Positions 1 through 64,000 are shown, counted from the first letter of the stretch. The stretch: 64,000 nt of DNA from an uncultured Myxococcaceae bacterium (GCA_966211675.1 CBIHPK010000002.1:8209-72208), one strand, 5' to 3'. Notes: generated by a model from the sequence alone, not told the origin. Made by a program: numbers and translations.

Positions 1-357
1 AACGCCACCAAGTTCGGGATGCGTGGCTTCGCGCTCGCGCTGCGCGGCGACCTCGAGCCCCACGGCGTCGGGGTGAGCACCATCTTCCCGGGCTTCATCC
101 GCGACGCGGGGATGTTCCACGACACGAAGGTGGCGCTGCCCGCGGGCGCCGGCACCCGCAGCCCCGAGGACGTCGCCCGCGCCGTGATGCGCTGCGTGCG
201 CGACAACCACCCGGAGCTCAACGTCGCGGCCTTCGAGCAGGTGCTGGGCGCCGGGCTCTTCGCCGTCGCCCCGAGCATCGTCGCGGCCATCACCAGGGCG
301 AGCGGCGGCGAGCAGATCGCCGCGCAGATGTCCGCGGCGCAGAAGCACAAGCGCTGA
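1..357 (+). CDS. short-chain dehydrogenase/reductase (SDR), 3' part only; gene starts upstream of the window
   Basis: The frame is open from base 1 (NATKFGMRGF.., the K fits the SDR catalytic YxxxK) and runs into the listed 19..357 ORF. It has a typical SDR C-terminal segment (STIFPGFIRD..). Confidence 0.7.
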   Translation, partial: NATKFGMRGFALALRGDLEPHGVGVSTIFPGFIRDAGMFHDTKVALPAGAGTRSPEDVARAVMRCVRDNHPELNVAAFEQVLGAGLFAVAPSIVAAITRASGGEQIAAQMSAAQKHKR

Positions 358-384
358 GTCGGAGAGAGGGGGGAAGGGCGGCGC

Positions 385-3300
385 TCAGAAGAGCGACGGC
401 CCGTAGGCCCGGCACGAGTTGTCCACCGGCGTCACGATCTGGCTCGGCGCGGCGGCGACGCTCCCGACCGTGCCCCGGTGAATGCGCTGGTCGTCGCTGC
501 AAAGGAACTCCCCGGACCAGTCCGGGTCGCCCACCCACGCGTCGGCGTAGCCGTCGCGGTTGAGGTCCCCGAGGCGGGCGACTCCCCGTCCGTAGCCCGT
601 GGTCCCGCTCCCGGTGAGGGCCACCGCGCGCGTCCCGATGCCCGCGGCGCTGCCGAAGCGCACCGCCGCCAGACTGCCCTGGTAGCTGTAGAGCAGGTCG
701 CCGAAGCCGTCGCCGTCGAGGTCCCCGGCGCCCGCGACCCACACCCCGTAGGCCGATACCGACGCGCGGAAGGTCGTCGAATACGTGCTGGAGTAACCGT
801 TGACGCCGCCGTGGTGCACGAAGACGTTGAGCGCCGGGGCGGAGAGCCCGACGCTGTTGGCGTGCACGAGGTCGGCGTAGCCGTCGTTGTTGACGTCCCA
901 CGCCGCGTCGAAGTCCGTGAGCGACGTCACCGGGATGCTCGTCCCCACGGTGGCCGAGCCGTCGTAGTAGACCGAGAGGGCGTTGTCCGAGCCCACCGCG
1001 ACGTCGGAGAGGTCGTTGTTGTTGCTGGTCCCGAGCCCCCGCACGCGGCGGCCGAAGTTGGTCTCCGTGGAGGTGTAGATCCGGTACGGGGTGCCGATGG
1101 GCCCGCCCCCCGAGCCGCGGAAGACATAGGCCCGCGAGGCGCACGCGGCGCCGTTCCAGCACGCGCCCACGATCACGTCGCCGTAGCCGTCGCCGTCGAC
1201 GTCGCCCGCCCAGGAGACGGACCCCCCGAAGCCCGCGATGCCGCTCACGCCCAGGGTGGCCCAGCTGCCCACCACCAGGCCCGCCGCGGATCCGCGGTAG
1301 AGCCTCGCGCTGCTGGCGCCCGGCAGCCCCACGATCACGTCGCCGAAGCCGTCGCCGTCGACGTCCCCGGCGGCCTCGATGGACCTTCCGAAGGCGCTTC
1401 CCACCGGGCCGGTCAGCGTCTGCGAGGCGGTGCTGGGGAAGCCCGCGAGCGCGCCGAAGTACACGTAGGCCGTGTCCGCGCGGTCGCTGCCGACCACGAG
1501 GTCCATGAAGCCGTCGCCGTTGACGTCGTTGAAGGTGCCGAAGGAGCCCGCCCGGCCGGTGGTGGCGACCCGCGGGACCACCACCTCCCAGACCGGCGAG
1601 TACGTGAAGCCCACGTTGCTGCCGATGCGCCCCGCGAGACGCCAGTACCAGACGCCCGGGGCGAGGTCGGCCGCGGGGGTCCAGCTGGAGGCGGTGACGT
1701 CCGCGGACTGCGACACCGTGGCGCAGGAGCGGGCCACGCAGAGCTGCACGCGAGCGTCGGTGATGCCCGAGGCGTTCACCCAGCGGAACACCGGCCGACG
1801 CGTCGTCGACTGCGCCACCGAGAGCGGCGACACGAGCCGCGGCGCAGGGATCGCCACGCACCCGCGCCCGTTGAAGAAGTAGCCCGCGTTGCAGACGTAG
1901 CCGCAGGTGGCCGAGGCGCAGGTCGCGGTGGCGTTGGCCGGAGCGACGCACGCGTTGCCGCAGGCGCCGCAGTGCAGCACTGACGCGCTGGTGTCGACCT
2001 CGCAGCCGTTGCCCGCGAGGCCGTCGCAGTCGCCGTAGCCTGCGTTGCACGAGCCGACGCCGCAGAGGCCGCCGGTGCAGACCGGCGAGGCGTTGGCGGG
2101 AGCGCAGGTCGACCCGCAGCCGCCGCAGTGGGCCACGGTGACGCGGGTGTCGGTCTCGCAGCCGTTGGCCGCGTTGCCGTCGCAGTTGCCGTAACCCGCG
2201 TTGCAGGCGCCCAGCGAGCAGGCCGCCGCGCGGCAGACGCCGGACGCGTTGGCGTAGGCGCAGGCCCGCGCGCAGGCGCCGCAGTTGGCCGCGTCGGTCT
2301 GCAGGTCGACGCACACGTTGGAGCAGTTGGCGAGCGTCCCGCAGTCGCGGGTGCACGCGCCCGCCGCGCAGAAGAACCCGCTCCCGCACGCCCTCCCGCA
2401 GGCCCCGCAGTGCGAGGCGTTGGTGGCGAGGTTGGCCTCGCAGCCGTTGCTCGCGACGGCGTCGCAGTTGCCGTAGCCTGCGGTGCAGGCGCCCACCGCG
2501 CAGGCCCCGCCCGAGCAGACCGGCGTGGCGTTGGCGAGGCTGCACGCCCGGCCGCACCCGCCGCAGTGCGCCAGCGTGGTGCCGGTGTTCACCTCGCAGC
2601 CGTTGCTGGCGAGGCCGTCGCAGTTGCCGTAGCCCGCCGAGCAGGTGATGCCGCAGGTGCCGCCGCTGCAGGTGGCGGTGCCGTTGGTGGAGGCGCAGGC
2701 GTTGCCGCAGGCGCCGCAGTGGCGCACGTCGCTGCGCTGGTCGACCTCGCAGCCGTTGCTGGCGAGGCCGTCGCAGTTGCCGAAGCCCGCGGTGCAGCTC
2801 GCCACGGCGCAGGCCGAGCCCACGCAGGCGGGCGTGGCGTTGGGGAGGGAGCAGGCGAGGGTGCACGAGCCGCAGGAGGTGACGGTGCTGCGGAGGTCCG
2901 TCTCGCAGCCGTTGGCGGCGCTGCCGTCGCAGTTGCCGTAGCCCGCGGCGCAGGTGATGCCGCACGCGCCCGCGGCGCAGGTGGCGGTGCCGTGGGTGGC
3001 GTTGCAGGCGCCGCCGCAGCCGCCGCAGTTGGCGGGGCTGGTGTTGAGGTTGCTCTCGCAGCCGTTGGCCGCGTTGCCGTCGCAGTCGCCGAATCCGGCC
3101 GCGCAGCGGAACGAGCACGCCCCCCTCGCGCAGGTGGCCGTCGCGTTGGCCGCTCCCGGGCAGGCGACCCCGCAGGCGCCGCAGTTGGAGGCGCTGGTCT
3201 GCGTGTCGACGCACTGCCCGCTGCAGAAGGTCGTCCCGGCGCCGCAGACCGAGCCGCAGGCCCCGGCGCTGCACACGAAGCCCGCGCCGCAGGCGTTGTT

Positions 3301-5664
3301 GCAGCGGCCGCAGTGGGCGTTGGCGCTGGTGAGCAGGGTCTCGCACCCGTTGGCGAGGTTGCCGTCGCAGTTGCCGTAGGAGGCGTTGCAGGTGATGCCG
3401 CAGGCGCCCGCGGCGCAGGTGGCGGCGCCGTTGACCGCCCCGCACGCGGCGCCGCAGCGGCCGCAGTGGGCGGGGGTGCGGGAGAGGTCGACCTCGCAGC
3501 CGTTGGAGGGGTCGCCGTCGCAGTCGCCGTAGCCGGCGTTGCACGAGGCGATGATGCAGCTCCCGCTGGCGCAGGCGGCCGTCGCGTTGGCCAGCACGCA
3601 CACTCGCCCGCAGGCTCCGCAGTGGAGCACGCTGGTGCCGAGCACCACCTCGCAGCCGTCGGCGGGCATGGCGTTGCAGTCCGCGGTGCCGGCGTTGCAG
3701 CTGCCGACCACGCATCGCCCGGCGGAGCAGGCCGCGGTGGCGCCCGGCAGCGCGCACGCCCGTCCGCACGCGCCGCAGTGGGCGGTGCTGCTGGTGGTGG
3801 CCGTCTCGCAGCCGTTTCCGAGGTTGCCGTCGCAGTCGCCGAAGCCCGCGGCGCAGGAGAGCCGGCACGCGCCCGCGGCGCAGGAGGGCGTGGCGTTGGC
3901 GGTGCTGCACGCCGCCCCGCAGCGGCCGCAGCTCGACGGGCTGGTGAGGAGGCTGGTCTCGCATCCGTTGACGGGGTTGCCGTCGCAGTCGGCGTAGCCC
4001 GCGTTGCAGCGCACCACGGCGCAGCGGCCCGCGCCGCAGGAGGACTCCGCGTTGGGCAGCGAGCACCCGGCGCCGCACGCGCCGCAGTGGGCGGCGGTGG
4101 TGAGCAGGTCGGTCTCGCAGCCGTTGGCGGCGTTGCCGTCGCAGTCGCCGAGCGTGGAGGGCATGCAGACGCGGGTGGACTCGCAGCGCCCCGCGGCGCA
4201 GCGAGCGCCCGCCCCGGGGATGGCGCAGCGCGAGCCGCAGGCGCCGCAGTGCAGGGTGTTGGTGTCGAGGTTGGTCTCGCAGCCGTTGGCCGGGTCGCCG
4301 TCGCAGTCGCCGAAGCCGGCGTTGCAGCGAGCGAGGGTGCAGCGCCCGGCGGCGCAGCCCGCGACCCCGTTGGCGATGGAGCAGGCGCTGCCGCAGGCGC
4401 CGCAGTGCGCCGGGGTGGTGGCGAGCTCGACCTCGCAGCCGTTGGCCGGGTCGCCGTCGCAGTCGGCGTAGCCCGCGTTGCAGGTGAAGCCGCAGCGGGC
4501 GTCGGCGCAGGTGGCGGAGGCGTTCGGCCTCGCGGGGCAGGCGTTGCCGCAGGCGCCGCAGTGCGCCGGGGCGATGGCGAGGTCGACCTCGCAGCCGTTG
4601 CCGTCGGAGCCGTCGCAGTTGCCGAAGCCCGCGGCGCAGACCACGGCGCAGCGGCCGCTCATGCAGGCGGGCGTGGCGTTGGGGGCCGAGGGGCAGGCGT
4701 TGCCGCAGGCGCCGCAGTGGGTCGAGGCGGAGCGCACGTCGGTCTCGCAGCCGTTGCTGGCGACGCCGTCGCAGTCGCCGACCAGGGCGGCGTCCTCGCA
4801 GCGCAGCGCGCAGGCGCCCGCCACGCAGGCCGCCGCCCCGCGCGGACCGGACCCGCAGCGGTTGTCGCACGCTCCGCAGTGGCCGGGGTCCGTCGCTCGG
4901 TCGACGCAGGTGTCGCCGCAGCGGTCGGGGGTCGCTCCCTGGCAGGCGACGGCGCAGGAGGCGCGCGGCGCCCCTTCGACGACGGTCACGGTGCAGAGCG
5001 GGCTCTCCCCGGCGCAGCGGGTGTCGCAGGCGCCGCAGTGGTCGGGCCGGGAGAGGTCCGCCTCGCAGCCGTTGGCCGGGTCGCCGTCGCAGTCGGCGAA
5101 GCCCGGCTCGCAGGTGAAGGCGCACCCGCTGGCGGCGCAGCGGGCGACGCCGTGCGAGGGGGCGGGGCACACGGTCGCGCAGCCGCCGCAGTGGAGGGGC
5201 GATCGTAGGTCGGTCTCGCAGCCGTCGGAGGGGTCGCCGTCGCAGTCGGCGCGGCCGGCCTCGCAGACCAGCACGCAGGCGTTGCGGACGCAGGTCATGA
5301 AGGGGTTGATGACCTGGCAGTCGTAGGGCTGCAGGCAGGGCGGTCGGCACTCTCCGTCGCGGGTGCAGATCTGCCCCGCGGCGCAGTCGCTCGCGTAGTT
5401 GCAGGCCCTGGGCGCGCCCATGGGGATGCAGCCGCGCACGCCCGCGCGCTCCTGGCAGAGCTGCCCCATGGGGCAGTCGGTGCTGGTGCGGCAGGCGACC
5501 CGGCAGTAGACCCCGAGGCAGAGGTTGCCGTCGGCGCAGTCGGAGTCGTAGCGGCACTGGCCCTCCGGGGGGGAGGGCGCGGTACAGCCCAGCGCCAGCA
5601 GCGCCGAGAGCAGCGCGAGCGCAAGGAGACGGACACCGGCGACGGGGCGAGCGAGATCCACCAT
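385..5664 (-). CDS. giant secreted lipoprotein: Cys-rich tandem-module region plus C-terminal FG-GAP-type beta-propeller
   Basis: 1759-aa ORF with lipobox LLALGC at the N-terminus. I count about 19 modules ending in CDG-x3-NGCE (e.g. HCGACGNACPSAPNATPACMSGRCAVVCAAGFGNCDGSDGNGCEVDL). The last ~400 aa carry six to seven GD(V/L)DGDG(F/Y)GD(V/L) FG-GAP calcium-loop repeats. Confidence 0.9.
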   Translation of the reverse strand: MVDLARPVAGVRLLALALLSALLALGCTAPSPPEGQCRYDSDCADGNLCLGVYCRVACRTSTDCPMGQLCQERAGVRGCIPMGAPRACNYASDCAAGQICTRDGECRPPCLQPYDCQVINPFMTCVRNACVLVCEAGRADCDGDPSDGCETDLRSPLHCGGCATVCPAPSHGVARCAASGCAFTCEPGFADCDGDPANGCEADLSRPDHCGACDTRCAGESPLCTVTVVEGAPRASCAVACQGATPDRCGDTCVDRATDPGHCGACDNRCGSGPRGAAACVAGACALRCEDAALVGDCDGVASNGCETDVRSASTHCGACGNACPSAPNATPACMSGRCAVVCAAGFGNCDGSDGNGCEVDLAIAPAHCGACGNACPARPNASATCADARCGFTCNAGYADCDGDPANGCEVELATTPAHCGACGSACSIANGVAGCAAGRCTLARCNAGFGDCDGDPANGCETNLDTNTLHCGACGSRCAIPGAGARCAAGRCESTRVCMPSTLGDCDGNAANGCETDLLTTAAHCGACGAGCSLPNAESSCGAGRCAVVRCNAGYADCDGNPVNGCETSLLTSPSSCGRCGAACSTANATPSCAAGACRLSCAAGFGDCDGNLGNGCETATTSSTAHCGACGRACALPGATAACSAGRCVVGSCNAGTADCNAMPADGCEVVLGTSVLHCGACGRVCVLANATAACASGSCIIASCNAGYGDCDGDPSNGCEVDLSRTPAHCGRCGAACGAVNGAATCAAGACGITCNASYGNCDGNLANGCETLLTSANAHCGRCNNACGAGFVCSAGACGSVCGAGTTFCSGQCVDTQTSASNCGACGVACPGAANATATCARGACSFRCAAGFGDCDGNAANGCESNLNTSPANCGGCGGACNATHGTATCAAGACGITCAAGYGNCDGSAANGCETDLRSTVTSCGSCTLACSLPNATPACVGSACAVASCTAGFGNCDGLASNGCEVDQRSDVRHCGACGNACASTNGTATCSGGTCGITCSAGYGNCDGLASNGCEVNTGTTLAHCGGCGRACSLANATPVCSGGACAVGACTAGYGNCDAVASNGCEANLATNASHCGACGRACGSGFFCAAGACTRDCGTLANCSNVCVDLQTDAANCGACARACAYANASGVCRAAACSLGACNAGYGNCDGNAANGCETDTRVTVAHCGGCGSTCAPANASPVCTGGLCGVGSCNAGYGDCDGLAGNGCEVDTSASVLHCGACGNACVAPANATATCASATCGYVCNAGYFFNGRGCVAIPAPRLVSPLSVAQSTTRRPVFRWVNASGITDARVQLCVARSCATVSQSADVTASSWTPAADLAPGVWYWRLAGRIGSNVGFTYSPVWEVVVPRVATTGRAGSFGTFNDVNGDGFMDLVVGSDRADTAYVYFGALAGFPSTASQTLTGPVGSAFGRSIEAAGDVDGDGFGDVIVGLPGASSARLYRGSAAGLVVGSWATLGVSGIAGFGGSVSWAGDVDGDGYGDVIVGACWNGAACASRAYVFRGSGGGPIGTPYRIYTSTETNFGRRVRGLGTSNNNDLSDVAVGSDNALSVYYDGSATVGTSIPVTSLTDFDAAWDVNNDGYADLVHANSVGLSAPALNVFVHHGGVNGYSSTYSTTFRASVSAYGVWVAGAGDLDGDGFGDLLYSYQGSLAAVRFGSAAGIGTRAVALTGSGTTGYGRGVARLGDLNRDGYADAWVGDPDWSGEFLCSDDQRIHRGTVGSVAAAPSQIVTPVDNSCRAYGPSLF
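1900..5270. repeat. in-frame tandem array of ~155-nt (~52-aa, eight-cysteine) coding modules inside CDS 385..5664
   Basis: The protein-level periodicity (HCGxCG..C..NA[ST]..C..G.C...C.AG.G.CDG...NGCE) is repeated about 19 times with a few variant modules. The repeat also produces very long shadow ORFs on both strands. Confidence 0.8.
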
Positions 5665-5723
5665 GGGCGCCCGGTTAGCGCAGGACGGCGGAAACGTCCA
5701 TGCGAGGGGACCAGAGGGGGCTC

Positions 5724-6953
5724 TCAGCCCGTCGACTTCGACTCCCAGCGGTCGAGCACCGTCGCCACGGCCATGTCGCTGAGCACGTTGGTCGCCGCGC
5801 GCCCTCGTCCCACCAGCCAGTCGATGGGCAGGAGCAGCGGAACCACCGCGATCACCGTGGCGTCCGAGACGCCCGCGGCGCCGAGCACCAGCGGCAGGGT
5901 GATGAGCCCCGCCTCCGGAACCCCAGCGATCCCGATGCCCGCCATCACCGACGAGAGGGCCACGGTCACCTGCTGCGAGAGCGAGAGGTGCGTCCCCAGC
6001 GCCTGCGTGACGAAGATCGCCGCGGCCGCCTCGTAGAGGATGATCCCGTCGTGGTTGAGGTTGGTGCCCACGCAGGCGGCGAGGCGCGCGGAGGCGGGGG
6101 AGACCTTCAGCTTGTCCTGCAGGCAGCGCAGGGTGACCGGCAGCGTCGCGAGGCTCGACCCGCAGGAGAGGGCCGTGAGCGCGGCGTCCGCGGCGCCCGC
6201 GAAGAAGGCCAGCGGGGAGCGCCTCGCGGCGACGGTGACCAGCACGCCGTACCAGACCACGGCCTGCAGGAAGAGCCCGAGCAGCACCGTCGCGAGGAAG
6301 GGCCCCAGCGCCGCGAAGACGCTCACGCCGGTGCGCGAGACCACGCTCGCCACCACGCCGAAGACCGCGAAGGGCACGAGCTTCACCACGCCGTGGAGCA
6401 CGCCGCTGAAGAGCGCGAGGCCCCCGTGGGCGAAGGACTCCCAGGTGGCGATGGCGGAGCCGAGGGCGGGGTCGGCGGCGCGCTTGAGCGAGCGCAGCGC
6501 CACGCCGAGCGCGACCGCGATGAGCACCGCGGAGATGACCTGGTTCTTCAGGAAGGGCTCGACGACGCTCTCGGGGATCATTCGCCCCAGGTTGGTCAGC
6601 GGGTCGAGCGTGGGCGCGGCGCCCTCGTGAGGACGCGCCGTGGCGGCGGCGTGCGCGGGGCCGAGCAGCTCCGTGAGGTGGCCCTGCCAGCGGGCTCCGG
6701 CGTTGAGGGTGTGCGAGACGCCGAGCCCGAGCACGATCGCCACGAGGGCGTTGAGGGTGGAGAGCCCGAAGAGCCGCGCGGCCTGTCGCCCGGGGATCTC
6801 CGTGCGAGCGAAGGCGTCGAGCACCGCGAAGAGGATGAGGGGTGTCGCCAGCGCCTTGAGCACCCGGATCACCAGCATCCCCACGTCGCCCAGCACCGCC
6901 GCGCGGGGGCCGAGCAACCAGGCCGCGGCGACGCCGAGCACCACCGCCACCAC
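5724..6953 (-). CDS. dicarboxylate/amino acid:cation symporter (DAACS / GltP-type)
   Basis: Family motifs are present: LSCGSSLATLPVT (SSSxATLP-type), NLNHDGIILYEAAAAIF, GVPEAGLITLPLVL and PIDWLVGRGRAATNVLSDM. The Arg-rich first ~120 codons of the listed ORF overlap the acyl-CoA dehydrogenase gene and are rejected. Start is placed at GTG 6953 and is uncertain. Confidence 0.8.
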   Translation of the reverse strand: MVAVVLGVAAAWLLGPRAAVLGDVGMLVIRVLKALATPLILFAVLDAFARTEIPGRQAARLFGLSTLNALVAIVLGLGVSHTLNAGARWQGHLTELLGPAHAAATARPHEGAAPTLDPLTNLGRMIPESVVEPFLKNQVISAVLIAVALGVALRSLKRAADPALGSAIATWESFAHGGLALFSGVLHGVVKLVPFAVFGVVASVVSRTGVSVFAALGPFLATVLLGLFLQAVVWYGVLVTVAARRSPLAFFAGAADAALTALSCGSSLATLPVTLRCLQDKLKVSPASARLAACVGTNLNHDGIILYEAAAAIFVTQALGTHLSLSQQVTVALSSVMAGIGIAGVPEAGLITLPLVLGAAGVSDATVIAVVPLLLPIDWLVGRGRAATNVLSDMAVATVLDRWESKSTG

Positions 6954-6997
6954 GATGCGCGCCGAGAGCGGGAAGCGCCCCCCGGCGGTCGCCCCGC

Positions 6998-8218
<1,221 letters not shown>

Positions 8219-8271
8219 GGCCGCGATAGTGGTCGAGGGCGACGGTGCCTGTCACGCCCGCTGATCGGCGA

Positions 8272-10230
8272 TCAGCGACGACGGCGGCGCAGCCCGACGA
8301 TCGCCGCCGCGGCCAGCAGCGCCCACCCCTTCGAGGGCGCGGGGCCTCCGGGCGTCCGGCACCCGCAGTTGGGGTCCGTCGAGTCGATGAAGAGGTCCGC
8401 GTCCATCGTCCCGGTGTCGGTCACCGCCGGGGCGTCCAGCCTCGGGACGTCCGCGCGGGCGTCGGCGACCTGCGCGTCGCGCACCGAGGCGTCGACCACC
8501 CCGGCGTCCATCCGAGGGGCGCGCACGCACTGACCCGCGTTGCAGAGCGAGTCGCTCGGGCAGGTGACGTTGGCGCAGAGGTCCGCCACGCAGCGGCCCG
8601 AGTCCGAGGCGCAGCGCGACCCGAGCGGGCAGGTCACCCCCGCGCAGTGGGACACGCAGCGCGGCAGCGCCCCGCTGCAGTCGAGGGTCGCGCCCGCGCC
8701 GCAGGTGAGCGCGTCGCAGCCCGCCGCGCCGCAGCGCCCGCTGCTCGCGGAGCACACCGTCTCCCCGGTGCACGCGACGCAGGGGCAGTTGGCCACGCAT
8801 CGCCCCGCCTCGCAGTGCTGCTGACCCGGGCACATCACCCCGGAGCAGGCGTCGATGCACGCTCCGCCCCGGCAGACCTGGCCCAGGGGGCAGCGCGCCC
8901 CGGCGCACGGGTCCTGGCAGCCGGTGGGGCCGCACACCTGGCCGGCGGGGCACACGACGCTGGCGCAGGGCGTGGGGAGGCAGTAGGTGACGCCCCCGTC
9001 GGCGTTGACGCAGGTCTGCCCCGTGGGGCACGCGCCCTCCACGCACTGCGGCGCGCAGAGGCCGCTCACGCAGGTGGTGTTGGACGGACACCCGGCGGAG
9101 ACCCCGTCGCAGTTGACGTCGCGCCTCGTGGCGCAGGTCTCGATGGCGGCGGGGTTCACCGCCGGGTCGCGGTCGTTGCAGTCGTTGCCGCCGCAGTTGG
9201 CGTCGCGGAAGCCGTCGGCGTCGGCGTCGGGGCAGATGCCGGTGTCGTCCTCGTTGAGCCCCGCGACCGCGTCGAGCTCCGCGTCGAAGGACCAGAACGA
9301 GCACGCCGGGCTGGGGTTTCCGTTGTTGCCGGCGATCAGCGACGCGTAGCGGAAGGTGAGCCCGCAGGGCAGCGAGAAGACCTGCACGATGCCGTCGCGC
9401 TGCGTGGGGTTGGAGAGGTTGGGGTTGAGCCCGGGGCCCACGGCCTCGCCGCCGGTGGCCGCGTCGGGGATCCACCCCTGGAGGAAGGCGCGGGTGAGCA
9501 CCGCGGGGTTCCATCGGGCGCCGTCGGGGTGGCCGGGGGTGGCGATCTCCGTGGCGTCGGGGTCGTTGGAGAGCCACACGCTGTACTCGAAGGACTCGCA
9601 CGGCAGCGGCGCGTGGTCGGTGTAGGGGAAGACCGCGACCCGGTTGCCTTCGCCGCCGAGGTCGAAGATCGCGCCGTCCTGCGGGAGGAAGCGCGCCTGC
9701 TCGCCGTCGCACACCCGCTCGCCGTCCGTGTGACCGGGCACCCCTGCGTAGAAGCGATCGATCTCGCCGATGTAGCAGTCGAGGTTGTTGAAGGTGTCTT
9801 CGTAGGTGTGGTTCCAGCCGAAGTGGTACTCGGCGTCGGTGGCGAAGGCCGGTCGGGGACCTCCAGCGGGAGCGCAGTACCCGTCGGGCGCGCCGCTGCC
9901 GGAGAAGAGCCAGCCCGACCCGCCGTAGCCGCGGTTGACCGCGCGCTGGATGTCCGACGAGGAGGTCGACACGCCGCGGATGAGCCGGGCGAAGCGCAGC
10001 CGCCTCGCGTCGCGCCCGTCGCTGGTCTGGAACACCCCGTCCCTCCGCTCCGCCACCGGCAGCGAGTCGAAGCAGGCCGTGCCGTTGTTGACGCACTGGC
10101 CGCAGGCCGCGTTCGGGGCGGCGCTGCTGCACGAGGTGCAGGTGCCCATCACCGGCTGCGCGCTCGCCACCGCGGACCCGAGAAGCGCGCACCCCAACAC
10201 CGCCGCCCACGAAGCCTTCCGCCACCGCAT
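8272..10230 (-). CDS. secreted Cys-rich protein with MopE-like putative metal-binding motif and MYXO-CTERM sorting tail
   Basis: Signal peptide MRWRKASWAAVLGCALLGSAVASA (start moved to ATG 10230). A DADADGFRDANCGGNDCNDRDPAVNPAAIETC..VNCDG motif is present. About 10 C..(V/A)xCPxGQxC repeats follow. The C-terminus NCGCRTPGG..WALLAAAAIVGLRRRRR fits MYXO-CTERM. Confidence 0.85.
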   Translation of the reverse strand: MRWRKASWAAVLGCALLGSAVASAQPVMGTCTSCSSAAPNAACGQCVNNGTACFDSLPVAERRDGVFQTSDGRDARRLRFARLIRGVSTSSSDIQRAVNRGYGGSGWLFSGSGAPDGYCAPAGGPRPAFATDAEYHFGWNHTYEDTFNNLDCYIGEIDRFYAGVPGHTDGERVCDGEQARFLPQDGAIFDLGGEGNRVAVFPYTDHAPLPCESFEYSVWLSNDPDATEIATPGHPDGARWNPAVLTRAFLQGWIPDAATGGEAVGPGLNPNLSNPTQRDGIVQVFSLPCGLTFRYASLIAGNNGNPSPACSFWSFDAELDAVAGLNEDDTGICPDADADGFRDANCGGNDCNDRDPAVNPAAIETCATRRDVNCDGVSAGCPSNTTCVSGLCAPQCVEGACPTGQTCVNADGGVTYCLPTPCASVVCPAGQVCGPTGCQDPCAGARCPLGQVCRGGACIDACSGVMCPGQQHCEAGRCVANCPCVACTGETVCSASSGRCGAAGCDALTCGAGATLDCSGALPRCVSHCAGVTCPLGSRCASDSGRCVADLCANVTCPSDSLCNAGQCVRAPRMDAGVVDASVRDAQVADARADVPRLDAPAVTDTGTMDADLFIDSTDPNCGCRTPGGPAPSKGWALLAAAAIVGLRRRRR

Positions 10231-10361
10231 GGCCGGTACGCTCACACGCGCTCACGAGGCGTGGCAAGGCGTGGCCCGGCGTGCGGCCCCGACTCCGCCG
10301 GGCGGAGCCTTGACCCGACCGCCGCTCCCCCGCTCTCATCCGCGGCAGACCTTTGACCCCC

Positions 10362-12449
10362 ATGCGATCCACCCTCCGGCTCTCCCTCTTCGCCCTCGCC
10401 GCCGTCGCCTCGCTCCCCGCCTGCACCGAGAGCGCCGCGGACCCTCCCCGCGACGCCGCGGTCGCCACCGACGCGCACGGCCACGACGTCGGCGACCTGG
10501 GCTCGCTCATCGTCGACAGCGGCCCCCTTCCCGACGACGACGCCGGCGTCGCGGCCGCGCTCCCCGAAGGGGACTGCGACCCCATCGACCCGAGCGCGTG
10601 CGCGCTCCCGTGGCCCTCGAACCTCTACCTCCGCCGCGACGCCTCGCGCCGCACCGGCTACTCGCTCACCTTCGGCCCCACCTCGCTGCCCGCCAACGGC
10701 GCCCTCGACCCGATGGACCCGCGGCCCCTCCGGCGCTTCGACGGCTACGGCCTCGGCTCGCCCGTCATGACGAGCTTCCCCAACCTCGACCTCGCCGCCA
10801 TGGCCACCGAGGAGCACCAGGATCGCTCCATGGCCGCCGACGCCGCCGCGCTCCTCTACGAGGTGCAGGGCAATACCCTCCAGCGTATTCCGTACTTCGT
10901 CGAGCTCGACTCGCAGGAGCCCATGGTGGCGAGGAAGATCCTCTTCCTGCGGCCCGGGGTGATCCTGAAGGAGAACACCCGCTACGTGGTGGCCTTCCGC
11001 AACCTGCGCACCACGGCGGGCGCGGCCATCGAGCCCTCACCCGCCTTCGCCAGGCTGCGCGCCGGGACCACCGCGGGCGACCCGGCGCTCGGCCCTCGCC
11101 AGGCGCGCTTCGACGAGGTGTTCGCGCTGCTGCAGGGCGCCGGGGTCGAGCGCTCGTCGCTCACGCTCGCGTGGGACTTCCACACGGCCAGCTCCGAGAG
11201 CCTGCACGGCCGGCTGCTGGCCATGCGAGACGACGCCCTGATGCGCGTGGGCCCGTCGGGTCCTCGGCTCGCGGTGGACAACGTGACGACCTTCCTGCCG
11301 ATGCGCGACAGCAGCGGCCGACCCTACGACGACAACATCGCGATCGAGCTCTCCGGCACCTTCGAGGTGCCCCACTACCTGCACCCCCGCCGCCTCGGGA
11401 GCCAGCCCGGCTGGGAGATGAACTACGACGCCAGCGGCCGCCCGGTCGCCAACGGAACCCGCCAGCCGCGCTTCTGGATCCGCATTCCCCACTCGGCCCT
11501 TCGCGGCGAAGCGCACGGCCTGGTGATGTACGGCCACGGGCTGCTGGGCTCCGCGGAGGAGGTGCGCGCCGGCTACAACGGCCACATCGCCAACACGCAC
11601 AACCTCATCTTCTTCGCGGCCAACCTCACCGGCATGTCCGAGGAGGACCTCTCCGGCGTCTTCGCCACGCTGCGCGACGCCTCGTACTTCACCTCCGTGG
11701 GCGAGCGCCTGCACCAGGGCATGACCGAGTGGGTGCTGCTCGCTCGCGCCATGCGGGAGCAGATCGCCGGGCTCGCGGAGGTGGCCTCGCGCAACATCCG
11801 GATCAACCCCTCCGAGCTCTACTACTCGGGCATCTCGCAGGGCGGCATCTTCGGCGGCACCTTCGTCGCCGTCTCGCCGGACGTGACCCGAGGGCACCTG
11901 GGCGTCCCGGGCAACAACTACTTCACCCTGCTGCACCGCTCGCGAGACTTCACCGGCTACTTCGAGGGCCTGCGCCGCAACTACCCCGGCACCGCCGACC
12001 AGGCCATCGGCCTCGCGTACGTGCAGCTGCTCTGGGACGGCACCGACCCGGTGAGCTACCTGCGGCACATCCACCAGGAGCCCTTCCCCGGCAACTCGCC
12101 CCACGAGGTGCTGCTCGCTCCCGCCAAGGGGGACTTCGAGGTCGCCGTGTTCACCAACGAGATCACCGCGCGCTCGGGCCTCGGCGTCGCGCTGATGCAG
12201 AACTACGACAGCCAGCGCACGCCCTTCGGCATCACCCAGGACCCTTATCCCCGGCGAGGATCGGGCGTGGTGCTCTACGACTTCGGCAACCAGTGGCCCC
12301 CGCCCGGCAACCTCCCTCCGCCGGAGGTGGGCACCAACCCCCACGGGCAGCCGCGCACTCGCGAGTGGCACCAGCGTCAGATGGTGACCTTCTTCCGCAC
12401 CGGCGAGATCATCGACACCTGCGGCGGCGACGGCTGCCGGCCCGATTGA
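10362..12449 (+). CDS. lipoprotein, putative alpha/beta-hydrolase-like (function unknown)
   Basis: Signal and lipobox MRSTLRLSLFALAAVASLPAC (start moved from TTG 10353 to ATG 10362). It has a nucleophile-elbow-like YYSGISQGGIFGG and strong GC3 bias throughout. I recognise no other named domain. Confidence 0.7.
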   Translation: MRSTLRLSLFALAAVASLPACTESAADPPRDAAVATDAHGHDVGDLGSLIVDSGPLPDDDAGVAAALPEGDCDPIDPSACALPWPSNLYLRRDASRRTGYSLTFGPTSLPANGALDPMDPRPLRRFDGYGLGSPVMTSFPNLDLAAMATEEHQDRSMAADAAALLYEVQGNTLQRIPYFVELDSQEPMVARKILFLRPGVILKENTRYVVAFRNLRTTAGAAIEPSPAFARLRAGTTAGDPALGPRQARFDEVFALLQGAGVERSSLTLAWDFHTASSESLHGRLLAMRDDALMRVGPSGPRLAVDNVTTFLPMRDSSGRPYDDNIAIELSGTFEVPHYLHPRRLGSQPGWEMNYDASGRPVANGTRQPRFWIRIPHSALRGEAHGLVMYGHGLLGSAEEVRAGYNGHIANTHNLIFFAANLTGMSEEDLSGVFATLRDASYFTSVGERLHQGMTEWVLLARAMREQIAGLAEVASRNIRINPSELYYSGISQGGIFGGTFVAVSPDVTRGHLGVPGNNYFTLLHRSRDFTGYFEGLRRNYPGTADQAIGLAYVQLLWDGTDPVSYLRHIHQEPFPGNSPHEVLLAPAKGDFEVAVFTNEITARSGLGVALMQNYDSQRTPFGITQDPYPRRGSGVVLYDFGNQWPPPGNLPPPEVGTNPHGQPRTREWHQRQMVTFFRTGEIIDTCGGDGCRPD

Positions 12450-12500
12450 GACTCTGATAGAACGCCCTCCCTACGCCCCTCGAAGGAAGCACTCCCTCCA

Positions 12501-13145
12501 ATGGCCCTCGAGATCCTGAAGTGCCCCAACTGCGGAGCGCGCGCTCCGGCCTCCTTCGCCGGTGCGGTCGCCGCGTGCGAGTTCTGCGGCGCCGTGCTGT
12601 CGGGCCTCGCGATGAAGCCCGCGCCCGCGCCTGCGCCTGCGCCCGCTGCGACGCCGTCCCCCGCACCTGCGCCGGAGCGCCTTCGACGCGAGGAGCCGGT
12701 CCGTCCCGCCGCTCGCCGGAGCGCGGAGCCCTTCACCGAGGCCGAGCTGCTCGACCTCGCTCGCCGTCGGCTGGGCCTGCACGACTCGCTCTACTTTGAC
12801 GGCACCATCCCGCGGGCCAAGTTGACGGCCGCGACCGAGACCCACGGCGCCGCCATCGGGCGGGTGCTGGTGCAGTACGACGACACGCTCTTCGGGGGAG
12901 CCGACGACGGCTTCGTGCTCACGGTGAACGCGCTCCACTGGAAGAACCTCGCGGAGGAGCCCAACGCGCTGCGCTGGAGCGACATCGACCCGGCGCTCGT
13001 GGGCTCGACCGATGACGCCGTGACGCTCGGCCAGAGGAAGATCGACGTGGTGCTCGACGAGGGCAAACCAATGATCGAGGGGCTCGCGCGTCTCATCTCC
13101 GAGCTCGCTGCCTGGGCTCGCGGACACGGCCCCCCCAACGACTGA
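12501..13145 (+). CDS. hypothetical protein with N-terminal zinc-ribbon (CPNCG..CEFCG) and (Ala-Pro)n linker
   Basis: 214-aa ORF with an ATG start. It has two CxxC pairs in the first 30 aa, a PAPAPAPAPA linker and a globular C-terminal half. Confidence 0.6.
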   Translation: MALEILKCPNCGARAPASFAGAVAACEFCGAVLSGLAMKPAPAPAPAPAATPSPAPAPERLRREEPVRPAARRSAEPFTEAELLDLARRRLGLHDSLYFDGTIPRAKLTAATETHGAAIGRVLVQYDDTLFGGADDGFVLTVNALHWKNLAEEPNALRWSDIDPALVGSTDDAVTLGQRKIDVVLDEGKPMIEGLARLISELAAWARGHGPPND

Positions 13146-13181
13146 TCACCCTCCACACCACCGACGGGGACCACAGACACC

Positions 13182-13703
13182 ATGACCACGCAGATCACCG
13201 GATTGGCCATCGCCCTCCTTCTCACGGCCGGCGCCTGCAAGCGTCGCGACGAGGCTACCGCGCCTCCGACGCCCACGGTGGTCCCGACGGTCGTGCCGCC
13301 CGCCGCGCCCGACGTCCCGATGCAGCCCGTGACGGTGGTGGACGCAGGGCCCACGCAGCCCGGTCCCAACGCCATGGCGCAGCCCGGCACCGTCGCCCCC
13401 GCGGCTCCTGCTCCTGCGGCCGGTGGGCTCGCTCCCGGCGCCGCCCCTCCGACCGGCGCTCCGCCCGCCGCGCCCATCGCCGCCGCGCCCGCAGCTCCAG
13501 CGGCGCCCGCGGCACCGGCCTCGCCCACGGCTCCCACGGCGCCGACCACCGCGCGACCCGGCACTGCCGCCAACCCCGGTCACACGGAGATCCGCATCCC
13601 CGGCGTGACCAACCAGCCGCCCATCAACATCGACCAGAACAACGGGCAGACCCGGGTCAACGTCGGCGGCGTGCAGATCGTGATCCCGGGCGCGACGCGG
13701 TAG
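13182..13703 (+). CDS. Pro/Ala-rich lipoprotein (hypothetical)
   Basis: Signal plus lipobox LLLTAGAC, a long low-complexity P/A/T region and a short structured C-terminus (EIRIPGVTNQPPINIDQNNGQTRVNVGGVQIVIPG). Confidence 0.55.
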   Translation: MTTQITGLAIALLLTAGACKRRDEATAPPTPTVVPTVVPPAAPDVPMQPVTVVDAGPTQPGPNAMAQPGTVAPAAPAPAAGGLAPGAAPPTGAPPAAPIAAAPAAPAAPAAPASPTAPTAPTTARPGTAANPGHTEIRIPGVTNQPPINIDQNNGQTRVNVGGVQIVIPGATR

Positions 13704-13707
13704 CCCG

Positions 13708-14244
13708 TTACGGGTCCGGCGGGCGGAGCATCGGGCTGATCACTCCGTCGTAGCTGCGGGCATCCTGGGTGCCGTGGCAGGTGTTGCAGCCGACGCCCTC
13801 GCCGGTCTCGTAGGGGTCTTCGAGCCCGGTGCGGGGGTTGAGCCCGCGGGCGATGATCACCACCCGGCCCTGCGCGTCGAGCCGCAGCCGGAAGAACTCC
13901 CAGCCCACGTTGCCCCGGGCGTTGTAGGTCCCGCCGCGCTTCACCGAGGCGAAGATCTGCCACTCCGTCGGGGCGCCCCGCTCCCGCGTTCGGATGATGA
14001 TGGTCCCGGTGTCGTAGAGGCGCGATCCCTCGCGGCGGGGACGGTTGATGTACGCGTACTGCTGCGGTCCTTCGAGGTGGCCCCCGGAGGAGAAGCGCCC
14101 CAGGTGGGTGCGGGGCCAGCGCTGGAAGCCCTCGAAGTCCCGGGTGAAGGCGATGAAGCCCGGCGGACCGGCGTCGGCGTGGTGCGATCGGCCGCCCCGG
14201 CAGGACGCCACGAGCAGCGCCGCGATCAGCGCCGCCCGTCGCAC
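13708..14244 (-). CDS. cytochrome P460-like haem lipoprotein
   Basis: GTG start with lipobox LLVASC. A single CxxCH (GCNTCHG) lies near the C-terminus. The upstream pattern YAYIN.., YDTGTIIIRT, KRGG..GNVGWEFFRL resembles the P460 fold family. Confidence 0.65.
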   Translation of the reverse strand: MRRAALIAALLVASCRGGRSHHADAGPPGFIAFTRDFEGFQRWPRTHLGRFSSGGHLEGPQQYAYINRPRREGSRLYDTGTIIIRTRERGAPTEWQIFASVKRGGTYNARGNVGWEFFRLRLDAQGRVVIIARGLNPRTGLEDPYETGEGVGCNTCHGTQDARSYDGVISPMLRPPDP

Positions 14245-14245
14245 C

Positions 14246-15739
14246 TCAGAACGCGCCCGACGAGGGGAACATCCGGGTGCAGCGCTCGCGCACCGCGGGC
14301 TCGATGGTCCCGGCGGGCGGCAGCGTCGGCGGGGTCATGAAGGGGGGACTGGCGAAGTCGAACAGGTCCGTCGGGATGCTCGCGTTGGCGTCGCGGCGGG
14401 TGAGCGCGGGCAGGCCGAAGCGGGCCTCGATGAAGCGCAGGATGGAGGTGTGATCGAAGGTGCGGTGCGACACGAAATGCCGCCGCGCATAGGGCGACAC
14501 GACCATGAAGGGGACGCGCACCCCGTAGCGGTCGAAGCGCCCGGCGGCGGGCATGCCGTTGATGCGCGGGGTGAGCTCGTCGGGCTCGCACGCGGGCGGA
14601 GGCGCGACGTGGTCGGCGAAGCCGCCGTGCTCGTCGTAGGTGATGAAGAGCGCGCTGCGCGCCCAGAGGGGCGAGGCCATCAGCGAGCGGACGATGCGCT
14701 CGACGTAGCGCTCGCCGTTCATGGGGATGCCCGGCGGGTGCTCGTCGACGCGCTCGCCGCCGTCGCCCACGTAGTTGGGCTCGACGATGGTGACCGCGGG
14801 GAGGGTGCCGGCGGCGAGGTCGCGGTGCAGGTCGTCGATGGTGCCGTAGTGCTCTCGCGTCGCCGCGCGGAGGATGCCGTAGTACGAGAAGAACCCGAGC
14901 ATGCGAGGGCCGCCCGCGTAGTCCTTCCAGGTGATGCCCGCGTCGTCGAGGCGGCTGAAGAGGTGGCTCACGGGCGTGTTGCGCGTGTCCTGCGAGACCA
15001 GGGTATTGTGCGCGAGCCCGAAGGAGGTGGCCGCCATCAGGTAGATGCGGTTGGGACCCGTCGGGCCGAGCAGCGAGCTGAAGTAGCGGTCGCCGATCGC
15101 GAAGGTGGTCGCGAGCGAGTAGTAGAAGGGCAGGTCGGTCTGGTCGAAGTAGGTGAGGGCCCGCTCGCCGAGGGGGTTGTTGGCCACCACGAAGCCGTCC
15201 ATGTGGCCGTCGTTGTACTCGCGGTGCGTGGGGTTCCAGCCGTGCTGGACGTCGGTGATGCAGCGCTCGGTGTCGCGGTGGAAGCGCACCGGCGTGCCGT
15301 CCGCGGCGGGGTTGGTCCAGTCGTCCGGGGCCACGTCCACGTCCGTCTGGCCCGCCTCCGGCAGCTTGCGGAAGTAGTGGTCGAAGGAGCGGTTCTCCTG
15401 CATCACCACGATGATGTGATCGATCGGCATCTGGTCGCCGACGGGCACCTCGCGCCCGAGGGTCTCCGCGGCCCACGCGCCCGTCCGGAAGGTGCACGCC
15501 AGGCGCCGCGCGGCGAGGGCCTCGTCGGTCTCCGTGCGGGCGATCTCCGGCGGGCGGAGGTAGTCCGGCGGCGGCGCGTCGACGGGCTCCTTCACCACGT
15601 CGACCGAGGCGTCGAAGACCGGGGCGTCGACCACCGGAGAGGCGTCGACCGCCGCGTCCGCGGGGGTGGCGGCCGGCTCGTCGGTACAGCCCAGGAGGAG
15701 CGCCGGGATCACCAGGGCAAGGCTTCGCGTGAGCGCCAT
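14246..15739 (-). CDS. phosphoesterase family lipoprotein (non-haemolytic phospholipase C / acid phosphatase AcpA type)
   Basis: The IDHIIVVMQENRSFDHYF motif is diagnostic of the PLC/AcpA phosphoesterase family. Start is moved to the internal Met giving MALTRSLALVIPALLLGC (lipobox). Confidence 0.85.
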   Translation of the reverse strand: MALTRSLALVIPALLLGCTDEPAATPADAAVDASPVVDAPVFDASVDVVKEPVDAPPPDYLRPPEIARTETDEALAARRLACTFRTGAWAAETLGREVPVGDQMPIDHIIVVMQENRSFDHYFRKLPEAGQTDVDVAPDDWTNPAADGTPVRFHRDTERCITDVQHGWNPTHREYNDGHMDGFVVANNPLGERALTYFDQTDLPFYYSLATTFAIGDRYFSSLLGPTGPNRIYLMAATSFGLAHNTLVSQDTRNTPVSHLFSRLDDAGITWKDYAGGPRMLGFFSYYGILRAATREHYGTIDDLHRDLAAGTLPAVTIVEPNYVGDGGERVDEHPPGIPMNGERYVERIVRSLMASPLWARSALFITYDEHGGFADHVAPPPACEPDELTPRINGMPAAGRFDRYGVRVPFMVVSPYARRHFVSHRTFDHTSILRFIEARFGLPALTRRDANASIPTDLFDFASPPFMTPPTLPPAGTIEPAVRERCTRMFPSSGAF

Positions 15740-15812
15740 AGGGCCGCGAACATAACAGACTGCCGCGTGCCGTTTGGGTGACAGCCGACGGCGGGCCTGC
15801 GCTCCGATGGGG

Positions 15813-16847
15813 TCAGCGCACCTCGACACCGATCGCCTGCCCGGCGCGCACCATCATGGCCGCGAGCGAGCCCTCTCGATCGGGGTCCGATTCCCCGGCG
15901 AGGTAGGTGTGCAGCGCCCCATAGGGCGTGGCGCGCTGCGCCCCGGTGATGGCGTCGGGGTCCCAGCCCGCGGGGACCTCCGGCAGCGAGTCGCTCGGCA
16001 GCGCCGCGTACATCGCCTGGATGCGCGCGAGGCGACGGTCGATCGCCCCCGCCATCGCCTCGTGCCCGGCCTCGCTCAGCCACGGCCGGAAGAAGCCGAA
16101 GAGCACCCGACCGCCTTCGAGGTTGGCGCGCATGTCCGCGAGCGTACGGCCCGCGTAGCGCGACTCCTCCTCGGCGGTGGCCGCGAGGTCGACCTTCTCG
16201 TGCTGCTCGCGCACCGACGCGACCACGCCCCGGTAGGCCGCCGCGGGGTCGAGCGCCAGCGGGGCGAAGGCGCGCCGCATCGCCGCCACGTCGTCGATCA
16301 TCCGCTGCACCAGGGCGTCCCGGAAGCCCGCGGCCTGCCGGGCGTCGGTGGGGAAGGACGGCTCCACGTAGACGCTCCCCTCCCGCAGCGACGCCTCGAA
16401 GGCCCGCACCTCGGGCCGCACCCGATCGGCCCACAGAATCCGCTCGATGGCGTGCATCCCGGTGACCCCGTCACCATCGAAGGGATCGCGGTCGGGATCC
16501 GCCTCGGCGAAGCCCTCGTAGCGCGCGTCGATGGCCACGTCCGTCTCCGGGAAGAGCACCGTGATGGCCGCCTCGATGTGCTCGTAGGCGTCGCGCATCC
16601 GACCCCACGAGGCGCGCATCGCCCGCACCGCGTCCGGGTCCGAGGCTGCGCTCCAGCCGTCGGCGTCGGGCGCCGGGGCGGCGCGCTGCAGCTCGCGCGT
16701 GGCGTCTTCGAGCACGGCCATCTCGCGCTCGAGGTAGGCCTTCACGTCGAGCGTCACCCGCTGCGACGGAGGCAGCCTCGCGGTCTCGCCTCCGCCGAGC
16801 GAGACCAGCCAGAGCGCGATCCAGGCGTACGCCGCCGCTCGCCTCAT
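15813..16847 (-). CDS. imelysin-like (peptidase M75 / EfeM-IrpA family) periplasmic metal-binding protein
   Basis: Has a signal peptide and GVTGMHAIERILWAD, the typical imelysin G.H.iE..LW motif. Its ATG overlaps the stop of the upstream gene (ATGA at 16844-16847). Confidence 0.8.
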   Translation of the reverse strand: MRRAAAYAWIALWLVSLGGGETARLPPSQRVTLDVKAYLEREMAVLEDATRELQRAAPAPDADGWSAASDPDAVRAMRASWGRMRDAYEHIEAAITVLFPETDVAIDARYEGFAEADPDRDPFDGDGVTGMHAIERILWADRVRPEVRAFEASLREGSVYVEPSFPTDARQAAGFRDALVQRMIDDVAAMRRAFAPLALDPAAAYRGVVASVREQHEKVDLAATAEEESRYAGRTLADMRANLEGGRVLFGFFRPWLSEAGHEAMAGAIDRRLARIQAMYAALPSDSLPEVPAGWDPDAITGAQRATPYGALHTYLAGESDPDREGSLAAMMVRAGQAIGVEVR

Positions 16848-18022
16848 AGCCGTCGTACGAAGTCCAGCAGCGCCGACCGCTCCGCGGGGCTCATCGCCTC
16901 GAAGCGCCTCGCCGCAACAGAGCCTTCGCCGCCGTGCAGCCGGATCGCCTCCTCGACGGAGCGGGCCCTTCCGTCATGGAGGAAGCTGCGGAAGAACCTC
17001 ATCCCCAGCAGCGGCGCCGTCCGCCATTCTCGCTCCGTGGCGAGGCCCTCTCCGGCGATGCCGTCGGCCAGGCCGTCGCCCATGTCGTGCAGCAGGAGGT
17101 CGGAGTAGAGCGCCGCCTCTCGCCCGGCCATCGCGGCCACCGGGAAGTCCGCGCGCGTGGCCATCGAGGGCACATGGCAGGCCGAGCAGCCCGCCTCGTC
17201 GAAGCGCCGCCGTCCGTCCGCCGTGAGCCCGTTGCGCGCCGGGATCGCGAGGCGTCGCACATAGGCCGCCGTCGCCCTCACCACGTCGTCGGTGAGGTCG
17301 ACCCCGGGGCGCAGGTCGTCGGTGAGCCCGTCGGGGTTTGGAACCTCCCTGGGCACCCGAGGCGAGGTGAGCCCCATGTCCCCCTGGAAGGCCTCCGCGG
17401 AGAAGGTGTCGAGGTCGGGCACCCGCGCCTTCACGCCGAGCCGCCCGATGCGCCCGTCGGCGAGGCGGTTGGCGCGTCCGCTCACTGCGCTGCCTGCGGT
17501 CGATTGACGGGCCTCCTCGGCGAGGATGGCCTCGTCGGAGACGGCCTCGATCCAGCCCCGGCCGAAGACCGCGGGGCCCACCCGCAGCGACAGCAGCAGC
17601 CGCTCGGGGGACTCGACGCGCGGAGGGGTCACGCCTTGCGTGGCGCCCGCGGCGCGCTGCGGTCGGGCGGTATTTCCGTAGGGGAGGCGGTGGGCGAGGT
17701 CGGCCCGCGGGCTCGCTCCGTCGTCCGCCACGAAGGCCATGCGGGTGACGCTCCCGGGGCCTCGTCCTCCGGCGCCATGGCACGCGCGGCAGCTCGACTG
17801 GATGAACACCGGGCCGATCCCCTGCGACGGGCGGAACACCTTCTCGAAGAGCCGGTCGCCCTCGGCGAAGGCTCGCAGGTCCGCCTCCGTGGCGCCCGCG
17901 ACGGGCTGGTCCGAGGGGTCCTCGCGGACGACCGTGAGCCCGGTGGTCTCGCTGCGGGCGCCGCACGAGGCCGCGAGCGCGAGGGTCAGCGAGAGCAGGG
18001 CGGAGGGGAGCCGCGAGGTCAC
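16844..18022 (-). CDS. di-haem cytochrome c peroxidase-like lipoprotein (DUF1111 family)
   Basis: Lipobox LALAASC. Two CxxCH motifs (SSCRACHG, AGCSACHV) are spaced as in DUF1111 proteins. Pairing with an imelysin gene is classic for this family. Confidence 0.8.
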   Translation of the reverse strand: MTSRLPSALLSLTLALAASCGARSETTGLTVVREDPSDQPVAGATEADLRAFAEGDRLFEKVFRPSQGIGPVFIQSSCRACHGAGGRGPGSVTRMAFVADDGASPRADLAHRLPYGNTARPQRAAGATQGVTPPRVESPERLLLSLRVGPAVFGRGWIEAVSDEAILAEEARQSTAGSAVSGRANRLADGRIGRLGVKARVPDLDTFSAEAFQGDMGLTSPRVPREVPNPDGLTDDLRPGVDLTDDVVRATAAYVRRLAIPARNGLTADGRRRFDEAGCSACHVPSMATRADFPVAAMAGREAALYSDLLLHDMGDGLADGIAGEGLATEREWRTAPLLGMRFFRSFLHDGRARSVEEAIRLHGGEGSVAARRFEAMSPAERSALLDFVRRL

Positions 18023-18025
18023 CGA

Positions 18026-19156
18026 TCAGCCCGCGTCGTAGGCCGCCCGGTAGCGGTTGACCATCCTCGCCTCGAAGCGCTCCCGGTCGACGCCCAGCGC
18101 CTCTCGGATCGCCCCCGTGCGCAGCGCCGGCCGGTCTCGCGCCGCCACGTCGTCGGCGTATCGCTCCACGCCCCCGGCGGCCGCGCGGTGGAAGCCCGCG
18201 ATGGCCCGCAGGAAGCCCTGCACCGTCGGCGCCGCGAGGTGGCTCTGCACCAGCGCCGCGAGCGCCGCCCCTCGGCCCCCGAGGTCGCCCCCCGGAGCGT
18301 CGTCGTCGAGCGAGGGGTGCCTCGCCACGACCTCGCCCCACGCGTCGAAGAAGGGACCGATCCCCAGCAGCAGGTCGCGGTGCACCCTCAACGAGCGCGC
18401 CGCGCGCATCCCGAGGAAGCGCGGGTTCTCCGCGGCCATCGCCCGCTTGTAGATGCGCCCCGCGAGCGCGAAGCGGGGGTCCCCTTCGGTCTCGTGGCCG
18501 AGCTTCGCGTAGCGCCGCCGCACCGAGAGCGCCGTCGGGGACTTCACCGGCCAGGTCTCCACCACCCGGGAGAGGTCGCCCAGGTTGTGGGCGATGGTGG
18601 CCACCACCTCCATGGCCTTGATCTCCTGGCCCTTGGCCCGATGCACGGCCGCGAAGGCTTGCGCGTGGCGCTCCAGCGAGGCGTCGAGGAAGGCGGTCTG
18701 CGCGTCGGCGGTGGCGTCGTCGTCGAGGGCCAGCGCGCGGCCGAGGGCCCCGGCGCGCACGCCCAACCACTCGCCGTCGTGGCCCGAGAGGGGCCCCACG
18801 CCGGGCACGGTCACCACGCGAGCGGAGACCTCCGAAGGGTCCCAGGAGGCGGTCTCCTCCAGCACGGCGGCGGCGGCGCGCAGCTCGGCGACGGTCTCGC
18901 AGCGCTGCCAGGCGTGGAAGCGGATGTGGCTGTCCACGTCCGTCGGGACGAAGGTCGCCACCGTCGCGTGGTGCGCCGCCAGCAGCAGCCGCAGGTAGGC
19001 CCCCTCGCCGTCGTGCCCGTGGGGGATCTCCGTCGCCGACACCAGCGCCCTGCGCCACGAGAAGGCGGCCCCCTCGGTGGGGCCGTCGAGCGCCCACGCG
19101 GCGGTGTTGCGGACCTGCGTCGAGACCAGCGAAGGCTTCACTCCACGAAACTTCAT
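18026..19156 (-). CDS. uncharacterised cytoplasmic protein (376 aa) coupled to pqqE
   Basis: ATG start 6 nt after the pqqE stop, with its own stop 3 nt before the next start. No signal peptide and no motif I can name. His/Glu-rich helical-looking sequence (EIPHGHDGEG, LLLAAHHATV, SHIRFHAW). Confidence 0.7.
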   Translation of the reverse strand: MKFRGVKPSLVSTQVRNTAAWALDGPTEGAAFSWRRALVSATEIPHGHDGEGAYLRLLLAAHHATVATFVPTDVDSHIRFHAWQRCETVAELRAAAAVLEETASWDPSEVSARVVTVPGVGPLSGHDGEWLGVRAGALGRALALDDDATADAQTAFLDASLERHAQAFAAVHRAKGQEIKAMEVVATIAHNLGDLSRVVETWPVKSPTALSVRRRYAKLGHETEGDPRFALAGRIYKRAMAAENPRFLGMRAARSLRVHRDLLLGIGPFFDAWGEVVARHPSLDDDAPGGDLGGRGAALAALVQSHLAAPTVQGFLRAIAGFHRAAAGGVERYADDVAARDRPALRTGAIREALGVDRERFEARMVNRYRAAYDAG

Positions 19157-19162
19157 CGCCGC

Positions 19163-20260
19163 TCAGGATGCGCGACGGCCGCGTCGGATGTCGATGCGGT
19201 AGAGGCCATCGGATACTTCGGCGACCGGGCGCTCCCGGCGGAGGGACGCCACGAGGGCGTGGTCGGGGCTCTTCGGGCACGCCGGGTCGGTGCGCGAGGC
19301 GTCGCCGGTGAGGGCGAAGGCCTGGCAGCGGCAGCCGCCGAAGTCGACCTCGCGGCGGTCGCAGGAGGCGCAGGTCGGGGACATCCAAGCGGTGCCGCGG
19401 TAGCGCTGGAAGTCCGCGCCGTCGCGCCAGATGTCCCCGAGGGGGCGGGAGCGAACGCTGTCCAATACCATCCCGGGTAATCCGTGGGCGCCGGGGCAGG
19501 GGAGCGCCGTGCCGTCGGGGATCACCGTCATGAAGCGCCGCCCCCAGCCGTCCATGCAGGGCTTCGGCGCGTCCTCGTACCAGTCCGGGATCACCCAGAT
19601 CACGTCCATGGTCCCCCGAAGCCGCGCCCTCTCGGCGAGGGCGATGGACTGCGCCCGGCGGAGCGTCTCGCGGTCCGGCAGGAGCGCGTCGCGGTGCACG
19701 AGCGCGCTGCCGTGCCACTGGGTGTTAGCGAGCTCCAGCCGCTGCGCTCCCAGCGACTCGGAGAGGGCGATGATCTCCCCGACGGATCGCAGGTTCTGCC
19801 GGTGGAGCACGGCGTTGATGGAGAGCGCCATCCCGAGCGGCCTCACCCATCGCGCGGCCTCCAGCTTGTGCTCGTGGACGGTCGTCCCCGCGAGGCGGTC
19901 GGCTCGATCGGCGTCGCTGTCCTGCAGGCTCACCTGCACGTGGTCGAGGCCCGCGTCGGCGAGCGAGGCGAGGCGGTCGTGGGTCAACCGCCAGGCCGAG
20001 GTGATGAGGTTGGTGTAGAGCCCGTGCTCCCGGGCGGCGCGCACCAGGGTCTCCAGGTCGTCGCGGAGCAGCGGCTCTCCCCCGGAGAAGTGGACGTGCA
20101 GCACGCCGAGCTCCCCGGCCTCGCGCAGCACCCGGGTCCACCCGGCGGTGTCGAGCTCGTCTCCGTAGTCGCGCCAGTCGGTGGGGTTGGAGCAGTACGA
20201 GCAGCGCAAGGGGCAGCGGTAGGTGAGCTCCGCGAGCAGCGCGACCGGGGGCTCGATCAT
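19163..20260 (-). CDS. pqqE: PQQ biosynthesis radical SAM/SPASM enzyme PqqE (PqqA peptide cyclase)
   Basis: Full-length resemblance to canonical PqqE: LLAELTYRCPLRCSYCSNP (CX3CX2C), FSGGEPLLR, YTNLITS, AGLDHVQVSLQ, PKPCMDGWG, GTALPC and SCDRREVDFGGCRCQAFALTGDASRTDPACPKSP. Confidence 0.9.
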   Translation of the reverse strand: MIEPPVALLAELTYRCPLRCSYCSNPTDWRDYGDELDTAGWTRVLREAGELGVLHVHFSGGEPLLRDDLETLVRAAREHGLYTNLITSAWRLTHDRLASLADAGLDHVQVSLQDSDADRADRLAGTTVHEHKLEAARWVRPLGMALSINAVLHRQNLRSVGEIIALSESLGAQRLELANTQWHGSALVHRDALLPDRETLRRAQSIALAERARLRGTMDVIWVIPDWYEDAPKPCMDGWGRRFMTVIPDGTALPCPGAHGLPGMVLDSVRSRPLGDIWRDGADFQRYRGTAWMSPTCASCDRREVDFGGCRCQAFALTGDASRTDPACPKSPDHALVASLRRERPVAEVSDGLYRIDIRRGRRAS

Positions 20261-20565
20261 GGTCCCTCCAGGGTGACGTAGCCGCGCTCGATGAGGCGCT
20301 GGAGGTACTCGCGCACGTCGGCGTCGATGAGCTCGCGGGGGGCCTCCGGGTGCGCCTCGGCCACCGCGTCGATGACCGCCGCGAGCGAGCGCTGCCCGTC
20401 GAGCAGCGCGGTGATCTCCGCGCCCTCCTCGGTGAGCGCCAGCACCCCTTCGGGGACCACCACCACGTGGCGAGAGCGCGCCGCGTCCCAGCGCAGCCGG
20501 GCCCGCCTCGCGAGCACCGGCCGTCGCGCCGAGCTGAGCTCATCCTTCGGGAGGGCGTCGGTCAT
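20257..20565 (-). CDS. pqqD: PqqD (peptide chaperone / RiPP recognition element)
   Basis: 103 aa from the internal ATG. LRWDAARSRHVVVVPEGVLALTEEGAEITALLDGQRSLAAVIDAV...EYLQRLIERGYV matches the PqqD pattern. Its stop overlaps the pqqE ATG (ATGA). The longer listed ORF (to 20730) would overlap the divergent kinase gene. Confidence 0.85.
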   Translation of the reverse strand: MTDALPKDELSSARRPVLARRARLRWDAARSRHVVVVPEGVLALTEEGAEITALLDGQRSLAAVIDAVAEAHPEAPRELIDADVREYLQRLIERGYVTLEGP

Positions 20566-20653
20566 GGCGGGGGCACCGTAGCGCACCCTCCGGCGCCTCG
20601 CCGCAGGGGAAGCGCCCTGCACCGCCCCGCGCAGATCGCGTACCGTCGCGCCG

Positions 20654-22123
20654 GTGACGACGTCATGGCGATCGGGGCTCAACGGCCGGGCGCTCCAGGC
20701 CGCGCTCGTGGCGGCGCTGCTCCCCTCCACGGCGGCGCTCTACTCCGCGCGCTCGTCGCTCCGCGCTCCGCCCGAAGCGCTCGCCGAGGCCCGCGTCGCC
20801 CGCGCCGAGGCGGACGCCCACGCCCGCGACGCGCAGGACCTCTCGGCGACGGCGCTGGCCCTCCGCCTCGCGGCCTCCGCCTCGCTGGACGACGCCTCGG
20901 TGGCCTCCGCGGCGGCGGGCCTCGGCGCGGTGCGAAGCGTCGAGCTGCTCAGCCCGAGCGGCGCGGTGCTCGCCCGCTCGCCTCGGTCCGCGGGCCCTCC
21001 GGGGCGCTGTCCTCCGAGGGTGCTCTCCAGGCCGGTGCGCCCGGGGGTGAGCGCGGTGATCACCGTCGACGACGAGGGCTGCGCGAGGCCTCCGTCCACG
21101 CCTCCGCGAGACCCGCTGGCGGGGGTGCTCGGGCCCACGCTGGCCGCGGCGGCGCTGGGGGTGATGGCGGCTCTGGCGATGCTGCGGTCGAGGCGCAGCG
21201 GGGCCGCCGAGGCGCTGATCACCGCGGCGGGGAAGGTCGGCCACGGGGACCTCGGGGTGAGGGTTCCGGCGGGCGAGCGGGGGGAGCTGGAGGCGCTGCG
21301 GGTGGCCTTCAACGAGATGGTCGCGGAGCTGTCCCTCTCTCGGGCGAGGGTGGACTACCTCCAGCGCATCGCCGGGTGGCAGGAGCTCGCCCGGCGTCTC
21401 GCTCACGAGATCAAGAACCCCCTCACGCCCATCCAGCTCGCGGTGCAGGAGGCGACGCGGAGGTACCCGGGCGACGACGCGGGCTACAAGCGGACGCTCG
21501 AGACCACGCGCGAGATCGTCGAGGAGGAGGTGGCCACGCTCCGCCGGCTGGTGAGCGCCTTCTCGGAGTTCGCCCGGCTGCCGGACGTGAAGCCCGCCCC
21601 GGCGGACCTCGCGGAGTTCGTGCGCGACATGGCGAGCTCGCGGGCGCTGCTCGACGAGCTCGACCCGGGGGTGACCGTGCGCTTCGAGCCGGGCGACGCG
21701 GAGGTGCCCGTGAGGCTCGACCGGATCATGTTCCGCCGCGCGGTGGAGAACCTGCTGCGCAACGCAGTGGAGGCGATGGCCTCCACCGGGGGAACGGTCT
21801 GGGTGCGCGTGGAGTCCCGCGAGGTGAGCGAGCCCGACGCGGCGGAGCCCTCGGCCCAGGCGTGGCTGGTGGTCGAGGACGACGGCCCGGGCATCCCTGC
21901 CGCACAGCGCGACAAGGTCTTCGATCCGTACTTCACCACCAAGGCCACGGGCACCGGCCTGGGCCTGGCCATCGTGCGCAAGATCGCCCTCGACCACGAC
22001 GGCGACGTGGGCCTCGAGCAGCGCCCCGGCGGGGGCACGCGCTTCGTGCTGACGCTGCCCAGGACGGCGGCCGGGCGGCCTCCGCGGCGCTCCTTCGTGA
22101 CCTTCTCTTCGCGCCTTTCCTGA
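20654..22123 (+). CDS. membrane sensor histidine kinase (HAMP-HisKA-HATPase, NtrY-like); no cognate response regulator adjacent
   Basis: Two TM segments, a HAMP region (GDLGVRVPAGERGELEALRVAFNEMV), H-box LAHEIKNPLTPI, N-box LLRNAVEA, G1 DDGPGI and G2 GTGLGLAIV. Confidence 0.85.
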   Translation: MTTSWRSGLNGRALQAALVAALLPSTAALYSARSSLRAPPEALAEARVARAEADAHARDAQDLSATALALRLAASASLDDASVASAAAGLGAVRSVELLSPSGAVLARSPRSAGPPGRCPPRVLSRPVRPGVSAVITVDDEGCARPPSTPPRDPLAGVLGPTLAAAALGVMAALAMLRSRRSGAAEALITAAGKVGHGDLGVRVPAGERGELEALRVAFNEMVAELSLSRARVDYLQRIAGWQELARRLAHEIKNPLTPIQLAVQEATRRYPGDDAGYKRTLETTREIVEEEVATLRRLVSAFSEFARLPDVKPAPADLAEFVRDMASSRALLDELDPGVTVRFEPGDAEVPVRLDRIMFRRAVENLLRNAVEAMASTGGTVWVRVESREVSEPDAAEPSAQAWLVVEDDGPGIPAAQRDKVFDPYFTTKATGTGLGLAIVRKIALDHDGDVGLEQRPGGGTRFVLTLPRTAAGRPPRRSFVTFSSRLS

Positions 22124-22156
22124 CCTCGGTCGGGCGTGCGAGAGTCCGCCGCTGCA

Positions 22157-22948
22157 ATGCGCAGACGACGGCTTCAGGCGGTGTGGATGGCGGCGGTGGT
22201 GGGCTCGGCGAGCAGCGCGTGGGCGACGCACCCGGACTACGAGGGCGAGCGGGGCATCGAGGCCCACGTCGCCGTGGGCTACGGGCTGTTCACCTCGGCC
22301 TCGGACCGGGTGTTCCTGTCGCCGGGGGAGGTGAGCACCGGGGCGCTCGACGCCTTCTCCGGGGGCTTCAACGCTCGCATCGGGGCGGGCTACCGGATGC
22401 TGCCCTACCTGAGCGCGGGGATCACCGCGGGGGTGCAGTACCTGGGCGCCAGGGACCAGTACAGCCCCAGCGAGGGCCGCCTCGGCGCTCGCGACTCCTT
22501 CATCGGCTACACCGTCGGGGTCTACAGTCGGCTCTACCTGGGCTCGCTGCTCAACGGCGCCCGCACCGAGCCGAGGGTGTTCTTCCGAAGCGCCTCCGAC
22601 CCGCGTCGCTTCGACCCCTTCGTGTCGCTGGGCATCGAGTTCGTGCAGGGCATCCAGCGGAGCCGCTCGTACACCGAGCCGCAGAACCTCACCTCCTGGA
22701 CCACCACGTACATCGGCATCCCGATCGTCCTCGGGGCGGAGTACCGGCTGCTCACGCAGTTCGCGGTGGGCCTCAACCTGGGCATCACCCCGCTGGTCGG
22801 CGCGAGCACCAACCGGCTCAGCCAGACGCGCGAGCTGCGCCCCGGCATCGACGAGATCACCCGCACCTCGACCCAGTACACCCCCGACGCCGCGGCCAAC
22901 CTCAACCTCTGGCTCGGCCTCACCGCCCGGTACACGTTCACCTTCTGA
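22157..22948 (+). CDS. putative outer-membrane beta-barrel protein
   Basis: Signal peptide MRRRRLQAVWMAAVVGSASSAWA (start moved to ATG 22157), alternating beta-strand pattern and C-terminal ...LTARYTFTF with terminal Phe. Confidence 0.6.
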   Translation: MRRRRLQAVWMAAVVGSASSAWATHPDYEGERGIEAHVAVGYGLFTSASDRVFLSPGEVSTGALDAFSGGFNARIGAGYRMLPYLSAGITAGVQYLGARDQYSPSEGRLGARDSFIGYTVGVYSRLYLGSLLNGARTEPRVFFRSASDPRRFDPFVSLGIEFVQGIQRSRSYTEPQNLTSWTTTYIGIPIVLGAEYRLLTQFAVGLNLGITPLVGASTNRLSQTRELRPGIDEITRTSTQYTPDAAANLNLWLGLTARYTFTF

Positions 22949-22963
22949 GAGGGGGATTCCCCA

Positions 22964-23767
22964 ATGGCTGTTTCACTCCAAGGGTTCGCGCTGGTCCTCG
23001 GCGCATCGAGCGGCATTGGCGCGGCCACGGCGCGCGCCCTCGCCAGGGCGGGCATGGACATCATCGGCGTGCACCTCGACCGCCGCGCCACGCTGCCGCT
23101 GGCCGACGCGGTGCGCGCGGACATCGAGGCCGCCGGGCGCACGGCGTGGTTCTTCAACGTCAACGCGGCGGACGACGCGAAGCGCCGCGCGGTGCTCGCC
23201 GACGTGGCCGCGAGGCTGGAGGCGAGGGGCCAGGGCGAGACCGTGCGGGTGCTGCTGCACTCGCTGGCCTTCGGCTCGCTGCGCCCGCTGGTCGGAGGCG
23301 ACAGCGACGAGACGCTCACCCGGCTGCAGATCGAGATGACCCTCGACGTGATGGCGACCTCCCTCGTCTACTGGACGCAGGACCTCCTCGCCATGGGCGC
23401 CCTCCGCCCGCACGGCCGGGTCTTCGCGATGACCAGCGGCGGCAGCACGCAGGCGCTGCCCTCCTACGGGGCCGTCGGGGCGGCGAAGGCGGCGCTGGAG
23501 TCCTACGTGCGACAGCTCGCCGTGGAGGGCGCGGCGCGGGGGTTCACCGCGAACGCCATCTGCGCCGGGGTGACCCGCACGCCCGCGCTGGAGCGCATCC
23601 CGGGCCACGAGCTGCTGGTCGAGCGAGCGCTCGCGAAGCACCCGCAGGGGAGGCTCACGACCCCGGAGGACGTGGCCAGCTGCATCGCGGCGCTGTCGGT
23701 CCCGGAGACCGACTGGATGAACGGCAACGTGGTGCGGGTGGACGGGGGCGAGGGGGCCGCGGGCTGA
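22964..23767 (+). CDS. SDR family oxidoreductase (enoyl-ACP reductase FabL-like)
   Basis: GASSGIGAATARAL (TGxxxGxG-type), YGAVGAAKAALE (YxxxK) and a C-terminal NGNVVRVDGG. A good SD (GAGAGGGGGA) lies upstream of the ATG. Confidence 0.85.
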   Translation: MAVSLQGFALVLGASSGIGAATARALARAGMDIIGVHLDRRATLPLADAVRADIEAAGRTAWFFNVNAADDAKRRAVLADVAARLEARGQGETVRVLLHSLAFGSLRPLVGGDSDETLTRLQIEMTLDVMATSLVYWTQDLLAMGALRPHGRVFAMTSGGSTQALPSYGAVGAAKAALESYVRQLAVEGAARGFTANAICAGVTRTPALERIPGHELLVERALAKHPQGRLTTPEDVASCIAALSVPETDWMNGNVVRVDGGEGAAG

Positions 23768-23788
23768 CGGCCTGCGGGCGAAGCCGTC

Positions 23789-23804
23789 CATGACAATGGT
23801 CATG
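23789..23804. promoter_or_regulatory. candidate Crp/Fnr (NnrR/Dnr-type) operator upstream of nirK
   Basis: Perfect palindrome CATGAC-AATG-GTCATG (6-4-6). Its core TGAC-N4-GTCA resembles FNR/NNR boxes (TTGAY-N4-RTCAA). The centre is ~110 nt upstream of the nirK ATG, and a Crp/Fnr gene lies in the same cluster. Confidence 0.35.
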
Positions 23805-23906
23805 AGCGGTCCCGCCCCCGCTGCCTTCGCTCACCGGCGCAAAAGCAGCGCTACGGATGCGCCAGAGAGCGGACCTATGTCTGGCTCTGAAGGAGCCAGA
23901 TGATCC

Positions 23907-25520
23907 ATGCGCCAACCGAACGAGCTCACCGCCACCACCCGAGGGGCCTCACGGGCGAAAGCCCCCGACGCCGCCCCGCCCCGCCCTCGCGCCCCGCGCG
24001 GTGACCGGGGGGCTCTGACGAGGTCCCGCCTCTCGACGCTCTCGCTCTCCCTCGCGCTCTGTCTCGGGGCCTGTGTCCCGCCCCCCTCGCAGCCCGCGTC
24101 CCCGACCCCATCCGCCTCGCCGTCCCCGTCGACCTCGGGCGTCCGCGCCCCGACGCCGCTCTCGCCGCTCACCCGCGCCGAGGAGGCCGCGCTTCCGAGC
24201 ATCGAGCTGAACCTCGTCCGCCCGCCCGCGGTGCCCCCGCCGGTCAACCGCCGCACCGCCGCCAAGGTGGTGGTGCACCTCGAGGTGCGCGAGCTCACGA
24301 TGCCCCTCGCCGACGGCGCGACCTACACCTTCTGGACCTTCGGCGGCTCGGTGCCGGGCCCGATGATCCGCGTGCGCCGCGGTGACATCGTGGAACTCCA
24401 CCTGATGAACCACCCGTCCAGCACGATGCCCCACAACATCGACCTGCACGCGGTCACCGGCCCCGGCGGCGGCGCGGCGAGCACCTTCACGGCGCCCGGC
24501 CACCAGACGCAGTTCACCTTCCGCGCGCTCAACGAGGGCCTGTACGTCTACCACTGCGCCACCGCGCCGGTGGGCATGCACATGGCCAACGGCATGTACG
24601 GGATGATCGCCGTCGAGCCCGAGGAGGGGTGGGCCGCCGCCGACCGCGAGTACTACCTGATGCAGGGTGAGATCTACACCACGGGCAACTACCGCGAGCC
24701 CGGACTGCAGCCCTTCGACATGCGCCGCGCCATCAACGAGGACCCCGCCTACGTGGTCTTCAACGGCCGCGACGGGGCGCTCACGGGCACCAACGCCCTC
24801 ACCGCCCGCGTCGGCGAGCGCGTGCGCCTCTTCGTCGGCAACGGCGGACCCAACCTGGTGAGCTCCTTCCACGTGATCGGCGAGATCTTCGACCACGTCT
24901 TCCCCGAAGGCGGCTCGCACGCCAACACCAACGTGCAGACCACCGTCGTGCCCGCCGGGGGCTCGGCCATCGTCGACTTCGGCCTCGAGGTGCCGGGCAG
25001 CTTCGTGCTCGTCGACCACTCGATCTTCCGCACCTTCCACAAGGGCACCCTCGGGATGCTCCGCGTCGAGGGCCCGGAGGACCACGTGATCTACTCCGGC
25101 CGCGAGGTCGACCAGGCCTACCTCGGCGACTACGCCCCGCAGGCCGCCTCCGGCAGCGACGGCGCCGCCCTCCAGCCCGGTGAGCAGACCTTCCTCGGGG
25201 TGTGCTCGGCCTGCCACCAGCGCTCCGCCGCGGGCCTGCCGCCGGTGTTCCCGCCGCTCGCGGGCAGCGACTACCTCATGGCCGACAAGACCCGCTCCAT
25301 CCGCGGCGTGCTCGCGGGCCAGAGCGGCCCGATGACCGTCAACGGCACGGTCTACAACGGCGCCATGCCGCCGCTCGCGAACCTCACGGACCACGAGGTC
25401 GCCGACGTGCTCACCTACGTGCGCAGCCACTTCGGCAACCACGGGGACGCCGTGACCGTCGCCGAGGTCGCCGCGGTGCGCGCCTCGCTCGTCACTCCGA
25501 CGCCTGCGGGGCACCCGTGA
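23907..25520 (+). CDS. nirK: copper-containing nitrite reductase NirK, lipoprotein form with C-terminal cytochrome c domain
   Basis: SD AAGGAG lies 11 nt upstream. Lipobox LCLGAC is followed by a Pro/Ser linker. Cu ligands are [12 protein letters not shown] and [20 protein letters not shown]. The C-terminal CSACHQ..GAMPP is a class I cytochrome c module. Confidence 0.9.
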
Positions 25521-26320
25521 TCGCCTCCGCGCGCTGGTCCGCCGCGCTGCTCGCCGGGCTCGTCGCCACGGCGTCGGCGTGGGGCCAGCGCGCGCCCCGG
25601 GTGGCGCCCGACCTCCGCGTGATCCGCGGCGGCGAGTACCAGCCCTTCTACCGCCTCGCGGCCCGTCCCCGGGTCACCGTGCGCTCCTTCGCGCTCGACG
25701 TCCGGCCGGTCACCAACGAGCGCTTCCTCGCGTTCGTTCAGGCCAACCCCGCGTGGCAGCGCTCCCGCGTCCGCCGCCTCTTCGCCGACGCGGACTACCT
25801 CGCCCACTGGGCCGGCGACGCCGCGCTCGGGCCCGACGCTCGACCCGCCCAGCCGGTCACCCGCGTGTCGTGGTTCGCCGCGCGCGCCTTCTGCCGAGCC
25901 CAGGGCCGGCGCCTCCCCACCGAGGCCGAGTGGGAGTACGTCGCCCGCGCCTCGGCCACCTCGCCCAACGCGCCGAGCGACCCGGTCACCACCGCGCGCA
26001 TCCTCGCCTGGTACGGCCACCCCAACGCCGCCCTCGCGGACGTCGGCGCCTCTCGCCCCGACTACTGGGGTCTGCAGGACCTGCACGGCCTCGTGTGGGA
26101 GTGGGTCGAGGACTTCAACTCGGCCCTGGTGGTCACCGACAGCCGCGACAACCAGGGCCCCGGCGCGGGGCGCTTCTGCGGCGCGGCGAGCGCCGGCGCG
26201 CGCGACGTCGGAGACTACGTGGCGTTCATGCGCTACGCGTTCCGCCAGAGCCTGCGGGGCTCGTACACGGTGCGAAACCTGGGGTTCCGCTGCGCGTCCG
26301 ACCTCCCACCCGGAGAATGA
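25517..26320 (+). CDS. nirV: formylglycine-generating-enzyme (SUMF1) family protein, NirV-like
   Basis: The GTG start overlaps the nirK stop (GTGA). Motifs: signal peptide, [37 protein letters not shown] and GFRCA. Confidence 0.8.
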
Positions 26321-26321
26321 C

Positions 26322-26957
26322 ATGCGACCTCTGACGCTCGGCCTCCTCGCGCTCTCGCTCGCCTCGGCCTGCGGTCGCAAGCCCCCGCAGCCCGGCGAGC
26401 GGGCGCCGTCTCCGCCCTGCCACTGTCACGACGCGAGCGCCCCCCACGCGGCCGACCGACCGATGCCCGACACCTCCGTCTTCGGGCTCGGCGTGCCGTG
26501 GACCGACCAGGCCGGCCGGGCCTTCGACCTCCACTCGCTCGCGGGCACTCCCACCGTGGTGCTGATGTTCTACGGAACCTGCCGCAGCGCCTGCCCGGTG
26601 CTCATCCGAGACGTGAAGCGCGTCGAGGCCGCGCTCACCCCCGCGGCGCGCGCCCGCACCCGCTTCGTCCTGGTGACCTTCGACCCCTCGAACGACACCC
26701 CCGAAAGGCTCCGCGAGCTCGCCGCCGAGAGCCAGCTGGACCTCTCCCGATGGTCCCTCCTGCGCGGCGCCGACGACGACGTCCGCGCCTTCGCCACGGT
26801 GCTCGGCGTGCAGTTCAGCCGCGTGGGCCCGGGCGAGTACACCCACTCGAACCTCATCACCCTGCTCGATCCACAGGGCGTCGTGGCGTTCCAGCTCGAC
26901 GGGCTCCAGCAGCCCGTCGGGGAGCTCGCGCGGCGCATCGAAGGCTACACCCGATGA
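26322..26957 (+). CDS. SCO1/SenC family copper chaperone lipoprotein
   Basis: Lipobox LASAC, a thioredoxin-fold CxxxC (GTCRSACP), a downstream His (YTHSN) and the VTFDPSNDTPERL motif. Confidence 0.85.
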   Translation: MRPLTLGLLALSLASACGRKPPQPGERAPSPPCHCHDASAPHAADRPMPDTSVFGLGVPWTDQAGRAFDLHSLAGTPTVVLMFYGTCRSACPVLIRDVKRVEAALTPAARARTRFVLVTFDPSNDTPERLRELAAESQLDLSRWSLLRGADDDVRAFATVLGVQFSRVGPGEYTHSNLITLLDPQGVVAFQLDGLQQPVGELARRIEGYTR

Positions 26958-27889
26958 ACTCCTCGACCCCCCGGTCCGCGATCGCGCTCGCGCTCGCCCT
27001 CTCCATCTCTCCCTCGCTCGCCTCCGCGCAGACCCCGCCGGAGCCCGCGCCCCAGCCCGTTGCCCCACCCGGCCCGATGGCCCGCGCCCGCTACTCGCTC
27101 CCCTGGAACCTCCGCCCCGCCATCGCCCCCAACATCCTGCGCCTCGACGTGGCGCTGGCCTTCAACTCCCTCGGGATGAACACCGCGACGATCTTCACCG
27201 GCGGCGGCAAGCCCATCGCCTCGCTGCCCGACCTCGGCTTCTACGGCCGCGTCGGCGCGGTGACCTACGGCCCCGACGCGAGCTCCGGTCACGCGACCTT
27301 CGTCAACCCGCTGCTCTTCGCCCTCTGGACCCCGCAGGTCGCTCCGGGCTTCCGGCTCCCGATCTTCCTCGGCGTCACCGTGCCCACGGGCACCGGCAGC
27401 GACGCGTCGCCCCTGCAGCGCTCGACCTTCGCCTCGGGGATCTACACCCGCCAGGCGATGGACAACGCCATGTTCGCCGCCAACTACCTCACGGTCACCG
27501 CCGGGGCGGGCCTCGCGTGGATCTCCCACGGCTTCACCGCGCAGGCCGAGTTCACCGTGCTGCAGCTCACCCGGGTGTGGGGCGAGTCCGTCGACGCCGA
27601 CGCCTCCCGCACCAACTTCACCACCGGCCTCCACGCGGGCTACCAGGTGGTCCCGTGGCTCACCGTGAGCGCCGAGGCCCACTACCAGCACTGGCTCTCC
27701 ACGCCGGCCTCGGTCTCGGCCAACGCCCTCACCCGCTCGCAGTTCACCCTCGGGGCGGGCGTTCGAGCCAACATCCCCGCGGGCTCGGTGCTGCTCCGCC
27801 CGGGCGTGGCGGTCTTCTTCCCCACCGGCGGGCAGATGAGGGCGGTCGACGCCACCATCGTCCAGCTCGACCTCGCCGCTCCCTTCTGA
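26954..27889 (+). CDS. putative outer-membrane beta-barrel channel
   Basis: The ATG overlaps the Sco stop (ATGA). Signal peptide ...SPSLASA, amphipathic beta-strand periodicity and C-terminal ..VQLDLAAPF. Confidence 0.6.
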   Translation: MNSSTPRSAIALALALSISPSLASAQTPPEPAPQPVAPPGPMARARYSLPWNLRPAIAPNILRLDVALAFNSLGMNTATIFTGGGKPIASLPDLGFYGRVGAVTYGPDASSGHATFVNPLLFALWTPQVAPGFRLPIFLGVTVPTGTGSDASPLQRSTFASGIYTRQAMDNAMFAANYLTVTAGAGLAWISHGFTAQAEFTVLQLTRVWGESVDADASRTNFTTGLHAGYQVVPWLTVSAEAHYQHWLSTPASVSANALTRSQFTLGAGVRANIPAGSVLLRPGVAVFFPTGGQMRAVDATIVQLDLAAPF

Positions 27890-27946
27890 GCGCGCTCTCC
27901 CGACTCGCCTCGCCGGTGGCACCAACCTCGCAGTGGGACGAGGAAC

Positions 27947-28747
27947 ATGAACGTCACCGCGCCTCAAGAGACCCCCCTCTCCGCGCCCGCCACGCTCGCT
28001 CGCCTGAAGGCGCATGCCGCGTCGCGTTCGCGCTTCGAGGGGCTCCTGCGCAGAAGCCGCGTGCTCTCCTCCCTCGGTCCCGACGTCGTCGCCGAGGCCG
28101 CTCGGGTCGCGGTCGCGCGCCAGGTCTCCCGGGGCGAGTGCATCTGGCGGGTCGGAAGCCCCGCCACGCACTTCCAGGTGGTGGTCTCCGGGGTGGTGAA
28201 GCTCGTGGCGCCGGGCCCCGGGCTGCGCCCGACGATCATCGACGTCTTCGGCCCGGGCGAGGCCCTCGGGTACTGGGTGGCCCTCGATGGCAGCCCGTAC
28301 ATCGGCGACACGATGCCCGTGACCGAGCGCGTGGAGACCCTGCTCGTCCCCGGCTCGGTGCTCCGCGAGGCCGCCGCGGCGCGCCCGGAGGCGGCGGCGG
28401 CGCTGACGCAAGCAATGCTGGGTCACGCGCAGGCCTTGCGCTCGAAGATCGCGGTGATGTGTGCGGGCTCGGTTCAGCAGCGGCTCGCGATGCTGATGCT
28501 CGACCTCAACGGGCGCTTCGGCGACGAGCTCGAAGACGGCGCCCTCATCGTGCAGGTGCCGCTCTCCCGGCTCGACCTCGCGATGTGGGTGGGCGCCACC
28601 ATCGAGACGGTGATCCGCGTGATGTCCCGCTGGCAGAAGGAGGGCGTGCTCGAGACGCACCCCTGGGGCTTCGTGCTCCGCGACGTGTCGCTCCTCGCGG
28701 CGCTGCTGGAGACCGACAGCCAGCCCCCCTCGTGGCATGCCGCGTGA
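27947..28747 (+). CDS. Crp/Fnr family transcriptional regulator (NnrR/Dnr-like)
   Basis: A cNMP-binding-like beta-roll (..GECIWRVGSPATHFQVVVSGVVKL..FGPGEALG) and a C-terminal HTH (SRLDLAMWVGATIETVIRVMSRWQKEGVL). There is no N-terminal Cys cluster, so it is not classical FNR. Confidence 0.85.
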   Translation: MNVTAPQETPLSAPATLARLKAHAASRSRFEGLLRRSRVLSSLGPDVVAEAARVAVARQVSRGECIWRVGSPATHFQVVVSGVVKLVAPGPGLRPTIIDVFGPGEALGYWVALDGSPYIGDTMPVTERVETLLVPGSVLREAAAARPEAAAALTQAMLGHAQALRSKIAVMCAGSVQQRLAMLMLDLNGRFGDELEDGALIVQVPLSRLDLAMWVGATIETVIRVMSRWQKEGVLETHPWGFVLRDVSLLAALLETDSQPPSWHAA

Positions 28748-29900
28748 GTACGACCGCCTCGACATGAGCCCCAACACCCACGCCGCGCTCACCCGTCCGA
28801 GGGGCGCGCCCGCGAGCCTCGACTTCGACCACCATCCCCTGCTCGCCATCTGGGAGCTGACCCAGGCGTGCGACCTCGTCTGCCAGCACTGCCGCGCCTG
28901 CGCGACGCCCAACCGCTCCGTCGACGAGCTCGACACCGAGGAGGGCTTCCGGCTGCTGGCGTCCATCAAGGCGATGGGCACGCCCGTCGTCGTGCTCACG
29001 GGCGGCGACCCCGCCAAGCGCGCCGACCTGCCCGCGCTCGTGGCCTACGGCACCTCCCTCGGCCTCACGATGACGGTCACCCCCTCGGGCACGCCGGTGA
29101 TGACCGACGCGCTGGTGGCCGAGCTCGCGAAGGCCGGCGTGGCGCGCCTCGCGATCTCCATCGACGGGCCCGACGCGGCGACGCACGACGCCTTCCGCGG
29201 CGTCGAAGGGAGCTTCGCCGAGAGCCTGCGCATCCTGCGCGCCGCCCGGGCCTGCGGGGTCGAGGTGCAGATCAACACCTCCGTCGGTCCCCACAACGCC
29301 AGGGTGCTGCGGCCGATGGCCGATCTCGCCGCGGAGCTCGGGGTCTCGCTCTGGGCGGTGTTCGTGGTGGTGCCCACGGGCCGCGCGGGCGCCTCGCTGC
29401 TCCTGCGCGCCAACGGCGTCGAGAAGCTGCTGGGAGAGCTCGCGGACATCGCCGCCACGGCCCCCTTCGACGTGAAGACCACGGCGGCTCCGCACTTCCG
29501 ACGGGTGATGCTCCAGCGCAAGCAGGGGGCGGGCGCGAGCGGGGTCTTGCGCGACGTCGACGAGCACGGCGTGGTGACCGGACGGCGGGGCATCACCGAC
29601 GGCGTGGGCTTCGTGTTCGTGTCGCACACCGGGGAGATCTTCCCGAGCGGCTTCCTCCCGCTGGGCGCGGGCAACGTGCGAAGCGACGACCTCGCCACCG
29701 TGTACCGCACGCACCCGCTCTTCACCCGGCTGCGCGACGCCGACGCGCTCGGGGGCAAGTGCGGCGCGTGCGCGTTCCGTCGCGTGTGCGGCGGCTCTCG
29801 CGCCCGGGCCTGGGCGATGAACGGCGACCCCATGGCCGAAGACCCGCTCTGCGCCTACATCCCGCCCGGGTACGTCGAAGCCGAAGGAAGGGTGTCGTGA
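28737..29900 (+). CDS. radical SAM/SPASM protein, NirJ/AhbD-like
   Basis: ELTQACDLVCQHC (CX3CX2C), LTGGDP, ISIDGPDAATHDAFRG and a C-terminal SPASM-type cluster GKCGACAFRRVCGGSRARAW...DPLC. The start could instead be ATG 28764. Confidence 0.85.
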   Translation: MPREYDRLDMSPNTHAALTRPRGAPASLDFDHHPLLAIWELTQACDLVCQHCRACATPNRSVDELDTEEGFRLLASIKAMGTPVVVLTGGDPAKRADLPALVAYGTSLGLTMTVTPSGTPVMTDALVAELAKAGVARLAISIDGPDAATHDAFRGVEGSFAESLRILRAARACGVEVQINTSVGPHNARVLRPMADLAAELGVSLWAVFVVVPTGRAGASLLLRANGVEKLLGELADIAATAPFDVKTTAAPHFRRVMLQRKQGAGASGVLRDVDEHGVVTGRRGITDGVGFVFVSHTGEIFPSGFLPLGAGNVRSDDLATVYRTHPLFTRLRDADALGGKCGACAFRRVCGGSRARAWAMNGDPMAEDPLCAYIPPGYVEAEGRVS

Positions 29901-31282
29901 TGGGACGCAGCGTGCTGGTTCTGGGTGGAGGCCTCGCGGGCCTCGCGACCGCGCACTCGCTGCTCGCGCAGCGGCCCGACGCCGACGTGCTGGTGCTCGA
30001 GGCGCGGGCGGAGGTCGGGGGCAACGTCCGCACGCTGCACCGCGAGGGATGCACCGTGGAGCTCGGCCCCGACGCGTTCATGACGCGGCCCGGGCACGCC
30101 GAGGCCCTCTGCCGCGAGCTCGGTCTCGGGGAGTCGCTGCTCGCGCCCGACGAGGCCTCCTCGCGGGTGATGGTCGCGCACCGGGGCGAGCTGATGCCGC
30201 TGCCCGAGGGCATGGCGATGGGCGTCCCGCGGAGCGTGTTGCAGCTCGCCGGCACCCGCCTGCTCTCCCCGCTCGGCAAGGCCCGCGCGGCGATGGACCT
30301 GGTGCTGCCCTCGCGCCACGAGCGCGACGAGAGCGTCGGTCACCTCGTGGGCCGCCGCTTCGGCCGCGAGGTGAAGGAGCGCATGGTCGAGCCGATCGTG
30401 AGCGGCATCTACGGCGCCGACGTCGACGAGCTCGACGCGGCGGTGGTGATGCCCATGTTCGCCAACGTGCACGGCAGCCTCATCCGGGCGCTCACCCGCG
30501 CCCCGCGCCCCGCCGGCGGCGCCGCCATGCGCGCGCCCTCCGGCGGACTCGACAGCGTGGTGCGGGCGCTCGCGGCCTCCGTGGGCGCCGACCGCATCCT
30601 CTCGGGCGTCACCGCTCGCTCGCTCGCCCGACGGGGCGGAGGGTGGAGCGTGTCCCTCGACGGCGGGGCCCGCCTCGACGCCGACGAGGTCGTGCTCGCG
30701 GTGCCGCCGGGCGCCGCCGCCGACCTGCTCGCCGCGGAGGTCCCGGAGCTCTCGGACCTGCTGCGAGGCTTCCGGCTCCGGCCCGCGCTCACGGCGGTGC
30801 TGGCCTTCGAGCGCGGCGAGGTCGCGACCCCCCGGGCGAGCGGCGCGCTCATCCCCCGAGGCGCGCCGGCCCCGCTCGATGCCCTCGGCGCGGTGACCTT
30901 CGTCGACCGAAAGTGGCCCTCGCGCGTCTCCGGCCACCTCTCGGTGGTGCGAGCGACCTTCCGCCCGGCCTTCGCGGCGCAGTGGATCCCCCGCGACGAC
31001 GACTCCATCGTCGCGCTCGCGCTCGAGGCGCTGCGGATGATGTTCCCGCTCCCGGAGCCGCGCTGGCACGCCGTGGAGCGCTTCGAGACCGGCACCCCCA
31101 GCCCGGTGGTGGGCCACCTGCGCCGCGCCGAGGAGGCCCGCGAGCGAGCCCTCTCCCTCGGCGGCGTCTCCATCGTCGGGGCCGCGGTCGACGGCCCGGG
31201 CATCGCGGGCTGCGTGCGAGGCGCCCACCAGGCCGCCGCGCTGATCGCCGGGCGCTTCGCCACCGCGAGCGGCGTCGCATGA
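29900..31282 (+). CDS. hemY: FAD-dependent protoporphyrinogen/coproporphyrinogen oxidase (HemY/CgoX-like)
   Basis: The ATG overlaps the preceding TGA by 1 nt. Motifs: VLVLGGGLAGLATAH (GxGxxG), EARAEVGGNVRT, GPDAF and IYGAD. Confidence 0.75.
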   Translation: MGRSVLVLGGGLAGLATAHSLLAQRPDADVLVLEARAEVGGNVRTLHREGCTVELGPDAFMTRPGHAEALCRELGLGESLLAPDEASSRVMVAHRGELMPLPEGMAMGVPRSVLQLAGTRLLSPLGKARAAMDLVLPSRHERDESVGHLVGRRFGREVKERMVEPIVSGIYGADVDELDAAVVMPMFANVHGSLIRALTRAPRPAGGAAMRAPSGGLDSVVRALAASVGADRILSGVTARSLARRGGGWSVSLDGGARLDADEVVLAVPPGAAADLLAAEVPELSDLLRGFRLRPALTAVLAFERGEVATPRASGALIPRGAPAPLDALGAVTFVDRKWPSRVSGHLSVVRATFRPAFAAQWIPRDDDSIVALALEALRMMFPLPEPRWHAVERFETGTPSPVVGHLRRAEEARERALSLGGVSIVGAAVDGPGIAGCVRGAHQAAALIAGRFATASGVA

Positions 31283-32478
31283 CGCGCGTCTCCATGCCCC
31301 TCGTGGGATCGCTCCCGACGACCCCGGAGCACTCCGGTTTCGCCCTCGGCCGCAAGGGCTTCCGCCCCTTCTTCCTGCTGAGCGCGGCCTTCGCCGTCGC
31401 CATCGTGCCGCTCTGGATGCTCGCGCTCCTCAACGCGTACAGCCCCGGCGCCTACCTCGACCCGATCGCGTGGCACGCCCACGAGATGGTCTTCGGCTTC
31501 ACCGTGGCCGTCATCGCGGGCTTCCTCCTCACCGCCGTCGGCAACTGGACCCAGCGCGAGACCCTGGTGGGCTGGCCCCTCCTGGGTCTCGGCGCGGTGT
31601 GGCTCCTCGGGCGGGTGGGCTTCCTGGCCTCCGACCACCTTCCCCACTGGGCGCCCGCGGTGCTCGACCTGGCCTTCCTCCCCGCGCTCGGGGTGGTGCT
31701 GGCGAGGCCGCTCATCGCGACCCGCAACCGGCGCAACTTCGTGATGCTCGCGGTGCTCGCGGCGCTCTGGCTGGCCAACCTCTCCATCCACCTCGACGCG
31801 CTCGGCATGGCGCCCGGCTGGCGTCACCGCGGGGTGCTCTCGGCGGTCGACGTGGTGGTGCTGCTCATCGTGATCATCGCCGGCCGCGTCGTGCCCATGT
31901 TCACCAAGAACGGCACCGGCGTTCAGACCGTGCACGGCTCTCCCCGCCTCGACACCGCGGCGGCCGCCTCCACGGCGCTCCTGGCCGTGCTCATGGCGGC
32001 CCTGCCGGAGAGCCCGGTGACCCGGGTGGTCGCCGGCGTGGCGGCCCTCGCCACGGCCGCTCGCGCGGTCCCCTGGATGACGGCGAAGGTGCTGCGCGTC
32101 CCGCTGCTCTGGGTGCTCCACCTCGGCTACGCGTGGATCCCCATCGGCTTCGCGCTCCGGGCGCTCGGCGCTCCCGCCGCGCTCGCGACGCACGCGCTCA
32201 CCATCGGCGCCATCGGGGGAGTGACCCTCGGCATGATGGCCCGCGTCGGCCTCGGTCACTCGGGCCGCCCCCTTCAGGTGCGCTGGCCGATGGTGTTGTC
32301 CTTCGCGCTGCTCGCGCTCGCGGCGCTGGCGCGCGTCGTGGGCGGCCTGCTCTTCGCGAGCTCCTACCGCGCCACCCTCTTCGCCGCGGGCACCCTCTGG
32401 ACCCTCGCCTTCGCGATCCTCCTCGCGGTGTACGCACCGATCCTCACGGCGCCCCGGCCCGACGGCAAGCCGGGCTGA
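31279..32478 (+). CDS. nnrS: NnrS family haem/copper membrane protein (NO-stress associated)
   Basis: ATGA overlap with hemY. About 12 TM helices, plus FRPFFLLSAAFA and WHAHEMVFGF, which are typical of NnrS. Confidence 0.85.
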   Translation: MTRVSMPLVGSLPTTPEHSGFALGRKGFRPFFLLSAAFAVAIVPLWMLALLNAYSPGAYLDPIAWHAHEMVFGFTVAVIAGFLLTAVGNWTQRETLVGWPLLGLGAVWLLGRVGFLASDHLPHWAPAVLDLAFLPALGVVLARPLIATRNRRNFVMLAVLAALWLANLSIHLDALGMAPGWRHRGVLSAVDVVVLLIVIIAGRVVPMFTKNGTGVQTVHGSPRLDTAAAASTALLAVLMAALPESPVTRVVAGVAALATAARAVPWMTAKVLRVPLLWVLHLGYAWIPIGFALRALGAPAALATHALTIGAIGGVTLGMMARVGLGHSGRPLQVRWPMVLSFALLALAALARVVGGLLFASSYRATLFAAGTLWTLAFAILLAVYAPILTAPRPDGKPG

Positions 32479-32491
32479 GGCGCCGCGAAGC

Positions 32492-34384
32492 TCAGGCCCT
32501 TGGCGCGAGGGCCAGCTCGATGCGACCGAGCGAGGGGTCCGTCTTCACCACCGTCACCCGCACCGCGTCGCCCACCGCGTAGCGCTTCGTGGGAGAGCGC
32601 GCCGCGCCTCCGGAGGGCTCCACGGTGTAGGGCCCCTCGGGCAGCGCCTCGAAGGGCAGCGTGCCCTCCACCAGGGTCGTGTCGATCTGCGCGACCACGC
32701 CGAAGGGACGGATCTTCACCACGCGCGCGCTGAAGTGCTCGCCGATGTGCCGGGTCATGTAGCCCGCGACCAGCATCCGGTGCCGGTCGGTCTCGGCCCT
32801 CGCCGCGAGGCGGGCGCGGAGGTTGATGTGCCGGGCGAGAGACTCCAGCGCCGGGTCTCGCATCGACCAGGTGCGCGAGCCGTGGAGGTAGGACTTCACC
32901 AGCCGGTGCACCGCGAGGTCGGCGTAGCGTCGGATGGGCGAGGTGAAGTGCAGGTAGAGCGGCGCCCCGAGCCCGAAGTGCGTCGAGGGAAACACCGTGT
33001 ACCGCGCCGGACCGAGCGAGCGCAGCAGCACGCCGCGGATGGCCGGCTCGCTCGGCGAGGTGGCGATCTGGTGATCGAAGGCCGCGAGGGAGAGCGGCGA
33101 GAGCTTGGAGCCGAAGCCCGAGGCGTAGCCGAAGCGCTCCGCGACGGCGCTCAGCTCCCTCACCGCGTCCGGCCCCGGAACATCGTGCACCCGGTACACG
33201 CCCGGCACGCCGCGCTCCACGAGCCAGCGCGCCACGGCCTCGTTCGCCGCCACCATGCAGCGCTCGATGAGCACGTGCGCCGAGGTCGGCTGGTGCGCCT
33301 CGATGCCCGTCGCCAGGCCGGTGACCGCGTCGAGCACCACGAAGGTCTCGTCGCGCGCCACCTCCACGCCGCCGCGGCGGGTGCGCGCCATGTGCAGCCG
33401 CGCGGAGACCGTGCGCCACCACGGGGCGGCCTCGTACACGGGCTCGATGCCCGGAGAGACGTCCCCGTGGTCGAGGAAGTCCGCGACCTCGTCGTAGGTG
33501 AGCCGCGACCACGAGCGGATCAGGCTCTCGTACACGTCCACCGCGACCACGGTGCCCTCCGGGTCGATGCGCAGCTCCGCGGTGAGGCACATCCGGTCGA
33601 CGCCGGGGAGCAGCGAGATCCACTCGGACGAGAGCCCGTCGGGCAGCATCGGGATCACCCGTCCGGCGAGGTACACGCTCGTCGCTCGCGCCCTCGCGTC
33701 CTGGTCGAGGGCGCCGCCCTCGGGGACGAAGGCGCTCACGTCGGCGATGGAGACCAGCAGTCGCACGGCGCCGTCCTCGTCGGCGGGCAGCACGCTGATG
33801 GCGTCGTCGATGTCGCGCGTCGAGGCCGCGTCGATGGTCACCGTCGGCACCTCGCGCAGGTCGCGCCGTCCGTTGACCGTGTGCGGGAGCTTCCTCGCCC
33901 GCTCGGCCTCCGCCTGCGCCGCGGGCGGCACCACCGTGGCGATGCCGTGCCGCGCGATCACCTGCGCGAGGGTCTGCGCGTCGGGCGTGTCCAGCACCTC
34001 GACCAGCACGGCGCGCTGGTCCTCGATGCGGGCCAGAGCGTGCGCCCCGGCCGCGGGAGCGGGCCCGGTGTGCACGAGGAGCCAGTCGGTGTTGGCCACC
34101 TCGCGGTCGACCTTCAGGTGCGCCACGCCCCGGTGGATGACCACCGTGCCGAAGATCTCCGTGCGGGGCCGGTCGATGAGCCGGAGGTTGGAGGCGGTGG
34201 TGCGCCCGTCCTCGCCGGTGGTGACCAGGGCCTCGACGACGTCGTCGGCGAGGAAGGCGTTGAGCTCCGGCGGCGTGACGAACGAGCTCTTCGGCGGGTC
34301 CGTATCCTCCTCGGTGAAGAAGCCGAAGCCTCGGGGGTGGACGCTGACCAGGCCTCGGGCGTGGCGGGTGTTCGGGTCGCTCAT
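32492..34384 (-). CDS. rnr: RNase R/II family 3'-5' exoribonuclease
   Basis: 630 aa from the ATG that overlaps the mpl stop (ATGA). It has an N-terminal cold-shock-like GLVSVHPRGFGFF, an RNB motif TIDAASTRDIDDAISV and a C-terminal S1 domain (FSARVVKIRPFGVVAQI). Confidence 0.85.
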   Translation of the reverse strand: MSDPNTRHARGLVSVHPRGFGFFTEEDTDPPKSSFVTPPELNAFLADDVVEALVTTGEDGRTTASNLRLIDRPRTEIFGTVVIHRGVAHLKVDREVANTDWLLVHTGPAPAAGAHALARIEDQRAVLVEVLDTPDAQTLAQVIARHGIATVVPPAAQAEAERARKLPHTVNGRRDLREVPTVTIDAASTRDIDDAISVLPADEDGAVRLLVSIADVSAFVPEGGALDQDARARATSVYLAGRVIPMLPDGLSSEWISLLPGVDRMCLTAELRIDPEGTVVAVDVYESLIRSWSRLTYDEVADFLDHGDVSPGIEPVYEAAPWWRTVSARLHMARTRRGGVEVARDETFVVLDAVTGLATGIEAHQPTSAHVLIERCMVAANEAVARWLVERGVPGVYRVHDVPGPDAVRELSAVAERFGYASGFGSKLSPLSLAAFDHQIATSPSEPAIRGVLLRSLGPARYTVFPSTHFGLGAPLYLHFTSPIRRYADLAVHRLVKSYLHGSRTWSMRDPALESLARHINLRARLAARAETDRHRMLVAGYMTRHIGEHFSARVVKIRPFGVVAQIDTTLVEGTLPFEALPEGPYTVEPSGGAARSPTKRYAVGDAVRVTVVKTDPSLGRIELALAPRA

Positions 34385-35814
34385 CGGGGTGTGCTTTCGA
34401 GTGCGGAGGTCAGCTTGCCGTGGATGCCGCCGAAGGCGCCGTTGGAGAGCACCGCGACGGTGTCCCCGGCCTTGGCTTCCGCGGCGACGCGCGCGACGAT
34501 CTCGTCGACGCTCTGCGGACCGGCGGCGAAGGTCTCGGCGCGGCCTCCTCGGGCGGTGATGTCTCGGACGATGGCTGGGATGTCGAGCCGGTCCTCCGCG
34601 GGGATCTCCATCCGCCCGACGGGCGCGATGAGGCTGAGGTCGGCGGAGGCGAAGGCCGCGGGGTACTCGTGCTGGTGCGTGCGACGGCACGCGGTGGCGC
34701 TGCGCGGCTCGAAGACGGCGATGAGCCGGCCGTCGGGGTGGTGGCGGCGCATGGCGCGCAGCGTCTCGTCGACGGCGGTCGGGTGGTGCGCGAAGTCGTC
34801 GTAGATGCGAACGCCCCCGGCGGTGGCGACGAGGTCCTGGCGGCGCTTGACGCCCTTGAAGTCCCGCAGCGCCTTCGCCATCGAGAGCACGGGCAAGCCC
34901 ATCCCCTCGGCGAGCAGCGCCATCGCGGCCACGACGTTGCGCAGGTTGTGCTCGCCCATCAGCGGCGAGAAGAACCTCCCCGCGAGCGTCCCCCCGATGA
35001 AGAGCTCGAAGGGCTGCATTCCCCCGCTCGGCGCGATGGGCGCCGCGCTCCACGTGGGCGTGACCCCCTCCGGCAGCTCGTCCCCGCTCAGGCCGTAGAA
35101 CACCGTGCGCGCGCTGCTGCGCTTCGCGATGGCGACCACCTCCGCGTCCCTCGCGTGGGCGACCAGCACGCCCTCCGGGGCGATGCGCGAGGCGAAGCCC
35201 ACGAAGGCGTCTCGGTACGAGTCCGCGGTCGGATAGATGTCCACGTGGTCGTGCTCGAGGGAGGTCACGATGGCGCCCCAGGGCCGGTACGCCCAGAACT
35301 TCGGGGTCTTCTCGAAGAAGGCCGAGTCGTACTCGTCGCCCTCCACCACGAAGGCCGCGCCGCGCCCGAGCCGGTAGCTGGCGTCGAAGTTCTTGGCGAG
35401 CCCGCCGACCAGGAAGGACGGGTCGTGCCCGCAGGCCTCCAGCAGCCACGCGACGAGCGCCGTGGTGGTGGTCTTGCCGTGCGTCCCGGCGACCACCAGC
35501 GAGCGGCGCTGCGCGAGGAAGAGCTCGCCCAGGGCCTTCGGAAAGGAGCGGTAGTTCATCCCTCCGTCGATGGCCGCGCGCGCCTCGGGGTTGTCCTTGC
35601 GGCACACGTTGCCGACCACCACGAGGTCGGGTCGGGGGTCGAGGTGCGCCGGGTCCCAGCCCGTCATGGTCTCGACGCCGTAGGCCTTCAGCGCGTCGCC
35701 CATCGGGGGGTAGAAGGCCGTGTCGCTCCCGGTGACCCGGTGGCCCGCGGCCTTGAGCAGCCCCGCGAACGCTCCCATCCCGGTGCCCGCCACCCCAATC
35801 AGGTGCACATGCAT
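34381..35814 (-). CDS. mpl: UDP-N-acetylmuramate:L-alanyl-gamma-D-glutamyl-meso-DAP ligase (Mpl)
   Basis: MHVHLIGVAGTGMGAFAGLL, GTHGKTTTT P-loop, EGDEYDSAFF.K.PKF and DDFAHHPTA. The rest of the listed 34381..38037 ORF is a shadow frame. Confidence 0.9.
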   Translation of the reverse strand: MHVHLIGVAGTGMGAFAGLLKAAGHRVTGSDTAFYPPMGDALKAYGVETMTGWDPAHLDPRPDLVVVGNVCRKDNPEARAAIDGGMNYRSFPKALGELFLAQRRSLVVAGTHGKTTTTALVAWLLEACGHDPSFLVGGLAKNFDASYRLGRGAAFVVEGDEYDSAFFEKTPKFWAYRPWGAIVTSLEHDHVDIYPTADSYRDAFVGFASRIAPEGVLVAHARDAEVVAIAKRSSARTVFYGLSGDELPEGVTPTWSAAPIAPSGGMQPFELFIGGTLAGRFFSPLMGEHNLRNVVAAMALLAEGMGLPVLSMAKALRDFKGVKRRQDLVATAGGVRIYDDFAHHPTAVDETLRAMRRHHPDGRLIAVFEPRSATACRRTHQHEYPAAFASADLSLIAPVGRMEIPAEDRLDIPAIVRDITARGGRAETFAAGPQSVDEIVARVAAEAKAGDTVAVLSNGAFGGIHGKLTSALESTPR

Positions 35815-35898
35815 GCGCGCCTCTCTCGCACGATCGCCCCGCGTCGTCGAGCGATCTGAACCCCCGCGCGCGATCGTGATAGCGTCCGCGCCCTCTTC

Positions 35899-37995
<2,097 letters not shown>

Positions 37996-38024
37996 GAGCC
38001 GTCGACTGACGGAGGCCCGGAAAT

Positions 38025-38043
38025 GTCCCCGGTTCACCGGGAC
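38025..38043 (+). terminator. candidate stem-loop terminator after the OmpA-family gene
   Basis: GTCCCCGG-TTCA-CCGGGAC is a 7-bp GC stem with one bulge and a 4-nt loop, 30 nt after the stop codon. There is no clear U-tract. Confidence 0.3.
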
Positions 38044-38165
38044 GGTGGTTGCGCCAAGGTCGGGCGTGCCGTAACGCTCTGAGGGGTTGTTGACGCGGCG
38101 TACCTCAGGCTCAGGCGCCAGAGGGTTCAGTAGGCGGACAGACCGACGGCACGGAGCATACGAGC

Positions 38166-39986
38166 GTGAGCACGACGGACGAAAAGGGACACGACAGCGA
38201 TCCGCTCATCGGCCAGAACATCGCCGAAAACCGCTACAAGATCGTCAAGATCATCGGCGAGGGGGGGATGGGCAAGGTGTACCTCGGCGAGCAGAAGCTC
38301 GGCGACCGCGTACGCCCGGTGGCCATCAAGACGCTGCAGCCCGACCTCGCGGGTGACCCGCAGATCGTGGCGCGCTTCCACCGCGAGGCCGGCACCGTCT
38401 CGCTGCTCGACCACCCCAACACCATCAAGTTCTACGAGTCGGGGGAGCTCCCGGGCGGCAAGCTCTTCGTGGCCATGGAGTTCATCCAGGGCGAGAGCCT
38501 CGCGCACAGCATCGCCCGGGGCCCGCTCGCGCCGCAGCGCATCGAGCACGTCCTGCAGCAGGTGTGCGGCTCGCTCGCCGAGGCCCACGAGCACGGCATC
38601 GTGCACCGCGACCTGAAGCCCGAGAACATCATCCTCACGCAGAAGGGCTCCAAGGGAGACTTCGTGAAGGTGCTGGATTTCGGCATCGCCAAGCGCGACG
38701 AGTCCTCCGACGCGCAGGACGCCAAGCTTACCCGGCAAGGTATGGTGCTCGGCACGCCGCCGTACATGTCCCCGGAGCAGTTCACGGCCCAGCCGCTGCG
38801 CGCCACCAGCGACGTGTACTCGCTCGGCATCGTCGTCTACGAGATGCTCACCGGGCAGCTGCCCTTCGTGGCGAGCACGCCGTGGGAGTGGGCGACCAAG
38901 CACCTCACCGCGGCGCCGGTCCCCTTCGAGATGCACTCCAACGGGTCGACCATCCTCCCGCGCCACAAGGCCGCCGTGATGCGCGCCCTGGCCAAGGACC
39001 CATCGCAGCGCCCGCAGAACGTCATCGACTTCCTGAAGGAGTTCACCGGCGACACCGGCGCGAGCGCCGACTGGGCGGTCTCGACCAACCAGGGGCACTC
39101 CTCGGGTCCGCAGGGTCAGCAGATCCCGCCGACTGCGATGGTCCCGCAGCACCCGTCGCACCCGGGATCCAACCCGGGGATGCAGCAGCACCCGTCGCAC
39201 CCGGGCTCGCACCCGAGCGGTCCGGGCGTGCCGCAGACCATGGCGGTCAACTACCCCACGCCAACACCCTTCAACCCCTCGTCCAACCCCAACTTCGGTC
39301 AGCCCTCCAACCAGGGCTTCACCCCGGCGCCCTCCAACGCGGGCTTCAACCCCGTGCAGCCGCCGCCGTCCAACCCCGGGTTCCAGCCGGTCTCGGGCCA
39401 GGGCTACAACCCCTACGCCTCTCAGCAGGGCGGCTACAACTCGCAGCCCGGCGGCTACAACGCGCAGCCCGGCCAGCGCCCGAGCGGCGGCAGCGGCAAG
39501 ATCATCGCCGGCGTCGTCGCCCTGGTGGTCATCGTCGGCGGCGTCGCGGCCTTCGCTCTCTCCGGCAACGACGATCCCCCTGCCAACAACACCACCCCCC
39601 CGGTCGCCACCACGCCGGTCCCCACGGCCCCCGTCGGCGTGCAGACCCCGGTGGTCCCGGTGCAGAACCAGGTGCCCACCAACGGCATCCAGCCGATCCC
39701 GTCGCCCAACAACCCCAGCATCCAGCCGGTGCCCGCGCCCAACAACGGCAACGACATCCAGCCGATGCCCACCCCCGGCAACACCATCCAGCCGGTGCCG
39801 ACGCCCACCGCGCCCCCGCAGGTCATCCGCCGCCCGTCGAGCCCCTGCGGTCGCGAGTCCAGCATCGACGACCTCATCATCAACGGCCGGTGCTCGCAGG
39901 CGCAGTCGCTCTTCCGCTCGCTCCGCTCGGCGGGGTGTCGCGTGAGCGCCTCCGACCACTTCGGCACCGCCTGCGCCGCGCCCTGA
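38166..39986 (+). CDS. membrane Ser/Thr protein kinase (Hanks type) with low-complexity linker and extracytoplasmic Pro-rich/Cys tail
   Basis: GEGGMGKVY, VAIK, HRDLKPENIIL, DFGIAK and PPYMSPEQ. There is one TM helix (IIAGVVALVVIVGGVAAFAL). Internal repeats are QHPSHPGS x2 and IQP(I/V/M)P x4. Confidence 0.9.
   Translation: MSTTDEKGHDSDPLIGQNIAENRYKIVKIIGEGGMGKVYLGEQKLGDRVRPVAIKTLQPDLAGDPQIVARFHREAGTVSLLDHPNTIKFYESGELPGGKLFVAMEFIQGESLAHSIARGPLAPQRIEHVLQQVCGSLAEAHEHGIVHRDLKPENIILTQKGSKGDFVKVLDFGIAKRDESSDAQDAKLTRQGMVLGTPPYMSPEQFTAQPLRATSDVYSLGIVVYEMLTGQLPFVASTPWEWATKHLTAAPVPFEMHSNGSTILPRHKAAVMRALAKDPSQRPQNVIDFLKEFTGDTGASADWAVSTNQGHSSGPQGQQIPPTAMVPQHPSHPGSNPGMQQHPSHPGSHPSGPGVPQTMAVNYPTPTPFNPSSNPNFGQPSNQGFTPAPSNAGFNPVQPPPSNPGFQPVSGQGYNPYASQQGGYNSQPGGYNAQPGQRPSGGSGKIIAGVVALVVIVGGVAAFALSGNDDPPANNTTPPVATTPVPTAPVGVQTPVVPVQNQVPTNGIQPIPSPNNPSIQPVPAPNNGNDIQPMPTPGNTIQPVPTPTAPPQVIRRPSSPCGRESSIDDLIINGRCSQAQSLFRSLRSAGCRVSASDHFGTACAAP
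39147..39205 (+). repeat. 20-bp perfect direct repeat (period 39 nt) inside the kinase linker
   Basis: CAGCACCCGTCGCACCCGGG occurs at 39147-39166 and again at 39186-39205, in frame (QHPSHPG). Confidence 0.7.
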
Positions 39987-40307
39987 TCTCCGACCTCCCC
40001 CGACGCCACACCCCCACCGCCCCCGGCAAGCTCTTGCGTCGCGATGCGAACAGGATCATGGTCCCTACCGGTTCGCCGAACGAATGCTCCAGCAAGAGAC
40101 TTCATCGTTGCGTACCGGGTTCCGCCAACCAGAGGCTCCGAGACCCATGAACGGTTCACACACCTGCGCGCATGGAAGCGCCTTGCTGCTTGAGCCCGAA
40201 GTCTCCCCTCGGCGGGCCCCGACGCCTCCATCGCGCAGGGTGCGCGGTGCATCGAGGCACTCCCGCCGCGCCGCAGCGGCCGGGATCTTGAGGACATAGC
40301 GACCTTC

Positions 40308-40559
40308 ATGGGCATCAGTCCCTCGACTCGGTTGTCGTGGTCGGAAATCTGCTCCAATCGGAGCTTCCGGGGCCGCTGGGTGGCGCTGGACGACTGTCGC
40401 TACGATGAGCGCTCCAGCCAGCCCGCGGAGGGCACCGTCATCGACGCCGATGACGACCTCGGAGCGCTCTGCAACCGCATGAAGCAGGAGCAGCGTCGCA
40501 GCTGTGCGATCCTGTTCTGCGAGGGCCTCTCGGGCATCCGCACCTTCTTCAAGCACTGA
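40308..40559 (+). CDS. small hypothetical protein (83 aa)
   Basis: ATG ORF with GC3-biased codons from about codon 20 onward (RGRWVALDDCRYDE..GTVIDADDDLGALCNRM). No motif I can name with certainty. Confidence 0.45.
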   Translation: MGISPSTRLSWSEICSNRSFRGRWVALDDCRYDERSSQPAEGTVIDADDDLGALCNRMKQEQRRSCAILFCEGLSGIRTFFKH

Positions 40560-40601
40560 CCCCGACCCGGAGGGGATCTTCCCCTTCGAGGAGCGAGGGC
40601 G

Positions 40602-40934
40602 CTACCGCGGCGGCTTGATCGCTGCGGACAGGCGCGTCCGCACCTCGTCCGCCGTCAGCCCCACGACCCGCAGACGCTTGCTCCGGTTGGCGCTCCCGGC
40701 CACCACCGAGACGTCGCGCTTCGGCACCCCCAGCGCCTTCGCCAGCAGCGCCACCAGCGCCGCGTTGGCCTCGCCCTCCACCGGCGGCGCCGTGAGCGCG
40801 ACCCGCAGCGCCCCCTCTCGCACGCCCTCGATCGCCTCTCGCGACGACCTCGGCTGCGCCCGCACCGCGAAGCTCACCGACCCCTCCTCGGCCCCGAGGA
40901 GCAGCGCCGCCACCGGGTCGACCGCGTCGCTCAC
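40602..40934 (-). CDS. DUF167 (YggU) family protein
   Basis: 110 aa from a GTG overlapping the upstream stop (GTGA). RAQPRSSREAIEGV..LRVALTAPPVEGEANAALVALLAKALGVPKRDVSVVAGSANRSK is the YggU signature. Confidence 0.8.
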   Translation of the reverse strand: MSDAVDPVAALLLGAEEGSVSFAVRAQPRSSREAIEGVREGALRVALTAPPVEGEANAALVALLAKALGVPKRDVSVVAGSANRSKRLRVVGLTADEVRTRLSAAIKPPR

Positions 40935-41737
40935 CGCGGCTCCTCCAGCGCCACGGCCTCGACGATCTGCTGCCCGTCGTCGGGACCGAGCGGCTGTCCG
41001 GTGAAGGTGCCGAGGCGGCGAGCGAGGCGCAGGCCTCCGAGGGTGAGCAGCGCGCGGAGCTCGTTGGGGAAGATCTGCCGCTGCGTGAGCAGGGTCTCGT
41101 GCGCGGGGGACCCGTCCTGCGGCTCGAAGCGGATGGTCACGTGCTGCACCTGCTTGATCGGGTCGTAGCGGAAGCGCTCGGTGTAGCGCACGCGGACGCC
41201 CAGCGTGGGGTGCTTGATGGGACGGCCGACGTAGGCGCGGTCCGGGTCGCGGGCGAGCTCCGAGGGGGAGGGGACGCGCACGTCGAAGATGAAGCGCCCG
41301 CCGGGCGCGAGGTGCGCCCGCACACAGCGGAAGCAGGCGGCGATCTCGTCGGGCTCGTAGAGGTGCAGCAGCGCGTTGAAGGGCGCCGTGATCAGCGGAA
41401 AGGTGCGGCCGAGGTCGAAGCGGCGCATGTCGCCCCGGCGCAGCGAGAGCCTCCCCCGGGGGACGCCCTTGCGCTTCGCCGTCTCCCGGGCCTGCGCCAG
41501 CATCGCGGCGTTGAGGTCGAGGCCCAGCACCTCCGCGCCGTCGAGCGCCGTCGGGATCGCCACGCGCCCGCTCCCCACGCCCAGCTCCAGCACCGGGGCT
41601 CCGCAGCGGCGCGCGGCGTCGCGGTAGAAGGCCACGTCCTCCGCGCGGCGGGCATACGTGTGGTCGTAATACGCCGCGTCGTCGTAGTGCTCCCGAGAGC
41701 CTCGCTCCAGCGGGTCGGAGCCGTCGCGGCGGATCAT
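40931..41737 (-). CDS. class I SAM-dependent methyltransferase
   Basis: Motif I VLELGVGSGRVAIP, post-I LGLDLNAAML and motif III-like HLAPGGRFIFD. ATGA overlap with the upstream gene. Confidence 0.85.
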   Translation of the reverse strand: MIRRDGSDPLERGSREHYDDAAYYDHTYARRAEDVAFYRDAARRCGAPVLELGVGSGRVAIPTALDGAEVLGLDLNAAMLAQARETAKRKGVPRGRLSLRRGDMRRFDLGRTFPLITAPFNALLHLYEPDEIAACFRCVRAHLAPGGRFIFDVRVPSPSELARDPDRAYVGRPIKHPTLGVRVRYTERFRYDPIKQVQHVTIRFEPQDGSPAHETLLTQRQIFPNELRALLTLGGLRLARRLGTFTGQPLGPDDGQQIVEAVALEEPR

Positions 41738-42324
41738 CGCGCGCCCCCCGCATCGGGCGCGGGCGTGTTGGTGGTCGCGGTCCACTCGGCGACCTTCCAG
41801 GCGCCGTCGAGGAGCACCAGCACCAGGCGCTGTCCACGGCGGCTCTCCACCATCCGCGCGTCGTCGGGGGAGGGGCCCGTGGCGTGCGCCTCGCCCAGCA
41901 CCAGCCGCCGAGCGAGGCCGTCGCTCGCGGGCGGGAGCTCCGTCACCGTCACCCGCTCCAGCCGGTAGCGCGACGCCTCGCGAAAGACCCGCACCCGGCG
42001 GAAGAGCTCGGCGTGCTCCGGCGGCAGCTCGGCCCCCGCTCGCTCGTCCCGACGGCACCGGGCCAGCGTCTCGCCCGTCGCCAGCGCCGCCGCGTCGACG
42101 TAGTGCGCCCGCCAGAAGGCCCGCAGGAAGCGCTCGGCCACCGCGCCCGGCGATCCCGGCGCGTACGCGTGCTCGTCGTCCACCGCCGGGGGCGGCTCTC
42201 CCGCGACCCTCGCCGCCGGGGCCTCCTCGTGCGCCCGCTCGGCCACCGCCGACGGAGCCGGCGGGCGCGTCAGCAGCAGCACCGCGCCCAGCGCCGCCAC
42301 CGTGGATACGCCCGCCATCGCCAT
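41734..42324 (-). CDS. membrane-anchored hypothetical protein
   Basis: Start placed at MAMAGVSTVAALGAVLLL (N-terminal TM anchor). It sits in an operon with flanking genes. No recognisable domain. Confidence 0.5.
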   Translation of the reverse strand: MAMAGVSTVAALGAVLLLTRPPAPSAVAERAHEEAPAARVAGEPPPAVDDEHAYAPGSPGAVAERFLRAFWRAHYVDAAALATGETLARCRRDERAGAELPPEHAELFRRVRVFREASRYRLERVTVTELPPASDGLARRLVLGEAHATGPSPDDARMVESRRGQRLVLVLLDGAWKVAEWTATTNTPAPDAGGAR

Positions 42325-42344
42325 CACCCGCGTCTGCTTCGCGC

Positions 42345-43157
42345 TCACTCCAGCCGCCCCGCGCGCAGCGCCGCCACCACCTCCGCGAAGCCATCGGGGC
42401 CATCGCCCTCGGTCGCGTAGGCGGGCCACGAGGTCATCCGTCCCCCGAAGCGCCGCACCCCCGCGACGCCCACGGAGAGGGCCATCGCGCCGAAGGGCCC
42501 CGCGTCGTTGGGGCTGTCGCCCACGTAGACCCAGCGCTCGTCGAGCGCGCCCGCGTCCAGGCCCAGCGCCCCGAGCGCGGCCCGCAGGCCCGCGACCTTG
42601 TCCGCCCGGCGGTAGCTCACGTGCATGTGGATGCTGCTGGTCACGCCCTCGAGCCCCGCGTCACGCACCATCGCCAGCGCCTCTCGCACCTCTGCCGGGT
42701 CGACGGTCACGCGCTCGCCGATGTCCAGGGCCACGTCCGTCACCCTCGCCGCCGCGTCCTCGACCACGCGCAGCGACGGGAGCCGATGGACGATCCCTCG
42801 AACGCACTCCGCCACCCTTCGCATGCCCTCGTCGCGCACCTCGTCCGGCTCCATGAACGCCACGCGCAGCCCGCGGTCTTCCCGCAGCACGTACGCCCCG
42901 CCGTTCTCCGTGACCACCGCGCGCACCGGGAGCACCCTCGCCAGCACCGATCCCCAGCCCAGCGAGCGGCCGGTGGCCAGAACGCAGGGCAGGCCCAGCG
43001 AGCGCACCTCCTCCAGCGCGGCCATCACCCCCGCGGTGAGCTCGCCGTGGCGGGTGAGCGTGTCGTCGATGTCCGACGCGACGCCCACCACGGAGCGCCA
43101 CCGGTCAGCGGGCACCGCGGCCAGCGGGAGGCAGCGCTCGTCGCCGCCGGGGCTCAT
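42345..43157 (-). CDS. HAD-superfamily (IIB, Cof-like) phosphatase
   Basis: Motif I ASDIDDTLT, motif II LATGRS and motif IV YVGDSPNDAGPF. The start at ATG 43157 overlaps the rlmI stop (ATGA). Confidence 0.8.
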   Translation of the reverse strand: MSPGGDERCLPLAAVPADRWRSVVGVASDIDDTLTRHGELTAGVMAALEEVRSLGLPCVLATGRSLGWGSVLARVLPVRAVVTENGGAYVLREDRGLRVAFMEPDEVRDEGMRRVAECVRGIVHRLPSLRVVEDAAARVTDVALDIGERVTVDPAEVREALAMVRDAGLEGVTSSIHMHVSYRRADKVAGLRAALGALGLDAGALDERWVYVGDSPNDAGPFGAMALSVGVAGVRRFGGRMTSWPAYATEGDGPDGFAEVVAALRAGRLE

Positions 43158-44356
43158 GTGATCCGCAGCGTGGCGCACTTCAGGTAGCGCCCCTCGGCGA
43201 AGGCCAGCGGCGTCGGGTGATCGCTCGCCGCGCCGTCGAGCCGCAGCATCACCGCGTCACGGCCCGCGTCGCGCACGCCCGCCAGCACCGCGCGGATGAA
43301 CTCCTCGGGCGTCACGTGCCCCGAGCACGAGCAGGTCACCATCACCCCGCCGGTGGTCACCCGCCGCGCCGCCTCGGAGTTGACCTTGCGGTAGTGCCGC
43401 AGCGCCCCCTCGACCTCGCGCGCGTTGCTCGCCAGCTTCGGCGGGTCGCAGATCACCAGGTCGAAGCGCTCGTTCTTCTGGTCGAGGGCGACCGCCACCT
43501 TGAGGGCGTCGCCGCGCTCGAAGCGCACCACGCCGCCCACGCCGTTGGCCTCCGCCGCCGCGGTCGCCGCCGCGATCGCCCCGGCCGCGCTGTCGACGCC
43601 GAGCACCTCCGCCGCCCCGCCCCGCGCCGCCGCCATGGAGAAGCCGCCCAGGTAGCAGAACAGGTCGAGCACCCGCCGCCCGGAGGCCATCGCGGCCACC
43701 CGGGCGCGGTTGTCCCGCTGGTCGAAGAAGTAGCCCGTCTTCTGCCCGGAGCCCGCACGGCCCGGCGCCGGGAGCGACCAGGTGTTACCCCCCTCGGTAA
43801 AGGTCAGCGCCTCCGCGTCGTCGCCCAGCAGGATGCCCTCGCGGGGGGTGATCCCCTCCAGGGTCTGGTGCTTCGGGGACGACACCTCGAAGACCCGCTT
43901 CGCCCCGGTGACCTGGCGCAGCGCCTCGGCGATGGCCGCCTCGCGGCGCTTCATCCCGACGGTCAGGAGCTGCACCACCACGCTGTCGCCGAAGACGTCC
44001 GCGATGAGCCCGGCGAGCCCGTCGCCCTCGGCGTTGACCAGCCGGTAGCCGTCGGTCCCCGGCGCGGGAAGGTTCAGGAGCGAGCGACGCCAGCCGGCCG
44101 CCTCGGCGATGCGCTTGTGAAGCCATCGCTCGTCGAGCTCCGCGGAGACGTCGCGGGTGAGCACCCGCACCGGGATGGCGCTCGAGGGCGACCAGTAGCC
44201 CCGACCCAGGGGGTTGCCTCGCGGGTCGCGCACGATCACGTCGTCGCCGGGCGCGGGCTCGCCCTCCACCCGGCCGACGGCCTGGGCGTACACCCACGGG
44301 TGCCCGAGCCAGACCGGCTGCACGTGTCCAGGGCGGAGATGAACGGTCGCGACCAT
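43154..44356 (-). CDS. rlmI: 23S rRNA (cytosine-C5)-methyltransferase RlmI-type (PUA + class I MTase)
   Basis: MVATVHLRPGHVQPVWLGHPWVY, a PUA-like VIVRDPRGNPLGRGYW, SAM site VLDLFCYLGGFS and catalytic LVICDPPKLA. The listed ORF's 114-codon N-terminal extension is rejected. Confidence 0.85.
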   Translation of the reverse strand: MVATVHLRPGHVQPVWLGHPWVYAQAVGRVEGEPAPGDDVIVRDPRGNPLGRGYWSPSSAIPVRVLTRDVSAELDERWLHKRIAEAAGWRRSLLNLPAPGTDGYRLVNAEGDGLAGLIADVFGDSVVVQLLTVGMKRREAAIAEALRQVTGAKRVFEVSSPKHQTLEGITPREGILLGDDAEALTFTEGGNTWSLPAPGRAGSGQKTGYFFDQRDNRARVAAMASGRRVLDLFCYLGGFSMAAARGGAAEVLGVDSAAGAIAAATAAAEANGVGGVVRFERGDALKVAVALDQKNERFDLVICDPPKLASNAREVEGALRHYRKVNSEAARRVTTGGVMVTCSCSGHVTPEEFIRAVLAGVRDAGRDAVMLRLDGAASDHPTPLAFAEGRYLKCATLRIT

Positions 44357-44417
44357 AGCGGGTTGTGTCCTCTGCGCGGCTCTACGCGATGCGACCCTCG
44401 CCGCGCAAGCCGCGAGG

Positions 44418-45641
44418 TTGTCCGGGCGGGCGCGCCGTGCAAAGGCTGCCGTTGCCGTGAGTGCGACCAGACCGAGGCCCGTGCCGGCCTTCAACCCGTG
44501 GCGGCGGCGCTTCCTCGCCCGGGTGCTCGGATCCATCGGGCTGATGCAGCTCCCCGCCGTGGTGCTGCTCTCGGCGGCGCTGCACCGGCTCAGCGGCGCC
44601 GGGCTCGTCGGGTGCGCCGCGGCCTCGCTGGTCCTGCACCTCGCGGGCGTCTCCGTGCTGGTCCACCGGCTGCGCTGGTGGATCGACGACGTCCGCATGC
44701 CGTGGTGGCGGGCGTGGCTGCTGGAGGTCCCCTATGCAGTGTACGCGAGCGGGTGCTTCCTCGCGGCGCCCGTCGCGTGGGCGGTGCTCCTCGGCGCAGG
44801 CGTCGCCGCGCTCGCGCATCATCCCGCGCCGCTGCTCCGCTGGCTCGGGCCGGTGTACGCGGTCGCGGGGCTGCTCAGCCTCTGGGGCAGCACCGCGGGC
44901 AGGGCGTGGGCGAGGGTGACCCGGGTGGAGGTCCCGGTGGTCGGGCTGCCGGAGGCCTTCGACGGGTACCGCGTCGCCCACGTCTCGGACGTCCACTGCG
45001 GGCCCTATGTGCCGGGGTGGATGCTCGACCGATGGGCGAGGGCGGTGCGCTCGCTGAAGCCCGACCTCGTGGCCCTCACCGGCGACCTCATCACCGTGGG
45101 AGACGGGTACCTCGACGACGTCACGGCCTTCGCGAGAGGCCTCGCCGCGAGGGACGGCGTGGTCGCGTGCATGGGCAACCACGACTACTTCCAGACCGTC
45201 GACGGGGTGGTGGAGGCGCTCGATCGGGCGGGCGTCACGCTGCTCCGCAACCGCGCCACGAGCGTCTCCCGAGGCGGCGCGACGCTGCACCTCGCCGGGG
45301 TCGACGACCGCTGGACCCACCGGGACGACGTCGACCTCGCGCTCCGCGGCATCCCCGAGGGGGAGCCCGTGGTGATGCTCGCCCACGACCCCTCCGGGTG
45401 GCCCGACATCGCCCGACGGGGCGTGGCGCTCACCCTGAGCGGGCACACCCACGGGGGGCAGTTCGGGCTGCCCGTGGGCTCGCGGCTCAACCTCGGCCGG
45501 CTCGCGTCGCGCTTCTCCGCGGGGCTCTTTCGAGACGGGGCGAGCGCCCTCTTCGTGAGCCGCGGCATCGGGACGACCGGCGTCCCGACGCGCGTCGGGA
45601 TGGCCGCGGAGATCGCGCTGCTGGTGCTGCGCCGGGCCTGA
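44418..45641 (+). CDS. membrane-anchored metallophosphoesterase (YkuE/calcineurin-like)
   Basis: About 4 N-terminal TM helices, then VAHVSDVHCG, LTGDLI, MGNHDY and LSGHTHGGQ. The exact start is uncertain. Confidence 0.8.
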   Translation: MSGRARRAKAAVAVSATRPRPVPAFNPWRRRFLARVLGSIGLMQLPAVVLLSAALHRLSGAGLVGCAAASLVLHLAGVSVLVHRLRWWIDDVRMPWWRAWLLEVPYAVYASGCFLAAPVAWAVLLGAGVAALAHHPAPLLRWLGPVYAVAGLLSLWGSTAGRAWARVTRVEVPVVGLPEAFDGYRVAHVSDVHCGPYVPGWMLDRWARAVRSLKPDLVALTGDLITVGDGYLDDVTAFARGLAARDGVVACMGNHDYFQTVDGVVEALDRAGVTLLRNRATSVSRGGATLHLAGVDDRWTHRDDVDLALRGIPEGEPVVMLAHDPSGWPDIARRGVALTLSGHTHGGQFGLPVGSRLNLGRLASRFSAGLFRDGASALFVSRGIGTTGVPTRVGMAAEIALLVLRRA

Positions 45642-45700
45642 GCGCGGGCGCTCTCCCACGGAGTCACCTGTGATAGCCTGCGAGCTCGGCTGAAAAGCGC

Positions 45701-47311
45701 ATGAACGCCACGTCCGGCACAGCACCGCCCAAGGGGCGTGGAGACCCCTTCGGTCTCGTCGGAGCGAGGCTCGACTCCCGCTACGAGGTCGGCGAGGTCG
45801 TGGCGCAGGGCGGCTTCGGGGTCGTGTATCGCGCGCAGCACCGCGAGCTCCGCAAGCCCGTCGCCATCAAGGTGCTGAAGACCCCGGCGGACTTCACCCC
45901 GAGGCAGCAGGCGGACTTCCTGCGGCGCTTCCAGGAGGAGGCGCGCACCGTCGCGCAGCTCGACCACCCGCACATCGTCCGGGTGCTCGACTTCGGCACC
46001 TCCATCATGCCCAGCGGCGCCCGCGCTCCGTGGATGGCGCTCGAGTGGCTCGAGGGCGTGACCCTGGAGTCGGACTTCGACGCGCGCATCCAGACCGGCT
46101 CCGGCGGGCGATCCCCGGCGGAGTGCGCGGCGCTGATGTTCCCGGTGATCGAGGCCGTCGGCGTGGCCCACGACGAGGGCGTCGTCCACCGCGACATCAA
46201 GCCCAGCAACCTGATGATCGTGACCGGGCGGCGCGGCGACCCGAGGCTGAAGCTGCTGGATTTCGGCATCGCCAAGGTGATGGCCCCGGAGGAGCGGCGC
46301 TCCGCCGACCGGGCGCTGACCCTCACCCAGGTGCAGGCCTTCTCCCCGGACTACGCCGCCCCGGAGCAGGTCAGCGGCACCCGCACCGGACCGTGGACGG
46401 ACGTCCACTCGCTCGCCCTCCTGATGTCCGAGATGCTCACCGCGGCGGTCCCCTTCGAGGGCGCCGACTCCATGGAGATGTGCGCCAACGTGCTGGCCCC
46501 GAGGCGCCCCACGCCCGGTCGCTTCGGCGTCGACGTCGGGCCCTGGGAGGCGGTGCTCGCCAGGGCGCTCTCGCTCGATCCCACCAGCCGTTACAGCAAC
46601 GCGAGCGAGCTCCTCGACGCGCTGATGGACAACCTCCCGCCGGGCGTCAGCCCCAGCGAGGTGATGCGCATCTCCCAGACCGGCGCCCTCCGACCGACCC
46701 CGACGCCCAACATCCCGACGCCCACCGACGGGATCAGTCCCCTCCAGAGCGCTCGCGTCGAGCAGCTCGCTCCCACCGCCCGGCCGCCCTCGATGCTCGA
46801 CCTGGGCCGCGCCCCGACCCTGCTCGCCGAGCCCGACCTGCGCACGGCGTCCACCAGCCCGCCCCCGTCGCCGGACTCCGGCTCCTTCCTGCCCCCATCG
46901 TCCCAGCAGGGCATCCCCACGGAGCCCATCGCTCGCCCTCGCTCCTTCGTGGCTCCGCTGCTCGTCGTGATCGGGCTCTTCTTCGGCGGCCTCGTCGCCT
47001 CCGCGGTGGTCCTGCTGCTGCGCCCGGCTCCGGCGACCGTCGCCCTCTCGAACCATCCCCACGCCTCGCCCCCGCGCCTCCTCCCTCCCGCCGTCGTCGC
47101 CGTCGCTCCGCGGCCGGTGGTGCCTGCCGCCCCGGCGCAGGTCGACGCCTCCGCGGCCGTCCCCGTGATCGTCGATGCCTCCGCCGTCGACGCTCCGGCG
47201 CTCGTCGATGCCTCCGCGGCCGAGGAGTCACCCCGGCACCGATCGTCCCATCACCGCTCGCGCCACGGCCACCGCCACCATCACCACCGCTCGCGCGTCC
47301 CCGCGGAGTGA
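45701..47311 (+). CDS. membrane Ser/Thr protein kinase with VDAS-repeat and His/Arg-rich C-terminal tail
   Basis: GGFGVVY, VAIKVL, HRDIKPSNLMI, DFGIAKV and YAAPEQ. TM helix is FVAPLLVVIGLFFGGLVASAVVLLL. The tail is ..VDASAAVPVIVDASAVDAPALVDASAAEESPRHRSSHHRSRHGHRHHHHRSR. Confidence 0.9.
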   Translation: MNATSGTAPPKGRGDPFGLVGARLDSRYEVGEVVAQGGFGVVYRAQHRELRKPVAIKVLKTPADFTPRQQADFLRRFQEEARTVAQLDHPHIVRVLDFGTSIMPSGARAPWMALEWLEGVTLESDFDARIQTGSGGRSPAECAALMFPVIEAVGVAHDEGVVHRDIKPSNLMIVTGRRGDPRLKLLDFGIAKVMAPEERRSADRALTLTQVQAFSPDYAAPEQVSGTRTGPWTDVHSLALLMSEMLTAAVPFEGADSMEMCANVLAPRRPTPGRFGVDVGPWEAVLARALSLDPTSRYSNASELLDALMDNLPPGVSPSEVMRISQTGALRPTPTPNIPTPTDGISPLQSARVEQLAPTARPPSMLDLGRAPTLLAEPDLRTASTSPPPSPDSGSFLPPSSQQGIPTEPIARPRSFVAPLLVVIGLFFGGLVASAVVLLLRPAPATVALSNHPHASPPRLLPPAVVAVAPRPVVPAAPAQVDASAAVPVIVDASAVDAPALVDASAAEESPRHRSSHHRSRHGHRHHHHRSRVPAE

Positions 47312-47334
47312 GCGCGCGCGCTACGCTCTTCGCC

Positions 47335-49287
47335 ATGAGACCCCTCACGATGGCCTCGGCGCTGGGCTTCGCGCTGCTCTCCGCCGGCGTCCTCCACGCG
47401 CAGCCCGCGCCCTTCTACGACGTCACGCCGTCGCTGGCCTCGCTCCGGCCCGCGGCCCGCCAGTCCCTCGGCTCGTCCGGGGTCGGCCCCCTCGACTCGC
47501 TGCCCGGCTACAACCTCACGCTCACGGTCCAGCCCACGGCGCGGACCTTCGCCCTGCACGAGGAGCTGTACTTCACCAACACCGAGCGCTCGCCCATGCG
47601 CGAGGTGGTGCTGCGCCTCTACGCCAACGCGGTGCGCCCTCCCGCGCGCCGCCCTGGGGAGCCCGCGTGGGCGCCTCCGGTGCGCTTCACCCGAGGGGCC
47701 TGCGTCGCGACCACCTGCGCGGTGAGCGCCGAGTCGCCGTCGGTCCTCGTGGTCCGACCGGGCGCTCCGCTCGCTCCCGGCGCGAGGCTGCGCGTGACGC
47801 TCGACCTCGAGGCGACGCTCCCGGAGATCGCCGCCGGGCGCACCGGCCTGATGGCGCAGGGGATGGAGTCCCTCAGCGCGCTCTCCGCGGGCGAGAGCGG
47901 CGGCGACTACGGGCTGCTCGCGGTGGGCGACGGCGTGATGAGCATGGCCAACTTCTACCCGGTGCTCGCTCGCCGCGTGGACGGCCGCTGGGAGCGCACG
48001 GACGGAGGCGCGGTCGGAGACCTCGGCTCCGATGACCTGTCCAATGTCCACGCGCTCATCGACCTGCCCTCGGGCTACACCCTCGCGACGACCGGGACGG
48101 TGCTGCGCCGGGCCGAGGCCGCGGGGCGACAGCGGGTGGAGATCGGCGCGGCGGTGGTGCGCGACTTCGCGGTGATGACGGGCGCGACGCTGGAGGTCGC
48201 CACGCGCCGGGTGGGCGACGTGGAGGTGCGCTCGATCTTCCAGCGGCAGCACCGCGAGGCGGGACGGCGCGTGCTCGACGTGGCGGCCAGCGCGCTCGAG
48301 GTCTTCCAGCGGCGCTTCGGCCCCTATCCCTACGTCGACCTCGACGTGGTCGAGGCTCCGCTCGTGGGGGGCGCCGGGGGCGTGGAGTTCCCGGGGCTGG
48401 TCACCGTCGCGAGCATGTTCTACGGCGACGCCCCTGCGGTGCCGACGAGGGTGGGCGCTACCCCGGGCGGAGGGCTCGGCGACCTCGGGGGCCTGCTCTC
48501 CGCGCTGGGCGGTGGGGGTGGCGGCGCGTCGGCGATGCTCGGGCAGATGCTGCCGTCGATGCTGGAGTTCGTGACCGCCCACGAGGTGGCGCACCAGTGG
48601 TGGCACGCGCTGGTGGGCAGCGACTCTCGCGCCCACCCCTTCATCGACGAGTCGCTCGCGCAGTGGTCGGCGGCGCTCTACCTGGAGGAGCGCTACGGCG
48701 CCGAGCGATCGCGCCGCGACGCCGACATGCAGATCAAGATGAACTACCAGTTCATGCGCACGCTGGGTCAGACCGACGCCGCGGTGGACCGCCCCGCGTC
48801 GGCCTTCGCGACGCCCATCGCGTACGCGGGCCTCGTCTACGGCAAGGGCCCCTACCTCTACAACGCGTGGCGCACGGCCGCGGGCGACCCGGTGTTCTGG
48901 CGAGCCATGCAGCGCTACGTGACGACGTGGCGCTTCCGCACGGCGCCTGCGACGGGCTTCCTCGACGCGCTCGTGGCGGAGGACCGCGCCCACGCGGCGC
49001 GCTACCGGACGCTCGCCCGGCGCTGGCTGAACGAGGCCCACGGCGACGAGGACCTCGGCCAGATGGACCTCGGCGCCCTGGTGGGCAACCTGCTGGGCGG
49101 CCCCGGCGGACAGGCGTCGCCGGAGATGCAGGACGCGCTGCGGATGCTGGGTCCGCTGCTCCAGGGCATCGGTCGCCAGGGGGACGGCGGCGCTCCGTCG
49201 GGGCCCGCGGCGCCGGGCGGCGACGTCTCCCCGCAGCAGCTCCAGGAGCTCCTCAACGGCGTGATGCAGCAGCTCGAGACCCAGTAG
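47335..49287 (+). CDS. secreted M1-family (gluzincin) zinc metallopeptidase
   Basis: Signal peptide MRPLTMASALGFALLSAGVLHA. HEVAHQWWH is followed exactly 18 residues later by E (DESLAQW), which is the HExxH-x18-E signature. Confidence 0.85.
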   Translation: MRPLTMASALGFALLSAGVLHAQPAPFYDVTPSLASLRPAARQSLGSSGVGPLDSLPGYNLTLTVQPTARTFALHEELYFTNTERSPMREVVLRLYANAVRPPARRPGEPAWAPPVRFTRGACVATTCAVSAESPSVLVVRPGAPLAPGARLRVTLDLEATLPEIAAGRTGLMAQGMESLSALSAGESGGDYGLLAVGDGVMSMANFYPVLARRVDGRWERTDGGAVGDLGSDDLSNVHALIDLPSGYTLATTGTVLRRAEAAGRQRVEIGAAVVRDFAVMTGATLEVATRRVGDVEVRSIFQRQHREAGRRVLDVAASALEVFQRRFGPYPYVDLDVVEAPLVGGAGGVEFPGLVTVASMFYGDAPAVPTRVGATPGGGLGDLGGLLSALGGGGGGASAMLGQMLPSMLEFVTAHEVAHQWWHALVGSDSRAHPFIDESLAQWSAALYLEERYGAERSRRDADMQIKMNYQFMRTLGQTDAAVDRPASAFATPIAYAGLVYGKGPYLYNAWRTAAGDPVFWRAMQRYVTTWRFRTAPATGFLDALVAEDRAHAARYRTLARRWLNEAHGDEDLGQMDLGALVGNLLGGPGGQASPEMQDALRMLGPLLQGIGRQGDGGAPSGPAAPGGDVSPQQLQELLNGVMQQLETQ

Positions 49288-49289
49288 CG

Positions 49290-49808
49290 ATGACCACGAC
49301 GCAGTCCGACGACCCGCTGGTGGTCCGCGCGGCGAGGCGCGAGGACATGGCCGCGGTGGTGGCGATCTACAACGACGCCGTGCTGCGCACGACCGCGACC
49401 TTCGACTACGAGCCCCGCGAGCTCGCCCAGCAGCAGGGCCTCTTCGACGAGAAGACCCGCGACGGCTACGGCTTCCTCGTGGCCGACGACGCCGCTCGCG
49501 GGGTGCTGGGCTTCGCGACCTACGGGCTCTACCGCGGTCGCCCCGGCTGGCGCTTCGCCTGCGAGCACTCGGTCTACGTGGCCGACGACGCTCGTCGCCG
49601 AGGCATCGGTCGGAGGCTCATCGCGCCGCTGATCGAGCACGCCCGGGCGAGGGGCTTCCACACGATGGTGGGCGTGCTGGACGCGGGCAACGCGGCCTCG
49701 CTCGCGCTGCATCACTCCTGCGGCTTCAAGACCTTCGGGGTGCTGCGCGAAGGCGGCTACAAGTTCGACCGCTGGCTGGACGTGGCGATGGTCGGCATCC
49801 GGCTCTGA
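49290..49808 (+). CDS. GNAT N-acetyltransferase, phosphinothricin/methionine-sulfoximine acetyltransferase (PAT)-like
   Basis: VRAARREDMAAVVAIYNDAV..TATFDYEP, SVYVADDARRRGIGRRLI, FHTMVGVL and GYKFDRWLDV parallel Bar/PAT proteins. Confidence 0.85.
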   Translation: MTTTQSDDPLVVRAARREDMAAVVAIYNDAVLRTTATFDYEPRELAQQQGLFDEKTRDGYGFLVADDAARGVLGFATYGLYRGRPGWRFACEHSVYVADDARRRGIGRRLIAPLIEHARARGFHTMVGVLDAGNAASLALHHSCGFKTFGVLREGGYKFDRWLDVAMVGIRL

Positions 49809-49830
49809 AGGCCTCTCCCGACGCGGCGCC

Positions 49831-50271
49831 TCAGGCCTTCATCGCCCGGTCGTAGAGCACCACGGTGGCGGCCATCGCGACGTTGAGCGGGTACGCCCCC
49901 GGGAGGATCACCGTGTCGTGCATCCGCATGATCCCTTCGGGCAGCGTGCCGTCCTCGGGACCGAGCAGGTAGACGCCCCTCGCGGGGTGCTTGTAGGTCC
50001 GGATGTCGAGCGCCCCGGGGGTGAGCTCCACGCAGACGAGCCGAGCGTTCGCGGGGATCGACCCGATGAAGTCCTCCATCGTCTTGAAGTGGAAGAGCGG
50101 GAGCGTGAGCTCGGCGCCGATCGAGCTCTGCTCCTGCGGGTTGCGGTTGCCCACGCTGAACACGAAGTCGGCCCCGAAGACCCGCGCCGTGCGGATCAAC
50201 GCCCCGAAGTTGTGCGTGCGTTTGACGTTGTAGATGCCGATGCCGAGGTAGCCGTTCGCGGGGCTCTTCAC
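49831..50271 (-). CDS. SpoU/TrmH-family RNA 2'-O-methyltransferase
   Basis: NFGALIRTARVFGADFVF, YLLGPEDGTLPEGI and PLNVAMAATVVLYD. Start is placed at a GTG overlapping the upstream stop (GTGA at 50268-50271). Confidence 0.8.
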   Translation of the reverse strand: MKSPANGYLGIGIYNVKRTHNFGALIRTARVFGADFVFSVGNRNPQEQSSIGAELTLPLFHFKTMEDFIGSIPANARLVCVELTPGALDIRTYKHPARGVYLLGPEDGTLPEGIMRMHDTVILPGAYPLNVAMAATVVLYDRAMKA

Positions 50272-52532
50272 CGGGCACCGCCCGCGAGTGAGCCCCCCGC
50301 GAGCCAGGCGGGCGTCGTCGCCCTCGCGATCTCCGCGCGCCACCGCTGGTCCGTGAGCCGGTCGAAGCCCTCGGTCACCCGCTCACGGTAGCTCGACGCG
50401 AAGCCCACGTAGGCCCGCTCCCGCCCCGGAGCGCCCGCGACCACCACCATCGCCTGCGGCGCCGCGGTGCCGATGTGCAGCACCCGCCCCACGGGCGCGC
50501 CGGACTCGTCCTCGGGCTGCGTGTGCACGTCCGCCACGATCGCCCGATCGGTGCCGAGCTGCATCCGCGGCTCGTACAGGTCGTAGAGCCAGCCGCCGTC
50601 GACGCGCGTCTCCGTGGCGCACACCACGTTCACCTCGCGGGCGTTGAGGCCGAGGTTCACCCACGCGAGCTGAGCCTCCGTGGGCTCCGCGCCCGACCGC
50701 TCCCGCTCGGCGATCTCCCCCAGCCGGCGCACCACCTCGCGCGCCCCGGCGGACCAGCGCGTCCAGCGGGTGCGCGCGGCCTCGTCGCGCCACGGGACGC
50801 TCGCCACCAGCGACTGCGCCCGCTCGGTCCATCGAGCCAGCGCGCTCCACACCGCGGGGTAGGGGTCGACGTAGGCCTGCGGGTACGAGCACCCCAGCGA
50901 CATCGTGTACGACTGCGCCGCGTAGAGCACCATGTCGTGGCGGACCTCCGCCCACGCCGCCATCTGCGTGTTGAGGAGCCGACGTCCCCACGCCTCGGTG
51001 GTCATCGTCGCGGGCAGCGTGGTGCCCTCCGAGAGCGCCTCCCTCGGAGAGAGCGTGCGCAGCGCGGCGGTCCACGAGGCGTAGAGGCTATCCCGCCAGT
51101 AGCTCGCCTCGTGGGCGTCCACGAGCTCGCGCGCGGTGACCAGCTCCGTCGCGTAGTCGTGGCGGTCGAGCGAGGAGCGCAGCAGCGCGGCGGCCTGGTC
51201 GTTGCCGAGCGCGGCGAAGGCGGCGTCGAGCGGATCGGGCATCATCCGCGGGACGCGGCCCCCGTCGACGCGGTCGAAGCTCACCCGCGAGAGCACCATC
51301 GAGTCGGGCGTGTAGCGCTGCGGCGCGAAGGAGAAGGTCACCGGCTGCGGCACCGTCCCGTCGTAGCCGTCGGGGTGCACCAGCAGCGAGGTGGCCACCC
51401 GGGGACGCTCGCCCCGCTGCGCGTCGATGAGCGAGAGCAGGCGCTCGTCGGAGGCGTTGGCGGGCTCTCTTCCCACCGCCGTCGCGAGGGCGTCGAGGTC
51501 CGCGTAGGTCAGCGCCTCGGGCTCGCCCGCGAAGGCCCCGATGGCCTGCTCGACGCGGGTGAAGGCCGCGCGCGTCGGGGCGTCGGAGAGCGAGCGCATC
51601 GCGAGCGCGGCCGAGAGCTGGCGGCGTCGCAGCACCCGCCGACCCTCGACCACGTCCACCAGCCGGAGACCCTCCCTCCCCAGGAACATCACCGCCCGGA
51701 AGTACCGCTCCCTCGACGGCTCTCCGGCGTAGTGGCCGCGAGGGCGCATCTGCGAGAGGTCCACGTCTCGGGGGCTGCCGAAGAGCTCGATGCGCGCGTT
51801 GCCGGTGCCCGCGCTCGCCGCCGCGACGAGCGCTCGAACGGCCGCCGCGTCCGCCCCGGCCACGGGCTCGATCGGGGTCCCTTCGAGGAGGCCTCTCGCG
51901 GTCGTGAGGTAGGTGTCGAGGTCGATCCGGGTGTCGCGAGGGAGGGCCGCGCCCGATGGGCCCGAGAGGGCCTGGTGCAGCCCCGCGAGCCCCTCGGAGA
52001 GGGAGCGAGCGAGGGCGTGCTCCTCGATGTCGGCGACCAGGGTGTCGAAGCTCTCGTGGAGCGCGTTGAAGATCACGTCCGCGCTCAGATAGACGGGCTG
52101 ATCGGCCAGGTAGAGCGAGACGTAGCCGGAGATGAAGTTGGGCCGGTGCAGCCGCGGCGCGAGGGCGAAGCCGCGAGCCCTCAGCTGGTCGAGCTCCTCC
52201 CCCCGGAGCGCGAAGGGACCGCGCTGCACCGTGGACATCCCCTCCACGTCGTCGGGGTCGAGCTCCGTCTCTCCGGCGAAGGGCACTGAGTGTCGCGAGA
52301 GCAGCTCCGTCGGCGTCAGCCGGTGATCCGTCGGCAGGCGCGCTCGCATCGCCGCCCGGTCGAGCGCGGCGGCCGGAGCGACGTACCGCGCGACCGCCCC
52401 CAGCGGCCCGCCCGCCCCCGGCGGCTGGCGCGACGCCGAGCGCACCCGGTGCCTCGCGGTGCCGCACGCGACCAGGGCCACCACCGACATCGCCAACACC
52501 GTGCCGCGCTGCGCTCTCATGGCGCGGACCAT
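50268..52532 (-). CDS. large lipoprotein, possibly DUF3160-like (function unknown)
   Basis: Signal and lipobox VVALVACG, about 750 aa with consistent GC3 bias. The DUF3160 assignment is from memory of the overall architecture only. Confidence 0.65.
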   Translation of the reverse strand: MVRAMRAQRGTVLAMSVVALVACGTARHRVRSASRQPPGAGGPLGAVARYVAPAAALDRAAMRARLPTDHRLTPTELLSRHSVPFAGETELDPDDVEGMSTVQRGPFALRGEELDQLRARGFALAPRLHRPNFISGYVSLYLADQPVYLSADVIFNALHESFDTLVADIEEHALARSLSEGLAGLHQALSGPSGAALPRDTRIDLDTYLTTARGLLEGTPIEPVAGADAAAVRALVAAASAGTGNARIELFGSPRDVDLSQMRPRGHYAGEPSRERYFRAVMFLGREGLRLVDVVEGRRVLRRRQLSAALAMRSLSDAPTRAAFTRVEQAIGAFAGEPEALTYADLDALATAVGREPANASDERLLSLIDAQRGERPRVATSLLVHPDGYDGTVPQPVTFSFAPQRYTPDSMVLSRVSFDRVDGGRVPRMMPDPLDAAFAALGNDQAAALLRSSLDRHDYATELVTARELVDAHEASYWRDSLYASWTAALRTLSPREALSEGTTLPATMTTEAWGRRLLNTQMAAWAEVRHDMVLYAAQSYTMSLGCSYPQAYVDPYPAVWSALARWTERAQSLVASVPWRDEAARTRWTRWSAGAREVVRRLGEIAERERSGAEPTEAQLAWVNLGLNAREVNVVCATETRVDGGWLYDLYEPRMQLGTDRAIVADVHTQPEDESGAPVGRVLHIGTAAPQAMVVVAGAPGRERAYVGFASSYRERVTEGFDRLTDQRWRAEIARATTPAWLAGGSLAGGAR

Positions 52533-52548
52533 ATCGCGACCCGCACCG

Positions 52549-53643
52549 CTACGACCGACCGGGGCCCAGCAGCCCGCCGCCGCCGCGCGATCCCCTGGAG
52601 CCGTCGACGCCCTTGTGGAGCACCAGGCTCTTGCCCGCCTCGCGTCCCTGGGCGTGGGCCGAGGTGCGCGTGGCCGCCGCGCGGCTGATGGTGCGCACCC
52701 TCGGATACCTGCGCTGGTAATACTCGTCCAGCGCCGGGTCGCCCGCCCACACGAGGCCCGTCTCCTGCTGGCCCTTTCGCTCGGCGCGCAGCTTCTCGAG
52801 GAAGCCCATCATCACGCCGGTGCGGTACGCGCGGCGGTCGCGGTCGCCGGTGAGCCGGTGCTGGCGCTTGTGCAGCGTCCACCGGGCGTCCGCGGTGTGG
52901 TCGAGGAAGGAGTGGACGTACTCGGCCATGGAGACGTTCTCCGGCGTGCCGATGACCTCCAGCACCGAGCCCGCGCGGCCCTCTCGAACGCGCCACACGT
53001 TGACCCAGATGCACTGCACGAAGAAGTGCTCCGACAGGATCGCCGCCAGGAAGCGCGACGCCTCCTCCACCCGCCCGCTGGGCTCTCCCAGGTGCTTGTG
53101 GATGTAGCCCCTCGCGGCCTTCGCCCGCACCGCGTCGAGGTTGTACTTGAGCATGAGCTTCTGCGCGGTGTTCATCGCGGTCTGCGCCTCGTGCTCGTTG
53201 GGGCTGCCGGCCAGCGCGAGCAGCTTGGCGATCTTGTCGAGCGCCGAGGCCGTCGCCGCGTCCGTCGACCCGCTCGCCGAGGGCACCCCCGTGGCGCCGC
53301 CGTCGATGCCCCGGTCCGCGCACACCCGCTGAAACACCGGGCCGTGCGCGGTCTCGTCGCGCACGCCGATGACCTCGTCGACGAACTGGTGCGCCATCTC
53401 GTGCTTGAGCACCTCCAGCACCACGCCCCAGGGCTGGTCGATCAGGAAGCGCCGCGACAGCTCGATGGCCCGCTCGCCGCGCATCCAGCGGCCGAGGAAG
53501 CCCGTCGCGCTGGAGAGGCGCATCGCGGGCGGGCGCATGCGGTCCTGGAAGAGGCCGTAGTTGAGGTTGCGCCAGTCGTCCGTGAGGGCGCGCAGGGCGG
53601 CGGCGGCGAGGTCGGCGGAGAGTTCTTCGAGCTTCGATTCCAT
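52549..53643 (-). CDS. SprT-like zinc metalloprotease domain fused to DUF2786-like helical domain
   Basis: Start at MESKLEEL. It has HExxH in LKHEMAHQFVDE (SprT-like) and KIAKLLALAGSPNEHEAQTAMNTAQKLMLKYNL (a DUF2786-type motif). Confidence 0.7.
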   Translation of the reverse strand: MESKLEELSADLAAAALRALTDDWRNLNYGLFQDRMRPPAMRLSSATGFLGRWMRGERAIELSRRFLIDQPWGVVLEVLKHEMAHQFVDEVIGVRDETAHGPVFQRVCADRGIDGGATGVPSASGSTDAATASALDKIAKLLALAGSPNEHEAQTAMNTAQKLMLKYNLDAVRAKAARGYIHKHLGEPSGRVEEASRFLAAILSEHFFVQCIWVNVWRVREGRAGSVLEVIGTPENVSMAEYVHSFLDHTADARWTLHKRQHRLTGDRDRRAYRTGVMMGFLEKLRAERKGQQETGLVWAGDPALDEYYQRRYPRVRTISRAAATRTSAHAQGREAGKSLVLHKGVDGSRGSRGGGGLLGPGRS

Positions 53644-53726
53644 CGGCAGGCGCAGCAAGAGAGCACACGCCCCCGGACCGGGCCAGTTGGCGTCGCGGGG
53701 CCCCGCGGGTAGTGTCACCGGCCCCG

Positions 53727-54776
53727 ATGATCACCGACGCGATTCTCCAGCCCGCCGAGTGGGCCCCGCACGACGCCGTGTGGCTCGCCTGGCCCAGCCA
53801 CGAAGAACTCTGGAAGCTCGCTCTGCCCGAGGCGAGGCGCTCCTTCACGGCGCTCGCCCGCGCCATCGCCCGCCACGGCGGCGAGCGGCTGGAGGTGCTC
53901 GCGCCCGACGCCGTCGAGGAGACCGTCGCCCGCGCCGCGCTCGAGGGGCTCGACGCGCGCTTCCACCAGATTCCCTTCGGCGACATCTGGGTGCGCGACA
54001 CGCTCCCGGTCTTCATGCACGACCGCGACGGCTCCGTCGTCGCCTCGCGCTTCGCCTTCAACGGCTGGGGCGGCAAATACAACCTCCGGTATGACGACAC
54101 CGTCGGCGACGCGGTCGCGAGGGCCTCGGGATTTCGCACCCTCCGCCACGAGCTGGTGCTGGAGGGCGGCAGCATCGAGGTCGACGGCGAGGGCACCGTG
54201 CTCAGCTCTCGGCAGTGCCTGCTCAACCCCAACCGCAACCCCGGGATGGACGAGGCCGCCATCACCCGCGCCGTCCTCGACGCCTTCGGCGGCACCACCC
54301 TGCTCTGGGTCACCGACGGCCTCCTCAACGACCACACCGACGGGCACATCGACACCATCGCGCGCTTCGTCGCCCCTGGCGTCATCGCCCTGATGGAGCC
54401 CTCCGGCAGCGACGACCCCAACCGGGACATCCTGCTCCGACTGCGCGACGAGCTCACCGGTCAGCGCGACGCGCTCGGCCGCCCCATCGAGCTCGTCTAC
54501 GTCCCGTCGCCGGGCCGCGTCGAGGACGACGACGGCCGGGTGATGCCCGCGAGCCACCTGAACTTCTACATCGGCAACCGCACCGTGGTGGTCCCGACCT
54601 ACGGCACCCGCTACGACGCCGCCGCCGCGAGGGCCGTCGAGAAGCTCTTCCCCGGTCGCCACGTCGAGGCCGTCGACGCGCGGGCCATCCTCGAGGGCGG
54701 CGGAGCCTTCCACTGCATCACCCAGCAGCAGCCCACGCGCCGCCTGCCCAACGGGAGCTCAAGCCAGACGCCATGA
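53727..54776 (+). CDS. aguA: agmatine deiminase
   Basis: QPAEWAPHDAVWLAWP, FGDIWVRDTLP, EGGSIEVDGEGT, DGHIDT and catalytic GGGAFHCITQQQP. Start moved from GTG 53712 to ATG 53727. Confidence 0.9.
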   Translation: MITDAILQPAEWAPHDAVWLAWPSHEELWKLALPEARRSFTALARAIARHGGERLEVLAPDAVEETVARAALEGLDARFHQIPFGDIWVRDTLPVFMHDRDGSVVASRFAFNGWGGKYNLRYDDTVGDAVARASGFRTLRHELVLEGGSIEVDGEGTVLSSRQCLLNPNRNPGMDEAAITRAVLDAFGGTTLLWVTDGLLNDHTDGHIDTIARFVAPGVIALMEPSGSDDPNRDILLRLRDELTGQRDALGRPIELVYVPSPGRVEDDDGRVMPASHLNFYIGNRTVVVPTYGTRYDAAAARAVEKLFPGRHVEAVDARAILEGGGAFHCITQQQPTRRLPNGSSSQTP

Positions 54777-55639
54777 AGACCACCGTCGCGGTCATCCAGT
54801 GTCCGCTCGGCGATGACCGGGAGACCAACGTCGCCCGGGTCATCGACCACGTCCGCTCCGCCGCCGCGCGGGGCGCCAACGTCATCCTGCCCCCCGAGCT
54901 CTTCGAGGGGCCCTATTTCTGCCGCGTGGAGGACGAGCGCGAGCTGCTCCGCGCGATGCCCTTCGAGAACAACCCCACCATCGCCCGCTTCTCCGAGCTC
55001 GCCCGGGAGCTCGGGGTTGTGATCCCGGTGTCCTTCTTCGAGGTGGCGGGGCAGGCCTACTACAACAGCCTCGCGATGGTGGACGCGGACGGCGCGGTGA
55101 TGGGCCTCTATCGCAAGAGCCACATCCCCGATGGTCCGGGCTACGAGGAGAAGTTCTACTTCCGCCCCGGCGACACCGGCTTCAAGGTCTGGAACACCCG
55201 CCACGGCAGCCTCGGCGTCGGCATCTGCTGGGACCAGTGGTACCCCGAGTGCGCCCGCGCGATGATGCTGATGGGCGCCGAGCTGCTGCTCTATCCCACG
55301 GCCATCGGCAGCGAGCCGCACGACCCCTCGCTCGACACCCGCGACCCGTGGCAGCGCGCCATGATCGGCCACGCGGTCTCCAACGTGGTGCCCGTGTGCG
55401 GCGCCAACCGCATCGGCACCGAGGACGGTCAGCTCTTCTACGGCAGCTCCTTCTGCGCCGACCACCGCGGCGACATGGTGGCCGAGCTCTCCCGCACCGA
55501 GGAGGGGGCCGCCATCGCCGCCTTCGACCTGGCGCTCTCCCGACGGATGCGCGGCGCCTGGGGCTTCTTCCGCGACCGGCGCGCCGACCTCTACGACGTG
55601 CTCCTCACCGCGGACGGGCGTCGACCGGTCAAGCCATGA
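54773..55639 (+). CDS. aguB: N-carbamoylputrescine amidase (CN-hydrolase)
   Basis: ATGA overlap with aguA. The Glu-Lys-Cys triad context is LPPELFEGPYF, YRKSHIPDGPGYEEKFYF and GVGICWDQWYPE. Confidence 0.9.
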   Translation: MKTTVAVIQCPLGDDRETNVARVIDHVRSAAARGANVILPPELFEGPYFCRVEDERELLRAMPFENNPTIARFSELARELGVVIPVSFFEVAGQAYYNSLAMVDADGAVMGLYRKSHIPDGPGYEEKFYFRPGDTGFKVWNTRHGSLGVGICWDQWYPECARAMMLMGAELLLYPTAIGSEPHDPSLDTRDPWQRAMIGHAVSNVVPVCGANRIGTEDGQLFYGSSFCADHRGDMVAELSRTEEGAAIAAFDLALSRRMRGAWGFFRDRRADLYDVLLTADGRRPVKP

Positions 55640-56550
55640 CGGCCCGCGCCTTCGCCGCGCTCCCTCCCTTGAAGCCCGGCGACGCCGTGGCGGTCATCGC
55701 CCCGAGCGGCCCGACGGACCACGCCGAGCTCGACGCCGGCGTGGCCTGGTGCGCGGGGCGGTATCGGGTGAGCGTCGGGGCGTCGGCGAAGCGCCGCGAG
55801 GGCTTCCTCGCCGGGGACGACGAGGCCCGCGCGGCGGACATCACCGCGGCCCTCGAAGACCGCGCCATCCGGGCGGTGCACGCCGCGCGCGGAGGCTACG
55901 GGCTCACCCGCCTCCTCGAGCGCCACGCGCCCCGCTGGATCGAGCTCCTGCGCCGCGACCCGAAGCCCCTGGTGGGCTTCAGCGACGTGACCGCCCTGCA
56001 CGCCGTGTGGTCCCTCGCGGGCGTGCGCTCGGTCCACGGGACGATGGTGCTCGCGCTCGGCCGGCGCGGCGGCGACCCCGAGCTCGCGGCCGTGCTGGAG
56101 GGCGCCGCCCCGGAGCGCTGGACGGGCCTCGCCACCTGGTCCGAGGGAGCCGCTCCGTCGGTGAGCGGTCGCGCCATGGGAGGCAACCTCTCCCTCCTCG
56201 CGGCCCTCCAGGGAACGCCCTGTCAGCTCCCCCTCGAAGACCGCGTGCTCTTCCTCGAAGACGTCGGCGAGGCGCCCTACCGGGTCGATCGCATGCTCAC
56301 CTCGCTGCGCTCTTCGGGCGCGCTGCGCGGGGTGCGCGCGGTGGTGCTCGGCGAGTTCACCCGATGCGACACTCGCGACGACGGCGTCCCCATCGAGTCG
56401 GTGCTGCGAGAGCGCCTGGCGACGCTGGGGGTCCCGGTGCTGGCGGGCGCCCCCTTCGGGCACGGCCGCGAGCACCGGCCCTGGGTGCAGGGCTCCGAGG
56501 TGACGGTGCTGCGCAGCGGTGAGGTGGTCTTCGAGGAGGGCCTCTCGTGA
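55636..56550 (+). CDS. ldcA: LD-carboxypeptidase (peptidase S66, muramoyltetrapeptide carboxypeptidase)
   Basis: ATGA overlap with aguB. Motifs: VAVIAPSGP, AARGGYGLTRLL, nucleophile GFSDVTALH, and LEDVGEAPYRVDRML. Confidence 0.85.
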   Translation: MTARAFAALPPLKPGDAVAVIAPSGPTDHAELDAGVAWCAGRYRVSVGASAKRREGFLAGDDEARAADITAALEDRAIRAVHAARGGYGLTRLLERHAPRWIELLRRDPKPLVGFSDVTALHAVWSLAGVRSVHGTMVLALGRRGGDPELAAVLEGAAPERWTGLATWSEGAAPSVSGRAMGGNLSLLAALQGTPCQLPLEDRVLFLEDVGEAPYRVDRMLTSLRSSGALRGVRAVVLGEFTRCDTRDDGVPIESVLRERLATLGVPVLAGAPFGHGREHRPWVQGSEVTVLRSGEVVFEEGLS

Positions 56551-56981
56551 AGCGCCTGGGCATCGACCTGGGCGCGCGGCGCATCGGCGTGGCGGTGCAC
56601 TCCGAGGAGGGCGTCCCGGCGCGTCCGCTGGAGACGCTGGTGCTGTCCGAGCCCACGCAGGCGGTCGGCGCGGTGGTCGCCGTGGCGCTGCGCGAGGCCG
56701 CCGAGGAGCTGGTCGTCGGGCTCCCGTTGAACATGGACGGCAGCGAGGGGATGAAGGCCCGCGCGGCCCGCACCTTCGCCGGGCTGCTGGGGCGCAAGAC
56801 GAAGCTCCCGGTGATCCTCTGGGATGAGCGGCTCACCACGGTGCAGGCGCAGCGAGCCCGCACGGCGTCGGGCCGCCGGGGCCGGGAGGGCATCGACGCG
56901 GAGGTCGCGGCGATCCTGCTGCAGGCCTACCTCGACTCGAAGGCGGGAGCGGGCGCTTGGCCAGACGACCCAGATCAGTAG
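56547..56981 (+). CDS. ruvX: Holliday-junction resolvase-like nuclease RuvX (YqgF)
   Basis: The GTG start overlaps the ldcA stop. Motifs: LGIDLGARRIGVAV, VVGLPLNMDGSEG, WDERLTT and DAEVAAILLQAYLD. Confidence 0.9.
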   Translation: MKRLGIDLGARRIGVAVHSEEGVPARPLETLVLSEPTQAVGAVVAVALREAAEELVVGLPLNMDGSEGMKARAARTFAGLLGRKTKLPVILWDERLTTVQAQRARTASGRRGREGIDAEVAAILLQAYLDSKAGAGAWPDDPDQ

Positions 56982-58210
56982 CGAAGCCTCCGTCGAAGGC
57001 GCCCGCGAAGCCTGCGTCGAAGCCCGCGCCCCACGCGGCCCGACGCTCGCGCTCGCACGGCGCGCCGCCACGGCGCCCGCTCGCCATCGCCCTCGGCCTG
57101 CTGGCGCTGCTCTCGGCGCTCTCGGCCCTCGGGGCCTTCGTCTATCTCCGCACTCCCCACCACGGGCGGGGCCGCGCCCTGCGCATCACCTTCGCCGAGG
57201 GCGCCGACTCCGCCGCGATCACCCACGCGCTCTGGTCCGCCGGGGTGATCGACCACCCGTGGCTCTTCCACCTGCTCGCGGCCACCACCGGCGCCGCCGA
57301 CCGCGCCCACCGCGGGACCGTCGCCCTGCGCGACGACCTCACCCCCTGGGCGGTCCTTCGCACGCTCAACCGGGGCGCCGCCGGGGTGATCCGGGTGACC
57401 ATCCCGGAGGGCTACACCCGCTTCGACATCGCCCGTCGGCTGGAGTCCGTCGGGGTCTGTCCCTCTTCGGACTTCATTGCCCACACCGAAGACCCCGCCT
57501 TGCTTCAACGATATGGCCTGACGGGATCCGTAGAGGGATATCTCTTCCCGGAGACCTACGACCTCCCTCCCGACTCGCCCGCCGGACTCGTGGTCGAGCG
57601 CATGGTGACGGAGTTCACCCGGCGCCTCCGTGAGCTCAAGTCGCGCCATCCCGAAGGCGTCCTTCGGGCGGCCTCGCTCGCGAGCGGCGACGAGGGCCCG
57701 GTGACCCCGACCCCCGGCGGCTTCGACCGCGCCGACCGGCTGATCGTCACCCTCGCCTCGCTGGTCGAGCGCGAGACCGGCTCACCCGATGACCGTGCCC
57801 ACATCGCCTCGGTCTTCTGGAACCGACTACGCCTCCCGGACTTCCGTCCCCGGCTCCTCCAGAGCGACCCGACTGTGGTCTATGGGTGCACGGTGATGGC
57901 CGCCCGGGGCGCTCCGCTCGCGTCCTGCGAGCGCGGCGACGGCGGCGTCCGCCGGGGCATCACGGGCGCGATGCTCATGGACCGAGGCAACCCCTACAAC
58001 ACCTATCAGCACGAGGGCGTGCCCCCCGGGCCCATCGCCAACCCGGGAGCGCTGGCGATCGCCGCGGTGCTCGCTCCCACCGGCGATCAGGACCTGTATT
58101 TCGTGGCGATGGGGGACGGCCGATCGGCCTTCGCTCCCTCGCTGGAGGAGCACCGCCGCAACGTGCAGCGCTACCTCCACCGGGGGGACGCGGGGGCGCT
58201 CAGCCCTTGA
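56957..58210 (+). CDS. mltG: endolytic murein transglycosylase MltG (YceG)
   Basis: N-terminal basic region plus a TM helix. Motifs: VTIPEGYTRFDI, FPETYDL, LASLVERETG, VFWNRLR, LQSDPTV, YNTYQHEGVPPGPIANPG and FVA.GDGRSAF. Confidence 0.9.
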   Translation: MARRPRSVAKPPSKAPAKPASKPAPHAARRSRSHGAPPRRPLAIALGLLALLSALSALGAFVYLRTPHHGRGRALRITFAEGADSAAITHALWSAGVIDHPWLFHLLAATTGAADRAHRGTVALRDDLTPWAVLRTLNRGAAGVIRVTIPEGYTRFDIARRLESVGVCPSSDFIAHTEDPALLQRYGLTGSVEGYLFPETYDLPPDSPAGLVVERMVTEFTRRLRELKSRHPEGVLRAASLASGDEGPVTPTPGGFDRADRLIVTLASLVERETGSPDDRAHIASVFWNRLRLPDFRPRLLQSDPTVVYGCTVMAARGAPLASCERGDGGVRRGITGAMLMDRGNPYNTYQHEGVPPGPIANPGALAIAAVLAPTGDQDLYFVAMGDGRSAFAPSLEEHRRNVQRYLHRGDAGALSP

Positions 58211-59360
58211 AGCCGTACTCCGCCTGGAGCAGCTTGGCGATGGTCTGGAGCTGCATGTTGGACGTGCCCTCGTAGATCTTGCCGATCTTGGCGTCCCGGA
58301 AGAACTTCTCCAATGGATAGTCCTTGGTGAAGCCGACGCCTCCGACGAACTCCACGCAGAGCGACGCGACGCGCTCGGCCACCTCGCTCGCGTGCAGCTT
58401 GGCCATGGCGGCTTCCTTGATGAAGGGCTGCCCGGCGTCCTTGAGGCGCGCGGCGTTGTAGACCATCAGCCGGGCGCTCTCGATCTCCACCGCGCACCGC
58501 GCGTACTGGAACTGCACCCCCTGGAAGTTGCCGATCACCTGCCCGAACTGCTTGCGCTCGTGCATGTACTTCATGGCGTAGTCGAAGGCCCCCTGGGCGA
58601 GGCCGAGCATCTGCGCGCCGATGCCGATGCGGCCCTCGTTGAGGGTCTCGATGGCGATCTTGTAGCCCTTGCCCACCTCGCCGAGCACGTTGCCGAGCGG
58701 CACCTCGCAGTCCTCCAGGATGAGCTCGCAGGTGGACGAGGCGCGGATGCCGAGCTTGTCCTCCTTCTTGCCCACGGAGAACCCGGGGAAGCTCCGCTCC
58801 ACCAGGAAGGCCGTGATGCCCTTGTATCCCTTGGAGGGGTCGACGTTGGCGAACACGATGAAGAGCGAAGACTCGTTGGCGTTGGTGATCCAGAGCTTGC
58901 GCCCGTTGAGGATCCACTTGTCGCCCTTCTTCTCCGCCCGCGCCGCGAGGGCGAAGGCGTCACTCCCGGAGCCCGCCTCGCTCAACGCATAGGAGCCGAC
59001 CCACTCCCGCGCGAGCTTCGGGAGGTACTTCTCCTTCTGCGCGTCGTCGGCCCAGCGGATGACCGCGTTGGCGACCAGGGTGTTCTGCACGTCCACCAGC
59101 ACCGAGACGCTCGGATCGACCGTGGCGAAGCCCTCGACGGCGAGGGCGGCGTTGAAGAAGCTGGAGCCCGATCCGCCGTACTGCTCGGGCACCTCGACGC
59201 CCATCACCCCGAGCTCGAACAGGTCCGGGAGCAGGTCCTTGTCGAGGGCTCCGTGGTGATCCATCGAGGCGACACGGGGGCCGACGCGGTCGCGGGCGAA
59301 GCCGAGCACGGCGTCGCGAAACATCTTCTCATCGGGCGAAAGCTGGGTGAGCGAGGTCAT
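58200..59360 (-). CDS. acyl-CoA dehydrogenase (short/branched-chain type)
   Basis: 386 aa. Motifs: YALSEAGSGSDAF, WITNA, GIRASSTCELILEDC, GRIGIGAQMLG and YEGTSNMQLQTIAK. Confidence 0.9.
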   Translation of the reverse strand: MTSLTQLSPDEKMFRDAVLGFARDRVGPRVASMDHHGALDKDLLPDLFELGVMGVEVPEQYGGSGSSFFNAALAVEGFATVDPSVSVLVDVQNTLVANAVIRWADDAQKEKYLPKLAREWVGSYALSEAGSGSDAFALAARAEKKGDKWILNGRKLWITNANESSLFIVFANVDPSKGYKGITAFLVERSFPGFSVGKKEDKLGIRASSTCELILEDCEVPLGNVLGEVGKGYKIAIETLNEGRIGIGAQMLGLAQGAFDYAMKYMHERKQFGQVIGNFQGVQFQYARCAVEIESARLMVYNAARLKDAGQPFIKEAAMAKLHASEVAERVASLCVEFVGGVGFTKDYPLEKFFRDAKIGKIYEGTSNMQLQTIAKLLQAEYGFKG

Positions 59361-59504
59361 GGCGCGGAATGTAGGGCCAACCCCCCGCGAACCTCAATGC
59401 GCTCCGCGTCCCGGAGGACGCACCGACCATGAAGGGCACCCCGGGTGACGCAATCTGTCAGGGATCCCTTGGGCGACTTGACCGGAATGACGCTCGGGCC
59501 GCTG

Positions 59505-59520
59505 CGGCATGACGCGTGCT
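59505..59520 (+). promoter_or_regulatory. candidate sigma-54 (-24/-12) promoter upstream of the pilin gene
   Basis: cGGCATgacgcgTGCT matches 10 of 12 defined positions of TGGCACG-N4-TTGCW. GG and GC are 12 nt apart as required. It lies ~105 nt upstream of ATG 59625. Confidence 0.3.
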
Positions 59521-59624
59521 GCCAGGGCAGCGAGATCATGGGCCTTCCTCGTTCCACTGCAATCAAGGTCGGGGTAGAGGGCCGGGAGCGGAGCGGGTCC
59601 ATGATGAACTGGAGGGAGTCGGCC

Positions 59625-60143
59625 ATGGGGGGATCGAGAGAGACTCGTCGAGGCGGGGTGTTCGAAGCGGGGTTCACCCTCGTGGAGCTGATGATCGTCG
59701 TGGTGATCCTCGGGATCCTGGCGGCGGTCGCGATCCCGGCGTTCAGTCGATATGTGAAGCGGAGCAAGACCTCCGAGGCCACCTCGGGCATCGCGTCGAT
59801 GTACCGGCTCCAGCTCAGCTACTACGAGAACACCCAGGAACGGACGAGCAGCACGAGCTTCGCCACCTGCGGCGCCCTTCCCACCGCGGCGCCGAGCGCG
59901 AGCAAGTACCCCGCGAACGTCACCATGTGGATGAACAGCTCGGACTGGAACTCCCTGGGCTTCGTCATCGATCGCCCGCACTACTACCAGTACTCGACCG
60001 ACGGCTCGAACACCTCGATGACCGCCCGGGCCGTCGGCGACATCGACGGCGACAACACGCTCTCCACCTTCGAGCGCTCGGCCCTGCTCAACTCGGGCGA
60101 GATCCAGGGCGCCCAGATCCGCATCGTCAACGAGCTGGAGTGA
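59625..60143 (+). CDS. type IV pilin-like protein (prepilin N-terminal cleavage/methylation domain)
   Basis: G|[24 protein letters not shown] with Glu at +5. The SD GGAGGG lies 8 nt before ATG 59625. Alternative starts are 59601 (ATG) or 59658 (GTG, giving a 5-aa leader). Confidence 0.8.
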
Positions 60144-61314
60144 GCCCGCAGTCCTCGGCCACCAGCGCGCAGAGCCGCTCGATCCCCTCCTCGAACTGAT
60201 CCGGCCTCGGCAGCAGGCTCAGCACCATGTGCCCGTCGCCGGGCACGTCGAAGAAATACCCCGGCTGCACCAGCACCCCGCGCTCCAGCAGCGCGAGCAC
60301 CCAGTCGTCGTCGCCGCGCGTCGCGGGCAGCCGCAGCACCGCCGACCATCCCCCCTCCACGGGCAGCCGCGAGATCGGGCTCTCCGCCGTGATCGCCCGC
60401 TCCAGCGTCGCGAGGTTGCGCGCGAGGCGCTCTCGCACGGGGCGCTGCAGGGCCTCGCGGTGGCGCAGCCAGACCGGCGCCGCGCTCAGCACCGGCGAGC
60501 CCACCGAGAGGAAGCTGTCGGCGATGTGCTCCAGCCGCCGCAGGGCCTCGGAGCGCAGCGCGTCGGGGCCGCCGACGTGCACCCAGCCGAGCTTCATCTG
60601 CGGGAGCGCGAGGGTCTTGCTCAGGCCGCTCAGCGTGAAGGTGAGCACCTCGTCGCAGGTGACGAAGCTGGGCGCCCGGCGGCGGTCCTCGCGGTGGGGG
60701 TACTCGAGGAAGACCTCGTCCACGAGGAGCGCGAGCCCTCGCTGTCGGCACCGCGCGATGAGCGCCTCTCGGAGCTCGAGGGTGACGAAGGCCCCGGAGG
60801 GGTTGTTGGGGTGCACCAGCGCGATGGCCCGGGTGCGAGGGGTGAGGGCGGCGTCGAGGGCGTCGAGGTCGAGCTCCCAGCGGCCGTGCCAGGTGGAGCC
60901 CACGGGGGTGAGCGCGACGCCCTCCAGCCGGGCGAGGTCGTCGAGCAGGGGGTAGCTCGGGTGCCCCACCACCACCGCGTCGCCGCGGTCGCAGAGCAGG
61001 TTGAAGAGCCAGCCGTAGGCCTCGCTGGTGCTGGCCGCGAGGCGCAGGTGCTCCGGGTCCACCGCGTAGCCCAGCGAGGCGTAGTGCCCGGCGACGGCGG
61101 CGCGCGCCGCGAGCGGACCCGCGGGGTCGGGGTCGTAGCGGGCGACGGAGGCATCGGAGAGCGCGGCGAGCATCTCGGGAGCGAGGGGAGGGAGGTCGAC
61201 CGCCGTGGGGTTGGAGGCGGTGAGGTCGAGGAGGCCGGGGCGGGCGCGGCGCTCGGCGATGGCGACGCTGAGCGGCGAAGGCTGGGTGATCCAGCCGGTG
61301 CGCTCAGAGAACAT
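60127..61314 (-). CDS. PLP-dependent aminotransferase, class I/II
   Basis: [28 protein letters not shown] and the Schiff-base lysine context [19 protein letters not shown]. Confidence 0.85.
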
Positions 61315-62335
61315 CCGCGGACCTCATCAGCGCCGCGGACTCCTCCGGGGAGAACACGGTGCAGGACATCCCCCCGGAGAGCTCGAAGCCCGCGTCGCCG
61401 CCGCGTCGCACCTGGATCTCCATGAACCAGTGCGCCCAGGGCTCTCCCCACTTCGCCCGGGCGGGCTGGCGGAGCAGGAGGTTGTAGTCCGCGTCGCCGG
61501 ACACCTGCCGCACCCGTCGCAGCGTCTGACGGAGCATCGCCGCGAGGGGGAGGAGCAGCGTGTCGGGCGTGGCGCCGAAGTGGGCGATCGGGGCGCGGGG
61601 GACGATCCAGGTCTCGTGCGAGCGAGCGGAGGCCCACGGGCAGAGGGCGACGAAGTACGGGTCCGAGGCGATGACCCGCGCGCCCTCGGCGAGCTCCGCG
61701 TCGACGAGCCGCTGCACCAGCGAGGAGCCCTCGCGCCGGTGGTGCCGAGCGGCCACCGCGTCGCGCCGCCGCACCCCGGGCGGGACCACCGGGCAGGTCA
61801 TCACCTGCGAGTGCGGGTGGCGCAGCGAGGCCCCGGAGCGCGGTCCGCGGTTCTTGAAGAGCAGCACCGCGGCGGCGTCGGGGCGCCCGGCGAGCGCGCG
61901 GTGTCGGGAGCGGTGCAGGTCGAGCACGACCGCCAGGGCGTCGGCGTCGAGGTCCGAGAGGTCCGCGTCGTGGAGCCGGGTCTCGACGATCACCTCGTGG
62001 GCGCCGGTCGCGGGGCGCTCTCGGAATACACCGTGGTGTATGACGGCCCCGCCCGTCGCCCCGCGGCCCATCATCGGGAAGCGGTTGGTGACGGCGCGCG
62101 CCAGCCAGCGCCCGCTCCCGTCGCGCCGCTCCTCCGTGGCCGGGTCGGCCTCGGTCTCGTGGCCGGGGCAGAAGGGGCACTGGCTCGCGTCGCGCAGCGT
62201 GTCGAGCCGGCTGGTCATGTCCCGCGGGGTGTCGCGCCGGTGCGCGGCCAGGAGGCACCAGCGCGCGGTGAGGGCGTCCCAGCGGAGCGTCGGAGAGGGT
62301 TCGGGAACGTATGGCGTCGGCACCGGAGCCCTCAC
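61304..62335 (-). CDS. galactose-1-phosphate uridylyltransferase (GalT/HIT class II) family nucleotidyltransferase
   Basis: The zinc knuckle CPFCPGHE and active-site HPHSQV (HxHxQ). The 3' end overlaps the aminotransferase start by 11 nt. Confidence 0.8.
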   Translation of the reverse strand: MRAPVPTPYVPEPSPTLRWDALTARWCLLAAHRRDTPRDMTSRLDTLRDASQCPFCPGHETEADPATEERRDGSGRWLARAVTNRFPMMGRGATGGAVIHHGVFRERPATGAHEVIVETRLHDADLSDLDADALAVVLDLHRSRHRALAGRPDAAAVLLFKNRGPRSGASLRHPHSQVMTCPVVPPGVRRRDAVAARHHRREGSSLVQRLVDAELAEGARVIASDPYFVALCPWASARSHETWIVPRAPIAHFGATPDTLLLPLAAMLRQTLRRVRQVSGDADYNLLLRQPARAKWGEPWAHWFMEIQVRRGGDAGFELSGGMSCTVFSPEESAALMRSADVL

Positions 62336-62474
62336 CCGCTACCGCAGGACGGCGCCCTCGCGCAACGCGCGCAACGCGCCGGTGGGTAATGCCGTCGCCC
62401 TGGCGCGGAGAGGTCTGTTATGGTCCCAGCGACGACCCATCTACGACGGTCGTAAACCCCTCTGGGAGCGTCCG

Positions 62475-62948
62475 ATGCCGAAGTTCCACAAGAAGCACAC
62501 GCACTACGCCGCCCGCGTCGCGAAGCCGCGCGAGAGCCTTGTGCCCCCGGCCCCGGAGGCCGCCGAGGCGCTCCTCGAGGTCATGACCATCGCCGCCTGC
62601 GTCGACGGCAAGATGGCCCCCGACGAGAGCCACCAGCTCTGCGAGCAGATCCGCGCCACGCCGGGCTTCACCCACCTGGACAACCACGCGCTCGCCCGCA
62701 CCGTCGAGGGCTTCGTGCTGCGCATCGCCGCGGAGGGCATCCCCGCCCGGGTGCGCTCCATCGCAAAGGCCATCGGCGACGACATCGAGGCGCGCGAGGA
62801 GGCCTTCGCGCTCGCCACCCTCTTCGTCCTCTTCGACGGCGAGGTCGGCGACGAGGAGCAGGAATTCCTCGAGCTCCTCCAGAAGGCCCTGCACCTCTCC
62901 GACGAGCGCGCGAGCCACATCTCCTCCCTCCTCGCCGAAGCCGACTGA
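62475..62948 (+). CDS. TerB-like (tellurite-resistance/DjlA-N fold) domain protein
   Basis: Start at ATG 62475 (MPKFHKKH..). Two helix-pair motifs are typical of TerB-like domains: IAACVDGKMAPDESHQL and LFDGEVGDEEQEFLELLQKAL. Confidence 0.55.
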   Translation: MPKFHKKHTHYAARVAKPRESLVPPAPEAAEALLEVMTIAACVDGKMAPDESHQLCEQIRATPGFTHLDNHALARTVEGFVLRIAAEGIPARVRSIAKAIGDDIEAREEAFALATLFVLFDGEVGDEEQEFLELLQKALHLSDERASHISSLLAEAD

Positions 62949-63143
62949 CACCCCCGCTTCGCACCCGTGCGCCGCTCGGTGCGTCGTGCGCTTCGCTGCC
63001 GCGCTGCGCCATCGCCCGATCATCACGCGCCGCGTCGTTGCACCTCGCCGAGGACGGCCGGAGAGTGGTGTGAACGGCGCGCGTCGAGGCTGCGTCGGGG
63101 CGCGTCGAAGGGGCCGAGAACGCGGGATGCAGTGGGTGTCATC

Positions 63144-63761
63144 ATGAGCGAAGAGACTTCGAGGACGGTGCTCCAGACCGCTCGCCTGGAGCTGGTGCCG
63201 ATCACCCTGAGCCTGGTCGAGGCCGTGATGGCCGACGACTGCGCGGAGGTCGAGCGCCTCGCGGGGGCGAGGTTTCCGGGCAAGTGGCCTGGGCGGTGTC
63301 TCATCGAGCGGGCCTTCAGCGCCTCCGTCGAGCGCATCCGCGCCAACCCCTCGCTGCGGCTCTGGGGCGACCGGCTGATGGTCGCCAACGCCTCCGAGGG
63401 CGATCGGCTCATCGTGGGCAGCGTGGTGTTCCACGGCGCTCCCGACGAGGAGGGCGTGGTGGAGATCGCCTACGGGGTCGAGCCGAGCTCGCAGGGCCAG
63501 GGGTACGGCGCCGAGGCGACCTGCGCGATGGTCGAGTGGGCGCTCGAGCAGCCGGGCGTGCGCGCGGTGACGGCGTCGACCTTCCCCTGGCACATCTCGT
63601 CGGTGAAGATCATCCGCCGCGCGGGCATGGAGCACTGCGGCTGGCGCGAGCACGACCTGCTCGGCGACCTCGAGGTCTTCGAGCGTCGGCGCGTGGACGC
63701 TCCTCGCTTCGTCGGGGCGAGCACCCGCGAAGCGGCGGCTCGCGCGGCCCGAGCGGGGTGA
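63144..63761 (+). CDS. GNAT family N-acetyltransferase (RimJ/RimL-like)
   Basis: Start at the internal ATG (MSEETSR..). Motifs: TARLELVPIT, EIAYGVEPSSQGQGYGAEA (acetyl-CoA Q/RxxGxG/A loop) and NISSVKIIRRAGME-like. Confidence 0.8.
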   Translation: MSEETSRTVLQTARLELVPITLSLVEAVMADDCAEVERLAGARFPGKWPGRCLIERAFSASVERIRANPSLRLWGDRLMVANASEGDRLIVGSVVFHGAPDEEGVVEIAYGVEPSSQGQGYGAEATCAMVEWALEQPGVRAVTASTFPWHISSVKIIRRAGMEHCGWREHDLLGDLEVFERRRVDAPRFVGASTREAAARAARAG

Positions 63762-63789
63762 CATCGCTTTACCCGATCGGGTAAGCGGG

Positions 63790-64000
63790 TCAGTCGCTCC
63801 AGCGGGGATACGGGGCGCGAGGGGACGGGGCGGCGACCGGGGTGACGGAGACGACCGGCGCGAGGGGCCTGGTGCGGTGCCGCGAGTGACGATGGCGTGA
63901 GCGATGGGCCACCCGAGGGGACGGGGGGCTGTCGTCCACGAAGGCCGAGGGCGGAGCCATCGGAGAGGGCTCGACGGCCGCGACCGGCGACGGGGCCGCG
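63790..64000 (-). CDS. 3' end of a gene continuing beyond the window: Pro-rich, His/Arg-rich C-terminal tail
   Basis: My own translation of the minus strand is ..AAPSPVAAVEPSPMAPPSAFVDDSPPSPRVAHRSRHRHSRHRTRPLAPVVSVTPVAAPSPRAPYPRWSD*. The frame is open to the window edge, and the low complexity makes coding status uncertain. Confidence 0.3.
   Translation of the reverse strand, partial: AAPSPVAAVEPSPMAPPSAFVDDSPPSPRVAHRSRHRHSRHRTRPLAPVVSVTPVAAPSPRAPYPRWSD

Follow-up and report, generated by a model that had tools for sequence, protein, structure and literature searches.

A probable rearranged PQQ-biosynthesis operon with loss of pqqC and an inserted periplasmic gene block in an uncultured member of the Polyangia

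The locus lies in a stretch of DNA of 64,000 nucleotides (hereafter the 64-kb window) and consists of seven minus-strand genes at positions 13708-20565, arranged nearly without spacers. The array begins with pqqD (20257-20565), which runs through an ATGA overlap into pqqE (19163-20260), followed after 6 nt by ORF376 (18026-19156) and after a further 3 nt by the gene of a DUF1111 protein, DHOR (16844-18022). The latter overlaps an imelysin gene (15813-16847), again by ATGA, and gaps of 73 nt and 1 nt precede a phosphoesterase gene of the PLC/AcpA family (14246-15739) and c178 (13708-14244), the last of the seven, encoding a 178-aa CxxCH protein. These coordinates agree with the initial annotation of this DNA in the positions and order of the genes, both ATGA overlaps and the 6-, 3- and 1-nt gaps, and differ from it only in the imelysin-phosphoesterase gap, which had been given as 74 nt. 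Judging from the spacing, the seven genes may be co-transcribed. The DNA of the window is 73-75% G+C, a composition at which ORFs stay open by chance, so that intact ORFs alone are weak evidence.

Three flanking plus-strand genes belong to a backbone shared with the comparison set, which comprised related Polyangia MAGs with their loci labelled L001 onward. A sensor kinase gene with Pfam matches to HAMP and HisKA (20654..22123), divergent from pqqD and starting 88 nt from it as previously noted, is syntenic with L009 and L181. On the other side, a gene for a 173-aa Pro/Ala-rich lipoprotein (13182..13703; 60% identity to L181 and L009 in tblastn) is convergent and, in the sister lineages, lies directly past ORF376. 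Beyond it, a 698-aa lipoprotein of unknown family, without Pfam or NCBIfam match (10353..12449), is a conserved backbone neighbour with 87-90% identity in L009, L181 and L094.

The description of pqqD and pqqE as canonical-looking held, as both proteins exceed the NCBI equivalog cut-offs. PqqD scored 71.3 bits against TIGR03859 (cut-off 46) and also matched PF05402, and PqqE scored 478.6 bits against TIGR02109 (cut-off 381.35), with residues 2-355 of 365 aligned, that is, over its full length. The radical SAM motif CxxxCxxC is present as CPLRCSYC (residues 16-23), PF04055 and PF13186 are both matched, and the SPASM cysteines and C-terminal Cys-rich block are intact. The mycofactocin and GeoRSP maturase models gave the same protein only 102-106 bits, compared with 478 on the PqqE model. 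Its orthologues, 61-88% identical, are found within pqqC-D-E or pqqA-B/(C)-D-E clusters on the shared syntenic backbone. PqqD would act as the PqqA-binding chaperone and PqqE as the radical SAM/SPASM enzyme that cross-links Glu and Tyr of PqqA, the roles they have in the canonical PQQ pathway.

The remaining pqq genes are absent from the 64 kb, in agreement with the initial annotation. PqqB and PqqC of close relatives found nothing better than E = 0.027 by tblastn against the window, a motif scan for an E-x3-Y peptide combined with tblastn returned only low-complexity noise for pqqA, and none of the remaining genes in the window had an MBL, TENA or PQQ-enzyme domain in Pfam scans; no PQQ-dependent enzyme is encoded within the 64 kb. 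The only gaps, one of 88 nt beside pqqD and one of 73 nt within the array, yielded no plausible ORF for a new precursor. Indirect searches among close homologues for a relocated or unlinked pqqC of the window lineage found none. All nine clade PqqC proteins whose contig was looked up adjoin pqqD, and none of the nine comes from samples holding the window organism. JGI metagenome contigs with the prefixes of samples carrying the sister 173-kb contig included no close PqqC among the matches listed, these samples possibly being outside the collection.

Across this clade the pqq genes are scattered. The backbone of the sister lineages runs from the kinase through pqqC-pqqD-pqqE-ORF376 to a 162-aa and a 690-aa gene, and the order pqqC-pqqD-pqqE-ORF376 is found in L007-L012 and L181-L186. 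In L013, L015 and L025, pqqA-pqqB is divergent from pqqC-D-E, and in L017 and L018 it is divergent from pqqD-E-ORF376 with no nearby pqqC. The pqqA-pqqB pair is thus divergently upstream in more distant relatives, while in the nearest relatives it is unlinked from pqqCDE. The relatives' proteins scored 297-313 bits for PqqC (TIGR02111, cut-off 240) and 350-357 bits for PqqB (TIGR02108, cut-off 245), and their PqqA peptides carry an E-I-G-A-Y motif. These comparisons show that the ancestral unit was kinase followed by pqqC-pqqD-pqqE-ORF376, still intact in sister lineages; the pqqDE of the window is its vertically inherited copy, separated by deletion.

The deletion junction lies at 20529..20628 (minus strand), where about 99 nt in the window stand against 738 nt in the sister lineage, a length that takes in all of pqqC (blastn synteny of L009 7884-8622 with window 20628-20529). 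In DNA alignments and translations, MTDALPKDE... of the window is the homologue of MTDLLSQDEF..., with which pqqC begins in L181 and L009, and the pqqC start codon and about nine further codons survive at roughly 20536-20565. Some 690 nt are missing past this start, and homology resumes at about codon 3 of pqqD. In the window the relic has become the first ~10 codons of pqqD through an in-frame fusion; in L005, L006 and L094, which have an apparently identical deletion, it is a leader ORF of 10 codons that is coupled to pqqD. The alignments show that an in-place deletion of about 0.7 kb removed pqqC recently, on the branch to the window organism, leaving the pqqC ribosome-binding region, start codon and ~9 codons.

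Purifying selection still acts on pqqD and pqqE, with dN/dS of about 0.25. Comparisons of the window with L006 and L094, all of which post-date the loss of pqqC (dS about 0.2-0.3), gave 0.28 for pqqD and 0.23-0.25 for pqqE, and the corresponding values were 0.18-0.27 for neighbouring genes and 0.17-0.23 for PqqE in pqqC-bearing pairs. Such constraint suggests that the pathway still works, with its other genes located elsewhere.

ORF376 closes the ancestral pqqCDE-ORF376 unit and is the sole truly unknown part of the locus. It belongs to a family of 453 representatives and has no match in Pfam, NCBIfam or PDB; its AF2 model is all-alpha (pLDDT 92.5) and retrieved nothing at E < 0.5 in Foldseek. 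The protein is conserved, cytoplasmic and without assigned function or recognisable fold. In 13 of 78 species loci, which belong to one subclade, the gene comes after pqqE, with identities of 54-92% and often a 6-nt gap, and many metagenome contigs have this order too. In the other 65 loci there is no pqq gene within 10 kb of ORF376 and no conserved neighbour. Invariant columns include H62, D75, H81, H126, E129, H190, D194, E243 and D271 together with nine Arg, which suggests a putative enzyme binding an anionic ligand.

The four genes past ORF376 form a 4.3-kb block (4.34 kb, 13691..18030) beginning directly after its stop. In blastn synteny, 24 nt of L009 (11127-11151) correspond to window 18030-13691, and the block is not at the orthologous position in the sister lineages. 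It follows ORF376 only in L001, L005, L006 and L094, the relatives with an ORF376 identity of 92% or more, and the same limit applies to the order pqqD-pqqE-ORF376-DUF1111-imelysin, whose conservation in relatives had been in question. In MAG JBGARZ01, which also holds L011, imelysin-phosphoesterase-c178 lies on a separate contig. The synteny shows that the four genes are a single insertion, bounded by the stop of ORF376 and by the backbone gene that comes next, and the link of pqqDE to haem/metal genes is, as far as these alignments indicate, a lineage-specific accident. The 3 nt between ORF376 and DHOR are too short for a promoter in that gap.

The block had been annotated as four periplasmic lipoproteins, which fits DHOR, the phosphoesterase and c178, each with a lipobox-like Cys, and not the imelysin protein, whose signal peptide has no Cys and hence no lipobox. 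DHOR, probably a lipoprotein, matched PF06537 (E = 4.7e-48, 164.3 bits, cut-off 22) and has two CxxCH motifs, CRACH and CSACH. The imelysin protein matched PF09375 (E = 3.6e-19, 69.9 bits, cut-off 23.5) and reached 60 bits on the EfeO equivalog, below its cut-off of 270; it is a putative EfeO-like periplasmic protein. The phosphoesterase is assigned to PF04185 (E = 5e-80, 269.8 bits) at family level only, since it stays below the equivalogs TIGR03396 (phosphocholine-specific PLC; 215 against 580 bits) and TIGR03397 (AcpA; 107 bits, cut-off 363). c178 belongs to a narrow family following the phosphoesterase (homologues in 10 clusters only), with the pairing seen in L187 too. Its earlier label of cytochrome P460-like found no backing in Pfam, PDB or fold comparisons: there was no Pfam match even at E <= 1, and hence none to the cytochrome P460 model, the best PDB sequence gave E = 0.99, and Foldseek returned no P460 match for its poor AF2 model (pLDDT 53.5). 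An identity as cytochrome P460 or cytochrome c'-beta is unsupported, the only shared feature being a single C-terminal CNTCH haem-binding motif.

The locus is probably best explained as an otherwise ordinary PQQ-biosynthesis operon that was rearranged in an uncultured member of the Polyangia (Myxococcota), with pqqC lost and four unrelated periplasmic genes inserted, and not as a new PqqDE system. The genome would supply pqqA, pqqB and a pqqC function from elsewhere, transcription from the pqq promoter would run on into the periplasmic genes owing to their landing site, and their products would not use a product of PqqDE. Of the two readings proposed earlier, that of a split pqq regulon fits better, given the scattered pqq genes and the unlinked pqqA-pqqB of the nearest relatives. 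Its further element, which ties pqqDE expression to a periplasmic redox module, lacks a conserved basis, as the block is an insertion in the window lineage only and imelysin-phosphoesterase-c178 lies elsewhere in a sister MAG. It is unlikely that the pathway is in decay, with PQQ synthesis ended by the deletion, pqqD and pqqE as non-functional leftovers not yet disabled by mutation, and PQQ scavenged or dispensed with. The in-place removal of pqqC, the lack of a relocated copy among close homologues and of PQQ enzymes in the window, and the persistence of open frames by chance at this G+C content would agree with decay; however, neutral decay would bring dN/dS towards 1, and the post-deletion values are in line with those of constrained neighbours and pqqC-bearing lineages, every Fe-S cysteine is intact, and the PqqE equivalog score is well over its cut-off.

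The other earlier reading, recruitment of PqqDE to a new substrate or cofactor, is not supported, in view of the orthologues in pqq clusters, the pqqC relic and the empty surroundings of pqqD. In this scenario PqqDE, possibly with ORF376, would have been neo-functionalised to make a different cross-linked peptide or a PQQ-related molecule that the haem/metal proteins might use, which we regard as very improbable. Purifying selection on pqqDE and ORF376 without an adjacent pqqC, a block that would be expressed with pqqDE for want of room for its own promoter, the failure to find pqqC elsewhere for the window lineage, and a second lineage (L017, L018) with pqqDE-ORF376 lacking a nearby pqqC are all compatible with it. 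However, L017 and L018 retain canonical pqqA-pqqB beside pqqDE, the block occupies this site in one shallow lineage only and lies elsewhere in the sister genome, PqqE evolution is not accelerated, there is no new precursor ORF, and nothing ties the exported haem proteins to a cytoplasmic RiPP product. Rather improbable, too, is a window lineage without any pqqC, in which PqqDE would have a PqqC-independent output, ORF376 finishing or diverting the pathway or the cross-linked peptide being used itself. That ORF376 has an undescribed accessory role in the PQQ pathway of a Polyangia subclade, for instance as a carrier, as the missing peptidase that processes PqqA or as an enzyme finishing the pathway in the manner of PqqC, is compatible with the rearranged operon and is itself doubtful. 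Its position after pqqE in 13 species-level loci, its invariant His/Asp/Glu/Arg columns and the lack of a PqqF/G-type protease among the called genes of the loci with gene tables read speak for such a role; against it stand the 65 loci away from pqq genes, the different contigs of ORF376 and pqqC-D..E in MAG GCA_016792845, other genes between the pqq genes and ORF376 in L011, L013 and L015, and the lack of resemblance to any enzyme by fold or sequence.

Compared with the canonical pqqABCDE(F) operon of Klebsiella and Methylorubrum (PMC10906245), the window has the same adjacent equivalog-level pair coupled by ATGA, and the orthologous locus of clade relatives includes pqqA, pqqB and pqqC. It differs in the ~10-codon relic of the deleted pqqC, in the absence of pqqA and pqqB from the 64 kb, in the extra conserved ORF376 past pqqE, and in the unusually long basic leaders (44-49 aa) of the clade PqqA peptides. 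Mycofactocin, GeoRSP, SCIFF and similar systems share the architecture of an RRE chaperone with an rSAM/SPASM enzyme; however, the PqqE of the window fits the PqqE model and has no adjacent precursor gene. A novel PqqD/rSAM RiPP system is not supported, as a dedicated precursor gene is lacking and the haem/metal neighbourhood does not extend beyond relatives with 92% identity or more. Modules combining imelysin with a DUF1111 di-haem peroxidase have been described among the genomic contexts of imelysin-like proteins (PMC3143127), and the adjacent, ATGA-overlapping DHOR and imelysin genes resemble them. Unlike these modules, the window pair has no EfeU/Ftr1 permease nearby, is combined with genes for a small mono-haem lipoprotein and a PLC/AcpA-type phosphoesterase, and owes its position behind pqq genes to a recent insertion. 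Methylophilaceae can carry, on a genomic island, extra pqqDE copies together with pqqA (PMC4109929), so pqqDE can lie apart from pqqABC in a PQQ-making genome; those methylotroph copies are divergent and laterally acquired, whereas the window pqqDE is vertical and was separated by deletion.

The window has a G+C content of 72-76%. The seven minus-strand genes at 13708-20565 match the initial annotation in coordinates and junctions, with pqqD placed 88 nt from a divergent histidine kinase gene and overlapping pqqE by ATGA. pqqE is followed after 6 nt by ORF376 (encoding a conserved 376-aa protein), and ORF376 after 3 nt by DHOR (a DUF1111 di-haem oxidoreductase, PF06537), which overlaps the imelysin gene (PF09375) by ATGA. 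The phosphoesterase gene (PF04185 family) begins 73 nt further on, and not 74 nt as first counted, and c178, encoding a 178-aa CxxCH lipoprotein, follows after 1 nt. Window PqqD (TIGR03859, 71.3 bits vs. 46) and full-length PqqE (TIGR02109, 478.6 bits vs. 381.35) exceeded the NCBI equivalog cut-offs, and all Fe-S cysteines of PqqE are kept. The description of the last four products as lipoproteins holds only in part, since the imelysin signal peptide lacks a lipobox cysteine. The label “cytochrome P460-like” was not upheld for c178, which had no Pfam match at E <= 1, no PDB sequence match, and no P460 fold match with an AlphaFold2 model made to test the label (poor, pLDDT 53.5).

The reported lack of pqqA, pqqB, and pqqC in the 64 kb is real. 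The best tblastn match of PqqB and PqqC from close relatives to the window had E = 0.027, and a PqqA motif scan that detects the peptide in five related loci found none in the window. The other genes of the window, scanned with Pfam, have ordinary chromosomal functions, and none encodes a PQQ-dependent enzyme.

Scanning the ORF376 alignment against GTDB species genomes yielded 78 loci, all in metagenome-assembled genomes (MAGs), labeled mostly as Myxococcota, Polyangia, or delta-proteobacteria, with a few Gammaproteobacteria. An identical ORF376 protein with the same gene order was also found on metagenome contigs ERZ27336867 and ERZ27336870 (ENA) and SRR18156207 and SRR18156208 (Logan). Arrangements in relatives were obtained by tblastn of the seven window proteins and from gene maps. 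Loci L005, L006, and L094 (ORF376 92% identical) are arranged as in the window, and L007-L012 (69-89%) and L181-L186 carry pqqC-pqqD-pqqE-ORF376. In L013, L015, and L025 (60-65%), pqqA-pqqB is divergent from pqqC-pqqD-pqqE, followed by an opposite-strand gene and then ORF376, and in L017 and L018 (54-55%) pqqA-pqqB is divergent from pqqD-pqqE-ORF376. PqqC and PqqB from these loci score above the respective equivalog thresholds (TIGR02111, 297-313 bits vs. 240; TIGR02108, 350-357 bits vs. 245), and the PqqA C-termini read W-T-K/R-P-D-F-x-E-x-x-x-C-A-E-I-G-A-Y-A-F. Given these related clusters with confirmed PqqA, PqqB, and PqqC, the window pqqD and pqqE are genes of the PQQ pathway that were inherited vertically. 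In this pathway, the Glu-Tyr cross-link in PqqA is made by PqqE together with PqqD, after which a protease, PqqB, and PqqC act (PMC10906245). A literature search turned up no publication dealing with pqq genes of Myxococcota.

The PqqA precursors of these Polyangia are 44-49 aa long (L013 6405-6539, L015 6490-6624, L017 7317-7466, L018 8312-8458, and L025 799-933, all on the minus strand); their W-T-K/R-P-D-F...C-A-E-I-G-A-Y-A-F core is preceded by a long, basic N-terminal leader. Classical PqqA peptides are much shorter, roughly 23-29 aa. Other variants include a fused PqqD-PqqE protein of 448 aa followed by YceI (L085 10765-12111), and a locus where genes of 586 and 232 aa, neither with known function, separate pqqC-pqqD from pqqE (L088 10749-14726).

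Comparison with the sister lineage (L009, L181), with which the window is collinear over about 36 kb by blastn, shows that pqqC was lost by deletion at its own site. The kinase/pqqD junction spans 738 nt in L009, containing pqqC, and 99 nt in the window. In DNA alignments and translations, the start codon and first codons of window pqqD (MTDALPKDE) are homologous to the pqqC start in L181 and L009 (MTDLLSQDEF), the sequence upstream of this start is also conserved, and after it the homology jumps to about codon 3 of pqqD (ARRPVLARRARLRWDAA). The relic in L005, L006, and L094 exists as an ORF of 10 codons, MTEPFSKVDP*, whose TGA overlaps the pqqD GTG exactly like the pqqC stop in L181; in the window, an additional small indel has made the relic an in-frame extension of pqqD. 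The presence of the relic in all four suggests a shared deletion, which appears to be older than their divergence (dS about 0.2-0.3). The reverse possibility, a gain of pqqC by insertion in the sister lineages, was rejected, as pqqC is present in all of the outgroups L011-L015 and L025 and its 5′ end persists as a relic in the window. L017 and L018 showed no such relic.

At the other end of the backbone, the 24 nt between the ORF376 stop and a convergent 162-aa gene in L009 correspond to 4.34 kb in the window (18030-13691), which is exactly DHOR-imelysin-phosphoesterase-c178. The MAG JBGARZ01, whose pqqCDE-ORF376 locus is L011, encodes imelysin-phosphoesterase-c178 (74-79% identical) on another contig, at its end. 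The outgroups thus show that the block was originally located elsewhere and was later placed after ORF376. Only the window lineage has the block in this position, and among the 78 loci the order pqqD-pqqE-ORF376-DHOR-imelysin is limited to that lineage. Because the ORF376-DHOR gap is so short, we infer that DHOR and imelysin would depend on transcription starting at the pqq promoter or within ORF376; promoter and terminator scans, which say little in this high-G+C DNA, returned no sites.

c178 (13708-14244 in the window; 2783-3325 in L187) is a mono-haem CNTCH protein of a narrow family, with 10 clusters at 59-91% identity among 5.8 billion proteins, and in L187 it likewise lies 1 nt after a PLC/AcpA-type phosphoesterase. 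Directly 3′ of the c178 stop, L006 (15447-15500) has a nearly perfect hairpin of about 48 nt, rich in G+C; the window has no such hairpin, its c178 stop being only 4 nt from that of the convergent 173-aa lipoprotein gene (13182-13703, plus strand).

A PqqDE system of an undescribed kind, making a cofactor or peptide for haem/metal lipoproteins as initially proposed, would have been a notable discovery and is not supported. The evidence instead indicates operon remodelling: judged from the sequence comparisons, the arrangement is the product of two recent events on one branch, a pqqC deletion with a visible scar and the insertion of a periplasmic block, which would hijack operon transcription, on a conserved pqqCDE-ORF376 backbone. 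The locus serves mainly as a caution that close gene spacing is no proof of functional coupling.

Selection was compared by Nei-Gojobori dN/dS, the comparisons of the window with L006 and L094 being wholly post-deletion. Values in these comparisons vs. pqqC-bearing pairs were 0.28 vs. 0.27-0.44 for pqqD, 0.23-0.25 vs. 0.17-0.23 for pqqE, and 0.18-0.19 vs. 0.11-0.24 for ORF376; the four inserted genes gave 0.18-0.27. These values show no sign of relaxed constraint on pqqD or pqqE after the deletion, and the products of both would evidently still be needed. Loss of the PQQ pathway in the window lineage would agree with the pqqC deletion and is unlikely in the light of this constraint. The most likely working model, which we consider probable, is that PqqD and PqqE have their canonical function and the remaining pathway genes are encoded elsewhere. 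In the nearest pqqC-bearing relatives, pqqA-pqqB is already unlinked, and in MAG GCA_016792845 two unrelated genes lie between pqqC-pqqD and pqqE, with ORF376 on another contig; pqq gene scattering is therefore normal in this clade.

A relocated pqqC for the window lineage was not found by the PqqC homologue search, nine contig look-ups, or the JGI metagenome matches listed. The search with the nearest PqqC covered every relative down to about 57% identity, and a listing of cluster members, which carries no sample names, likewise yielded none. On the contigs examined, clade PqqC adjoined pqqD in all nine, none of them from samples carrying the window organism. Among the JGI matches listed, no close PqqC was on contigs with the prefixes of samples holding the sister 173-kb contig, although these samples may be outside that collection. 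A PqqC-independent role of PqqDE would accommodate this result together with the retained constraint, and is very unlikely. One modest lead offered by the locus is that pqqDE is kept under selection after in-place pqqC loss, which a second pqqC may make tolerable for PQQ synthesis, or which may have another cause.

ORF376, a second modest lead, belongs to a widespread Polyangia-specific family: a search of 1.84 billion cluster representatives gave 453 members at E <= 1e-3, and a word-indexed search gave about 980 matches; those shown with a named organism belonged to Myxococcales, Polyangiales, or Sandaracinaceae. It lacks a signal peptide and has many invariant His, Asp, Glu, and Arg residues. 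Neither Pfam and NCBIfam (even at E <= 1) nor a PDB profile search gave a match, and Pfam scans of longer family members found no fused domains. The confident all-alpha AlphaFold2 model (pLDDT 92.5) had no fold match in the PDB (Foldseek, best E = 0.5); the predicted fold matches nothing known. The position of ORF376 after pqqE is recurrent and not universal: pqqE precedes it in 13 of the 78 species-level loci, in one subclade, whereas in the remaining 65 no neighbour recurs and pqq genes are absent within 10 kb. This adjacency weakly suggests a possible role in PQQ synthesis.

Besides the 4.34-kb block, the window lineage has gained 0.66 kb (a 214-aa gene), 8.7 kb (23767-32496), and 5.4 kb (357-5736) relative to the sister. 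The 8.7-kb segment, replaced by about 0.9 kb in L009 and L181, is a second lineage-specific insertion, a periplasmic copper/redox module beside the pqq locus. Its first 6 kb or so encode a multicopper oxidase with a cytochrome c domain (NirK-like), an FGE-sulfatase family protein (NirV-like), SCO1/SenC, a 311-aa unknown, a Crp-family regulator, and a radical SAM protein. At 29900-32500, third-position G+C periodicity is strong and the frame changes several times; simple gene calls are unreliable there, and the long minus-strand ORF at 30409-32544 had no Pfam match. The 5.4-kb insertion encodes a lipoprotein of about 1759 aa that contains FG-GAP repeats and a weakly STIG1-like Cys-rich region. 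A 698-aa lipoprotein (10353-12449, plus strand; L009 11761-13872), without Pfam or NCBIfam match, neighbours the pqq backbone in many relatives (58-90% identical). The gene at 8272-10245 (minus strand) encodes a lipoprotein of 657 aa that carries a MopE-type copper-binding motif (PF11617); it lies within a stretch for which blastn found no homology to L009 at the DNA level. Unrelated to the pqq finding are a large DUF3160 protein (50268-52532, minus strand; E = 1e-116) and a member of the Porphyromonas-type peptidyl-arginine deiminase/agmatine deiminase family (53712-54776, plus strand; PF04371, E = 9e-107).
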